A DNA stretch of 64,000 nucleotides from positions 3,596,001 through 3,660,000 of the forward strand of contig JBNRSN020000053.1 in NCBI GenBank assembly GCA_051313645.2, written 5' to 3'. This document shows positions 1-64,000 of the stretch, one piece after another (position 1 is the stretch's first letter; every line of letters starts with the position of its first letter). Made by a program: the position numbers and the translations under genes. The notes beneath the pieces were generated by a model, which saw only the letters and a program-made list of their open reading frames with translations, was not told the DNA's origin and did no database searches. Source of the stretch: Centroscyllium fabricii. Taxonomy: Eukaryota.

Positions 1-94
1 TGGCCCAGCTGTGTGACAACCTAAAATACCAGATGCAATCAAGGGCTTACAAAGCGCGCGTTGGGACATCCTGAGGATGTCTGGTCATACTTAC

Positions 95-314
95 CGTGAA
101 GTTCTGGGGTGGGATTTTGTGTTTGTAGATGTGAGTGTTTGCAAGCTCCTTCACGATGCTGCCATGGTTGCCCTTCTGTTTCACCATGTTACCCAGAGCA
201 ACGAGCACGGTGTTACCCTGTGCACAGAGGTCCTCGTTGTTCTTAAGCTGCTCTAAGGAGCTTTCCTTAAACTTGGGGAAAAATGCTTTGGTCTCTGGGT
301 GTTCCTTGAATAAC
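95..314 (-). CDS. mb: Myoglobin exon 2 (220 nt, spliced; not in the ORF track)
   Basis: Minus strand shows a pyrimidine tract plus cag acceptor, then (R)LFKEHPETKAFFPKFKESSLEQLKNNEDLCAQGNTVLVALGNMVKQKGNHGSIVKELANTHIYKHKIPPQNFT, then a gtaagt donor. CD1 Phe, F8 His and the myoglobin HKIP motif are present, with conserved globin intron positions B12.2 and G7.0. Confidence 0.95.
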
Positions 315-377
315 CTGGAGGGGGAGGAGAGAGCGAGAGAGAATTAAGTGGCGCTTCCTGACTTTCTAACCAAAAAA

Positions 378-472
378 CTCACCGGCGGAGGGGGAGCGAG
401 CCTCACCGGCGGAGGGGGAGCGAGCCTCACCGGCGGAGGGGGAGCGAGCCTCACCGGCGGAGGGGGAGCGAG
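378..472. repeat. 24-bp GC-rich minisatellite, about 4 copies, in myoglobin intron 1
   Basis: Unit ctcaccggcggagggggagcgagc repeated in tandem; it explains the LAPPPPVR and SPSAGEAR ORFs. Confidence 0.9.
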
Positions 473-519
473 ATCGAGTATATGAAGACAAACTGTTTCC
501 AATGGCTGAAGGGTCGATA

Positions 520-790
520 ACCAGAGGGCCCAGATTGAAGGTGATTGACAAATGAACCAGTGGCTGTTTTCAGGCAAGGAGTGGCTAGGATTTGAAATTC
601 ACTGCCTGATAGGGCAGTGGAATCAGATTCAATTGCAGCCTTCAAAAGGGAATTGGATAAATACTTGAAGGCGAAAAACAATAGCAGCGATATGGGGAAA
701 GAGGTAGTGAGTGGGACTGACTGGATCGCTCTCCGAAAGAGCTTGAGCAGACTGGATGGGCCGAATGGCCTCTTTCTGTGCTGTACTGGC
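520..790 (+). mobile_element. CR1 LINE 3' end fragment
   Basis: SIAAFKRELDKYL-like ORF2 end and the gatgggccgaatggcctc 3' tail motif. Confidence 0.7.
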
Positions 791-819
791 TATAATTGTT
801 TGATGCTTCACACTGCACC

Positions 820-1700
820 CTCACCACATCACAACAGCAACCTCTGCAAGACGTGCCAGATCATCAGCACAGGTACCATCATCACACGTGAGGACACCAC
901 ACACCAGGTACATGGTACATACTCATGTGACTCGGCCAACGTTGTCTACCTCATACGTTGCAGGAAAGGATGCCCCGGAGCATGGTACATTGGTGAAACC
1001 ATGCAGATACTGCGACAACGGATGAACAGACACCGCACAACAATTGCCAGGCAGGAATGTTCCCTCCCAGTCGGGGAACACTTCAGCAGTCAAGGACATT
1101 CAGCCTTCGATCTTCGGGTAAGCATTCTCCAATGTGGCCTTCGAGACACACGACAACGCAAAATCGTCGAGCCGAGGCTGATAGCCAAGTTCCGCACTCA
1201 TGAGCACGGCCTCAACCGTGATATTGGCTTCATGTCGCACTACATGTGACCCCACCTGACGTAGAGTCATCCAGACTCGAGTCGTCTTTGGCTTGTCCTC
1301 ACTATGCGGATGCGGCTGCGATTTCCAGCAAGAAAAATCTTTTTTTTTTAAATCATTCTGTGTGGGTTTTCACACAGACACCAGACTGTAACATTTGACC
1401 CTTTATGACTGCACCTCATTGATCTCAGGGTAGTGCCTGCCTGGCTGATCTGTTAAAACACCATTCACACCTTTGATTGCTATGAATGTCTCTCTGCTGA
1501 GGTGTGATGTAGGACAGTTGGAAAGATTACATTGTTCTCTCCCTCTATATATGCGGTGTTTAAATGAATCTCTTTTACTTACACCTGAGGAAGGAGCAGT
1601 GCTCCGAAAGCTTGTGATTTCAAATAAAACTGTTGGACTATAACCTGGTGTTGTGTGACTTCTTACAATTGTCCACCCCAGTCCAACACCGGCACCTCCA
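820..1700 (+). mobile_element. Penelope-like element 3' fragment: GIY-YIG endonuclease and pseudo-LTR
   Basis: C-terminal part of ORF 617-1249 has CKTC, NVVYLIRC, YIGET, RMNRHR, VGEHF and GLNRD, typical of the Penelope GIY-YIG domain. The downstream region carries a hammerhead core. Confidence 0.8.
1585..1622 (+). ncRNA. Minimal hammerhead ribozyme-like motif in Penelope pseudo-LTR
   Basis: CTGAGGA-a-GGAGC-agt-GCTCC-GAAA matches CUGANGA, stem II and GAAA; stem III looks degenerate. Confidence 0.55.
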
Positions 1701-1991
1701 CATCACATCACAACAGACTGTGCGTGGAACTGCAGGACAAAATCTACTTTGGTGGGTTCTGCTAAATAATAGGAATCGATTCAGCTCTTTCTACCTCACA
1801 TCTCACTCCCTGCCAGCTTCTTCTGATGTTCCACGTCCTTCACAGTGTGTGCTTTGTTTAAACTAGTAAGCTGACTCCAGCTTTTCCACCAGACTAACTA
1901 CTCCCATATCTCCTTACCCGGCTCCCGTGGACCATGCAAGCAGTGTGGAGACATTCTCTTGTGGCAGCGTACATCAGCAGGGCACAATAGC

Positions 1992-2206
1992 TAAATACCG
2001 CAGATGCTGGAAATCCGAAATAACAACAGAAAATGCTGGAAAAACTCAGCAGGTCAGGTAACATCCGTGACGAGAAATATAGAGTCGATGTTTCGGGTTC
2101 AGACCCTTTGTCAAGACTAAAGCCAGGAAATGAAACGTCGAATCTATATTTCTCTCCACGGATGTTGTCTGGCCTGCTGAGTTTTTCCAACATTTCCTGT
2201 TGTTAT
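1992..2206. mobile_element. Foldback (inverted-repeat) Penelope-derived non-autonomous repeat
   Basis: Arms ataacaacagaaaatgctggaaaaactcagcagg and cctgctgagtttttccaacatttcctgttgttat are reverse complements; near-mirror ORFs occur on both strands. Confidence 0.65.
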
Positions 2207-2361
2207 AGCAGGGTATGTCTTATTTGACGGAATGGAGACTTTATTTTGGTCACTTCACAGCTGCTGACCGTCACCCCATAACCTTGCCCAAGAGGTCAGT
2301 TTTTTTAATGTGTGAGCTCACACGGTGAGTTTCAGCAAGCTATTTGACATGGTGGGCATCA

Positions 2362-2610
2362 CATAGAATCATAGAATGGTGACAGCACAGAGGGAGGCCA
2401 TTCTGCCCGTCGCGCCCATACTGGCTCTCTGCAGGAGCACTCCAGCTAATCCCACTCCCCCGCCCTTTCCCCGTAGTCCTGCAAATGTCTTTCCTTCAGG
2501 TACTTACCCAGCTCCCTTTTGAAAGCCACGATTCAGTCCGCCTCCACCACCCTTTCAGGCAGTGCATTGCAGATCCTAACCACTCACTGAGTAAAAAAAC
2601 CTTTTCCCCA
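2362..2610 (-). mobile_element. CR1 LINE 3' end fragment
   Basis: (atagaatc)n tail and ggaggccattctgccc, the reverse complement of the CR1 3' motif. Confidence 0.7.
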
Positions 2611-3034
2611 TCCCGTTTCTCCCACAGCACCCACAGGTGTGGGCTTTCCTGCAGTAATCACAGGATGAGGATCAGGAGCAGGAATCCCGGCTGAATTTGC
2701 CCCTCTCAAACGCGCCAACGCCAAGTGTACTGTCCCCCTCGCCCAGCTCAGATGAGCAAACTCCGCACAGATCCGGGATTGAGCCCGGGATTGAGCCTCA
2801 GTATCATTTACCCATTCGAAGGGAGCTCCTGCACATCGTTCAAAGTCTCTTCACTTGTGTTCTGTGGTACAACACGTGTGCCAATACAGGGCACCTGCCT
2901 GCCATCTTATCGCCACATAGCTAGCTGCCAAGAACAGGTGGGAGCATATGCCCAGCGAGAGAGAAATATCAGGGAGTTAGATAACGTTCGAGCTGCCTCT
3001 CGCAGGGGGTGGTCAGGGGGCGGGTGGTCACACT

Positions 3035-4036
3035 GACCCAAACTTTTCGCCACCTTGGTGTCATATTTGACCCTGAAATGAGCTTCCGACCACATATCTG
3101 CAGCATAACTAAGACCGCTTATTTCCACCTCCGTAACATCGTCCGTCTCCGCCATTGCCTCAGCTCATCTGCTGCTGAAACCCTCATCCATGTCTTTGTT
3201 TCCTCCAGACTTGACAATTCCAATGCACTCCTGGCTGGTCTCCCACATTCTACCCTACGTAAACTTGAGGTCATCCAAAACGCAGCTGCCCGTGTCCTAA
3301 CTCGCACCAAGTCCCATTCGCCCATCACCCCTGTGTTCGTTGACCTACACTGGCTCCCGGTTAAGCAGCGCCTCGATTTCAAAATTCTCATCCTCGTTTT
3401 CAAATCCCTCCATGGCCTCGCCCCTCCCTATCTTTGTAATCTCCTTCAGCCCCACGACCCCCCGAGATATCTGCGCTCCTCTAATTCTGCCCTCCTGAGC
3501 CTCCCTGATTAGAATCGCTTAACCTTTGGTGGCCGTGCCTTCTGTTGCCTGGACCCTAAGCTCTGGAATTCCCTGCCTAAACCTCTCCGCCTCGCGACCT
3601 CTCTTTCCTCCTTTAAGACGCAGTAGAACAGTCATCCCGAGTGTGGGCAGCTCCTTCTCCGCCAATGGCCAGACCTTGTTGACATTATCCCAGTCGGTCA
3701 TTCTCCAACCCCAGCAACAACAACAATATTCTGTGCTTCAAAGTAACGTCAGGCAAGAGCAGAGAGCCTCTGACGACCGCTACCAGCCATGGCCCTTTAT
3801 ACCTTCCAGCATCTCTCTTTCCTCCTCCCTCCAATCAGACAATCCAACCCCTGTCCGCTGTCTCAACCGCCTGTTTTGAGCTGCATTCCTGAACAGGTAC
3901 TTTGACCAAGCTTTTGGTCACCTGCCCTAATTTATCCTTATGTGGATCGGTGTCAAATTTTTTGTCTGAAAATACTCCTGTGCAGCGTCTTGGGACGTCA
4001 TACTACGTTAAAGGCGCTAGATAAATACAAGTTGTT
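3035..4036 (+). mobile_element. 5'-truncated L2 LINE interrupted by a myoglobin exon 1 copy at 3619-3899
   Basis: ORF 3009-3512 (LGVIFD, KTAYFHLRNI, LIHVFVSSRLD, LHWLPV, FKIL) is the L2 ORF2 C-terminus. An L2-type 3' UTR ending aaaggcgctagataaatacaagttg resumes at 3900. Confidence 0.85.
3619..3899 (-). pseudogene. Duplicated myoglobin exon 1 plus proximal promoter, lacking the splice donor
   Basis: 281-bp copy of 4439-4719 (offset 820, about 7 substitutions). It encodes MTDWDNVNKVWPLAEKELPTLGMTVLLR and then runs into antisense L2 instead of gtaaat. Confidence 0.85.
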
Positions 4037-4438
4037 TGGGTGGTCAGGGGGTGGCTGGTCAGTGAGTGGGTGGTCACGGAGCACCTACCCAACAGCAGAG
4101 GGACAGAACGTGGCAAAATAATTTAGAAAATAAGTCTACACACAAATTATTGGTCGGAATATTCACGCTCCAGCGGGGAAACGGGACATTGAGTTAATGT
4201 CAGGACCTCCACTCACCACTGGCAATTAAAGAAAGAAAGAATTGCCTTGATATAGCACCTGTCAAGACATTGGGATGTCCCAAAACACTTTACAAGCTGG
4301 AGTGGGACTTGAACCTACGACCTGGGAGGCGAGAGCATGCACTGAGCCACACCTGTAGGCTGATAGAAACTCATGAAAAGGAAAGGATCATGTTTAACAG
4401 GACACACAAATCTAAAAGATTGCAGAAAAGTGATTTAC

Positions 4439-4521
4439 CGCAGTAGAATAGTCACCCCGAGTGTGGGCAGATCCTTCTCCGCCAATGGCCAGACCTTGTT
4501 GACATTATCCCAGTCGGTCAT
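4439..4521 (-). CDS. mb: Myoglobin exon 1 coding part
   Basis: ATG at 4521 gives MTDWDNVNKVWPLAEKDLPTLGVTILL plus CG, then a gtaaat donor (phase 2). This joins the first G of exon 2 to form the Arg B12 codon CGG. The N-terminus resembles shark myoglobins. Confidence 0.93.
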
Positions 4522-4615
4522 TCTCCAACCCCAGCAACAACAACAAAATTCTGTGCTTCAAAGTAACGTCAGGCAAGAGCAGAGAGACTCTGACGACCGC
4601 TAACAGCCATGGCCC

Positions 4616-4655
4616 TTTATACCTTCCAGCATCTCTCTTTCCTCCTCCCTCCAAT
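4616..4655 (-). promoter_or_regulatory. Myoglobin core promoter: TATAAA and inverted CCAAT
   Basis: tttata at 4616-4621 reads TATAAA on the minus strand, about 95 nt upstream of the ATG; ccaat lies at 4651-4655. Confidence 0.7.
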
Positions 4656-4720
4656 CAGACAATCCAACCCCTGTCCGCTGTCTCAACTGCCTGTTTTGAG
4701 CTGCATTCCTGAACAGGTAT

Positions 4721-5765
4721 TGTATAAGGGAGTTTGGGAAAACCTTATCAATTGATAACATTGTTGGGCAGCAGGCCAGCCAGTGAGCTGCCAAGTCCTC
4801 AACTCCCCAGCCACTGTTGCAATCTTTTCATCTCTGGAATCTGATGTTTATCTCGCTGAGTGCCAGTATTTGTGGATCCGGCTTTCATTCTGCAAGTGTG
4901 TCGAGCTGACCCTTTCTATAGAGTCTTCCGTACCCTCGCTGGTAATTGTCGAGTTGTCAGCAGTAAGAAAACACAACACAGTTAGATACAAACAAAAACC
5001 CTTCTTTATTATACCAGGGTCTCAACAGAAAGTCGACCAAGTCTGATCACAACTTCTAATGGTCACATATGTTAGCCCAAGGAGTCAATCTTCCCTCCGG
5101 AAGATTCACTGACTTGGCTAGGTTTCAGAGCGACTTATATACAGTAAAAAGGCATTAAAAACATAGGCTGATCAATTCTCAATATATCACGATCAAACAT
5201 AACAACCTCCAAATGGCTCGCATATGCGTACATCAAAGAAAGATCAGATAGGTCAAAACGAGATGTTTTGGTACCGTTGAAATGAATTTATTACCAAAAC
5301 TAATTTACTGCTAAAACTATTTTACTGCTTAAAGGTATGCCTTAGAAGTTCCTTAGAAGTTGTTTTTGGTATCAAACTAATTTACTGCTTCTTTCGAGAA
5401 AGGCAGAATACAAATATTTTAACTGACCTTTTAGTGCAACCAGGTTATCAGTGATCAGTACTGAGATATTGTGGGTATTGGTTTGAACTGATCTATTGCT
5501 TAAGAGATATTTTGTAGGGTTTGAACTAATCTATTGCTTATCATAGAAAAGCAAAGTATATTCTTCAACTTGTTTTTATATCCCAATAAGATTTATTGTT
5601 TCCCTCAGAAAAACAAACGGCTTATAGTTTTCAGGGGTAAAATGATACCTTCACAAAGTAATGTCTCTCTGCCCTGAAGAGATCACAGCAAAAGGTTATC
5701 TTATCAAGATAGAAGTATGGGGCTAGATGCGTGGTTGACTGGGTTGCTTTTCTAAACATTCCACA
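4721..5765 (-). mobile_element. Solo LTR (1045 bp), ERV-like
   Basis: TG...CA termini with a 4-bp target-site duplication GTAT (4717-4720 and 5766-5769). Minus-strand TATATAA at 5135-5141 precedes AATAAA at 5005-5010. Confidence 0.75.
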
Positions 5766-6179
5766 GTATTTCAAATACTGCTTTTCACATAGAAAAGGCA
5801 CAGTTTTTATTTCAAAGCAAGACTATTTAACCCTTCAGAGTCGGGCTGAAACCAAACATGGTTGCCATGTTTCATAGACAAGTGTCCAAAATGAGTGTCC
5901 GTTCAAAGTATATTTCCTCAAGTGTTGGCACAGGGTTGCAGTCAGTCTCGGAGTGGAATGTGCAGCCATGCTGAGCGGGTTCTCGAGAACCTTGTTTTCT
6001 GTTAAAGATTTGCGGGCGGGGTTTTTTCGAGTTGACCGCCCTGTCTTGTGGGTGACATTGTTCATGAGCAAGTGCTGGAGGGTGTGACCTTCAATGGGAA
6101 GGTGACTGGTCCTGGGCTGCATTGCCTGCCACTCAAACATGCCGATCTCAGTGAGGGTGACAACGTGTGAGGGAGATGC

Positions 6180-6453
6180 GGGGACAGTTTAAACTAGGCA
6201 ATTCAGGAGAAACTTCTTTACCCAGAGAGTGGTGAGAATGTGGAGCTCGCTGCCACAGGGAGTGGTTGAGGCGAATAGTATCGATGCATTTAAGGGGAGG
6301 CTGGACAAGCCTCTGAGGGAGAAGGGAATCGAGGGTTACGCAGATAGATGAGGAAAGGCTGGAGGAGGCTCGAGTGGAGCATAAACACCGGCATGGACTG
6401 GTTGGGCCGAATGGCCTGTTTCTGGGCCGTATATCCTGTGTAATCCTGTGTAA
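6180..6453 (+). mobile_element. CR1 LINE 3' end fragment
   Basis: RRNFFTQRVVRMW-type coding end, ttgggccgaatggcctgtttc motif and (atcctgtgta)n tail. Confidence 0.75.
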
Positions 6454-6875
6454 AAACTAGCAGGGCAACTAGGGCTGTGTCTGATCACAGCCAGAGTCTA
6501 ACTCTTTGAGAAACTCACTGTGACCGAAATAACGACCTCGTGGACGAGTAGTTAGAAGGGTGAAACAATACGGCTTTTATTCGCTAAATGGTGGACATGC
6601 ACCAGCTAGTCGACCGTCCCCAGGAAAGGCCGGGGGATGAGAGACGGCCGCTTATATACCTCCTCCTGGGAGGGAGGAGTCGCGGGTGGAGCCAGCATGG
6701 GCATGTCCGGGTAATCGCACACAATAGGTTATATACAACATGGCTAATGGTACGATTACAGAGATACATATATATACATAATGGGGTGGTTATATACAAG
6801 GAAACAGTGGTTTACCACATTCACCCCTTCTTTAAAACAAAAGTCCTGCGGGGTGAACGCGACAGTTCTTTTAAT

Positions 6876-7893
6876 TCACAAATTAAGTCGCTCAGGCGGC
6901 CTAGTGATTCTGGTTGAGCGTCGCACCGCTGGTGGTGTCAGCGGTCGTGGAGTGGCCGGTCGGTTTGGTTGCACCGTTGGTGATGATGCCGGTTGCCGAG
7001 CGATGGATGATGCCGGTTGGCGAGCGATGGTTGGTAGTGTCGGTTGATGTCTCGTTGGTGCCCTTGCGGTCGCGGTAGGTGGCGCGCTCTCTCCCTCGTC
7101 GTCTGACTCTAGGGGGCGTGTACTGTGGAGCCATGCTGGAGGCCATGTCGTGCTGCCCGCAGGTGCCGGGTGGACGTACCGGGGAGCTGGGTTCTCGTGC
7201 CGGGGAGCATACCTTGGCGCCGGTGGCCCGGGCGGGGTGGCCGGCCGTCTTGGGTGCGCGGGCTGCTGGGCGGGGCTGGTTTTGGGGGCTCCCGCTGGCG
7301 CCAGGTCCTTGATGGACACGGTGTCCTCCCTCCCGTCGGGGTACGCCACGTAGGCGTACTGGGGATTGGCGTGCAGGAGGTGGACCCGTTCGACCAGGGG
7401 ATCTGCCTTGTGGCCCCTCACGTGCTTCCGTAGTAGGACTGGGCCCGGGGATAGCAGCCACAATGGTAGCGAGGTCCTGGAAGCCGACTTCTGTGCTCCC
7501 GCTGTCGAAAAGGCACTCAACGTCCTGTCCGTTCACTCCCACTGGCATCATCGATTTCCCGAGTGGTTGAGCCTTGTTCTGGTCCAGGGTCACCGATGCC
7601 AATATTGGATCAGACGATTCCTCTTGATCCGGCGAGAAGTCCTCCGGGGCCGGTTCCCAAGATGGCTGCCGCCATGCGGTGTACTGCGGAGGGGGTGGCT
7701 GGGTCCAATATGGCGACTGCTGCCACGCGGGGTGCTGAGTGGGGGATGGCTGAGTCCAATATGGCTGCCCCCACGTTCCACTGGGGTTTCGGTTTAGGGG
7801 CTGCAGTCGCCTTACAGACTTTAGCGTAATGTCCCTTCTTTCCACATTTCGAGCAGGCCACGTCTCTTGCCGGGCAGCTGCATCTCGGATACC
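6876..7893 (-). pseudogene. Element A remnant: gag zinc knuckle and protease start joined to integrase C-terminal tail
   Basis: CSKCGKKGHYAKVC, then CLFDSGST joined near 7490 to KSASRTSLP...VSIKDLAP. RT, RNase H and integrase core are missing relative to element B. Confidence 0.85.
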
Positions 7894-10800
7894 GCCGTGT
7901 CCCGCAGTACTCCCGAGGCGGATTCGTTGGTCTTAGTGGGCTTGTCGCCACACAGCTCCCCGCCAGAATCTGTGAGGGAGAATAAAGTTAAAAATAAAAA
8001 AAGGGAGAATAAAGTAAAAATAAAAAAATGGAGCATAAAAGGTGAGTCTCAGGCGAGGCGTTGCGGTGGCCGGATGATGCGGCCGGCACGTGTCGTGCGC
8101 TGCTCCTTGTTCTGCATGGGAGTGTGGGCGGGCTTTGGTGAGGTAGGGCATCCGCGTTTTGGTGGCTGCGCGGGGACTGTTGTCTCACCCGCCATTACAT
8201 GTGCCGGTTTGAGCCGGTCAATCGAGACAGTCTCCGTTCTGTTGCCCATTTTGATTTGGAATGTCTTAGGTCCCGCCCGAAGCACTCTGTACGGTCCATC
8301 GTACGGTGGCTGTAGTGGTGTTCGATGTGCGTCGTGGCGGACAAACACATATTTGGCGTTCTTGATGCCGTCTGGAACACGTGCTGCCGGCCCTCCGTGC
8401 CGGGCCACCGGGAGTGGTTTGAACGCCCCTGCCTGATTGTTAAATTCCTTGAGGCAGCGGTCGGCTGACCAGGGGGCGTTGGTTTCTGCGACGAACTCGC
8501 CTGGTACGGTTAGGGGTTGGCCGTAGACGAGTTCCGCCGCTGAGGCGTGCAGGTCTTCCTTGGCCGCTGAGCGTAGGCCGAGCATTACCCAGGGCAGGCG
8601 GTCGGTCCAGGTTGCGTCCTTCAGGCTGGCCCGCAGGGAAGCTTTGATGGAGCGGTGGAACCGTTCGCAGAGGCCATTGGCCTGTGGGTGGTAGGCGGTG
8701 GTTCGGTGCAGGGTTGCCCCGAGGTCGTGGGCGATGGTCGCCCATAGGGTTGAGGTAAATTGGGGGCCCCTGTCCGACGTGATGTCGGTGGGTACGCCGA
8801 AACGTGCGACCCAGGTGGCGATGAAGGCCCTGGCCAGGTCCGCGGTGGTGGTAGCGGTGAGTGGGACCGCTTCTGGCCAGCGGGTGCTGCGGTCGACCAT
8901 TGTCATGACGTGTGTATGTCCCCGTGATGGCGGTAGTGGTCCGACCAGGTCGATGTGGACGTGGCTGAAGCGTCTAGCTGGGATGGCGATTGTTTCTAGT
9001 GGTGCCTTGATGTGCTTGTGCACCTTGGCGCGCTGGCAGGCAGTGCAGGCGTTGGTCCAGGCGCGGACATCCTTGCGCAGGCCGCGCCAAATGAAACGTG
9101 CTGAAATCAGCTTAGTGGACGCGCGGGCGCCGGGGTGGGACAGGTCATGGAGGGTCTGGAAGATGTGTCGCCTCCATGCGTGGGGGACGACGGGTCTGGG
9201 CTGCGGGAGGGAGACGTCGCAGCGGACCGCCGTGGCTGTGGGCCCGTGTGCTACGGTGGCCAAGTGCAGGCCGGGGAGGTTGGTAGCTGGGTCGAGCAGA
9301 TCGGGGTCGGTCAGTTGGTCGGCCGCCAGTTTGGCGTAGTCGACGGCCGTTTGTACGGAGTTGATGGTGGGACGTGACAGGCAGTCAGCAACCACGTTGT
9401 CGCGGCCGGCGATGTGCTGTATGTCGGTGGTAAACTCCGACACAGCCGCGAGCTGGCGCTGCTGCCTGGCCGACCAGGGTTCGGCGATCTTAGCCATTGC
9501 TGACACGAGTGGCTTGTGATCTACGAAGGCTGTAAAATGGCGGCCCTCTAGGAGGAAGCGGAAGTGGCGCACTGCGAGGTAGAGAGCGAGTAGCTCCCTA
9601 TCGAAGGCGCTGTACTTGACCTCCGGGGGCCGGAGTTGCCGGCTGAAAAAGGCCAGGGGTTGCCAGGAGTTGCCTGTCCACTGCTCGTAGACTGCTCCGA
9701 TGGCGCGGTCGGAGGCGTCGGTGGTGAGGGCCACTCTGGCGTTGGGCCTAGGGTGGGCTAGGAGCGTGGCGTTGGCCAGGGCAGTTTTGGTTGCGGTGAA
9801 GGCGGTGGTGGCTTCGGCCGTCCGCTCGACCGCAGCCTTGTTGGACTGCCCGCGGGTGGCCTGATAGAGGGGTGCCATGAGAGCGGCTGCTCCTGGGATG
9901 AAGCGGTTATAGAAATTAACCATCCCTAGGAATTCCTGCAGCCCCTTGATGGAGTGCGGGCGGGGCAATTCCTGGACCGCCTGCACCTTGGAGGGCAGGG
10001 GTATGGCCCCGGTCTGGGAAATACGGTGGCCGAGGAAGTCGATCGTCTCGATGCCGAACCGACATTTGGAGGGGCTTAATATAATGCCGTGTTCGATCAG
10101 GCGTTTGAACAGGGTCCTGAGATGGAGGAGGTGTTCCTGGGGGGAGGTGCTGGCCACGAGGATGTCGTCCAGGTAGACGAATGTGAACTGCAAGTCCCGT
10201 AGGACTGAGTCCATGAGGCGTTGGAAGGCCTGGGCCGCGTTTTTGAGTCCGAAGGGCATTCGGAGAAACTCGAAAAGGCCGAAAGGGGTAATGACGGCTG
10301 TCTTAGGGACGTCCGCCGGGTGCACCGGTACCTGGTGGTAGCCCCGTACCAGGTTGATCTTTGAAAAAATCGTGCAGCCGGCTAGCCTTGCTGAGAAGTC
10401 TTGGATGTGGGGTACGGGGTACCTGTCTGGGGTGGTGGCGTTGTTGAGGCGGCGGTAGTCTCCGCAGGGACGCCAGCCACCGCCGGGTTTGGGGGCGATG
10501 TGGAGGGGAGAGGCCCAGTGGCTGCTGGAGCGGCGGATTATGCCGAGCTGTTCCATGATGTGGAACTCGGTATGCGCGATCTCCAGCTTGGCCGGGTCCA
10601 GCCTGCGTGCGTGGGCATGGACTGGGGGGCCTGTGGTGGTGATGTGATGCTCCACCCCATGCTTGGCCATGCGGGCTGTGAAGGTGGGGTTGGTGAGGGC
10701 TGGGAACTCCGCGAGGAGCGTGCCGTACGTGTCGGAGTTCCGGGCTCGGCAGTGGGACGCTGTGTGGGCCTGGTGTGCCGGCCCTGTGGAGCATGGGATG

Positions 10801-12310
10801 GTCGACATGTTATGGATGTCGACCAGGCGGCGCCGGGTCACGTCGACCAGTAGGCCGTGGGCGCAAAGAAAATCGGCCCCGAGGAGGGTTAGTTTGACTT
10901 GGGCTGTGATGAAGTCCCACTGGTACGTGTGGCCTGCTAGCTTGATGGTGAGCTTGCGGGTGCCGAATGTAACTATCTCGGAGCCATTTGCGGCTTCGAG
11001 TGGTGGGCCTCGGGTGCCTTGCTTGGTTTCTGCGGGGGAGGCTGGCACAATGCTGTGCTGCGTGCCTGTGTCGCAGAGGAAGCGGAGGCCTGAGCCGCTG
11101 TCCGTGACGAAGAGCAGTGCTCCAGAGCGGCCTACGGACATGGTGGGGCTTGAGCTGGTTTGGGGTTTGAAGGTGCAGGGCTGGACGCTGCGCTGCGCTT
11201 TAGCTTCAAACCTGGTGTGGTAGTAACACCAGCCGGGGCCTGTTGTGCGCAGCTTTTTGCGGGTGCGCACTGGCCTGGGTTCAGACTTGGGGCCGGACCT
11301 GGGGTGCGCATAGTAGTGCTCCGGTGCCGCGGCAGTGGGCTCGCACGTGGCGGCTCGGGAGCGCTCGGCCCTCATCAGCTTGTCGGCCTCCTCAGCCAGT
11401 TGCTCTTTACTGTAGTGGTAGAGGATCGTCAGAGCCGGTCTGACGGAGGGAGGCAGTTTGAGGAGGAACAAGGTGCGCTTAATGGTGGCTGGGTCGCAAT
11501 TGAGCGCTTCCATTTGGGCCCAGAGGTCCGATGGGTCTGCGTCCCCGAGTTTGGGGAGGTTAATGAGCTGGCAGTCGCGCTCAAACTGGGAGGGGGTGAA
11601 TTTCTTTAGCAGCGCGGCTTTAAGGAATTCGTACCTGCCAGCGGTTGGTTCGTGCTGTATCGATGGCCACATTCGGTCGACCGTGGTCTGTGATAGGGCC
11701 GCGAAGAGCAGGTTGTATCGATCGTCCCCCTGTACGCCATGGATGCGGTAGGTGTTCTCCGTGCTGAGGAACCAGGCCGCTGGACGTAGTTCCCAGAACT
11801 CTGGCAGGGTTGGTATTAGGCCGGAGTTCTGGCCCAGTCTGTGAAGTCGCGCTGTTTGGCACCCTGCTGGCATGTTGGTTGGGAGTGTACTGAGGCAGCT
11901 TGGCCCTCAGTCCTGCAGCAACTAATAATAATAATTCAACTTTATTGTCATTATACAATGTACAAGTACATGAACAACGAAATGTGATCTTGCAAGCTCC
12001 CAAGAGTCCAGCTTCATTATGTTCCCTTGGAAGTCGTTCCAAGTATCGAGGTCACCACTGTAGTGCATGCACGCATGAAGAACCACGCTAGAGACAGTGA
12101 GATCGGATAACACTCATTTAATAGTTTACACTGCAAGGGCCAGGTAGCGAAGAGACTGAGCCACCTGGAACAGGCATATTTAAAGGGCCCGCGGTTGGTG
12201 ACGTCACTGCCGGAAGTCCCGGTGACGTCATCACGCCACCCGGTGGGCGGGGCCGTGTCCCGCAGTACTCCCGAGGCGGATTCGTTAGTCTTGGTGGGCG
12301 TGTCGCCACA
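7894..12310 (-). mobile_element. Nested Gypsy element C (CsRn1-like), 3' LTR truncated
   Basis: 5' LTR at 12059-12310 (TG...CA) followed by PBS TGGTGACCTCGA (tRNA-Trp-like). PPT TCTGGCGGGGAGCTG precedes only about 59 bp of 3' LTR (7894-7952). Confidence 0.88.
8049..11873 (-). CDS. Gag-pol polyprotein of element C (1274 aa)
   Basis: CHCC-like gag motif CYYH...C, protease CDTG, RT (WASPL, DYRRLN, YLDD), RNase H (TDAS, DREL, DHKP) and integrase HHCC/DDE. The first RT catalytic Asp appears changed (FSKINL), so it is probably inactive. Confidence 0.9.
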   Translation of the reverse strand: MPAGCQTARLHRLGQNSGLIPTLPEFWELRPAAWFLSTENTYRIHGVQGDDRYNLLFAALSQTTVDRMWPSIQHEPTAGRYEFLKAALLKKFTPSQFERDCQLINLPKLGDADPSDLWAQMEALNCDPATIKRTLFLLKLPPSVRPALTILYHYSKEQLAEEADKLMRAERSRAATCEPTAAAPEHYYAHPRSGPKSEPRPVRTRKKLRTTGPGWCYYHTRFEAKAQRSVQPCTFKPQTSSSPTMSVGRSGALLFVTDSGSGLRFLCDTGTQHSIVPASPAETKQGTRGPPLEAANGSEIVTFGTRKLTIKLAGHTYQWDFITAQVKLTLLGADFLCAHGLLVDVTRRRLVDIHNMSTIPCSTGPAHQAHTASHCRARNSDTYGTLLAEFPALTNPTFTARMAKHGVEHHITTTGPPVHAHARRLDPAKLEIAHTEFHIMEQLGIIRRSSSHWASPLHIAPKPGGGWRPCGDYRRLNNATTPDRYPVPHIQDFSARLAGCTIFSKINLVRGYHQVPVHPADVPKTAVITPFGLFEFLRMPFGLKNAAQAFQRLMDSVLRDLQFTFVYLDDILVASTSPQEHLLHLRTLFKRLIEHGIILSPSKCRFGIETIDFLGHRISQTGAIPLPSKVQAVQELPRPHSIKGLQEFLGMVNFYNRFIPGAAALMAPLYQATRGQSNKAAVERTAEATTAFTATKTALANATLLAHPRPNARVALTTDASDRAIGAVYEQWTGNSWQPLAFFSRQLRPPEVKYSAFDRELLALYLAVRHFRFLLEGRHFTAFVDHKPLVSAMAKIAEPWSARQQRQLAAVSEFTTDIQHIAGRDNVVADCLSRPTINSVQTAVDYAKLAADQLTDPDLLDPATNLPGLHLATVAHGPTATAVRCDVSLPQPRPVVPHAWRRHIFQTLHDLSHPGARASTKLISARFIWRGLRKDVRAWTNACTACQRAKVHKHIKAPLETIAIPARRFSHVHIDLVGPLPPSRGHTHVMTMVDRSTRWPEAVPLTATTTADLARAFIATWVARFGVPTDITSDRGPQFTSTLWATIAHDLGATLHRTTAYHPQANGLCERFHRSIKASLRASLKDATWTDRLPWVMLGLRSAAKEDLHASAAELVYGQPLTVPGEFVAETNAPWSADRCLKEFNNQAGAFKPLPVARHGGPAARVPDGIKNAKYVFVRHDAHRTPLQPPYDGPYRVLRAGPKTFQIKMGNRTETVSIDRLKPAHVMAGETTVPAQPPKRGCPTSPKPAHTPMQNKEQRTTRAGRIIRPPQRLA

Positions 12311-12717
12311 GCGTCTCTGATTAGACTGTTCACATGGACCTGGGCCGATTGCGCTCTGCAGTCACAGGCCCGTGATAGCACTCTCAGCGCTCTTAAGAAT
12401 TCCACGCTGGACTCACCGGGTTGCTGCTTTCTGGTGGCTAGAATGTGTCTGGCGTGGACGATATTGGGTGCCCGGTTGTACTCCGCCTTGAGGATCCTGA
12501 TAGCATCCAAGTATGATGATGCGTCCACGATCATGGAGTACACCTGAGGGCCCACCCGGGCGTTGAGGAGTCGCCGTTTGTCCTCTTCGGTCCTGACGAC
12601 CCCTGCGTTCGCTCTCATGTACGCATTGAAGCAGTCGTACCAGTGCGAGAATGTGTTTGATGCGCCTGGTGTCCGGGGATCCAATTCGAACGTTGCTGGC
12701 TTGAGCATTGCGTCCAT
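12311..12717 (-). pseudogene. Element A gag N-terminal part, cut by the element C insertion
   Basis: MDAMLKPATFELDPR...RHILATRKQQPGES...LIRDA, homologous to element B gag. Confidence 0.85.
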
Positions 12718-13049
12718 CTTCAAAATTTAGCGAATAAAATTGTGACCGAAATAACGACCTCGTGGACGAGTAGTTAGAAAGGTGAAACAATACGGCTTTT
12801 ATTCGCTAAATGGTAGACATGCACCAGCTAGTCGACCGTCCCCAGGAAAGGCCGGGGGATGAGAGACGGCCGCTTATATACCTCCTCCTGGGAGGGAGGA
12901 GTCGCGGGTGGAGCCAGCATGGGCATGTCCGGGTAATCGCACACAATAGGTTATATACAACATGGCTAATGGTACGATTACAGAGATACATATATATACA
13001 TAACGGGGTGGGTATATACAAGGAAACAGTGGTTTACCACACTCACTAT

Positions 13050-13270
13050 CAGTAAGACTTGCATTTCTATAGCGCCTTTCACAACCTCAAGATGTCCCAA
13101 AGCGCTTTACAGCTAATAAAGTACTCTTGAAGTGTAGTCACTGCTGTAATGTAGGAAAAGCGGCAACCAATTTATGCACAGCAAGCTCCCACAAATGCCC
13201 AGATAATCTGTTTTTAGTGATGTTGGTTAAGGGATAAATATTGTCCCCAGGACTCCCCCTGCTCTTCTTT
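13050..13270 (-). mobile_element. Deu-type (SacSINE1-like) SINE fragment with L2-derived tail
   Basis: ttgcatttctatagcgcctttcac...tcccaaagcgctttac; homologous to 19860-20060. Confidence 0.6.
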
Positions 13271-13279
13271 AACTCATGT

Positions 13280-13542
13280 CACAGAAACACAGAAACACAG
13301 AAGATAGGAGCAGGAGTAGGCCATTCGGCCCTTCGAGCCTGCTCCGCCATTCAATGAGATCATGGCTGATCATCCAAACCCCGCCACTGCCCTCCCCCCA
13401 TATCCCTATCGAGCCTGCACCGACACATATCCCACCCTATTCCCGTAACCCCATATTTTCAACCCCCCTAACACTAAGGGTCAATTTATCCTGGCCAATC
13501 AACCTAACCCGCACATCTTTGGACTGTGGGAGGAAACCGGAG
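13280..13542 (-). mobile_element. HE1-like V-SINE, 3' part, split by Gypsy element B
   Basis: V-domain ctttggactgtgggaggaaaccggag and a CR1-type tail (ggccattcggcccttcgagcc); the SINE continues at 18135. Confidence 0.75.
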
Positions 13543-16500
13543 TGTGACCTTCAATAACGTCCACGGAGTCGAGTAGTTGATAAGAAACAATCAGGCTTTT
13601 ATTGACTACAATAGGAATGCACAACAGTAAGCTGACTGTCCCCAGGAATGGCATGGGGGATGGGGGCAGTCACTTAAGTACTCCCTCCAGCGGGGGAGGA
13701 GTCGTGGGCGGAGCCAGGTATGTTCCAGGTAACAGGTATACAGTGATATAAGTGATATACAGTTTATCACATTCACCCCTTCTTTAAGAACTAAAATACA
13801 GCGGGGTGAAAAACTAACAATTACAAGTTTGATCAAAAAAAAATATATATATACAACCGCAGTTCTTATGATTACAAGTTTAATCTATCAGGCGCTCCCC
13901 CAGCCGAGTCTTTCAGGCGGTTTGGTTGTCCGCGTTGATCTTCGCACCGCTGGTGGTGCCTGTGGTGTTCGTGGTCGTGGAGCGGCTGGTTGTGTCGGTT
14001 GCTCCATTGATGCCTGTCGACTGGTGGTGGTTGTTGAATTATTTCTGTGTGGCGGTGGTGCCCTTATTCTGACAGCAGGGGGCGCGTTCTCTCCTTCGTC
14101 CTCTGACTCTAGGGGGCGCGCGCTGTGGATCCAAGCTTGGGGCGAGGTCGTGCTGCTCGCAGGTGCCTTGTGCACATACTGGGGTACTGGGGCCACGTGT
14201 CGGGGCGGGTACTTCGGCTTCGGCGGCATGGGGCGCGTCACAGGACATTTTGGGTGCGCGACCGGCTGGGCGGGGCTTCTTGGGAGCTCGGGCTGCCTGG
14301 CGGGGCTGGGTTTTGGGACTCCTGCTGGGGCTAGGTCCTTTATAGACACGGTGTCCTCCCTCCCATCGGGGAACGCTATATAAGCGTACTGGGGGTTGGC
14401 GTGCAGGAGGTGGACCCGTTCGACTAGGGGATCTGCCTTGTGTCCCCTCACATGCTTCCGGAGCAGGACCGGTCCCGGAGATAGTAGCCACGATGGTAGC
14501 GAGGTCCCGGAAGCTGACTTCCTGGGGAAGGCAAAAAGTATTTCGTGAGGGGTGGCATTGGTGGCAGTACACAGGAGGGACCGGATAGAGTGGAGTGCTT
14601 CAGGGAGAACGTCCTGCCATCGGGTGACTGGGAGGTTTTTAGACCGTAGGGCTAACTGGATGGCTTTCCAGACCGTGGTGTTCTCTCTCTCTACCTGTCC
14701 GTTCCCCCGGGGGTTGTAGCTGGTAGTCCTGCTAGTCGCGATGCCTTTCGCTAGCAGAAACTGACGCAGCTCGTCGCTCATAAAAGAGGCCCCCCGGTCA
14801 CTATGGATATAGTTAGGGTACCTGAACAGGGTGAAAATGCTATTGAGAGCCTTGATGACGGTGGTGGAGGTCATGTCCTCGCAGGGAATAGCGAAGGGGA
14901 AGCGGGAGTACTCATCTATTACGTTAAGGAAGTACACATTCCTGTTAGATGAGGGAAGGGGCCCTTTAAAGTCGACACTGAGTCGTTCAAAGGGGCGAGT
15001 GGCTTTGATCAAGTGCGCCCGGTCTGGCCGGTAGAAGTGCGGCTTGCACTCTGCGCAGACTTGGCAGTTGCTGGTCATGGTCTTGACCTCCTCGATGGAG
15101 TAGGGGAGGTTGCGGGACTTCACAAAGTGAACCAACCTGGTGACCCCCGGGTGGCAGAGGTCATTGTGGAGAGTTTGGAGACGGTCCGCCTGTGCGCTGG
15201 CACAGGTACCGCGGGATAGGGCATCTGGGGGTTCGTTAAATATCCCGGGCCGGTACAAGATATCATAATTGAACGCAGATAGTTCAGTTCTCCACCTTAA
15301 TATCTTGTCGTTCTTTATTTTACCCCGTTCTTTGTTATTAAACATGAATGCGACTGATCGTTGGTCAGTCAACAGGGTAAAACGCTTGCCGGCCAGGTAG
15401 TGCTTCCAGTGCCGCACTGCTTCAACAATGGCCTGGGCCTCCTTTTCGACTGAGGAATGGCGGGTTTCGGGGCCTTGGAGGGTACGTGAAAAGAAGGCCA
15501 CGGGTCTGCCCGCCTGGTTGAGGGTGGCGGCTAGGGCAAAGTCCGATGCATCACTCTCCACTTGGAATGGGACGGACTCATCCACAGCGTGCATCGTGGC
15601 TTTGGCAATATCGTTTTTAATTCTGCAGAACGCCGAGTTGGCTTCTGCAGAAAGGGGAAAAGAGGTCGATTTAAGTAGTGGGCGAGCTTTGTCCGCATAA
15701 TTGGGGACCCACTGGGCATAATAGGCAAAGAATCCCAAACTCCGTTTAAGAGATTTGGGGGAGTGGGGGAGGGGGAGCTCCATGAGGGGACGCATGCGGT
15801 CTGGGTCTGGACCGATGACTCCATTCTCCACCACGCTGCCGAGGATGGCTAGGCGGGTGGTGTTAAACACACATTTCTCCTTGTTATATGTTAGGTTCAG
15901 AGTTTTGGCCGTAAGGAGAAATTTTTGGAGGTTATCGTTATGGTCCTGCTGGTCATGGCCGCAGATGGTCACATTATCAAGATACGGGAATGTCGCTCGC
16001 AGCCCGTACTGATCAACCATTCGATCCATCTCCCTCTGGAAGACCGAGACCCCGTTTGTGACGCCAAACGGAACCCTAAGGAAGTGGTAGAGGCGACCGT
16101 CAGCCTCAAAAGCTGTATAAGGACGGTCCTCTGGGCGGATGGGAAGCTGGTGATAAGCAGATTTTAAATCGATTGTGGAGTACACTTTAAATTGTGCGAT
16201 TTGGTTCACCATGTCCGCTATCCGGGGGAGAGGGTAGGCGTCTAGTTGGGTGAACCGGTTTATGGTCTGGCTGTAATCCACCACCATCCTATTCTTCTCT
16301 CCAGTTTTTACTACCACTACCTGTGCTCTCCAGAGGCTATTACTGGCCTCTATGACCCCCTCTTTTAGGAGGCGCTGCACCTCAGATTTTATAAATATCA
16401 TGTCCTCAGCACTGTAGCGCCTACTTTTGGTGGCGATGGGCTTACAGTCTGGGGTGAGGTTCGTAAATAGAGATGGAGGGGCAACCTTAAGGGTTGAGAG

Positions 16501-18134
16501 GCCACAGGTAGTGTACTGGGGGTACCGCCTTGAGCCGCGGTTCCTGACCGTGAGTGAGGGAAGGGGTCCGCCGAATGCCATAGTAACGCTCCGAAGATGG
16601 CACTGAAAATCCAGTCCCAGGAGTAGGGGGGTGCAGAGCTGCGGCAGCACGTAAAAACTAAAATCCTTAAACATAGCGCCCTGTACATTAAGCATTACAG
16701 TACAGCGCCCTGTAACGTCAGCGGATTCTGACTTTGATGCCATAGATATTCTCTGGCGCGCAGGGATTACTTTAAGGGAGAGGCGCTTTACAGTATTTGG
16801 GTGAACAAAACTTACTGTGCTCCCACTGTCGAACAGGCACACCACCTCTTCATCATTGACTTCCACCGGCATCATTGATTTCTCCAGTGGTTGAATCTTC
16901 CTCTGGTCTAGGCTCATCGATGCTAGCACAGGGTCCTCCGAGTTATCTTGATCCGGAGAGTAGTCCTCCAAGTCTGCTCCCCAAGATGGCTGCCGCCATG
17001 TGTTGGGCTGTGGAGGTTGATGCTGAGTACAAAATGGCCACTGTAGCTGCTGCCATGAGGGCTGCTGAGTGGGGGATGGGTGAGCCCAATGTGGCTGCTC
17101 CCCTGTTCCACACGCAGCGCTGCCCAGTTTAGATTTAAAGTTAAAGTTTTTACAGACCTTAGCATAATGTCCCTTTTTGTCACATTTTGAACAGGTCACT
17201 TCTCTGGCAGGGCAGCTGCGTCTTGAATGTTGAGGTTGCCCACAGAAGTAGCATCTAGCTTTAGCGTGGGCAGCTGTGAGTAGTTCTTCTGCCGGTCGTT
17301 GCACCGGCGTTGTCCAAGATTGCGGGGCTGGGCCCGTATAATTACTTGAGTATGAGGATAAGTCCATTGATGCGCTATCCAGCGCGTGTCCCAAGTCTGT
17401 GGTCGCCTGTAAATCCTGGCCGTTCTGCTCCAGCAGTCTCTGTCTGGCATAGTCCGATTTTAGACCAGTTACGTAGGCATCTCTGATGAGGCTCTCCATA
17501 TGAACTTGAGCCGTTTGCGCTTTGCAATCACAGTCCCAAGCCAGAGTTCTGAGGGCTCTGAGGAACTGCACACTTGATTCGTTGTTCTGTTGCTTTCTAG
17601 TAGCAAGTATGTGTCTCGCGTGGACTATGTTCGGTGCCCGCTTATATTCCGCCTCGAGGAGTCTGATGGCCTCTTGGAATGATGGGGCGTCCACTGTCAT
17701 TGAGTACACTTGAGGGCCCACTCGGGCGTTGAAGAGTCGCCGTTTTTGCTCCTTGGTCACTATGACCGCCGCGTTGGCTCTGATGTACCCTTCGAGTACG
17801 TTTCTCCAGTGTGAGAAGGCGTTTGCTGCTCCTGAAGATCAGGGGTCAACTTCGAACACTGATGGTTTAAGCATTGCAGTATCCATTTCCAGTAGTCAAT
17901 AAAATTGTGACCTTCAATAACGTCCACGGAGTCGAGTAGTTGATAAGAAACAATCAGGCTTTTATTGACTACAATAGGAATGCACAACAGTAAGCTGACT
18001 GTCCCCTGGAATGGCATGGGGGATGGGGGCAGTCACTTAAGTACTCCCTCCAGTGAGGGAGGAGTCGTGGGCGGAGCCAGGTATGTTCCAGGTAACAGGT
18101 ATACAGTGATATAAGTGATATACAGTTTATCACA
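13543..18134 (-). mobile_element. Full-length Gypsy element B
   Basis: 229-bp LTRs at 13543-13771 and 17906-18134 with TG...CA ends, TSD CGGAG/TGGAG (one CpG change) and PPT AAAGAAGGGGTGAA. Confidence 0.95.
13888..17886 (-). CDS. Gag-pol polyprotein of element B with one premature stop at codon 16
   Basis: In-frame ATG at 17886 gives MDTAMLKPSVFEVDP then TGA (17839-17841; Arg in element A). The frame stays open through two CCHC-type knuckles, protease FDSG, RT (YLDN), RNase H (SDAS, EKE, TDQ) and integrase HHCC/DDE. Confidence 0.9.
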
Positions 18135-18268
18135 TGGAGCACCCGGAGGAAACCCACGCAGACACGGGGAGAATGTGCAAACTCCACACAGATAGTACCC
18201 GAGGCTGGATTTGAACCCGGGTCTCCAGAGCTGTGAGGCAACACTGCTAACCACTGTGCCACCGTGTC
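18135..18268 (-). mobile_element. HE1-like V-SINE, 5' tRNA-derived head and V-domain
   Basis: Minus strand shows A box ggtggcacagtggttag, B box gggttcaaatcc, then gtgtggagtttgcacattctcccc. Confidence 0.8.
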
Positions 18269-18274
18269 GTGGGC

Positions 18275-18425
18275 TCTTTTACGTCCACCTGAGAGAGCAG
18301 ACTCAGTATAACGTCTCATCTGAAAGACGGCACCGCCGACAGTGCAGCACTCCCTCAGCACTGCACTGGAGCATCAGCCTGGATTTGTACTCAAGTCTCT
18401 GGAGTGGGACTCGAACCAACAACCT
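18275..18425 (-). mobile_element. Deu-domain SINE fragment
   Basis: ctcatctgaaagacggcacc...cagtgcagcactccctcag, shared with 20130-20220. Confidence 0.6.
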
Positions 18426-18669
18426 TTCAGCCAGATACGAGCTCTTCAGACCAACACTCTGAACAGGTTCATGGGGATGTCAGCATTGCAAGCCCCTTTA
18501 TCCTGTGGCCAGAAGCTGTAAAGACCAGTTGGTAACGGTTATGTCATGTCAGAGATATCAGATTCCAACCTATAGATAGATTTCTGATGGATGTGGGACC
18601 TCATTTGCCAAGGCAGATCGAGTCAGCACCAGTGGTGGTCTGATCCAACATGGCACAAGTCTTACAAAA

Positions 18670-19815
18670 ACAAAATACTGTGGATGCTGGAAGTCTGAAA
18701 TAGAAACAGAAAACGCTGGAAATATTCCTCAGGTCAGGGCAGCATCTGTGGAGAGAGAAACAGAGTTAACCTTTCAGGTCGATGACAATGTTACGAGGTG
18801 TAATTTACCTTCCACCATATCACAGACCTTCCCTTTTGCTCTCTCAAGTTCATGTTCCAGTTGACTTTATTTGTCACATAGATCATTAGACATGTACAAA
18901 GTGTAGTGAAATGCTTAGTCGCAAGCTCCATGTCTGTGCTCTCCGGATAACAATAAATACAAATAATAATTAATAATTACAAGAAGAAAAAGGCATTCAA
19001 TTGTCAGGGAGCAGTGTACCGACCCTTGGTAGCGTCTTCATTTGGGATCCGGATGGCTTGGGAGTAAAAGCTCCTCCTAAGCCTCTCTGTGTTGGTCTTA
19101 ATGCTGCGGTAGCGTTTTCCTGACCGCAGCAGTGAGAAGAGGCCGTTGTTCGGGTGACTAGGGTCCTTAATGACCTTCTGAACCTTAGTCATGCACCACC
19201 TGGTGTAGATATCCTGCAGGTTAGGGAGTGCACCCCCGGTGGCACGTTCTGCCGACCGTACTACCCTCTGCAGGGCCCTACGGTCTTGTTTAATGCTGTT
19301 ACCATACCAGGCGGTGATGCTCCCCGACAGGATACTCTCAATAGTACATTTAGAAAAGTTGTTTAGTATTTGGGGGGACATTCTAAATTTCCTCAGGCTT
19401 CTGAAATGGTAAAGACGCTGCCGCGCCTTCTTCACCAAGGTGTCTATGTGAAGGGACCATGTCAGGTCATCAGAAAGATGGACACCGAGGTATCTGAAAT
19501 TACTCACCCTCTCTACTGGGGTTCCATCGATCGTGAGAGAGTTATAGTACCTCTCCTGCTTCCTCCCAAAGTCCACTATCAGCTCCTTTGTCTTGCTGAC
19601 GTTCAGGAAGAGGTTGTTGTCCTGCCACCACAGTGACAGGTTCTCCACTTCCTTCAGGTAGGCCTTCTCGTCGTTGTTGGTGATCAGGCCCACTACAACT
19701 GTATCCTCCCCTCTCCCCTTTCCCTGATCCTGCACTTGCTTAAAACCTGTTCCATCTCTAACTTTTTCCAGTTCTGATGTAGGGTCATCGACCTGAAACG
19801 TTAACTCCATTTCTC
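18670..19815. mobile_element. Penelope-derived repeat remnant (18670-18845 and 19707-19815) split by a Rex1/Babar insertion
   Basis: Same gatgctggaa...cagagttaac arm as at 1992 and 20970; a degenerate hammerhead core ctgatgt...gaaac lies near 19774-19799. Confidence 0.55.
18846..19706 (-). mobile_element. 5'-truncated Rex1/Babar LINE (RT C-terminal region)
   Basis: DTVVVGLI...AYLKEV...LNVSKTKELIVDF...FRYLGVHL...KKARQRLY...ESILSGSITAWYGN...LQRVVR, followed by a 3' UTR with AATAAA. Confidence 0.85.
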
Positions 19816-19859
19816 ACAGCACAAGTCGTTTTGTTGGAGCTGCTCTGTTGGTAGAAAAA

Positions 19860-20225
19860 AATACTTACATTTATATAGCACCTTTGATGACCTCAGAATG
19901 TCCCAAAGTGCTTTACAGTCAATGAAGTACTTTTTGAAGTGTAGTCACTGTTGTAATGTAGAAAATGCAGCAATCAGATTGCGCACAGCAAGGTCCCACA
20001 AACAGCAATGAGATAAATGACCAGCTGTTTTTCAGTGATGTTGGTTGAGGGATAAATATTGGCCAGGACGCCGGGGAGAACTCCCCTGCTCTGCTTCAAA
20101 ATAGTGGCCGCGGGATCTTTTACACCTCAGTTCATCGTCTCATCTGAAAGACGGCACCTCCGACAGTGCAGCCCTCCCTCAGCACTGCACTGGAGTGTCA
20201 GCCTGGTTTATGGGCTCAAGTCATG
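19860..20225 (-). mobile_element. Deu-type (SacSINE1-like) SINE
   Basis: L2-type tail (ttacatttatatagcacc) plus Deu-domain sequence. Confidence 0.65.
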
Positions 20226-20622
20226 GAAGCGTTTGAACTGTCCCTGATGTCAGTGTGCAGACTGAGACAGGCCAGAGCGGACTAGAGTGGGACAGGCACT
20301 CCTGTTTTCAATTCAAAAGTTCTCCATTGTTTGGAGCAGGGGCTTATTTGATCCAGTATGGAATATTGTTGCTCCATTACTCTGCTCGGACAATGCTGTG
20401 TAAAAGCCCTGCTGGGAGTGGCCTGAGTGAAACCCACAATTTGTCACAATTAAAACCTATGGACAGAAAATGTATTAAAAATCTTACATCTGCAAGCACT
20501 TCTTGTCCACAAAATTTAACTTCCTGTCGTCACACTTTTGTGATACTTTGGTGTTGATTATTTTTTACTATAAATTCCTGTGAGCAGATTGAGAATGGGG
20601 TCTGCCTGTGTAAAGTTATCAC

Positions 20623-20860
20623 TGTGGCGGCACACCAAGACTAACGAATCCGCCTCGAGAGCTGCGGGGCATAGCCCCGCCCATCGGGTGACGTGATGAC
20701 GTCACCACATCCCTCGGCGTGATGAGGTCACTAAAGCGGGCCTTTTAAATAAGCCTGCTCCTCGTGTTTCAGTCTCTTCCTTCCTTACTGTAATGTAATA
20801 AACAAGTGTTTTTCTGTCTCTCTGGCTCCCGCATGGTTCTTGGGTCCTGTAAGCGCTACA
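20623..20860 (+). mobile_element. Solo LTR related to element C
   Basis: TG...CA ends with 4-bp TSD TCAC. It shares caccaagactaacgaatccgcctcg and gtgatgacgtcacc with the reverse complement of 12059-12310. Confidence 0.85.
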
Positions 20861-20969
20861 TCACGCTATAATTAAACCCTCCTGCCAGTAGTGGCACTGT
20901 AGCACTATAGTTTTGCCCCTTCACCTCCTCAGCCTGCACTGCAGTCAAACTGTTGTAAGTTTTATGATA

Positions 20970-21155
20970 GCAAAATACCGCAGATGCTGGAAATCCAAAA
21001 TAACAACAGAAACGCTGGAAAAACTCAGCAGGCCAGGCAACATCGGTGGAGAGAGAAACAGAGTTAACGTTTCTCGACCTGAAACGTTAACTCTATTTCT
21101 CTCTCCACCGATGTTGCCTGGCCTGCTGAGTTTTTCCAGCATTTTCTGCTGTTAT
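20970..21155. mobile_element. Foldback Penelope-derived repeat (near-perfect hairpin)
   Basis: Arms of about 74 bp (about 21000-21073 and 21081-21154) are nearly perfect reverse complements around a 7-nt loop. Confidence 0.75.
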
Positions 21156-21454
21156 GTTGTAAGTTTTTCCGTTTAACTATAAGTATTAATATAAAATTGA
21201 AGCATTGCATAAAATAAGGACACAATTGTATGGCTTTAAAATGGTATCTCTCCATGGCCTCACCCCTCCCGATTGTAATATTTGCATACTGATTTGTGAT
21301 TGGTTGTTAGCCAGCAGGCATTCTACAAGGACAGCTGCTGCTGGAAGATTCCAGAAAGTTTGGGTCCTGCCTGCCTCCATTTTAGTTTCTACCTTGGAAG
21401 TCTGCCACATGGAGATGCAGCGAGCAGAACATCAGACTACACTATTAAGAGTTA

Positions 21455-22180
21455 GGGCGCAAAATTGGCGGCCTAGCGCCGGCCCATTAGCATCGAAAAT
21501 GGGCGCTAATGGTCCGGCGCCAAATTAGCACCAAAATTAGCGCTGGGTGCTAAATTGGCCTTGTGATTAGCGCCGGCGCTAAATGTTAGCGCAGCGCCGC
21601 TTGGCGATCACCAATCATCGTGACAATACGTGTGTAACGCCCGCCCGCCCAGCGGGCTGCGCCCGATATTGGTTTGCGCGCCTTTCCACCGCTCCCCGCG
21701 CTATCAGCGCCAGCTTTTACAAGCGCTGCAGCGGGTTTGAGTGGCCGCTGCAGCGCTGGTAAAAGGGCCACCCTCCCTCTTCGGCCCGAGATCGGCCAGT
21801 TGCTGAGGGAAGGGGGAGGCGTCCCGATCGGCCGATCAGAGTGCGGGGAGGGAGGCCCGCGATCGGCAGCTGATCAGAGTGCGAGGAGGGGGTCGGGAGA
21901 TTGGCAGCTGATCAGAGTGCGAGGAGGGGGGTCGGGAGACCCCGATCGGCCAATTGATCAGAGAGTGGGGAGGAAAAGATGCTACTCTGCTTCCCCTTTA
22001 TGACTTAATTGGCTGCAGAGGTCATGGAGAAGCAAGCAGTTAGTGAGGGAGTGCTGCGCCCGGGAACGGCAATTAGCGGCAAGATATTGGCCACCTGGAA
22101 GCCGTGCAAGACGTGAATTAGCGTCAAAATCTGCAATGATGACGCTAACGCCAATATCGGCCACCTCGGCGCTAATCCAC
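21455..22180. mobile_element. CpG-rich putative non-autonomous DNA transposon (MITE-like) fragment abutting the satellite
   Basis: Begins TTA|GGGCGCAAAATTGG, with many palindromic ggcgctaa/ttagcgcc motifs and short internal tandem repeats. No matching second terminus is visible in the window. Confidence 0.4.
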
Positions 22181-25100
22181 AATGAATGGAACAGTCCCTG
22201 GTCCTCAGTGAATGGAACAGTCCCCGGTCCCCATTGAATGGAACAGTCCCCGGTCCCCATTGAATGGAACAGCCTTCGGTCCCCATTGAATGGAACAGTC
22301 CCCGGTCCCTGTTGAATGGAACAGTCCCCGGTCCCCATTGAATGGAACAGATACCAGTCGTCGTTGCATGGAACAGTCCTCGGTCCCCAATAAATGGAAC
22401 AGTCCACGATCCCCAATCCCCAATGAATGAAACAGTCCCCATCGCCATTGAATGGAACCGTCCCCGGTCCTCGTTGAATGGAACAGTCCTCAATCAGCAA
22501 TGAATGGAACAGTCCCCGGTCCCCATTCAATGGAACAGTCCCCATCCCCATTGAATGGAATAGTCTTTGGTCCTCATTTAATGGAACAGTCCCCGGTCCC
22601 CATTGAATGGAACAGATACCAGTCCTCATTGCATGGAACAGTCCTTGGTCCCCGTTGAATGGATCAGTCCCTGGTCCCCATTGAATGGAACATTCCCCGG
22701 TCTCCATAGAATGGAACAGTCCATGGGACACAATGAATGGAACAGTCCCCAGTCTCTATTGAATGGAACAGTCCCTGGTCCCCATTTAATGGAACAGTCC
22801 TCAGCCCTCGTTGAATGGAACAGTCCTCGGTCCCCGTTGAATGGAACAGTCCCCGGTTCCTGTTGAATGGAACAGTCCCCAGTCCCCGTTGAATGAAACA
22901 GATACCACTCCTCATTGCATGGAACAGTCCTCGGTCCCCGATCAATGGATCAGACCCCGGTTCCCATTAAATGGAACAGTCCCTGGTCCCCATTGAATGG
23001 AACATTCCCCGGTCCCCATGGAATGGAACAGTCCCCGGTCTCCATGGAATGGAACAGTCCATGGGACACAATAAATGGAAACGTCCCCAGTCTCCATTGA
23101 ATGGAACAGTCCCTGGTTCCCATTGAATGGAACAGTCCCCGGTCCCTGTTGAATGGAACAATCCCTGGTCCCTGTTGAATGGAACAGTCCCCGGTCCCCA
23201 TTGAATAGAACAGTCCCCGGTCCTCATTGAATGGAACAGTCGGTCCCCGTTTAATGGAACAGTCCCCGGTTCCTGTTGAATGGAACAGTCCCCGGTCCCC
23301 ATTGAATGGAATAGGCTCTGGTCTCCATGGAGTGGAACAGTCCTCTGTCTCCATGGAATGGAACAGTCGCCATCCCCATGAAATGGAACAGTCCCCGGTA
23401 CCCATACAATGGAACAGTCCCCAATCCCCATTCAATGGAACAGTCCCCGGTCCTTGTCAAGTTGAACAGTCCCTGGTCCCCGTTGAATGGAGCAGTCCCT
23501 GGCCCCAATGAATGGAATAGTCCCCGCTCCCGGTTGAATGGAACAGACCCCGGTCCCCATGGAATGGAACAGTTCCTTGTCCTTGTTGAGGGGAACAGTC
23601 GCTTGTCCCCATTGAATGGAACAGTCCCTGGTCCCCATGGAATGGAACAGTCTCCAGTCCCCATTGAATGGAACTGTCCTCAATCACCACTGAATGGCAC
23701 AGTTCCCAGTTCCCATTGAATGGAACAGTCCCCGGTCCCCAATGAATGGAACAGTCCCCAGTCCTCATAGAATGGAACAGTCCCCGATCCCCAATGAATG
23801 GAACAGTCCCCGGTCCCCATTGAATGGAAAAGTCCCCAGTCCCCATTGAATGGAACAGTCCCCAATCCCCAATGAATGGAACAGTCCCTTGTTCCCAATA
23901 AATGGAACAGTGCCCGATCCCCAATGAATGTAACAGTCCCCAATCCCCATTGAATGGAGCAGTCCCTTGTCCTTGTTGAGTGGAACAGTCCTTTGTCCCC
24001 ATTGAATGAAACAGCCCCTGGTCCCCATAGAATGGAACAGTCTCCAGTCCCCATTGAATAGAACTGTCCTCAATCGCCATTGAATGGAACAGTTCCTAGT
24101 TCCCATTGAATGGAACAGTCCCCGGTCCCCAAAGAATGGGACAGTCCCCGATCCCCAATGAATGAAACAGTCCCCGATCCCCATTGAATGGAACAGTCTC
24201 CAATCCCCAATGAATGGAACAGTCCCTGGTCCCCAATAAATGGAACAGTCCCCGATCCCCAATAAATGGAACAGTCCCCGATCCCCAATCCCCAATGAAT
24301 GTAACAGTCCCCAATCCCCATTGAATGGAACAGTCCCTTGTCCTTGTTGCGTGGAACAGTCCCTTGTCCCCATTGAATGGAACAGTCCCTGGTCCCCATA
24401 GAATGGAACAGTCTCCAGTCCCCATTGAATGGAACTGTCCTCAATCCTCATTGAATGGAACAGTTCCCAGTTCCCATTGAATGGAACAGTCCCTGGTCCC
24501 CGATGAATGGAACAGTCCCCGGTCCCCAAAGAATGGGACAGTCCCCGATCCCCAATGAATGGAACAGTTCCCGGTCCCCATTGAATGGAAAAGTCCCCGG
24601 TCCCCATTGAATGGAACAGTCCCTGGTTCCCAATGAATGGAACAGTCCCCGCTCCCCAATAAATGGAACGGGCCCCGATCCCCAATCCCCAATGAATGTA
24701 ACAGTCCCCAAACCCCATTGAATGGAACAGTCCCCTGTCCTTGTTGAGTGGAACAGTCCCTTGTCTCCATTGAATGGAACATTCGCTGGTCCCCATGGAA
24801 TGGAACAGCCTCGAGTCCCCATTGAATGGAACAGTCCCCAATCCCCATTGAATGGAACAGTCCACGGGCCCATTGAATGGAACAGTCCCCAATCCCCATT
24901 GAATGGAACAGTCCCGGGTCCCCGATGAATGGAACAGTCCCCGGTCCCCAAAGAATGGGACAGTCCCCGATCCCCAATGAATGGAACAGTTCCCGGTCCC
25001 CATTGAATGGAAAAGTCCCCGGTCCCCATTGAATGGAACAGTCCCTGGTTCCCAATGAATGGAACAGTCCCCGCTCCCCAATAAATGGAACGGGCCCCGA

Positions 25101-25341
25101 TCCCCAATCCCCAATGAATGTAACAGTCCCCAATCCCCATTGAATGGAACAGTCCCCTGTCCTTGTTGAGTGGAACACTCTCCTGTCCTTGTTGAGTGGA
25201 ACAGTCCCTTGTCTCCATTGAATGGAACATTCGCTGGTTCCCATGGAATGGAACAGTCTCGAGTCCCCATTTAATGGAACAGTCCCCAATCCCCATTGAA
25301 TGGAACAGTCCACAGGCCCATTGAATGGAACAGTCCCCAAT

Positions 25342-28300
25342 CACTTTCACTTTCACTTTCAAATAGCTTTATTGGCATGAATGGTATCAACCGTTGTTGC
25401 CAAAGCATTACAAAAATGGTACATCAATAACAATACAAACAAAATAAGTATAACATTTAACTGGACTTAGGTTAACATACATAAGAATAATACATTCGTA
25501 GACGTACTACATAGAATAATACATTAGTAGAATTATTGACACCCGTACATTAGTTACGTACACATGTACGTTTATACCCGCATATAGAGCTTGTATGCTC
25601 ATCCTAGCTTCAATGTCAATGTTCACTGGTTGTCCCTCTGCTTATGGCAAGCTGTGACGTAGTTTGCCGCAAGTTTTATACATTCCTTCTGTTCCCCTAG
25701 TAGGTATGGGAGTTTCTGGTGGCCGGTCAAATTTTTGAATTCAGGGCATGCTGTTGCGAATTTTGGGAAGAAATTTCCCCTTATTCCCTGATAGTTTTCG
25801 CAGGTTGTGAGGAAGTGCAGCTCTGTCTCCACCACTCCCTGACTGCAGTGGGAGCACAGCCTTTCCTCTCTGGGCAGCCAAGTCTTTCTGTGTCTGCCTT
25901 TTTCGATGGCTAGGCTGTGCTCGCAAAGTCTGTACATTGTCAGCGTTTTTCTCAGTTTTCTATCTTTCACCATGGACAGGTAGTCCGCCATGGTGTACTG
26001 TCTGTTTAGGGCCAAGTAGCAATCTAGTTTGATTTGGGTTTTTGTCGTTTCTGTCCAGTAGTTCAGGTATTTTTCTTTTTGTTGAGTAATAATTGTGTTG
26101 GGTCGGATTCTGAGTGCTAGGGCGTCACTGTCCAGGGGCTGGTTGTTACCAATAGTGTTAGTGGTTTTTCCGCTAAGTTGGTTGTTAACAGTAGTGTTAT
26201 TAGTAACTTCGCTAAGTCCTAGGACTAGTTGGTTGATGGGACTTCTTTTTATGTTCGCTTCTTGGCATTTCAGGGCTTTGTAGTGGTAACTGTGAGGGTT
26301 GCTCAGTTTTAGGTGTTTCCAGAATTTGATTGCTCTTTTTTGGATTTTAAATAGTAGTGGATATTGGCCTAACTCTGCCCTGCATGCATTGTTTGTGGTT
26401 TTCCTCTGAGTCCGAAGGATACTCTTACAGAACTCAGCATGCAGGGTCTCAATTGGGTGTTTGTCCCATTTTGCAAAATCTTGGTGTGATAGCAGACCCC
26501 ACACCTCGCTGCCATAAAGTGCAATTGGTTCAATTACAGAGTTAAAGATTTTGATCCAAATGCCCGGTGGAATGTCTATTTGGATTGTCTTCTTAATGGC
26601 ATAGAATGCCCTTCTCGCTTTCTCTTTCAGTTCGTTCACGGCCAAGTGAAAATTTCCCGTGGAGCTGATTTTTAACCCTAAGTATGTGTAGTTTGTAGTT
26701 TGTTCAATTAGTGTTGCTCCTAGTGTGTAGTTTGTTTTGGTTCCCTGATGTTTGGTTCTTTGCTGGAATACAAGAACCTTGGATTTTTTGGGGTTTATTT
26801 TCAATGCCCAATTCTGGCAGAATGACTCTAACCGATCGAGGTTCTGTTGTAGACCCTCCTCTGTCGGTGACAGTAGGACTAGATCATCTGCATACAGGAG
26901 GAATTTGACCTCGGAGTCATGTAGGTCGAGGCCCGGTGCTGTAGATTGTTCCAGTGTTTTTGCCAGTTCATTTATATAGATGTTAAAAAGAGTTGGTGAG
27001 ATAGAGGAGCCCTGTGCCACGCCACGTCCCTGTGGGAAGTATTTTGTTTGTTTATCTCCGATTTTAACTGCACATTTGTTTCCTGTGTACATTGATTTAA
27101 TTACGTCATACGTTTTTCCCCCTATCCCTCCTTCGATGAGTTTTAGGAATAGACCATCGTGCCAAATAGAGTCGAAAGCCTTTTGGAAATCTATAAAGCA
27201 GGCAAAAATTTTGCTTTTATTTTGGTGGACGTGTTTGTCTATTAGGGTGTGGAGGGTGAAAATATGGTCAGAGGTTCTATAGTTTGGTAGGAATCCAATT
27301 TGGCTGTTACTCAGGACATTGTGCTCCGTGAGAAAGCTTGTGAGTCTTTTGTTAATGATACTACAGAAAACCTTCCCCAGGTTGCTGCTCACACAGATGC
27401 CTCTGTAATTGTTTGGGTCAAGTTTGTCTCCACTTTTAAATATGGGTGTTATGAGTCCTTTGTTCCAGACTTCAGGGAAGTAACCGGCACTCAGAACCAG
27501 GTTGAAGAGTTGTAGGATAGCCCGTTTCATTTTATCATCTGTGTGTTTTAGCATCTCGTTTAGTATGCCGTCTGCGCCACCTGCTTTTCTTGGTCGCAGG
27601 TCCCTAAGTTTTTCGGCTAGCTCTCTTTCAGTGATTAAGGAGTCTAGGGGGTTTTGGTAATCCTTTATGATCATTTCGAGGTCGTGCAATTTTTTACATA
27701 ATTGTTCTTGCTCTGGGCTTAGTGTGTGTTTCTGGTACAATTGGACAAAATGTTTTTCCCATATTTCACCATTTTGAATGGGCAGTTCGTCTTGTTGCTT
27801 TTTGTGTAGTGCGTTCCAGTTTTCCCAGAAACTATTGGAATCAATAGATTCTTCAATGTCACTAAGTTTTTTCTTAGTATACTGTTCTTTCTTCGTTCTG
27901 AGTGTGTGTTTATATTGTGTTAGTGCCTGACAATAGGCAATGCGAAGTTCCTCATTCGTTGGTTGTCTATGTTTTTGGTTTGATATATTTCTGAGTTTTT
28001 TCCTCATGTTATGACAGTCCGTATCAAACCATTTTTCGTGTTTTCTCGTCTTGGGCTTATTCTGGGAGGGCTTATTCTGGGAAGAGGGTTTCAGGTCTGA
28101 CATTGATGCCAATTTATCAAAAATATTGTTAATGTTGTTCACTGCCAGGTTTACGCCTTCTTTATTGTGGGTGTATGTGTTTTCTAGAAAGGTGCCCAGG
28201 AGCAATTGAATCGATTGACTGCTACTTGTTTTTATGTATCTTTCAGAGCTGTCTTGGGCCCATCTGTATGGTTTTTTGGTTTTGTGCAGCTTGCTGGGCA

Positions 28301-29073
28301 GTGTTTCTGTGAAGGTAGTTTCCGCTCTTTTGAAATACGCAGTAATTTGGCTGTGATCTGACAGAGGTGTTAGCGGTTTGACTGTGAACGCTCTGAGAGA
28401 GGAAGGATCCAGATCCGTAATCATATAGTCTATGGTGCTAGTGCCAAGAAGTGAAGAGTAGGTTGGTTTTCCTAGGGAGTCCCCTCTGAACCTACCGTTG
28501 ACAATGTACAGCCCCAGGCTTCGACAGATCTGCAGGAGCTGTTTTCCGTATGCGTTTGTTTGTTTGTCATAATTATACCTGTGTGAGTGGCAAGGGAGAT
28601 CAAATTGGTTATTCCCAAAAATGTAACTATTCCCCCTAGAGCTGATAACATCAGGTTCTTCGCCCGTTCTTGCATTTAGGTCCCCGCAGATCAACACGTT
28701 TCCCAGGGCCTGGAAATGGTTAATCTCTCTCTCGATAGTGGGGAAGGTGTCCTCTTTGGAGTATGGAGAATCTATAGGGGGGATATAGATTGCGCAGATG
28801 AAAACATCCTGCCTGCTCGAGATTGTGCCTTTCTTCATCTTGAGCCATATATGATTTTCGCCCTTCTTTATTAGTTCAATGCAATGGCTGATCTCTGTTT
28901 TAATCCAAATCAACATGCCTCCGGAGTCTCTGCCCTGGGTTACTCCTGGCAGTTTGTTGGAGGGCACTGACAGCTCTGTGTACCCGGGGGGGCACCCAGT
29001 GGACCCTTCTCCTCTGCACCAGGTTTCCTGCAAAAAAATTATGTCCAGATCTTTGATTTCCTGTAAGAACCTC
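25342..29073 (-). mobile_element. RTE-X-like LINE, slightly 5'-truncated, inserted in the satellite
   Basis: 3' tail (TGAAAG)n after AATAAA, with an uninterrupted EN-RT ORF. No TSD is evident and the clade assignment is tentative. Confidence 0.8.
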
Positions 29074-29123
29074 GAATGGAACAGTCCACTGGCCCATTGA
29101 GTGGAACAATCCCCAATCCCCAT
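25623..29123 (-). CDS. LINE ORF2 (AP endonuclease, RT, C-terminal CCHC); first 17 or so codons are satellite-derived
   Basis: LQETW, GDLNAR, IDY and SDH endonuclease motifs; NYRGI, DFQKAFD, QGS and YADD RT motifs; RAELG and CSHC...ETELHF...C at the C-terminus. Confidence 0.88.
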   Translation of the reverse strand: MGIGDCSTQWASGLFHSRFLQEIKDLDIIFLQETWCRGEGSTGCPPGYTELSVPSNKLPGVTQGRDSGGMLIWIKTEISHCIELIKKGENHIWLKMKKGTISSRQDVFICAIYIPPIDSPYSKEDTFPTIEREINHFQALGNVLICGDLNARTGEEPDVISSRGNSYIFGNNQFDLPCHSHRYNYDKQTNAYGKQLLQICRSLGLYIVNGRFRGDSLGKPTYSSLLGTSTIDYMITDLDPSSLRAFTVKPLTPLSDHSQITAYFKRAETTFTETLPSKLHKTKKPYRWAQDSSERYIKTSSSQSIQLLLGTFLENTYTHNKEGVNLAVNNINNIFDKLASMSDLKPSSQNKPSQNKPKTRKHEKWFDTDCHNMRKKLRNISNQKHRQPTNEELRIAYCQALTQYKHTLRTKKEQYTKKKLSDIEESIDSNSFWENWNALHKKQQDELPIQNGEIWEKHFVQLYQKHTLSPEQEQLCKKLHDLEMIIKDYQNPLDSLITERELAEKLRDLRPRKAGGADGILNEMLKHTDDKMKRAILQLFNLVLSAGYFPEVWNKGLITPIFKSGDKLDPNNYRGICVSSNLGKVFCSIINKRLTSFLTEHNVLSNSQIGFLPNYRTSDHIFTLHTLIDKHVHQNKSKIFACFIDFQKAFDSIWHDGLFLKLIEGGIGGKTYDVIKSMYTGNKCAVKIGDKQTKYFPQGRGVAQGSSISPTLFNIYINELAKTLEQSTAPGLDLHDSEVKFLLYADDLVLLSPTEEGLQQNLDRLESFCQNWALKINPKKSKVLVFQQRTKHQGTKTNYTLGATLIEQTTNYTYLGLKISSTGNFHLAVNELKEKARRAFYAIKKTIQIDIPPGIWIKIFNSVIEPIALYGSEVWGLLSHQDFAKWDKHPIETLHAEFCKSILRTQRKTTNNACRAELGQYPLLFKIQKRAIKFWKHLKLSNPHSYHYKALKCQEANIKRSPINQLVLGLSEVTNNTTVNNQLSGKTTNTIGNNQPLDSDALALRIRPNTIITQQKEKYLNYWTETTKTQIKLDCYLALNRQYTMADYLSMVKDRKLRKTLTMYRLCEHSLAIEKGRHRKTWLPREERLCSHCSQGVVETELHFLTTCENYQGIRGNFFPKFATACPEFKNLTGHQKLPYLLGEQKECIKLAANYVTACHKQRDNQ

Positions 29124-32100
29124 TGAATGGAACTGTCCTCAATCCCCATTGAATGGAACTGTCCTCAATCTCCATTGAATGGAACAGTTCCCAGTCCCCA
29201 TAGAATGGAACAGATCCCAGTCCTCATTGAATGGAACAGTCCCCCATCCCCATTGAATTGAACAGTCCACGGACCCATTGAATGGAAGAGTTCCCAATCC
29301 CCATTGAATGGAACAGTCTCCAGTCCCCATTGAATGAAACAGTCCCCAGTTCCCATACAATGGAACAGTCCCCGGTCCCCGTTGAATGGAACAGTCCCCA
29401 GTCCCCAAAGAATGGGACAGTCCTAGATCCCCAATGAATGGAACAGTCCCCGGTCCCCGTTGAATGGAAAAGTCCCCGGTCCCCATTGAATGGAACAGTC
29501 CCCAATCCCGAATGAATGGAATAGTCCCTGGTCCTCATTGAATGGAACCGTTCCCAGCCCCAATGAATGGAACAGTCCCCAATCCCCAATAAATGGAACA
29601 GTCCCCGATCCCCAATCCCCAGTGAATGGAATAGTCCCCATCCCCATTGAATGGAACCGTCCCTGGACTTCATTGAATGGAACAGTCCCTGGTCCCCATT
29701 GAATGGAACAGTCTTCGGTCCCCATGGAATGGAATAGTCCCCCGTCCTCGTTGAATGGAACAGATCCCAATCATCATTGAATGGAACAGTCCCCGGTCCC
29801 CATGAGTGGAAAAGTCTTTGGTCCCCATTGAATGGAACAGTCTTCAGTCCCCATTGAATGGAACAGTCCCCAGTCCCTGTTGAATGGAACAGTCCCCAGT
29901 CCCCGTTGAATGGAACAGATACCAGTCCTCGTTGGATGGAACAGTCCTCGGTCCCCGTTGAATGGAACATCCCCCGCATTTCCATGGAACGGAACAGTCG
30001 CCGGTCTCCATGGAATGGAACAGTCCGCGGGACACAATAAATGGAAACGTCCCCAGTCTCCATTCAATGGAACTGTCCTCGGTTCCCATTGAATGGAACA
30101 GTCCCCGGTCCTTGTTGAATGGAACAATCGCTGGTCCCTGTTAAATGGAACAGTCCCCGGTCCGCATTGAATGGAACAGTCCCCTGTCCTTGTTGTGTGG
30201 AACAGTCCATTGCCCCATTGAATGGAACAGTCCCTGGTCCCCATGGAATGGAACGGTCTCCAGTCCCCATTGAATGGAACAGTCCCCAGTCCATATACAA
30301 TGGAACAGTCCCCGGTCCCCGTTGAATGGAACAGTCCCCAATCCCCATTCAATGGAACAGTCCCCGGGCCCATTGAATGGAACAGTCCGAAATCCACATT
30401 GAATGGAACGGTCCACGGTTCCCATTGAATGGAACAGTCCCCAATCCCCATTGAATGGAATTGTCCTCAATCCCCATTGAATGGAACAGTCCCTGGTCCC
30501 CAATGAATGGAACAGCCCCCGATCCCCAATATATGGAACAGTCCCCGATCCCCATTGAATGCAACAGTCCCCTGTCCTTGTTGAGTGGAACAGTCCCTTG
30601 TCCCCATTGAATGGAACAGTCCCTGGTCCCCATGGAATGGAACAGTCTCCAGCCCCATTGAATGGAACAGTCCCCAGTCCCCATAGAATGGAATAGATCC
30701 CGGTCCTCATTGAATGGAACAGTCCCCAATCCCCATTCAATGGAACAGTCCACGGGCCCATTGAATGGAACAGTCCCCAATCCACATTGAACGCAACAGT
30801 CCCTGGTCCTCATTGAACGGAACAGTTCCACATTGAATGGAACGGTCCACGGGCCCATTGAATGGAACAGTCCCCAATCCCCATTGAATGGAACTGTCCT
30901 CAATCCCCATTGAATGGAACAGTTCCCAGTTCCCATTGAATGGAACCGTCCCCGGTCCCCAATCAATGGAACAGTCCATAGTCCCCATTGAATGGAAAAG
31001 TCCCCGGTCCCCATTGAATGGAACAGTCCACGGGCCCATTGAATGGAACAGTCCCCAATCTCCATTGAATGGAACTGTGCTCAATCCCCATTGAATGGAA
31101 CAGTCCCCGGTCCCCGTTGAATGGAACAGTCCCCGGTCCCCATTGAATGGAAAAGTCCTTGGTCCCCATTGAATGGAACAGTCCCCAACCCCAATTAATG
31201 GAATAGTCCCTGGTCCTGAATGAATGGAACAGTCCCCAATCCCCAATAAATGGAACAGTCCCCGATCCCCAATCGCCAATTAATGTAACAGTCCACGGGC
31301 CCATTGAATGGAACAGTCCCCAATCCACATTGAATGGAACAGATCCCAGTCCCCATTCAATGGAACAGTGCCCCATCCCCATTGAATGGAACAGTCCACG
31401 GGCCCATTGAATGGAACAGTCCCCAATCCCCATTGAATGGAACAGTCCACGGGCCCATTGAATGGAACAGTCCCCAATCCCCATTGAATGGAACTGTCCT
31501 CAATCCCCATTGATTGGAACAGTTCCCAGTTCCCATTGAATGGAACAGTACCCGGTCCCCAATGAATGGAACAGTCCCCGGTCCCCAAACAATGGAACAG
31601 TCCCCAATCCCCAATGAATGGAACAGTCCCCGGTCTCCATTGAATGGAAAAGTCCTCGGTCCCCATTGAATGGAACAGTCCCCAATCCCCAATGAATGAA
31701 ACAGTCTCTGGTCCTCATTGAACGGAACAGTTCCCAGTCCCCAATGGACGGAACAGTCCCCGATCCCCAATAAATGGAACAGTCCCCGATCCCCAACCCC
31801 CAAAGAATGGAACAGTCCCCATCCCCATTGAATGGAACCGTCCCCTGTCCTCATTGAATGGAACAGTCCCCGGTCCCCATTGAATGGAACAGTCTTCGGT
31901 CCCCATTGAATGGAACAGTCCCCGGTCCCTGTTGAATGGAACAGTCCTCGGTCCCCGTTGAATGGATCAGTCCCTGGTTCCCGTTACATGGAACAGTCCG
32001 TTGTCACCATTGAATGTAACTTTCCCCGGTCCCAATGGAATGGAACAGTCCCCAGTCTCCATTGAATGGAACAGTCCCCGGTCCCCATTGAATGGAACAG

Positions 32101-35100
32101 TACCCGGCCCTCGTTGAATGGAATAGTCCTCGGTCCCCGTTGAATGGAACAGTCCCTGGTTCCTGTTTAATGGAACAGTCCCCAGTCTCCATTGAATGGA
32201 ACACATACCGGTCCTCATTGAATGGAACAATCTTCGGTCCCCATTGAATGGAACTGTCCCCAGCCCTCGTTGAATGGAACAGTCCTCGGTCCCCGTTGAA
32301 TGGAACTGTCCCCGGTCCCCGTTAAATGGTACTATCTCCGATCCCCAATAAATGGAACAGTCCCCGGTCCCCATTGAATGGAACAGTCCCCGATCCCCAT
32401 TGAATGGAACAGTCCCCGGTCCTCATTGAATGGATCAGTCTTTGATCCCCATTGAATAGAGCAGTCCTCGGTCCCCGTTGAATGGAACAGTCCCCAGTTT
32501 CCGTTGAATGGAAAAGCCCCGGTACCCATTGAATGGAACAGTCTCCGGTCCCCAAGGAGTGGAACAGTCCCCAGTCTCCATGGATAGGAACAGTAACCGT
32601 CCCCATGGAATGGAACAGACCCCAATCCCCAATGAATGGAACAGTCCCTGATCCCCATTTAATGGAACAGTCCCTGGTCCCCATTGAATGGAACAGTCCC
32701 TGGTCCCCATGGAATGAAACAGTTCCCGGTCCCCCAATGAATGGAACAGTCCCCGGTCCCCATTTAATGGAACAGTCCCCGGTCCCCAATGAATGGAACA
32801 GTCCCTGGTCCCTATGGAGTGGAACAGACTCCAATCCCCAATGAATGGAACAGTCCCTGCTCCCCATTGAATGGAAAAGTCCCCGGTCCCCATTGAATGG
32901 AACAGTCCACGGGCCCATTGAATGGAACAGTCCCCAATCTCCATTGAATGGAACTGTGCTCAATCCCCATTGAATGGAACAGTCCCCGGTCCCCGTTGAA
33001 TGGAACTGTCCCCGGTTCCCAAAGAATGGGACTGTCCCCGATCCCCAATGAATGGAACAGTCCCCGGTCCCCATTGAATGGAAAAGTCCCTGGTCCCCAT
33101 TGAATGGAACAGTCCCCAACCCCAATTAATGGAATAGTCCCTGGTCCTGAATGAATGGAACAGTCCCCAATCACCAATAAATGGAACAGTCCCCGATCCC
33201 CAATCGCCAATGAATGTAACAGTCCACGGGCCCATTGAATGGAACAGTCCGCAATCCACATTGAATGGAACAGATCCCAGTCCCCATTCAATGGAACAGT
33301 GCCCCATCCCCATTGAATGGAACAGTCCACGGGCCCATTGAATGGAACAGTCCCCAATCCCCATTGAATGGAACAGTCCACGGGCCCATTGAATGGAACA
33401 GTCCCCAATCCCCATTGAATGGAACTGTCCTCAATCCCCATTGATTGGAACAGTTCCCAGTTCCCATTGAATGGAACAGTACCCGGTCCCCAATGAATGG
33501 AACAGTTCCCCGGTCCCCAAACAATGGAACAGTCCCCAATCCCCAATGAATGGAACAGTCCCCGGTCTCCATTGAATGGAAAAGTCCCCGGTCCCCATTG
33601 AATGGAACAGTCCCCAATCCCCAATGAATGAAACAGTCTCTGGTCCTCATTGAACGGAACAGTTCCAAGTCCCCAATGGACGGAACAGTCCCCGATCCCC
33701 AATAAATGGAACAGTCCCCGATCCCCAACCCCCAAAGAATGGAACAGACCCCATCCCCATTGAATGGAACCGTCCCCTGTCCTCATTGAATGGAACAGTC
33801 CCCGGTCCCCATTGAATGGAACAGTCTTCGGTCCCCATTGAATGGAACAGTCCCCGGTCCCTGTTAAATGGAACAGTCCTCGGTCCCCGTTGAATGGATC
33901 AGTCCCCGGTTCCCGTTACATGGAACAGTCCCTTGTCACCATTGAATGTAACTTTCCCCGGTCCCCATGGAATGGAACAGTCCCCAGTCTCCATTGAATG
34001 GAACAGTCCCCGGTCCCCATTGAACGGAACAGTACCCGGCCCTCATTGAATGGAACAGTCCTCGGTCCCCGTTGAATGGAACAGTCCCTGGTTCCTGTTT
34101 AATGGAACAGTCCCCAGTCTCCATTGAATGGAACACATACCGGTCCTCATTGAATGGAACAATCTTCGGTCCCCATTGAATGGAACTGTCCCGGCCCTCG
34201 TTGAATGGAACAGTCCTCGGTCGCCGTTGAATGGAACTGTCCCCGGTCCCCGTTAAATGGTACTATCTCCGATCCCCATTGAATGGAACAGTCCCCGGTC
34301 CCCAATAAATGGAACAGTCCCCGGTCCTCATTGAATGGATCAGTCTTCGATCCCCATTGAATAGAGCAGTCCTCAGTCCCCGTTGAATGGAACAGCCCCC
34401 AGTTCCCGTTGAACGGAAAAGTCCCCGGTACCCATTGAATGGAACAGTCTCCGGTCCCCAAGGAGTGGAACAGTCCCCAGTCTCCATGGATAGGAACAGT
34501 AACCGTCCCCATGGAATGGAACAGACCCCAATCCCCAATGAATCGAACAGTCCCTGATCCCCATTTAATGGAACAGTCCCTGGCCCCCATGGAATGGAAC
34601 AGTCCCTGGTCCCCATGGAATGAAACAGTTCCCGGTCCCCCAATGAATGGAACAGTCCCCGGTCCCCATTTAATGGAACAGTCCCCGGTCCCCAATGAAT
34701 GGAACAGTCCCTGGTCCCTATGGAATGGAACAGTCCCTGGTCTCCATTGAATGGAAAAGTCCCTTGTCCCCATGGAATGAAACAGTTCCCGGTCCCCCAA
34801 TGAATGGAACAGTCCCCGGTCCCCATTTAATGGAACAGTCCCCGGTCCCCAATGAATGGAACAGTCCCTGGTCCCTATGGAGTGGAACAGACTCCAATCC
34901 CCAATGAATGGAACAGTCCCTGGTCCCCATTGAATGGAAAAGTCCCCGGTCCCCATTGAATGGAACAGTCCACGGGCCCATTGAATGGAACAGTCCCCAA
35001 TCTCCATTGAATGGAACTGTGCTCAATCCCCATTGAATGGAACAGTCCCCGGTCCCCGTTGAATGGAACTGTCCCCGGTTCCCAAAGAATGGGACTGTCC

Positions 35101-38100
35101 CCGATCCCCAATGAATGGAACAGTCCCCGGTCCCCATTGAATGGAAAAGTCCCTGGTCCCCATTGAATGGAACAGTCCCCAACCCCAATTAATGGAATAG
35201 TCCCTGGTCCTGAATGAATGGAACAGTCCCCAATCACCAATAAATGGAACAGTCCCCGATCCCCAATCGCCAATGAATGTAACAGTCCACGGGCCCATTG
35301 AATGGAACAGTCCGCAATCCACATTGAATGGAACAGATCCCAGTCCCCATTCAATGGAACAGTGCCCCATCCCCATTGAATGGAACAGTCCACGGGCCCA
35401 TTGAATGGAACAGTCCCCAATCCCCATTGAATGGAACAGTCCACGGGCCCATTGCATGGAACAGTCCCCAATCCCCATTGAATGGAACTGTCCTCAATCC
35501 CCATTGATTGGAACAGTTCCCAGTTCCCATTGAATGGAACAGTACCCGGTCCCCAATGAATGGAACAGTTCCCCGGTCCCCAAACAATGGAACAGTCCCC
35601 AATCCCCAATGAATGGAACAGTCCCCGGTCTCCATTGAATGGAAAAGTCCCCGGTCCCCATTGAATGGAACAGTCCCCAATCCCCAATGAATGAAACAGT
35701 CTCTGGTCCTCATTGAACGGAACAGTTCCCAGTCCCCAATGGACGGAACAGTCCCCGATCCCCAATAAATGGAACAGTCCCCGATCCCCAACCCCCAAAG
35801 AATGGAACAGACCCCATCCCCATTGAATGGAACCGTCCCCTGTCCTCATTGAATGGAACAGTCCCCGGTCCCCATTGAATGGAACAGTCTTCGGTCCCCA
35901 TTGAATGGAACAGTCCCCGGTCCCTGTTAAATGGAACAGTCCTCGGTCCCCGTTGAATGGATCAGTCCCCGGTTCCCGTTACATGGAACAGTCCCTTGTC
36001 ACCATTGAATGTAACTTTCCCCGGTCCCCATGGAATGGAACAGTCCCCAGTCTCCATTGAATGGAACAGTCCCCGGTCCCCATTGAATGGAACAGTCCCC
36101 GGTCCCCATTGAATGGAACAGTCTTCGGTCCCCATTGAATGGAACAGTCCCCGGCCCTCGTTGAATGGAACAGTCCTCGGTCCCCGTTGAATGGAACAGT
36201 CCCTGGTTCCTGTTTAATGGAACAGTCCCCAGTCTCCATTGAGTGGAACACATACCGGTCCTCATTGAATGGAACAATCTTCGGTCCCCATTGAATGGAA
36301 CTGTCCCGGCCCTCGTTGAATGGAACAGTCCTCGGTCCCCGTTGAATGGAACTGTCCCCGGTCCCCGTTAAATGGTACTATCTCCGATCCCCATTGAATG
36401 GAACAGTCCCCGGTCCCCAAAAAATGGAACAGTGCCCGGTCCTCATTGAATGGATCAGTCTTCGATCCCCATTGAATAGAGCAGTCCTCGGTCCCCGTTG
36501 AATGGAACAGTCCCCAGTTCCCGTTGAACAGAAAAGTCCCCGGTACCCATTGAATGGAACAGTCTCCGGTCCCCAAGGAGTGGAACAGTCCCCAGTCTCC
36601 ATGGATAGGAACAGTAACCGTCCCCATGGAATGGAACAGACCCCAATCCCCAATGAATCGAACAGTCCCTGATCCCCATTTAATGGAACAGTCCCTGGTC
36701 CCCATGGAATGGAACAGTCCCTGGTCCCCATGGAATGAAACAGTTCCCGGTCCCCCAATGAATGGAACAGTCCCCGGTCCCCATTTAATGGAACAGTCCC
36801 CGGTCCCCAATGAATGGAACAGTCCCTGGTCCCTATGGAATGGAACAGTCCCTGGTCTCCATTGAATGGAAAAGTCCCTTGTCCCCATGGAATGAAACCG
36901 TTCCCGGTCCCCCAATGAATGGAACAGTCTCTGGTCCCCAACGAATGGAACTGACCCCATCCCCATTGAATCGAACAGTCCGCGGCTCCCAACAAATGGA
37001 ACAGTCCCCGGTTCTCCAATGAATGGAACAGTCCCCAGTACCCATTGAATGGAACAGTCCCCGGTCCCCATTGAATGGTACAGTCCACGGAACTCAATGA
37101 ATGGAACAGTCCCCAGCCCCCAATGAATGTAATAGTCCCCGGTCCCCGTTGAATGGAACAGTCCCCGGTCCCCGTTGAATGGATCAGTCTTCGGTCCCCA
37201 TTGAATGGAACAGTCCCCGGTCCTCGTTGAATGGAGCAGTCCTCGGTCCCCGTTGAATGGAACAATCCCCAGTTCCCGTTGAACAGAAAAGTCCCCGGTA
37301 CCCATTGAATGGAACAGTCTCCGGTCCCCAAGGAGTGGAGCAGTCCCCAGTTTCCATGGAAAGGAACAGTCACCGTCCCAATGGAATGGAACAGTCCCCG
37401 GTTCTCCAATGAATGGAACATTCCCCAGTACCCATTAAATGGAACAGTCCCCGGTCCCCATTGAATGGTACAGTCCACGGGACTCAATGAATGGAACAGT
37501 CCCCAGCCCCCAATGAATAGAACAGTCCCTGGTCCCCAATTAATGGAACAGTCCTCAATTCCCATTGAATGGAACAGTCACCGGTCCCCAATGAATGGAA
37601 GAGTCCCTGGTCCCCATTAAATTGAACAGTCCCCAGAGCCCATTGAATGGAACAGTCCCCAATCCCCATTGAATGGAACAGTCCCCGGGCCCATTGAATG
37701 GAGCAGTCCCCAATCCCCATTGAATGGAACTGTCCTCAATCCCCATTGCATGGAACAGTTCCCAGTTCCCATTGAATGAAACAGTCCCCGGTCCCCAATA
37801 AATGGAACAGTACCCGGTCCCCATTGAATGGAACAGTCCCCAAGCCCCAATGAATGGAACAGTCCCTGGTCCTCATTGAACAGAACAGTTCCTGGTCCCC
37901 AATGGACGGAACAGTCCCCGATCCCCAATAAATGGAACAGTCCCCGATCCCCAATCCCCAATTAATGGAACAGTCCCCATCCCCATTGAATTGAACCGTC
38001 CCCGGTCCTCATTGAATGTAACAGTCCCCGGTCCCCCTTGAATGGAACAGTCTTCAGTCCCCATGGAATGGAGCAGTCCTCGGTCCTCGTTAAATGGAAC

Positions 38101-41100
38101 AGTCCCCAACCCCCAATAAATGGAACAGTCCCCGGTCCCCAAAGAATGGAACAGTCCCCAATCCTCATTGAATGGAACAGTCCCCGGTCCCCGTTGAATG
38201 GAACAGTCCCCGGTCCCCATTGAATGGAACAGTCTTCGGTCCCCATTGAATGGAACAGTCCCCGGTCCCTGTTGAATGGAACAGTCCCCGGTCCCCATTG
38301 AATTGAACAGGTACCAGTCCTCGTTGCATGGAACAGTCCTCGTCCCCGTTGAATGGATCAATCCCTGGTTCCCGTTGAATGCAACAGTCCCTGGTCCCCA
38401 TTGAATGGAACATTCCCCAGTCCCCATAGAATGGAACAGATCCCAGTCCCCATTCAATGGAACAGTGCCCCATCCCCATTGAATGGAACAGTCCACGGGT
38501 CCATTGAATGGAAGAATCCCCAATCCCCATTGAATGGAACAGTCCACGGGCCCATTGAATGGAATAGTCCCCAATTCCCATTGAATGGAACTGTCCTCAA
38601 TCCCCATTGAATGGAACAGTTCTGAGTTCCCATTGAATGGAACAGTCCCCGGTCCCCAATGAATGGCACAGTCCCCGGTCCCCAAAGAATGGAACAGTCC
38701 CCAATCCCCAAGGAATGGAACAGTCCCCGGTCCCCATTGAATGGAAAAGTCCTCGGTCCTCATTGAATGGAACAATCCCCAATCCCCAATGAATGAAAAA
38801 GTCCCTGGTCCTCATTGAACGGAACAGTTCCCAGTCCCCAATGGACGGAACAGTCCCCGATCCCCAATAAATGGAACAGTCCCCGATCACCAATCCCCAA
38901 TGAATGGAACAGTCCCCATCCCCATTGAATGGAAACGTCCCCTGTCCTCACTGAATGGAACAGTCTCCGGTCCCCATTGAATGGAACAGTCTTCGGTCCC
39001 CATTGAATGGAACAGTCTTTGGTCCCCATTGAATGGAACAGTCCCCGGTCCCTGTTGAATGGAACAGATACCAGTTCTCCTTGCATGGAACAGTCCTCGG
39101 ACCCCGTTGAATGGATCAGTCCCTGGTTCCAGTTACATGGAACAGTCCCTTGTCCCCATTGAATGTAACATTCCCTGGTCCCCATGGAATGGAACAGTCC
39201 CCGGTCTCCATGGAATGGAACAGTCCATGGGACACAATGAATGGAACAGTCCCCAGTCTCCGTTGAATGGAACAGTCCCCGGTCCCCATTGAATGGAACA
39301 ATCCCCGGCCCTCATTGAATGGAACAGTCCACGGTCCCCGTTAAATGGAACAGTCCCCGGTTCCTGTTTAATGGCACAGACCCCAGTCGCCATTTAATGG
39401 AACAGATACCGGTCCTCATTGAATGGAACAGTCTTCGGTCCCCATTGAATGGAACAGTCCCCGGCCCTCGTTGAATGGAACAGTCCTCCGTCCCCGTTGA
39501 ATGGAACTGTCCTCGGTCCCCATTGAATGGTACTATCCCCGATCCCCAATAAATGGAACAGTCCCCAGCCCTCATTGAATGGAACAGTCTTCGGTCCCCA
39601 TTGAATGGAACAATCCCCAGTCCCTGTTCAATGGAACAGTCCCCGGTCCCCATTGAATGGAACAGATACCGGTCCTCGTTGAATGGAACAGTCCTCGGTC
39701 CCCGTTGAATGCAACAGGGTCCGGTTCCCGTTGAATGGAACAGTCCCCGGTCCCCATTGAATGGAACAGTCTCTGGTCAACATGGAGTGGAACAGTCCCC
39801 AGTCTCCATGGAACGGAACAGTCACCGTCCCCATGCAATGAAACAGTCCCTGGTCCCCATGGAATGGAACAGACCCCAATCCCCAATGAATGGAACAGTC
39901 CCTGGTCCCCATTTAATGGAACAGTCCCTGGTCCCCATTAAATGGAACAGTCCCTGGTCCCCATGGAATGAAACAGTTCCCGGTCCCCCAATGAATGGAA
40001 CAGTCCCTGGTCCCCATTTAATGGAATGGTCCACGGTCCCCAATGAATGGAACAGTCCCTGGTCCCCATGGAATGGAACAGACCCTAATCCCCAATGAAT
40101 GGAACAGTCCCTGGTCCCCATTTAATGGAACAGTCCCTGGTCCCCATTGAATGGAACAGTCCCCAACCCCAATTAATGGAATAGTCCCTGGTCCTGAATG
40201 AATGGAACAGTCCCCAATCCCCAATAAATGGAACAGTCCCCGATCCCCAATCGCCAATTAATGTAACAGTCCACGGGCCCATTGAATGGAACAGTCCCCA
40301 ATCCACATTGAATGGAACAGATCCCAGTCCCCATTCAATGGAACAGTGCCCCATCCCCATTGAATGGAACAGTCCACGGGCCCATTGAATGGAACAGTCC
40401 CCAATCCCCATTGAATGGAACAGTCCACGGGCCCATTGAATGGAACAGTCCCCAATCCCCATTGAATGGAACTGTCCTCAATCCCCATTGATTGGAACAG
40501 TTCCCAGTTCCCATTGAATGGAACAGTACCCGGTCCCCAATGAATGGAACAGTCCCCGGTCCCCAAACAATGGAACAGTCCCCAATCCCCAATGAATGGA
40601 ACAGTCCCCGGTCTCCATTGAATGGAAAAGTCCTCGGTCCCCATTGAATGGAACAGTCCCCAATCCCCAATGAATGAAACAGTCTCTGGTCCTCATTGAA
40701 CGGAACAGTTCCCAGTCCCCAATGGACGGAACAGTCCCCGATCCCCAATAAATGGAACAGTCCCCGATCCCCAACCCCCAAAGAATGGAACAGTCCCCAT
40801 CCCCATTGAATGGAACCGTCCCCTGTCCTCATTGAATGGAACAGTCCCCGGTCCCCATTGAATGGAACAGTCTTCGGTCCCCATTGAATGGAACAGTCTC
40901 CGGTCCCTGTTGAATGGAACAGTCCTCGGTCCCCGTTGAATGGATCAGTCCCTGGTTCCCGTTACATGGAACAGTCCCTTGTCACCATTGAATGTAACTT
41001 TCCCCGGTCCCAATGAAATGGAACAGTCCCCAGTCTCCATTGAATGGAACAGTCCCCGGTCCCCATTGAATGGAACAGTACCCGGCCCTCGTTGAATGGA

Positions 41101-44100
41101 ATAGTCCTCGGTCCCCGTTGAATGGAACAGTCCCTGGTTCCTGTTTAATGGAACAGTCCCCAGTCTCCATTGAATGGAACACATACCGGTCCTCATTGAA
41201 TGGAACAATCTTCGGTCCCCATTGAATGGAACTGTCCCCAGCCCTCGTTGAATGGAACAGTCCTCGGTCCCCGTTGAATGGAACTGTCCCCGGTCCCCGT
41301 TAAATGGTACTATCTCCGATCCCCAATAAATGGAACAGTCCCCGGTCCCCATTGAATGGAACAGTCCCCGATCCCCATTGAATGGAACAGTGCCCGGTCC
41401 TCATTGAATGGATCAGTCTTCGATCCCCATTGAATAGAGCAGTCCTCGGTCCCCGTTGAATGGAACAGTCCCCAGTTTCCGTTGAACGGAAAAGCCCCGG
41501 TACCCATTGAATGGAACAGTCTCCGGTCCCCAAGGAGTGGAACAGTCCCCAGTCTCCATGGATAGGAACAGTAACCGTCCCCATGGAATGGAACAGACCC
41601 CAATCCCCAATGAATGGAACAGTCCCTGATCCCCATTTAATGGAACAGTCCCTGGTCCCCATTGAATGGAACAGTCCCTGGTCCCCATGGAATGAAACAG
41701 TTCTCGGTCCCCCAATGAATGGAAAAGTCCCCGGTCCCCATTTAATGGAACAGTCCCCGGTCCCCAATGAATGGAACAGTCCCTGGTCCCTATGGAGTGG
41801 AACAGACTCCAATCCCCAATGAATGGAACAGTCCCTGGTCCCCATTGAATGGAAAAGTCCCCGGTCCTCATTGAATGGAACAGTCCACGGGCCCATTGAA
41901 TGGAACAGTCCCCAATCTCCATTGAATGGAACTGTGCTCAATCCCCATTGAATGGAACAGTCCCCGGTCCCCGTTGAATGGAACTGTCCCCGGTTCCCAA
42001 AGAATGGGACTGTCCCCGATCCCCAATGAATGGAACAGTCCCCGGTCCCCATTGAATGGAAAAGTCCCTGGTCCCCATTGAATGGAACAGTCCCCAACCC
42101 CAATTAATGGAATAGTCCCTGGTCCTGAATGAATGGAACAGTCCCCAATCACCAATAAATGGAACAGTCCCCGATCCCCAATCGCCAATGAATGTAACAG
42201 TCCACGGGCCCATTGAATGGAACAGTCCGCAATCCACATTGAATGGAACAGATCCCAGTCCCCATTCAATGGAACAGTGCCCCATCCCCATTGAATGGAA
42301 CAGTCCACGGGCCCATTGAATGGAACTGTCCCCAATCCCCATTGAATGGAACAGTCCACGGGCCCATTGAATGGAACAGTCCCCAATCCCCATTGAATGG
42401 AACTGTCCTCAATCCCCATTGATTGGAACAGTTCCCAGTTCCCATTGAATGGAACAGTACCCGGTCCCCAATGAATGGAACAGTTCCCCGGTCCCCAAAC
42501 AATGGAACAGTCCCCAATCCCCAATGAATGGAACAGTCCCCGGTCTCCATTGAATGGAAAAGTCCCCGGTCCCCATTGAATGGAACAGTCCCCAATCCCC
42601 AATGAATGAAACAGTCTCTGGTCCTCATTGAACGGAACAGTTCCCAGTCCCCAATGGACGGAACAGTCCCCGATCCCCAATAAATGGAACAGTCCCCGAT
42701 CCCCAACCCCCAAAGAATGGAACAGACCCCATCCCCATTGAATGGAACCGTCCCCTGTCCTCATTGAATGGAACAGTCCCCGGTCCCCATTGAATGGAAC
42801 AGTCTTCGGTCCCCATTGAATGGAACAGTCCCCGGTCCCTGTTAAATGGAACAGTCCTCGGTCCCCGTTGAATGGATCAGTCCCCGGTTCCCGTTACATG
42901 GAACAGTCCCTTGTCACCATTGAATGTAACTTTCCCCGGTCCCCATGGAATGGAACAGTCCCCAGTCTCCATTGAATGGAACAGTCCCCGGTCCCCATTG
43001 AATGGAACAGTACCCGGCCCTCGTTGAATGGAACAGTCCTCGGTCCCCGTTGAATGGAACAGTCCCTGGTTCCTGTTTAATGGAACAGTCCCCAGTCTCC
43101 ATTGAATGGAACACATACCGGTCCTCATTGAATGGAACAATCTTCGGTCCCCATTGAATGGAACTGTCCCGGCCCTCGTTGAATGGAACAGTCCTCGGTC
43201 CCCGTTGAATGGAACTGTCCCCGGTCCCCGTTAAATGGTACTATCTCCGATCCCCATTGAATGGAACAGTCCCCGGTCCCCAAAAAATGGAACAGTCTCC
43301 GGTCCTCATTGAATGGATCAGTCTTCGATCCCCATTGAATAGAGCAGTCCTCGGTCCCCGTTGAATGGAACAGTCCCCAGTTCCCGTTGAACGGAAAAGT
43401 CCCCGGTACCCATTGAATGGAACAGTCTCCGGTCCCCAAGGAGTGGAACAGTCCCCAGTCTCCATGGATAGGAACAGTAACTGTCCCCATGGAATGGAAC
43501 AGACCCCAATCCCCAATGAATCGAACAGTCCCTGATCCCCATTTAATGGAACAGTCCCTGGTCCCCATGGAATGGAACAGTCCCTGGTCCCCATGGAATG
43601 AAACAGTTCCCGGTCCCCCAATGAATGGAACAGTCCCCGGTCCCCATTTAATGGAACAGTCCCCGGTTCCCAATGAATGGAACAGTCCCTGGTCCCTATG
43701 GAATGGAACAGTCCCTGGTCTCCATTGAATGGAAAAGTCCCTTGTCCCCATGGAATGAAACCGTTCCCGGTCCCCCAATGAATGGAACAGTCTCTGGTCC
43801 CCAACGAATGGAACTGACCCCATCCCCATTGAATCGAACAGTCCGCGGCTCCCAACAAATGGAACAGTCCCCGGTTCTCCAATGAATGGAACAGTCCCCA
43901 GTACCCATTGAATGGAACAGTCCCCGGTCCCCATTGAATGGTACAGTCCACGGAACTCAATGAATGGAACAGTCCCCAGCCCCCAATGAATGTAATAGTC
44001 CCCGGTCCCCGTTGAATGGAACAGTCCCCGGTCCCCGTTGAATGGATCAGTCTTCGGTCCCCATTGAATGGAACAGTCCCCGGTCCTCGTTGAATGGAGC

Positions 44101-47100
44101 AGTCCTCGGTCCCCGTTGAATGGAACAATCCCCAGTTCCCGTTGAACAGAAAAGTCCCCGGTACCCATTGAATGGAACAGTCTCCGGTCCCCATGGAGTG
44201 GAGCAGTCCCCAGTTTCCATGGAAAGGAACAGTCACCGTCCCAATGGAATGGAACAGTCCCCGGTTCTCCAATGAATGGAACATTCCCCAGTACCCATTA
44301 AATGGAACAGTCCCCGGTCCCCATTGAATGGTACAGTCCACGGGACTCAATGAATGGAACAGTCCCCAGCCCCCAATGAATAGAACAGTCCCCGGTCCCC
44401 AATTAATGGAACAGTCCTCAATTCCCATTGAATGGAACAGTCACCGGTCCCCAATGAATGGAAGAGTCCCTGGTCCCCATTAAATTGAACAGTCCCCAGA
44501 GCCCATTGAATGGAACAGTCCCCAATCCCCATTGAATGGAACAGTCCCCGGGCCCATTGAATGGAGCAGTCCCCAATCCCCATTGAATGGAACTGTCCTC
44601 AATCCCCATTGCATGGAACAGTTCCCAGTTCCCATTGAATGAAACAGTCCCCGGTCCCCAATAAATGGAACAGTACCCGGTCCCCATTGAATGGAACAGT
44701 CCCCAAGCCCCAATGAATGGAACAGTCCCTGGTCCTCATTGAACAGAATAGTTCCTGGTCCCCAATGGACGGAACAGTCCCCGATCCCCAATAAATGGAA
44801 CAGTCCCCGATCCCCAATCCCCAATTAATGGAACAGTCCCCATCCCCATTGAATTGAACTGTCCCCGGTCCTCATTGAATGTAACAGTCCCCGGTCCCCC
44901 TTGAATGGAACAGTCTTCAGTCCCCATGGAATGGAGCAGTCCTCGGTCCTCGTTAAATGGAACAGTCCCCAACCCCCAATAAATGGAACAGTCCCCGGTC
45001 CCCAAAGAATGGAACAGTCCCCAATCCTCATTGAATGGAACAGTCCCCGGTCCCCGTTGAATGGAACAGTCCCCGGTCCCCATTGAATGGAACAGTCTTC
45101 GGTCCCCATTGAATGGAACAGTCCCCGGTCCCTGTTGAATGGAACAGTCCCCGGTCCCCATTGAATTGAACAGGTACCAGTCCTCGTTGCATGGAACAGT
45201 CCTCGTCCCCGTTGAATGGATCAATCCCTGGTTCCCGTTGAATGCAACAGTCCCTGGTCCCCATTGAATGGAACATTCCCCAGTCCCCATAGAATGGAAC
45301 AGATCCCAGTCCCCATTCAATGGAACAGTGCCCCATCCCCATTGAATGGAACAGTCCACGGGTCCATTGAATGGAAGAATCCCCAATCCCCATTGAATGG
45401 AACAGTCCACGGGCCCATTGAATGGAATAGTCCCCAATTCCCATTGAATGGAACTGTCCTCAATCCCCATTGAATGGAACAGTTCTGAGTTCCCATTGAA
45501 TGGAACAGTCCCCGGTCCCCAATGAATGGCACAGTCCCCGGTCCCCAAAGAATGGAACAGTCCCCAATCCCCAAGGAATGGAACAGTCCCCGGTCCCCAT
45601 TGAATGGAAAAGTCCCCGGTCCTCATTGAATGGAACAATCCCCAATCCCCAATGAATGAAAAAGTCCCTGGTCCTCATTGAACGGAACAGTTCCCAGTCC
45701 CCAATGGACGGAACAGTCCCCGATCCCCAATAAATGGAACAGTCCCCGATCACCAATCCCCAATGAATGGAACAGTCCCCATCCCCATTGAATGGAAACG
45801 TCCCCTGTCCTCACTGAATGGAACAGTCTCCGGTCCCCATTGAATGGAACAGTCTTCGGTCCCCATTGAATGGAACAGTCTTTGGTCCCCATTGAATGGA
45901 ACAGTCCCCGGTCCCTGTTGAATGGAACAGATACCAGTTCTCCTTGCATGGAACAGTCCTCGGTCCCCGTTGAATGGATCAGTCCCTGGTTCCAGTTACA
46001 TGGAACATTCCCTTGTCCCCATTGAATGTAACATTCCCTGGTCCCCATGGAATGGAACAGTCCCCGGTCTCCATGGAATGGAACAGTCCGCGGGACACAA
46101 TGAATGGAACAGTCCCCAGTCTCCGTTGAATGGAACAGTCCCCGGTCCCCATTGAATGGAACAATCCCCGGCCCTCATTGAATGGAACAGTCCACGGTCC
46201 CCGTTAAATGGAACAGTCCCCGGTTCCTGTTTAATGGCACAGACCCCAGTCGCCATTTAATGGAACAGATACCGGTCCTCATTGAATGGAACAGTCTTCG
46301 GTCCCCATTGAATGGAACAGTCCCCGGCCCTCGTTGAATGGAACAGTCCTCCATCCCCGTTGAATGGAACTGTCCTCGGTCCCCATTGAATGGTACTATC
46401 CCCGATCCCCAATAAATGGAACAGTCCCCAGCCCTCATTGAATGGAACAGTCTTCGGTCCCCATTGAATGGAACAATCCCCAGTCCCTGTTCAATGGAAC
46501 AGTCCCCGGTCCCCATTGAATGGAACAGATACCGGTCCTCGTTGAATGGAACAGTCCTCGGTCCCCGTTGAATGCAACAGGGTCCGGTTCCCGTTGAATG
46601 GAACAGTCCCCGGTCCCCATTGAATGGAACAGTCTCTGGTCAACATGGAGTGGAACAGTCCCCAGTCTCCATGGAACGGAACAGTCACCGTCCCCATGCA
46701 ATGAAACAGTCCCTGGTCCCCATGGAATGGAACAGACCCCAATCCCCAATGAATGGAACAGCCCCTGGTCCCCATTTAATGGAACAGTCCCTGGTCCCCA
46801 TTAAATGGAACAGTCCCTGGTCCCCATGGAATGAAACAGTTCCCGGTCCCCCAATGAATGGAACAGTCCCCGGTCCCCATTTAATGGAATGGTCCACGGT
46901 CCCCAATGAATGGAACAGTCCCTGGTCCCCATGGAATGGAACAGACCCTAATCCCCAATGAATGGAACAGTCCCTGGTCCCCATTTAATGGAACAGTCCC
47001 TGGTCCCCATTGAATGGAAAAGTCCCTTGTCCCCATGGAATGGAACTGACCCCATCCCCAATGAAGGGAACAGTCTCCAGTCTCCATGGAATGCTACAGT

Positions 47101-48689
47101 CCCCAGTACTCATTGCATGGAACAGTCCCCGGTCCCCATTGAATGGTACAGTCCACGGGACTCAATGAATGGAACATTCCCCATCCCCCAATGAATGTAA
47201 CAGTCCCTGGTCCCCAATTAATGGAACAGTCCTCAATTCCCATTGAATGGATCAGTCACCGTTCCCCAATGAATGGAAGAGTCCCTGGTCCCCATTAAAT
47301 TGAACAGTCCCCAGACCCCATTGAAAGGAACAGTCCCCAAGCCCCATTGAATGGAACAGTCCACGGGTCCATTGAATGGAGCAGTCCCCAATCCCCATTG
47401 AATAGAACTGTCCTCAATCCCCATTGCATGGAACAGTTCCCAGTTCCCATTGATAGGAACAGTCCCCGGTCCCCAATCAATGGAACAGTACCCGGTCCTC
47501 ATTGAATGGAACAGTCCCCAATCCCCAATGAATGGAACAGTTCCCGGTCCCCATTGAATGGAAAAGTCCCCGGTCCCCATTGAATGGAACAGTCCCCAAT
47601 CCCCAATGAATGGAACAGTCCCTGGTCCTCATTGAACAGAACAGTTCCCGGTTCCCAATGAATGGAACAGTCCCCGATCCCCAATAAATGGAACAGTCCC
47701 CGATCACCAATCCCCAATGAATGGAACAGTCCCCGGTCCCCAAAGAATGGAGCAGTCCCCAATCCTCATTGAATGGAACAGTCCCCGGTCCCCATTGAAT
47801 GGAACAGTCTTCAGTCCCCATTGAATGGAATAGTCCCCGGTCCCTGTTGAATGGAACAGTCCCCGGTCCCCATTGAATTGAACAGATACCAGTCCTCGTT
47901 GCATGGAACAATCCTCGGTCCCCGTTGAATGGATCATTCCCCGGTTCCAGTTGAATGCAACAGTCCCCGGTCCCCATTGAATTGAACAGATACCAGTCCT
48001 CGTTGCATGGAACAATCCTCGGTCCCCGTTGAATGGATCATTCCCCGGTTCCAGTTGAATGCAACAGTCCCTGGTCCCCATTGAATGGAACAGTCTTCGG
48101 TCCCCATTGAATGGAACATTCCCCGGTCTCCATGGAATGGAACAGTCCCCAGTCTCCATGGAATGGAACAGTCCACGGGACACAATGAACGGAACAGTCC
48201 CCAGTCTCCATTGAATGGAACAGTCCCCTGTTCCCATTGAATGGAACAGTCCCCGGTTCCTGTTAAATGGAACAGTCCCCGGTCCACATTGAATGGAACA
48301 GATACTGGTGCTCATTGAATGGAACAGTCTTCGGTCCCCATTGAATGGAACAGTCCCCGGCCCTCGTTGAATGGAACAGTCTTTGGTCCCCGTTGAATGG
48401 AACAGTTCCCGGTTCCTGTTGAATGGAACTATCCCCGGTCCCCGTTGAATGGAACTGTCCCCGATCCCCAATAAATAGAACAGTCCCCGGTCCCCATTGA
48501 ATGGAACAGTCCCCAATCCCCATGGAATGGAACAGTCCCCGGTCCCCATGGAATGGAACAGTCCCCGGACCCCATTGAATGGAACAGTCCCTGGTCCCCA
48601 TGGAATGAAACAGTCCCCGGTCCCCATTGAATGGAACAGTCCCCAGTCCTCATTGAATGGAACAGTCCCTGGTCCTCATTGAATGGAAC

Positions 48690-50839
48690 TGTAACGGTTG
48701 GGTGTAAGTGGAATGAAGGCGGGGCCCAAATGCAGAGACACTGAAACGTTTACAAAACTACACTCCTTTATTACTAAAACCCCATATAATACCCTAAACA
48801 TACAATTATATAGAACACATATACAACACAAGTCTTATAAACAGACCGGCACAAACTTCCCAACACAGTGAGCAATGAATAGAGGGGTGCTACACAATCC
48901 AGCGCGCCATTCTCCCCAAGAATACCAGTCCTGGCATAACTGTCCAACCTAAAGAGAACCGAGCAAGTCCTCCTCAGCGAGCATGACATCTCACTCCACC
49001 CTCTACGTAGAGGATGTGGGAACAGCTTATGCTTCCAGATTACCAATGTCCAAACCAGGGCTCGGATGAAGAGATGAATGTCCATGTAGTAGAAATGGGT
49101 CCGACCTACTTCTTCTGCTCTGTCACAGAGACTTAACCCCATGGCAATCAGGCAGTAGCGCACCAGATCTACTGGCAGGGGGACTCCCTTACCAAACAGA
49201 TGAATGTCCATTGCTGAGTTCCCAATAGCAGGGCGCACTGTCAAGGCGGAGGGAAATGAGTTCCACCTCAATGCCCCTGATGGGCAACCCAGCCTGAGCA
49301 CCTGAAATTGCAAAGTACAAGTACAAGCTGAGTCAGTCGATCTGCAACCTCCTTGCCTCTGACGGCCACTCAGCACACCAGCAGAAAACCACCTCCTTCC
49401 AGTGGCCTGTAGAATGAATAATGAATCTCCAGTCCCAAGACGCATTACCATCAAATGATCCCGCATCTGCTCTCAGCCAACCTCCTGATTATATCCTAAA
49501 CCCAGCAAGTACCCTATTGGGTGATAGCCAATAATCCTGAGGGGATGAGAGCAGAGCACAACTAACACATGCATAGATAATTGAACAGTTAATCACATAA
49601 CTAGGGAACCTATTCCTTGAAACAGCTGTGGAGCAACAGCAAAAACAGTTTCTAATATTTAAAGGAACAGGCACCCCGTGACAGGACCCCCCCCTTAAGG
49701 GCCGACAGTGATGGCCCAAATACCCAATAAGCCGAAATAGGGTGGGCGGAGGGTACAAAGAGGAGACAACAGTCTACAAAACAAAAATTTTACAGAGTAT
49801 TTAAACGCTACAGTGTCTGCTGGGCCCCATTTGGCGGGATCATTCTGTAACGGTTGGGTGTATTCGGAATGAAGGCGGGGCCCAAATGCAGAGACACTGA
49901 AACGTTTACAAAACTACACTCCTTTATTACTAAAACCCCATATAATACCCTAAACATACAATTATATAGAACACATATACAACACAAGTCTTATAAACAG
50001 ACCGGCACAAACCTCCCAACACAGCGAGCAATGAATAGAGGGGTGCTACGCAATCCAGCGCGCCATTCTCCCCAAGAATACCAGTCCTGGCATAACTGTC
50101 CAACCTAAAGAGAACCGAGCAAGTCCTCCTCAGCGAGCATGACATCTCACTCCACCCTCTACGTAGAGGATGTGGGAACAGCTTATGCTTCCAGATTACC
50201 AATGTCCAAACCAGGGCTCGGATGAAGAGATGAATGTCCATGTAGTAGAAATGGGTCCGACCTACTTCTTCTGCTCTGTCACAGAGACTTAACCCCATGG
50301 CAATCAGGCAGTAGCGCACCAGATCTACTGGCAGGGGGACTCCCTTACCAAACAGATGAATGTCCATTGCTGAGTTCCCAATAGCAGGGCGCACTGTCAA
50401 GGCGGAGGGAAATGAGTTCCACCTCAATGCCCCTGATGGGCAACCCAGCCTGAGCACCTGAAATTGCAAAGTACAAGTACAAGCTGAGTCAGTCGATCTG
50501 CAACCTCCTTGCCTCTGACGGCCACTCAGCACACCAGCAGAAAACCACCTCCTTCCAGTGGCCTGTAGAATGAATAATGAATCTCCAGTCCCAAGACGCA
50601 TTACCATCAAATGATCCCGCATCTGCTCTCAGCCAACCTCCTGATTATATCCTAAACCCAGCAAGTACCCTATTGGGTGATAGCCAATAATCCTGAGGGG
50701 ATGAGAGCAGAGCACAACTAACACATGCATAGATAATTGAACAGTTAATCACATAACTAGGGAACCTATTCCTTGAAACAGCTGTGGAGCAACAGCAAAA
50801 ACAGTTTCTAATATTTAAAGGAACAGGCACCCCGTGACA
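48690..50839 (-). mobile_element. Non-autonomous LTR element, copy 1 (two 994-bp LTRs, 162-bp internal region)
   Basis: LTRs at 48690-49683 and 49846-50839 with TG...CA ends, 5-bp TSD GGAAC, and a G-rich PPT (AAG-Gn-TCC on the minus strand) next to the 3' LTR. Confidence 0.92.
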
Positions 50840-53800
50840 GGAACAGTCTTCAGTCCCCATTGAATGGAACAGTCCCCGGTCCCTGTTGAATGGAACAGTC
50901 CCCGGTCCCCATTGAATTGAACAGATACCAGTCCTCGTTGCATGGAACAATCCTCGGTCCCCGTTGAATGGATCATTCCCCGGTTCCAGTTGAATGCAAC
51001 AGTCTCTGGTCCCCATTGAATGGAACAGTCTCCGGTCCCCATTGAATGGAACATTCCCCGGTCTCCATGGAATGGAACAGTCCCCGGTCTCCATGGAATG
51101 GAACAGTCCACGGGACACAATGAATGGAACAGTCCCCAGTCTCCATTGAATGGAACAGTCCCCGGTTCCCATTGAATGGAACAGTCCCCGGTTCCTGTTA
51201 CATGGAACAGTCCCCGGTCCACATTGAATGGAACAGATACCGGTGCTCATTGAATGGAACAGTCTTCGGTCCCCATTGAATGGAACAGTCCCCGGCCCTC
51301 GTTGAATGGAACAGTCTTCGGTCCCCGTTGAATGGAACAGTTCCCGGTTCCTGTTGAATGGAACTGTCCCCGGTCCCCGTTGAATGGAACTGTCCCCGAT
51401 CCCCAATAAATAGAACAGTCCCCGGTCCCCATTGAATGGAACAGTCCCCAATCCCCATGGAATGAAACAGTCCCCGGTCCCCATGGAATGGAACAGTCCC
51501 CGGACCCCATTGAATGGAACAGTCCCTGGTCCCCATGGAATGAAACAGTCCCCGGTCCCCATTGAATGGAACAGTCCCCAGTCCTCATTGAAAGGAACAG
51601 TCCCTGGTCCTCATTGAATGGAACCGTCTTTGGTCCCCATTGAATGGAACAATCCCCGGTCCCTGTTCAATGGAACAGTCCCCGGTCCCCATTGAATTGA
51701 ACAGATATCGGTCCTCATTGAATGGATCAGTCTTCGGTCCCCATTGAATGGACCAGTCCCCGGTCCTCGTTGAATGGAACAGTCCCCGGTCCCCGTTGAA
51801 TGGAACAGTCCCCGGTTCCCGTTGAATGGAACAGTCCCCGGTCCCCATTTAATGGAACAGTCTCCGGTCCACATGGAGTGGAACAGTCCCCAGTCTCCAT
51901 GGAACGGAACAGTCACCGTCCCCATGCAATGAAACAGTCCCTGGTCCCCATGGAATGGAACAGACCCCAATCCCCAATGAATGGAACAGTCCCTGGTCCC
52001 CATTTAATGGAACAGTCCCTGGTCCCCATTAAATGGAACAGTCCCTGGTCCCCATGGAATGAAACAGTTCCCAGTCCCCCAATGAATGGAACAGTCCCCG
52101 GTCCCCATTTAATGGAATGGTCCCCGGTCCCCAATGAATGGAACAGTCCCTGGTCCCCATGGAATGGAACAGACCCCAAACCCCAATGAATGGAACAGTC
52201 CCAGGTCCCCATTTAATGGAACAGTCCCTGGTCCCCATTGAATGGAAAAGTCCCTTGTCCCCATGGAATGGAACTGACCCCATCCCCAATGAAGGGAACA
52301 GTCTCCAGTCTCCATGGAATGGAACAGTCCCCAGTACTCATTGAATGGAACAGTCCCCGGTCCCCATTGAATGGTACAGTCCACGGGACTCAATGAATGG
52401 AATAGTCCCCAGCCCCCAATGAATGTAACAGTCCCCGGTCCCCAATTAATGGAACAGTCCTCAATTCCCATTGAATGGATCAGTCACCGGTCCCCAATGA
52501 ATGGAACAGTCCCCCATCCCCATTGAATTGAACAGTCCCCGGACCCCATTGAATGGAACAGTCCCCAAGCGCCATTGAATGGAACAGTCCACGGGCCCAT
52601 TGAATGGAGCAGTCCCCAATCTCCATTGAATGGAACTGTCCTCAATCCCCATTGCATGGAACAGTTCCCAGTTCCCATTGAAAGGAACAGTCCCCGGTCC
52701 CCAATAAATGGAACAGTACCCGGTCCCCAAACAATGGAACAGTCCCCAATCCCCAATGAATGGAACAGTCCCCGGTCTCCATTGAATGGAAAAGTCCCCG
52801 GTCCCCATTGAATGGAACAGTCCCCAATCCCCAATGAATGGAACAGTCCCTGGTCCTCATTGAACAGAACCGTTCCGGGTGCCCAATGAATGGAACAGTC
52901 CCCGATCCCCAATAAATGGAACAGTCCCCGATCTCCAATCCCCAATGAATGGAACAGTTCCCGGTCCCCAAAGAATGGAACAGTCCCCAATCCTGATTGA
53001 ATGGAACAGTCCCCGGTCCCCATTGAATGGAACAGTCTTCGGTCCCCATTGAATGGAACAGTCCCCGGTCCCTGTTGAATGGAACAGTCCCCGGTCCCCA
53101 TTGAATTGAACAGATACCAGTCCTCGTTGCATGGAACAGTCCTCGGTCCGCGTTGAATGGATCATTCCCCGGTTCCAGTTGAATGCAACAGTCCCTGGTC
53201 CCCATTGAATGGAACAGTCTTCGGTCCCCATTGAATGGAACATTCCCCGGTCTCCATGGAATGGAACAGTCCCCAGTCTCCATGGAATGGAACAGTCCGC
53301 GGGACACAATGAATGGAACAGTCCCCAGTCTCCATTGAATGGAACAGGCCCCGGCCCTCGTTGAATGGAACAGTCCTCGGTCCCCGTTGAATGGAACAGT
53401 TCCCGGTTCCTGTTGAATGGAACTGTCCCCGGTCCTCATTGAATGGAACTGTCCCCGATCCCCAATAAATTGAACAGTCCCCAGTCCCCATTGAATGGAA
53501 CAGTCCCCAGTCTCCATGGAATGGAACAGTCCCCGGCCCTCATTGAATGGAACAGTCTTCGGACCCCATTGAATGGAACAGTCCCCGGCCCTCGTTGAAT
53601 GGAACAGTCCTTGGTCCCCATTCAATGGAACAGTGTCCGGTCCTCCTTGAATGGAACAATCCTCGGTCCCCATTGAATGGAACAGTCCCCAATCCCCATG
53701 GAATGGAACAGTCCCCAATCCCAAATGAATGGAACAGTCCCCGGTCCCCATGGAATGGAACAGTCCCCGGTCCCCATTGAATAGAACAGTCCCCGGTCCC

Positions 53801-56800
53801 CATTGAATGGAACAGTCCCCGGTCCCCATTGAATGGAATAGTCCCTGGTCCCCATGGAATGGAACAGTCCCCAAACCCAATGAATGGAACAGTCCCCGGT
53901 CCCCATGGAATGGAACAGTCTTGGGTCCCCAAATGAATGGAACAGTCCCCCGATCCCCATTGAATGGTACAGTCCACGGGACTCAATGAATGGAATAGTC
54001 CCCAGCCCCCAATGAATGTAACAGTCCCCGGTCCCCAATTAATGGAACAGTCCTCAATTCCCATTGAATGGATCAGTCACCGGTCCCCAATGAATGGAAC
54101 AGTCCCCCATCCCCATTGAATTGAACAGTCCCCGGACCCCATTGAATGGAACAGTCCCCAAGCGCCATTGAATGGAACAGTCCACGGGCCCATTGAATGG
54201 AGCAGTCCCCAATCTCCATTGAATGGAACTGTCCTCAATCCCCATTGCATGGAACAGTTCCCAGTTCCCATTGAAAGGAACAGTCCCCGGTCCCCAATAA
54301 ATGGAACAGTACCCGGTCCCCAAACAATGGAACAGTCCCCAATCCCCAATGAATGGAACAGTCCCCGGTCTCCATTGAATGGAAAAGTCCCCGGTCCCCA
54401 TTGAATGGAACAGAACCGTTCCGGGTGCCCAATGAATGGAACAGTCCCCGATCCCCAATAAATGGAACAGTCCCCGATCCCCAATCCCCAATGAATGGAA
54501 CAGTTCCCGGTCCCCAAAGAATGGAACAGTCCCCAATCCTGATTGAATGGAACAGTCCCCGGTCCCCATTGAATGGAACAGTCTTCGGTCCCCATTGAAT
54601 GGAACAGTCCCCGGTCCCTGTTGAATGGAACAGTCCCCGGTCCCCATTGAATTGAACAGATACCAGTCCTCGTTGCATGGAACAGTCCTCGGTCCGCGTT
54701 GAATGGATCATTCCCCGGTTCCAGTTGAATGCAACAGTCCCTGGTCCCCATTGAATGGAACAGTCTTCGGTCCCCATTGAATGGAACATTCCCCGGTCTC
54801 CATGGAATGGAACAGTCCCCAGTCTCCATGGAATGGAACAGTCCGCGGGACACAATGAATGGAACAGTCCCCAGTCTCCATTGAATGGAACAGGCCCCGG
54901 CCCTCGTTGAATGGAACAGTCCTCGGTCCCCGTTGAATGGAACAGTTCCCGGTTCCTGTTGAATGGAACTGTCCCCGGTCCTCATTGAATGGAACTGTCC
55001 CCGATCCCCAATAAATTGAACAGTCCCCAGTCCCCATTGAATGGAACAGTCCCCAGTCTCCATGGAATGGAACAGTCCCCGGCCCTCATTGAATGGAACA
55101 GTCTTCGGACCCCATTGAATGGAACAGTCCCCGGCCCTCGTTGAATGGAACAGTCCTTGGTCCCCATTCAATGGAACAGTGTCCGGTCCTCCTTGAATGG
55201 AACAATCCTCGGTCCCCATTGAATGGAACAGTCCCCAATCCCCATGGAATGGAACAGTCCCCAATCCCAAATGAATGGAACAGTCCCCGGTCCCCATGGA
55301 ATGGAACAGTCCCCGGTCCCCATTGAATAGAACAGTCCCCGGTCCCCATTGAATGGAACAGTCCCCGGTCCCCATTGAATGGAATAGTCCCTGGTCCCCA
55401 TGGAATGGAACAGTCCCCAAACCCAATGAATGGAACAGTCCCCGGTCCCCATGGAATGGAACAGTCTTGGGTCCCCAAATGAATGGAACAGTCCCCCGAT
55501 CCCCATTGAATGGAACAGTCCCTGGTCCCCATGGAATGGAACAGTCCCTAATCCCCAATGAATGGAACAGTCCCTGGTCTCCATTTAATGGAACAGTCCC
55601 CAGTCCCCATTTAATGGAACAGTCCCCAGTCCCCATTTAATGGAACAGTCCCTGGTCCCCATGGAATGGAACAGTCCCCGGTCCCTAATGAATGGAACAG
55701 TCCCCGGTCCCCAATGAATGGAACAGTACCCCATCCCCATTGAATGGAACAGTGCGTGGGTACCAATGAATGGAACAGTCCCCAGGCCCCATTGAATGGA
55801 ACAGTCCCCGGTCCCCATTGAATGGAACAGTACCCCGTCCCTAATGAATGGAACAGTCCCCGGTCCCCAATGAATGGAACAGTCCCCAATCCCCATTAAA
55901 TGGAACAGTCCCATGTCCGCTATGAATGGAACAGTCCCTGGTCCCCAATAAATGGAACAGTCCCCAATCTGTATTGAATGGAACAGTTCCCAATCCCCAA
56001 TGAATGGAACAGTCCCCGGTTCTCCAATAAATAGAACAGTCCCAGAACCCATTGAATGGAACAGACCCCGGTCCCCATTGAATGGTACAGTCCATGGGAC
56101 CCAATGGATGGAACAGTCCCCGGCACCCAATGGATGTTACAGTCCCCAGTCCCCAATTAATGGAGCAGTCCCCAATCCCCATTTAATGGAACAGCCACCG
56201 GTCCCCAATGAATGGAAGAGTCCCCGGTCCCCATGGAATGGAACAGTCCCCGGACCCCAGTGAATGGAACAGTCCCCAATCCCCATTAAATGGAACAGTC
56301 CCTGGTCCCCATGGAATGGAACAGTCCCTAATCCCCAATGAATGGAACAGTCCCTGGTCTCCATTTAATGGAACAGTCCCCAGTCCCCATTTAATGGAAC
56401 AGTCCCTGGTCCCCATGGAATGGAACAGTCCCCGGTCCCTAATGAATGGAACAGTCCCCGGTCCCCAATGAATGGAACAGTACCCCATCCCCATTGAATG
56501 GAACAGTGCGTGTGTACCAATGAATGGAACAGTCCCCAGGCCCCATTGAATGGAACAGTCCCCGGTCCCCATTGAATGGAACAGTCCCCCGTCCCTAATG
56601 AATGGAACAGTCCCCGGTCCCCAATGAATGGAACAGTCCCCAATCCCCATTAAATGGAACAGTCCAATGTCCGCTATGAATGGAACAGTCCCTGGTCCCC
56701 AATAAATGGAACAGTCCCCAATCTGCATTGAATGGAACAGTTCCCAATCCCCAATGAATGGAACAGTCCCCGGTTCTCCAATAAATAGAACAGTCCCAGA

Positions 56801-58789
56801 ACCCATTGAATGGAACAGACCCCGGTCACCATTGAATGGTACAGTCCATGGGACCCAATGGATGGAACAGTCCCCGGCACCCAATGGATGTTACAGTCCC
56901 CAGTCCCCAATTAATGGAGCAGTCCCCAATCCCCATTTAATGGAACAGCCACCGGTCCCCAATGAAGGGAAGAGTCCCCGGTCCCCATGGAATGGAACAG
57001 TCCCCGGACCCCAGTGAATGGAACAGTCCCCAACCCCCATTAAATGGAACAGTCCCTGGTCCGCTATGAATGGAACAGTCCCTGGTCCCCAATAAATGGA
57101 ACAGTCCCCAATCTGCATTGAATGGAACAGTTCCCAATCCCCATTGAATGGAACAGTCCCCGGTTCCCATTGAATGGAATAGTCCCCAATTCCCAATGAA
57201 TAGAACAGTCCCCAGTCCCCAATTGAACGGAACAGTCCCCGGTCCCCATTGGATGGAACAGTCCCTGGTCCCCATGGAATGGAACAGTTCGCTGGCCCCA
57301 ATGAATGGAGCAGTCCCGAATCCCCATGGAATGGAACAGTCCACGGGTCCCAATGAATGGAACAGACCTCAGTCCACATTGAATGGAACAGTCCCCAGTC
57401 CCCATTGAATGGAACAGTCCACGGGACCCAATGAATGGAACAGTCGCCGGCCCCCAATGAATGCAACAGTCCCTGGTCCCCATTCAAAGGAACAGTCCAC
57501 GGTCCTCCTTGAATGGAACAGTCCTCGGTCCCCATTGAATGGAACAGCCCCGGTTCCTGTTGAATGGAAGAGTCCCCGGTCCCCCTGGAATGGAACAGTC
57601 CCCGGTCCCCCTTGAATGGAACAGCCCGGTCCCCATTGAATGGAACAGTCCCTGACCCCAATGAATGTAACAGTCCCCGGTCCCCATGGAATGGAGCAGT
57701 CCCTGGTCACCATGGAATGAAGCTGTCCCCGGTCCCCCAATGAATGGAACAGTCCCCGGTCCCCATTGAATGGAACAGTCCCTGATCCCCATGGAATGGA
57801 ACAGTCCCCAATCCCCAAATAATGGAACAGTGACTGGTCCCCATTTAATGGAACAGTCCCCGGTCCCCAATGAATGGAACAGTCTCTGGTCCCCATGGAA
57901 TGGAACAGTCCCTGGTCCCTCAATGAATGGAACAGTCCCCAGTCCCCAGTGAATGGAACAGTCCCCCGTCCCCATTGAATGGAACAGTCCACGTTACCCA
58001 AAGAATGGAACTGTCCCCGGCCCATAATGAATGTAACAGTCCCTCGTCCCCATTCAATGGAACAGACCCCTGTCCTCATTGAATGGAACAGTCGTCGGTC
58101 CCCGTTGAATGGGACAGTCCCCGGTTCCTGTTGAATGGAACAGTCCCCGGTCCCCCTGGAATTGAACAGTCCCCGGTCCCCATTGAATGGAATAGTCCCT
58201 GGCCCCCAATGAATGTAACAGTCCCCGGTCCCCAATTAATAGATCAGCCCCCAATCCCCATTGAATGGAACAGTCACCGGTCCCCATTGAATGGAACAGT
58301 CCCTGGTCTGCTATGAATTGAACAGTCCCCGGTACCCCAATGAATGGAACAGTCCCCGGTCCCCATTGAATGGAACAGTGCCTGGTCCCCATGTAATGGA
58401 ACAGTCCCTAATCCCCAATGAATGGAACAGTCCCTGGTCCCCATTTAATGGAACAGTCCCCAGTCCCTATTTAATGGAACAATCCCTGGTCCCCATGGAA
58501 TGGAACAGTCCCTGGTACCCCAATGAATGGAACAGTCCCCGGTCCCCAATGAATGGAACAGTAACCCATCCCCATTGAATGGAACAGTGCGCCTGTACCA
58601 ATGAATGGAACAGTCCCCAGTCCCCATTGAATGGGACAGTCCCCGGTCCCCATTGAATGGGACAGTCCATGGGACCCAATGAATGGAACAGTCCCCGGCC
58701 CCCAATGAATATAACAGTCCCTGATCCCCATTTAATGGAACAGACCCCGGTCCTCATTGGATGGAACAGTCATCAGTCCCTGTTGAATG

Positions 58790-60895
58790 TGTCACAGGGG
58801 GCCTGTTCCTTTAAATATTAGAAACAGTTTTTGCTGTGATTCCACAGCTGTTTTAAGGAATAGGTTCCCCTGTTATGTTATTAACTGTTCAATTATCTAT
58901 GTATGTGCTAGTTGTGCTCTGCTCTCATCCCCTCAGGATTATTGGCTATCACCCAATAGGGTACTTGCTGGGTTTTGGTATTTAATCAGGAGGTTGGCTG
59001 AGAGCAGATGCGGGATCATTTGATGGTAATGCGTCTTGGGACTGGAGATTCATTATTCATTCTACAGGCCACTGGAAGGAGGTGGTTTTCTGCTGTTGTG
59101 CTGAGTGGCCGTCAGAGGCAAGGAGGTTGCAGATCGACTGACTCAGCTTGTACTTGTACTCTGCTATTTCAGGTGCTCAGGCTGGGTTGCCCAACAGGGG
59201 CATTGGGGTGGAACTCATTTCCCTCCGCCTTGACAGTGCGCCCTGCTATTGGGAACTCAGCAATGGACATTCATCTGTTTGGTAAGGGAGTTCCCCTGCC
59301 AGTAGACCTGGTGCGCTACTGCCTGTGACGGAGCAGAAGAAGTAGGTCGGACCCATTTCTACTACATGGACATTCATTTCTTCATCCGAGCCCTGGTTTG
59401 GACATTGGTAATCTGGAAGCATAAGCTGTTCCCAAATCCTCTATGTAGAGGGTGGATTGAGATGTCATGCTCGCTGAGGAGGACTTGCTCGGTTCTCTTT
59501 AGGTTGGACAGTTATGCCTGGACTGGTATTCTTTGGGAGAATGGCGCGCTGGATTGCGTGGCACCCCTCTATTCATTACTCGCTATGTTGGGAAGTCTGT
59601 GCCAGTCTGTTTATAAGACTTGTGTTAAATATGTGTCCAATATAAATGTATGTTTTTGGTATTCTATAGTGTTTTAGTAATAAAGGAGTTTAGTTTTAAT
59701 AGACGTTTCAGTGTCTCTGCATATGGGCCCCGCCTTCATTCCGTTTACACCCAACCGTTACAGAATGATCCCGTCAAATGGGGCCCAGCAGACACTGTAG
59801 CGTTTAAATACTCTGTAAAAAAAAATTTGTAGACTGTTGTCTCCTCTTTGTACCCTCCGCCCACCCTATTTCGGCTTATTGGGTATTTGGGCCGTCACTG
59901 TCGGCCCTTAAGGGGGGGGTCCTGTCACAGGGGGCCTGTTCCTTTAAATATTAGAAACAGTTTTTGCTGTGATTCCACAGCTGTTTTAAGGAATAGGTTC
60001 CCCTGTTATGTTATTAACTGTTCAATTATCTATGTATGTGCTAGTTGTGCTCTGCTCTTATCCCCTCAGGATTATTGGCTATCACCCAATAGGGTACTTG
60101 CTGGGTTTTGGTATTTAATCAGGAGGTTGGCTGAGAGCAGATGCGGGATCATTTGATGGTAATGCGTCTTGGGACTGGATATCCATTATTCATTCTACAG
60201 GCCACTGGAAGGAGGTGGTTTTCTGCTGTTGTGCTGAGTGGCCGTCAGAGGCAAGGAGGTTGCAGATCGACTGACTCAGCTTGTACTTGTACTCTGCTAT
60301 TTCAGGTGCTCAGGCTGGGTTGCCCAACAGGGGCATTGGGGTGGAACTCATTTCCCTCCGCCTTGACAGTGCGCCCTGCTATTGGGAACTCAGCAATGGA
60401 CATTCATCTGTTTGGTAAGGGAGTTCCCCTGCCAGTAGACCTGGTGCGCTACTGCCTGTGACGGAGCAGAAGAAGTAGGTCGGACCCATTTCTACTACAT
60501 GGACATTCATTTCTTCATCCGAGCCCTGGTTTGGACATTGGTAATCTGGAAGCATAAGCTGTTCCCAAATCCTCTATGTAGAGGGTGGATTGAGATGTCA
60601 TGCTCGCTGAGGAGGACTTGCTCGGTTCTCTTTAGGTTGGACAGTTATGCCTGGACTGGTATTCTTTGGGAGAATGGCGCGCTGGATTGCGTGGCACCCC
60701 TCTATTCATTACTCGCTATGTTGGGAAGTCTGTGCCAGTCTGTTTATAAGACTTGTGTTAAATATGTGTCCAATATAAATGTATGTTTTTGGTATTCTAT
60801 AGTGTTTTAGTAATAAAGGAGTTTAGTTTTAATAGACGTTTCAGTGTCTCTGCATATGGGCCCCGCCTTCATTCCGTTTACACCCAACCGTTACA
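58790..60895 (+). mobile_element. Non-autonomous LTR element, copy 2 (two 973-bp LTRs, 160-bp internal region)
   Basis: LTRs at 58790-59762 and 59923-60895 with TG...CA ends, 5-bp TSD GAATG and PPT aaggggggggtcc. Same family as copy 1, opposite orientation. Confidence 0.92.
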
Positions 60896-60953
60896 GAATG
60901 GAACAGTCCCCGGTTCCTGTTGAATGGAACGGTCCCTGGTCCACCTGGAATGG

Positions 60954-63136
60954 TGTTTCTGGGGGGATTGACGGTGGATAGACAATGGCAAGCATTCAAA
61001 GATAGAATGGAAGAATTACAGAACTTGTTTATACCGGTTTGGCATAAAAATAAACCTAAAAAGGTGACTCAGCCGTGGATAACAAGGGAAATTAGGGACA
61101 ACATAAAATCCAAAAAAAGGACCTATCAATTGGCCAAAAAAAGCACCAGACCTGAAGATTGGGAGCAGTTCAGGATACAGCAAAGGAGGACAAAGGGATT
61201 AATCAGGAGGGGGGAAATAGATTACGAAAGTAAGCTTGCGGCAAACATAAAAACCGACTGCTTTTATAGGTATATCAGGAGGAAAAGATTGGTAAAATCC
61301 CAAGTCGGTCCCTTGCAGTCCGATTCAGGGGAATATATAATGGGGAATAAGGAAATGGCAGACTAATTAAATTCATATTTTGGTTCTGTCTTCACAAAGG
61401 AGGACACAAATAACCTCCCTGGGATATCGGGAAACATAGGGACTAATGCAAGGGAGGAGCTGACAGAAATCAATATTTCTAAGGATATGGTGTTGGGGAA
61501 GTTGAAGGGATTGAAGGCCGACAAATCCCCAGGGCCTGATAATCTACATCCTAGGCTACTTAAGGAGGTGGCCCTGGAGATAATAGATGCTTTAAGGATC
61601 ATTTTCCGGAACTCGATAGACTCGGGAACAGTACCCATGGATTGGAGGGTAGCTAATGTTACCCCACTATTTAAAAAGGGGGGTAGAGAAAAAGCAGGGA
61701 ATTATAGACCAGTAAGCCTTACATCAGTAGTGGGCAAAATGATAGAGTCCATTATTAAGGATGTAATAGCGGAGCACTTGACAAATAGGGACGGGATCGG
61801 ACAGAGTCAACATGGATTTACAAAAGGTAAATCGTGCTTGACTAATCTATTGGAATTCTTTGAGGAAGTAACTGGTAAAATAGATGGGGGAGAGCCAGTA
61901 GATGTGGTGTACCTTGACTTCCAGAAAGCCTTTGATAAGGTCCCACATAAAAGATTAGCATGCAAAATTCAGGCTCATGGGATTGGGGGCAAAGTATTGA
62001 CGTGGATAGAGAACTGGCTGGCAGATAGAAAACAGAGAGTTGGAATAAATGGCTCGTTTTCTGAGTGGCAGGCGGTGACTAGTGGGGTGCCGCAGGGATC
62101 TGTCCTGGGGCCCCAGCTGTTCACAATATATATTAATGATCTGGACCAGGGAATTGGATGCAACATCTCCAAATTTGCAGATGACACTAAACTAGGAGGG
62201 GGGTGGGCTCTGAAGAGGATGTCAGGAAGCTCCAATGCGATTTGGACAAGTTGGGGGAATGGGCAGATACATGGCAAATGCACTATAATGTGGATAAATG
62301 TGAGGTTATCCACTTTGGGGGAAAAAACAGGAGGGCAGATTATTATTTAAATGGCAATAGATTGGGAGATGGGGAAGTGCAGAGAGACCTGGGTGTTCTT
62401 ATGCACCAGTCACTGAGGGCGAGCATGCAGGTGCAACAGGTGGGAAAGAAGGCAAATGGTATGTTGGCCTTCATATCAAGAGGGTTCGAGTATAGGAATA
62501 AGGATACCTTAATACAGCTGTACAAGGCACTGGTGAGACCCCACCTTGAGTATTGTGTACAGTTTTGGTCGCCTCATCTGAGGAAGGATGTTCTTGCCAT
62601 GGAAGGAGTGCAGCGGCGATTCACCAGGATGATACCTGAAATGGCAGGAATGACCTATGAGGAGGGATTGTGTAGTTTGGGCTTGTACTCGCTGGAGTTT
62701 AGAAGATTGAGAGGGGATCTCATTGAAACATATAAAATTCTGACAGGCCTGGACAGGTTAGATTCAGAAAGAATGTTTCCAATGGCGGGGGAGTCCAGAA
62801 CCAGGGGCCACAGTCTAAGGATAAGGGGTAAACCATTTAGGACAGATATGAGGAAGAATTTCTTCACCCAGAGAGTGGTGAGCCTGTAAATTCCTTGCCA
62901 CAGAGGGCAGTGGAGGCCAGTTCATTAAATATATTTAAGAGGGAATTTGATATACTTCTTCAGGCTGAAAGGATTAAGGGTTACGGAGAGAAGGCGGGGA
63001 TGGGGTACTGAACTTGAAAGATCAGCCATGATCTCAGCCAAAGATCAGCCATGATCTCATTGAATGGTGGAGCAGGCTCGAAGGGCCGAATGGCCTACTC
63101 CTGCTCCTATCTTCTATGTCTATGTCTATGTCTATG
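60954..63136 (+). mobile_element. 5'-truncated CR1 LINE with disrupted ORF2, inserted in the satellite
   Basis: [46 protein letters not shown] and RPHLEYC motifs. A stop at 61364-61366 and a frameshift near 62200 break the ORF; the tail is (ctatgt)n. Confidence 0.92.
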
Positions 63137-64000
63137 ACCCAATGAATGGAACAGTCCCCGGCCCCCATTGAATGTAACAGTCCCTGGTCCCCATTCAATG
63201 GAACAGACCCCGGTCCTCATTGAATGGAACAGTTGTCACTCCCCGTTGAATGGAACAGTCCCCGGTTCCTGTTGAATGGAACGGTCCCCGGTCCACCTGG
63301 AATGGAACAGTCCCCGGTCCCCAATTAATGGAACAGTCCCCAATCACCATTGAATGGAACAGTCACCGGTCCCCAATGAATGGAACAGTCCCCAGTCCCC
63401 ATGGAATGGATCAGTCCCTGGTCCGCATTGAATGGAACAGTCCCTGGTCCACTATGAATGGAACAGTCCCCAATCCCAATTGAATGGAACAGTTCCCAAT
63501 CCCCATTGAATGGAACAGTCCCCAGTCCCCAATGAATGGAACAGTCCTCAGTCTCCATGGAATGGAACAGTCCGTGGGCCCCAATGAATGGAATAGTACC
63601 CGGTCCCCAATTGAATGGAACAGTCCCCGGACCCCATTGGATGGAACCGTCCTGAATCGCCATGGAATGGAACAGTCCGCGGGCCCCCATGAATGGAACA
63701 GTCTCTGGTCCCTATGGAATGGAACAGTCACCGGTCCCCATTGAATGGAACTGTCCCCGGGCCGCAATGAATGGAACAGTCCCTGGTCACCATTGAATAG
63801 AACAGCCCCCGGTCCCCATTGAATGGAACAGTCCATGGGTCCCAATGAATGGAACAGTCCACGGTTCTCCAATTAATGGAACAGACCCCAGTACCCATTG
63901 AATTGTACAGTCCCCGGCACCCAATGAATGGAAGAGTTCCCAGTCCCCAATTAATGGAACAGTTCCCAATCCCCATTGAATGGAACAGTCCCCGGTCCCC

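What the first reader, a model, noticed from the sequence alone, without database searches (positions are those of the whole stretch)
48690..60895. Non-coding long-LTR miniature retroelement with a Tf1/sushi-type 11-nt self-primer
Seen: both copies have LTRs of about 1 kb but only about 160 bp of internal sequence, with no gag or pol. After the 5' LTR, G then AATGATCCCGC (49834-49844) is the exact complement of GCGGGATCATT in the LTR (50610-50620), which starts 29 nt after the start of TATAAT (50644-50649), at the expected TSS. Copy 2 has the same layout (59010-59020 against 59764-59774, one G:U pair; TATTTAA at 58979). The internal region begins ATGGGGCCCAGCAGAC, resembling a decayed MDPAD-type gag start. 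Known: Tf1 primes with its first 11 nt. Inference: a TRIM-like parasite of a sushi-type element that keeps only the cis signals. Two independent insertions share the same structure, so it moved as a non-autonomous unit.
Basis: partly seen in the sequence, partly recalled or inferred. Interest (0 to 1): 0.7.

Follow-up and report, generated by a model that had tools for sequence, protein, structure and literature searches.

The report
Young self-priming non-coding LTR retrotransposon family
This is a 2.1-kb jumping element with no gag or pol gene and about 1,800 or more recent copies in a large animal genome; it likely starts its own copying with the first 11 letters of its RNA instead of a tRNA and likely borrows its enzymes from related gene-carrying elements, which makes it a clean new example of transposon biology already known from yeast and fish.

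Summary
Two independent insertions (LTRs 994 and 973 bp, interiors 162 and 160 bp, different 5-bp target duplications) sit in a 26-bp satellite. They belong to a young family: 1,808 exact LTR-PBS junctions genome-wide, median LTR divergence 0.3%, and the same short interior in 30 of 30 sampled copies. Self-priming is well supported by sequence: across 87 junctions of miniature and coding relatives, primer and PBS change together at 7 of 11 pairs, and the primer lies 29-31 nt after the TATA-like box in 83. The 'decayed gag start' is homologous to the gag start of coding sushi-type families, but it also forms a 41 kcal/mol predicted helix with U5, the second arm of the Tf1 'pretzel'. No coding element with the same LTR was found; abundant coding chromovirus families with shared ends are the likely helpers. 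The start site is untested (no RNA run). At 2.1 kb it is not a TRIM by the published size limit. A 225-codon open frame in the LTR is probably incidental. This scan has noted similar elements before, in fungi and in ray genomes. New variant of a known kind; interest 0.4.

The parts
48685..48689 (.). Copy 1 target-site duplication, left (GGAAC)
48690..49683 (-). Copy 1 3' LTR, 994 bp, TGTCAC...GTTACA
49688..49696 (-). Copy 1 polypurine tract, 4 nt before the 3' LTR
   Evidence: aligns to the PPT of coding families A and B
49688..49774 (-). 3' part of the interior, homologous (75-81%) to the 3' untranslated end of coding families A and B; includes a 6-bp hairpin at 49699-49717
49805..49828 (-). 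Leader arm (old gag start) predicted to pair with U5
49834..49844 (-). Copy 1 primer-binding site, 1 nt after the 5' LTR
49846..50839 (-). Copy 1 5' LTR, 994 bp
49877..49905 (-). U5 arm, complementary to the leader arm
49923..49928 (-). AATAAA poly(A) signal; it makes the predicted R region about 700 nt long
   Evidence: R length inferred
49930..50622 (-). 230-codon open frame in R (225 codons from the ATG at +14 of the predicted RNA); probably incidental
50590..50604 (-). Stretch just after the primer, predicted to pair with the LTR's last 13 nt (possible third helix)
   Evidence: not found at this place in family 2 or in coding families
50610..50620 (-). Predicted 11-nt self-primer (predicted first bases of the RNA)
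50644..50649 (-). TATAAT box, 29 nt before the primer
50840..50844 (.). Copy 1 target-site duplication, right
58785..58789 (.). Copy 2 target-site duplication, left (GAATG)
58790..59762 (+). Copy 2 5' LTR, 973 bp (TATA-like box 58979, primer 59010-59020, AATAAA 59679-59684, U5 arm 59703-59731)
59763..59922 (+). Copy 2 interior, 160 bp (PBS 59764-59774, leader arm 59780-59803, PPT 59910-59918)
59923..60895 (+). Copy 2 3' LTR, 973 bp
60896..60900 (.). Copy 2 target-site duplication, right
29074..58789 (.). Host 26-bp satellite array (about 1,139 units) into which both copies inserted

Best explanation
The two elements are recent insertions of a high-copy LTR retrotransposon family without gag or pol, derived from a sushi-type chromovirus, which likely primes reverse transcription with the first 11 nt of its own RNA and is likely copied and integrated by the proteins of coding sushi-type families in the same genome. 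Shown: anatomy, copy number, fixed interior, target duplications, homology of both interior ends to coding family A, covariation of primer and PBS. Inferred: RNA starts at the primer's G, 29 nt after TATA; the U5 arm pairs with the old gag start and holds the PBS in a loop; the RNA's 5' end pairs with the PBS (a crossing, pretzel-type fold); a helper's RNase H cuts after nt 11 as in Tf1; the PPT primes the plus strand; the helper's integrase makes the 5-bp duplication. The gag start survives because it is the pairing arm, not as a mere relic. The long LTR likely arose by repeating a 120-150-bp piece of a family-A-like R region.
For: 1,808 exact LTR-PBS-arm junctions, 0 in the reversed control; 30 of 30 first loci carry the full interior and a second LTR; interior 152-174 bp, median LTR divergence 0.3%, 5- or 6-bp duplications in 20 of 22 non-tandem copies among the 27 of 30 that the script could delimit. 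Of 30 loci picked by the LTR end alone (4,872 matches), 12 are LTRs of miniatures, 15 solo LTRs with duplications, 3 unclear, 0 lead into gag. Among 87 distinct junctions the best PBS complement pairs fully in 52 of 58 miniatures and 25 of 29 coding elements, lies 29-31 nt after a TATA-like box in 56 of 58 and 27 of 29, and 7 of 11 pairs show compensatory changes. U5:leader helix -40.9 kcal/mol, 0 of 200 shuffles as good; -41.9 in coding family B, -27.9 in A (1 of 200); 96.7% of 91 cells paired, 3 pairs changed on both sides. Coding families A and B carry gag, RT, RNase H, integrase, SH3_Tf2-1 and chromodomain, number 7,002 and 5,403 junctions, and have LTRs 99.5-100% identical in the four copies examined. 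Termini fit the sushi motif TGTYANR...CNTNACA (PMC3601003, passages). Tf1 mechanism and pretzel: PMC7175516 and bioRxiv 10.1101/2022.12.06.519325 (passages).
Against: The start site is not measured. Unconstrained folding does not choose the primer:PBS helix (mean pair probability 0.00-0.29 in 8 elements); nested folding cannot hold two crossing helices, and forcing it costs 1.8 kcal/mol. The third helix is seen only in family 1 (-12 kcal/mol in 4 of 4 copies; -1.4 to -3.6 at that place in the other 4 elements). The three two-sided changes in the U5 helix all separate family B from the rest, so they may be one lineage event, and I drew that structure from these same sequences. No helper is proven; family 1's LTR has no significant direct hit to family A's LTR, only links through sister miniatures. 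Only five tRNA types were tested.
Confidence: 0.85

Rival explanations
1. The miniatures are repeated internal deletions of one autonomous element with the same LTR, not a lineage that moves on its own.
For: Both ends of the interior are homologous to coding family A. Only the first 30 of thousands of matches were read per search, so a rare parent could be missed.
Against: One interior of 152-174 bp in all sampled copies; 0 of 30 LTR ends lead into gag; two pattern searches for this PBS or LTR end plus a gag-type ATG gave 13 and 15 matches, none a coding element with this LTR; subfamilies 5-14% apart all have young LTR pairs; a sister miniature family with LTRs 62-69% alike has the same layout.
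Confidence: 0.05
2. Reverse transcription is primed by a tRNA or a tRNA half, and the match to the LTR is secondary.
For: Interior +19 to +28 is complementary to 10 nt of the genome's tRNA-Met(CAT) 5' half, in families 1 and 2.
Against: No TGG occurs before +17, so no CCA end can pair next to the LTR; the best tRNA-Met match in the first 14 nt is 5 nt; coding A and B keep only 7 and 6 nt of match; the 10-nt stretch is the U5-pairing arm; the PBS varies between families while staying paired with the LTR. 17 other tRNA genes of 4 types gave at most 8 nt in the first 20.
Confidence: 0.04
3. The element is not non-coding: the 700-nt R region is an mRNA for a 225-residue protein, or is kept open for translation (for example to escape decay).
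For: The frame runs from +14 of the predicted RNA to the poly(A) signal; 64 of 137 distinct LTRs have a sense stretch of 200 or more codons without a stop, against 0 of 2,000 shuffles and 0.3% of order-2 simulations; none of 122 substitutions shared between copy clusters makes a stop in this frame (5.5 expected, P=0.004), while private ones make 6 (5.9 expected).
Against: 12 of 14 shared indels shift the frame; synonymous:non-synonymous is neutral, 33:89 against 34:82 expected (pN/pS 0.7-3.3); a second frame is just as depleted of new stops (1 against 7.4); young copy 2 keeps only 101 codons; 19 family-2 R regions have no ATG frame over 62 codons among their first four ATGs; no Pfam family; no homologue among 375 candidates of similar length.
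Confidence: 0.12
4. The two copies are by-products of satellite amplification or of assembly.
For: Both lie in one satellite array, 8 kb apart.
Against: Opposite orientation, different target duplications, 5% divergence; 29 of the other 30 loci checked have no such satellite in their flanks, the one exception being the window's own locus; an independent look at run X1 shows thousands of matching contigs (it may be the source sample).
Confidence: 0.01

Closest known systems
Tf1/sushi group of chromoviruses (Tf1, Tf2, Tj1, Tosmo1-3, sushi-ichi and other V-clade vertebrate elements)
   Same: PBS next to the LTR pairs with an 11-nt stretch after the TATA box; U5:leader helix; TGTYANR...CNTNACA ends; G-rich PPT; 5-bp duplications; coding relatives here have the chromodomain integrase.
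   Different: No gag or pol; LTRs of about 1 kb with a predicted R of about 700 nt against 310-425 nt from primer to LTR end in its coding relatives; third pretzel helix only weakly supported.
TRIMs (plants; biv-TRIM, PbTRIM, cestode TRIMs; Helenus and Ajax)
   Same: Two LTRs around a short interior that holds only PBS and PPT; solo LTRs and tandem LTR-interior arrays; interior, not LTR, resembles the likely helper (as reported for SMARTs and Helenus in PMC10886601).
   Different: 2,150 bp with 1-kb LTRs, outside the limit of under 1,000 bp and repeats of 100-250 bp (PMC6934838); PBS is not tRNA-derived; Pol II-type TATA rather than a tRNA or 5S promoter.
Mid-sized non-autonomous LTR families of sugar beet (PMC13570524)
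   Same: 1.5-4 kb size class for which that paper says no term exists; long LTRs with short interiors; tandem copies; helper often not traceable by LTR identity.
   Different: The PBS motifs reported there are tRNA-derived (section 25); this one is predicted to be self-primed and is in an animal.
Earlier unchecked notes of this scan (fungal self-priming miniatures; two notes from ray genomes)
   Same: Gene-less LTR element with a PBS that pairs with its own LTR; giant LTRs with a tiny interior in a ray.
   Different: Those ray copies were described as old; this family is young and high-copy. A look-up by sequence found no look-alike.

Membership tests
Tf1/sushi group (self-priming chromoviruses) | PBS complementary to an LTR stretch at the predicted RNA start, not to a tRNA 3' end | tested here: met
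   7 of 11 pairs covary
Tf1/sushi group (self-priming chromoviruses) | The primer is the actual 5' end of the RNA | not testable with these tools
   no RNA holder listed; spacing of 29-31 nt after TATA is indirect
Tf1/sushi group (self-priming chromoviruses) | Pretzel helix between U5 and the leader after the PBS | tested here: met
   (prediction and covariation only)
Tf1/sushi group (self-priming chromoviruses) | Pretzel helix between the LTR end and a stretch after the primer | tested here: inconclusive
   present in 4 of 4 family-1 copies, absent at that place in 4 other elements
Tf1/sushi group (self-priming chromoviruses) | RNase H cleavage after nt 11 | not testable with these tools
   needs a biochemical assay
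Tf1/sushi group (self-priming chromoviruses) | Own gag-pol with RT and chromodomain integrase | tested here: not met
   no such ORF in the element; present in coding families A and B. It is a derivative, not an autonomous member
Tf1/sushi group (self-priming chromoviruses) | RT phylogeny places the helpers in the V clade | not tested
   no tree built; assignment rests on Pfam domains, termini and self-priming
TRIM | Two direct repeats around a short non-coding interior with PBS and PPT; target duplication | tested here: met
TRIM | Under 1,000 bp (or 1,500 bp) with repeats of 100-250 bp | tested here: not met
   2,106-2,150 bp, LTRs 973-994 bp (limits from PMC6934838 and PMC13570524)
TRIM | PBS complementary to a tRNA | tested here: not met
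   no TGG before +17; five tRNA types compared; full tRNA set not compared
LARD | Longer than 4 kb with a long non-coding interior | tested here: not met
   interior 160 bp (limit from PMC13570524 section 42)
Non-autonomous LTR retrotransposon (broad sense) | Moves as a unit without coding capacity: many copies, same structure, separate target duplications | tested here: met

The most novel reading that the evidence does not exclude
These are an old, self-standing lineage of 'almost all LTR' parasites in vertebrate genomes that, needing no tRNA, can ride any sushi-type helper, and whose giant R region has become a compact mRNA: a frame running from the RNA start to the poly(A) signal that master lineages keep free of stop codons for the sake of translation itself.
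Probability: 0.12. Interest if true: 0.7.

Novelty: new variant of a known kind. Interest (0 to 1): 0.4.

Why it matters
Self-priming has been shown at the bench only in fission yeast and is inferred for vertebrate sushi elements. This family gives a large natural experiment: thousands of young copies, several primer variants that change in step with their PBS, and an interior trimmed to 160 bp, which marks out the smallest set of cis signals (PBS, U5-pairing arm, 90-bp 3' end, PPT). It predicts an exact start site and cut site. It also shows that the first codons of sushi gag double as an RNA helix. One further testable point: 16 of 17 sampled CCCG-type copies keep a G:U pair at primer position 1 across subfamilies up to 12% apart, so that base is likely not copied back into the PBS. 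None of this changes the known mechanism.

Tried and rejected
RNA evidence: no RNA holder listed; no statement on expression or start site follows. Runs X5 and X6 (other organism codes, share 0.20) gave only 1 and 10 low-depth contigs on the stretch, none across the PBS; not used as evidence of range. Same-LTR autonomous parent: looked for in 30 of 150 DUF4939 loci (the two with hits were inserted LTRs or a miniature), by two patterns and among 30 LTR ends; none found. C820 pair 3 kb apart is a duplicated solo LTR in another satellite, not a long element. Rfam on copy 2: only a chance-level hit, E 0.73. Protein Atlas gave no answer for the R frame. Satellite targeting: rejected, 0 of 29 other loci. 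tRNA test is partial: Gln(TTG), Gln(CTG), Lys(TTT), Cys(GCA), Met(CAT) only. Primary papers on Tf1 (PMC109269, PMC1369541, PMC231564) are not held, and Butler et al. 2001 was seen only as a citation; the mechanism is taken from passages of secondary papers. Seven literature searches listed no paper describing a self-primed non-autonomous LTR element in a vertebrate; most subscription journals, Repbase and Dfam could not be searched, and no supplements were read, so an existing entry is quite possible. The host species was not determined; 'vertebrate' is an inference from the element types and genome size.
Full report
Observation. The window holds two LTR elements inside a 26-bp satellite. Copy 1 (48690-50839, minus) has LTRs of 994 bp that differ at 6 sites, a 162-bp interior and the target duplication GGAAC. 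Copy 2 (58790-60895, plus) has LTRs of 973 bp that differ at 3 sites, a 160-bp interior and the duplication GAATG. The copies differ by 5.2-5.6% and a 23-nt indel, face opposite ways and have different duplications, so they inserted separately. One of 20,000 shuffled PBS sequences found a perfect complement in the LTR.

A family that moves as a unit. In the 7.2-Gb genome the junction query had 2,195 candidates; all 40 scored covered it in full, which is biased by the query. A 32-nt pattern of LTR end, PBS and arm has 1,808 exact matches and none reversed. The first 30 of these all continue through the short interior into a second LTR. For the 27 of 30 that the script could delimit (L089, L093, L108 dropped), interiors are 152-174 bp, LTR pairs differ by a median 0.3% (0-2.5%), 18 have 5-bp and 2 have 6-bp duplications, 5 are members of tandems and 2 scored none because the 3' end was miscalled (L087 is the locus of L021, which has a 5-bp duplication). 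A pattern for the LTR end alone has 4,872 matches; of the first 30, 6 are 5' LTRs and 6 are 3' LTRs of miniatures, 15 are solo LTRs with duplications, 3 are unclear and none leads into gag. Subfamilies 5-14% apart all have young LTR pairs, so several master lineages were recently active. A sister miniature family with the same layout exists.

Origin and helpers. A DUF4939 search gave 21,882 candidates. Two coding families were examined: A (LTR 540 bp, gag MDPADT) and B (LTR 551-575 bp, gag MNPADT). They carry gag, RT, RNase H, integrase, SH3_Tf2-1 and chromodomain and have 7,002 and 5,403 junction matches; these counts include broken and deleted copies. The first 43 nt of the miniature's interior align with the PBS and gag start of family A, and the last 90 nt with the 3' untranslated end and PPT of A and B at 75-81%. 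The last 12 nt of the LTR and a 15-nt U5 stretch are identical to family A. Family 1's LTR has no significant direct hit to A's LTR, but sister miniatures do, one with three copies of a segment of A's R region. Searches for a coding element with the miniature's own LTR found none: 13 matches were all family A without LTR similarity, and 15 were 6 family-A-like elements, 2 miniatures and 7 chance flanks. Family A is the closer relative; which family supplies proteins is inference.

Self-priming. Tf1 pairs its first 11 bases with the PBS and RNase H cuts between bases 11 and 12 (PMC7175516, passages). It needs a three-helix 'pretzel': primer:PBS and two helices between PBS-adjacent sequence and the LTR; the Tf1/sushi group includes vertebrate elements (bioRxiv 10.1101/2022.12.06.519325, passages; PMC6317226 and PMC4600332, passages). 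For 87 distinct junctions in my loci I looked for the best complement of the PBS anywhere upstream. It paired at all 11 positions in 52 of 58 miniatures and 25 of 29 coding elements, and it fell 29-31 nt after a TATA-like box in 56 of 58 and 27 of 29, a criterion not used in the search. Twelve PBS variants occur, and pairs 2, 3, 4, 6, 7, 8 and 9 change on both sides. Within the family itself, copies with PBS ...CCAGC have primer GCTGG... and those with ...CCCG have GCGGG....

The gag start is a helix arm. The stretch from +18 of the interior pairs with U5: -40.9 and -41.0 kcal/mol in the two window copies, -43.9 in family 2, -41.9 and -41.2 in B (0 of 200 shuffles each), -27.9 in A (1 of 200). 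On a 7-sequence alignment 96.7% of 91 cells pair and 3 of 13 pairs change on both sides; those three all set family B apart, and the structure was drawn from these sequences. This helix crosses the primer:PBS helix, so nested folding cannot show both; free folds gave the primer helix a probability of 0.00-0.29 and forcing it costs 1.8 kcal/mol. A third helix, between nt 17-31 of the RNA and the LTR end, is predicted in family 1 only. Termini match the sushi motifs of PMC3601003 (passages).

tRNA rival. No TGG occurs before +17. Seventeen tRNA genes of four types gave at most 8 nt of match in the first 20. tRNA-Met(CAT) from the genome matches 10 nt at +19 to +28, inside the U5-pairing arm, 5 nt in the first 14, and less in the coding families. 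The tRNA set is incomplete.

Is it non-coding? Copy 1's R region holds a 230-codon frame. Long stop-free sense stretches are common (64 of 137 LTRs at 200 codons or more; 0 of 2,000 shuffles), and shared substitutions make no stop in this frame against 5.5 expected. Against function: neutral synonymous ratio, the same depletion in a second frame, 12 of 14 shared indels shift the frame, copy 2 keeps 101 codons, family 2 lacks it, and there is no Pfam hit or homologue. I treat it as probably incidental (0.12 for function).

Comparison and novelty. It works like Tf1/sushi elements but lacks their genes; it is built like a TRIM but fails the size and tRNA criteria (PMC6934838, passages; PMC10886601, passages; PMC13570524, abstract and sections 25 and 42). 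Seven searches listed no paper on a self-primed non-autonomous vertebrate element, but Repbase, Dfam, most subscription journals and supplements were not seen. Unchecked notes of this scan report such elements in fungi and in ray genomes; they are leads, not support. No RNA run was listed, so the start site is open.

Verdict. Real, well supported by sequence, mechanism inferred from Tf1. New variant of a known kind; confidence 0.85; interest 0.4.

Noticed in passing
L135, L120, L129, L131, L144, L176; solo LTR at L062:427-1397: A sister miniature family (LTR about 970 bp, interior about 168 bp, same PBS and primer, LTR 62-69% like family 1; 1,538 candidates). L176's LTR holds three copies of a family-A R segment at 67-72%.
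   Followed up: partly
L003/L007, L004/L012, L026/L027, L030, L084-L086, L100/L101: Tandem arrays with three or four LTRs sharing one target duplication where both ends were seen.
   Followed up: partly
L225 (G000:C1:91048501-91057000): Tandem 2,879-bp units of family B that keep LTR, gag and part of pol only: a second kind of deletion derivative.
   Followed up: partly
window 49930-50622 (-) and 48774-49466 (-): Long open frame in R; shared substitutions avoid stops in two frames while shared indels break the frame. Not fully explained.
   Followed up: yes
window 25626-29138 (-): 1,171-codon open frame with AP endonuclease and RT (non-LTR element) sitting between two blocks of the 26-bp satellite.
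   Followed up: no
window 13891-17838 (-) and 8052-11906 (-): Two Ty3/gypsy-type open frames of 1,316 and 1,285 codons with RT, RNase H and integrase and no chromodomain hit; unrelated to the miniatures.
   Followed up: no
window about 60940-63130 (+): LINE fragment with RT directly after copy 2; 89% like an insertion found inside the family-A copy L064. The label 'CR1-like' is recalled, not from a call.
   Followed up: no
window 29074-58789: The 26-bp satellite shows recurring 33-bp variant units at repeated spacings, suggesting a higher-order repeat.
   Followed up: no
L062, L090/L163, L144, L157: Miniatures and their solo LTRs are often nested in each other or in coding family A copies.
   Followed up: no
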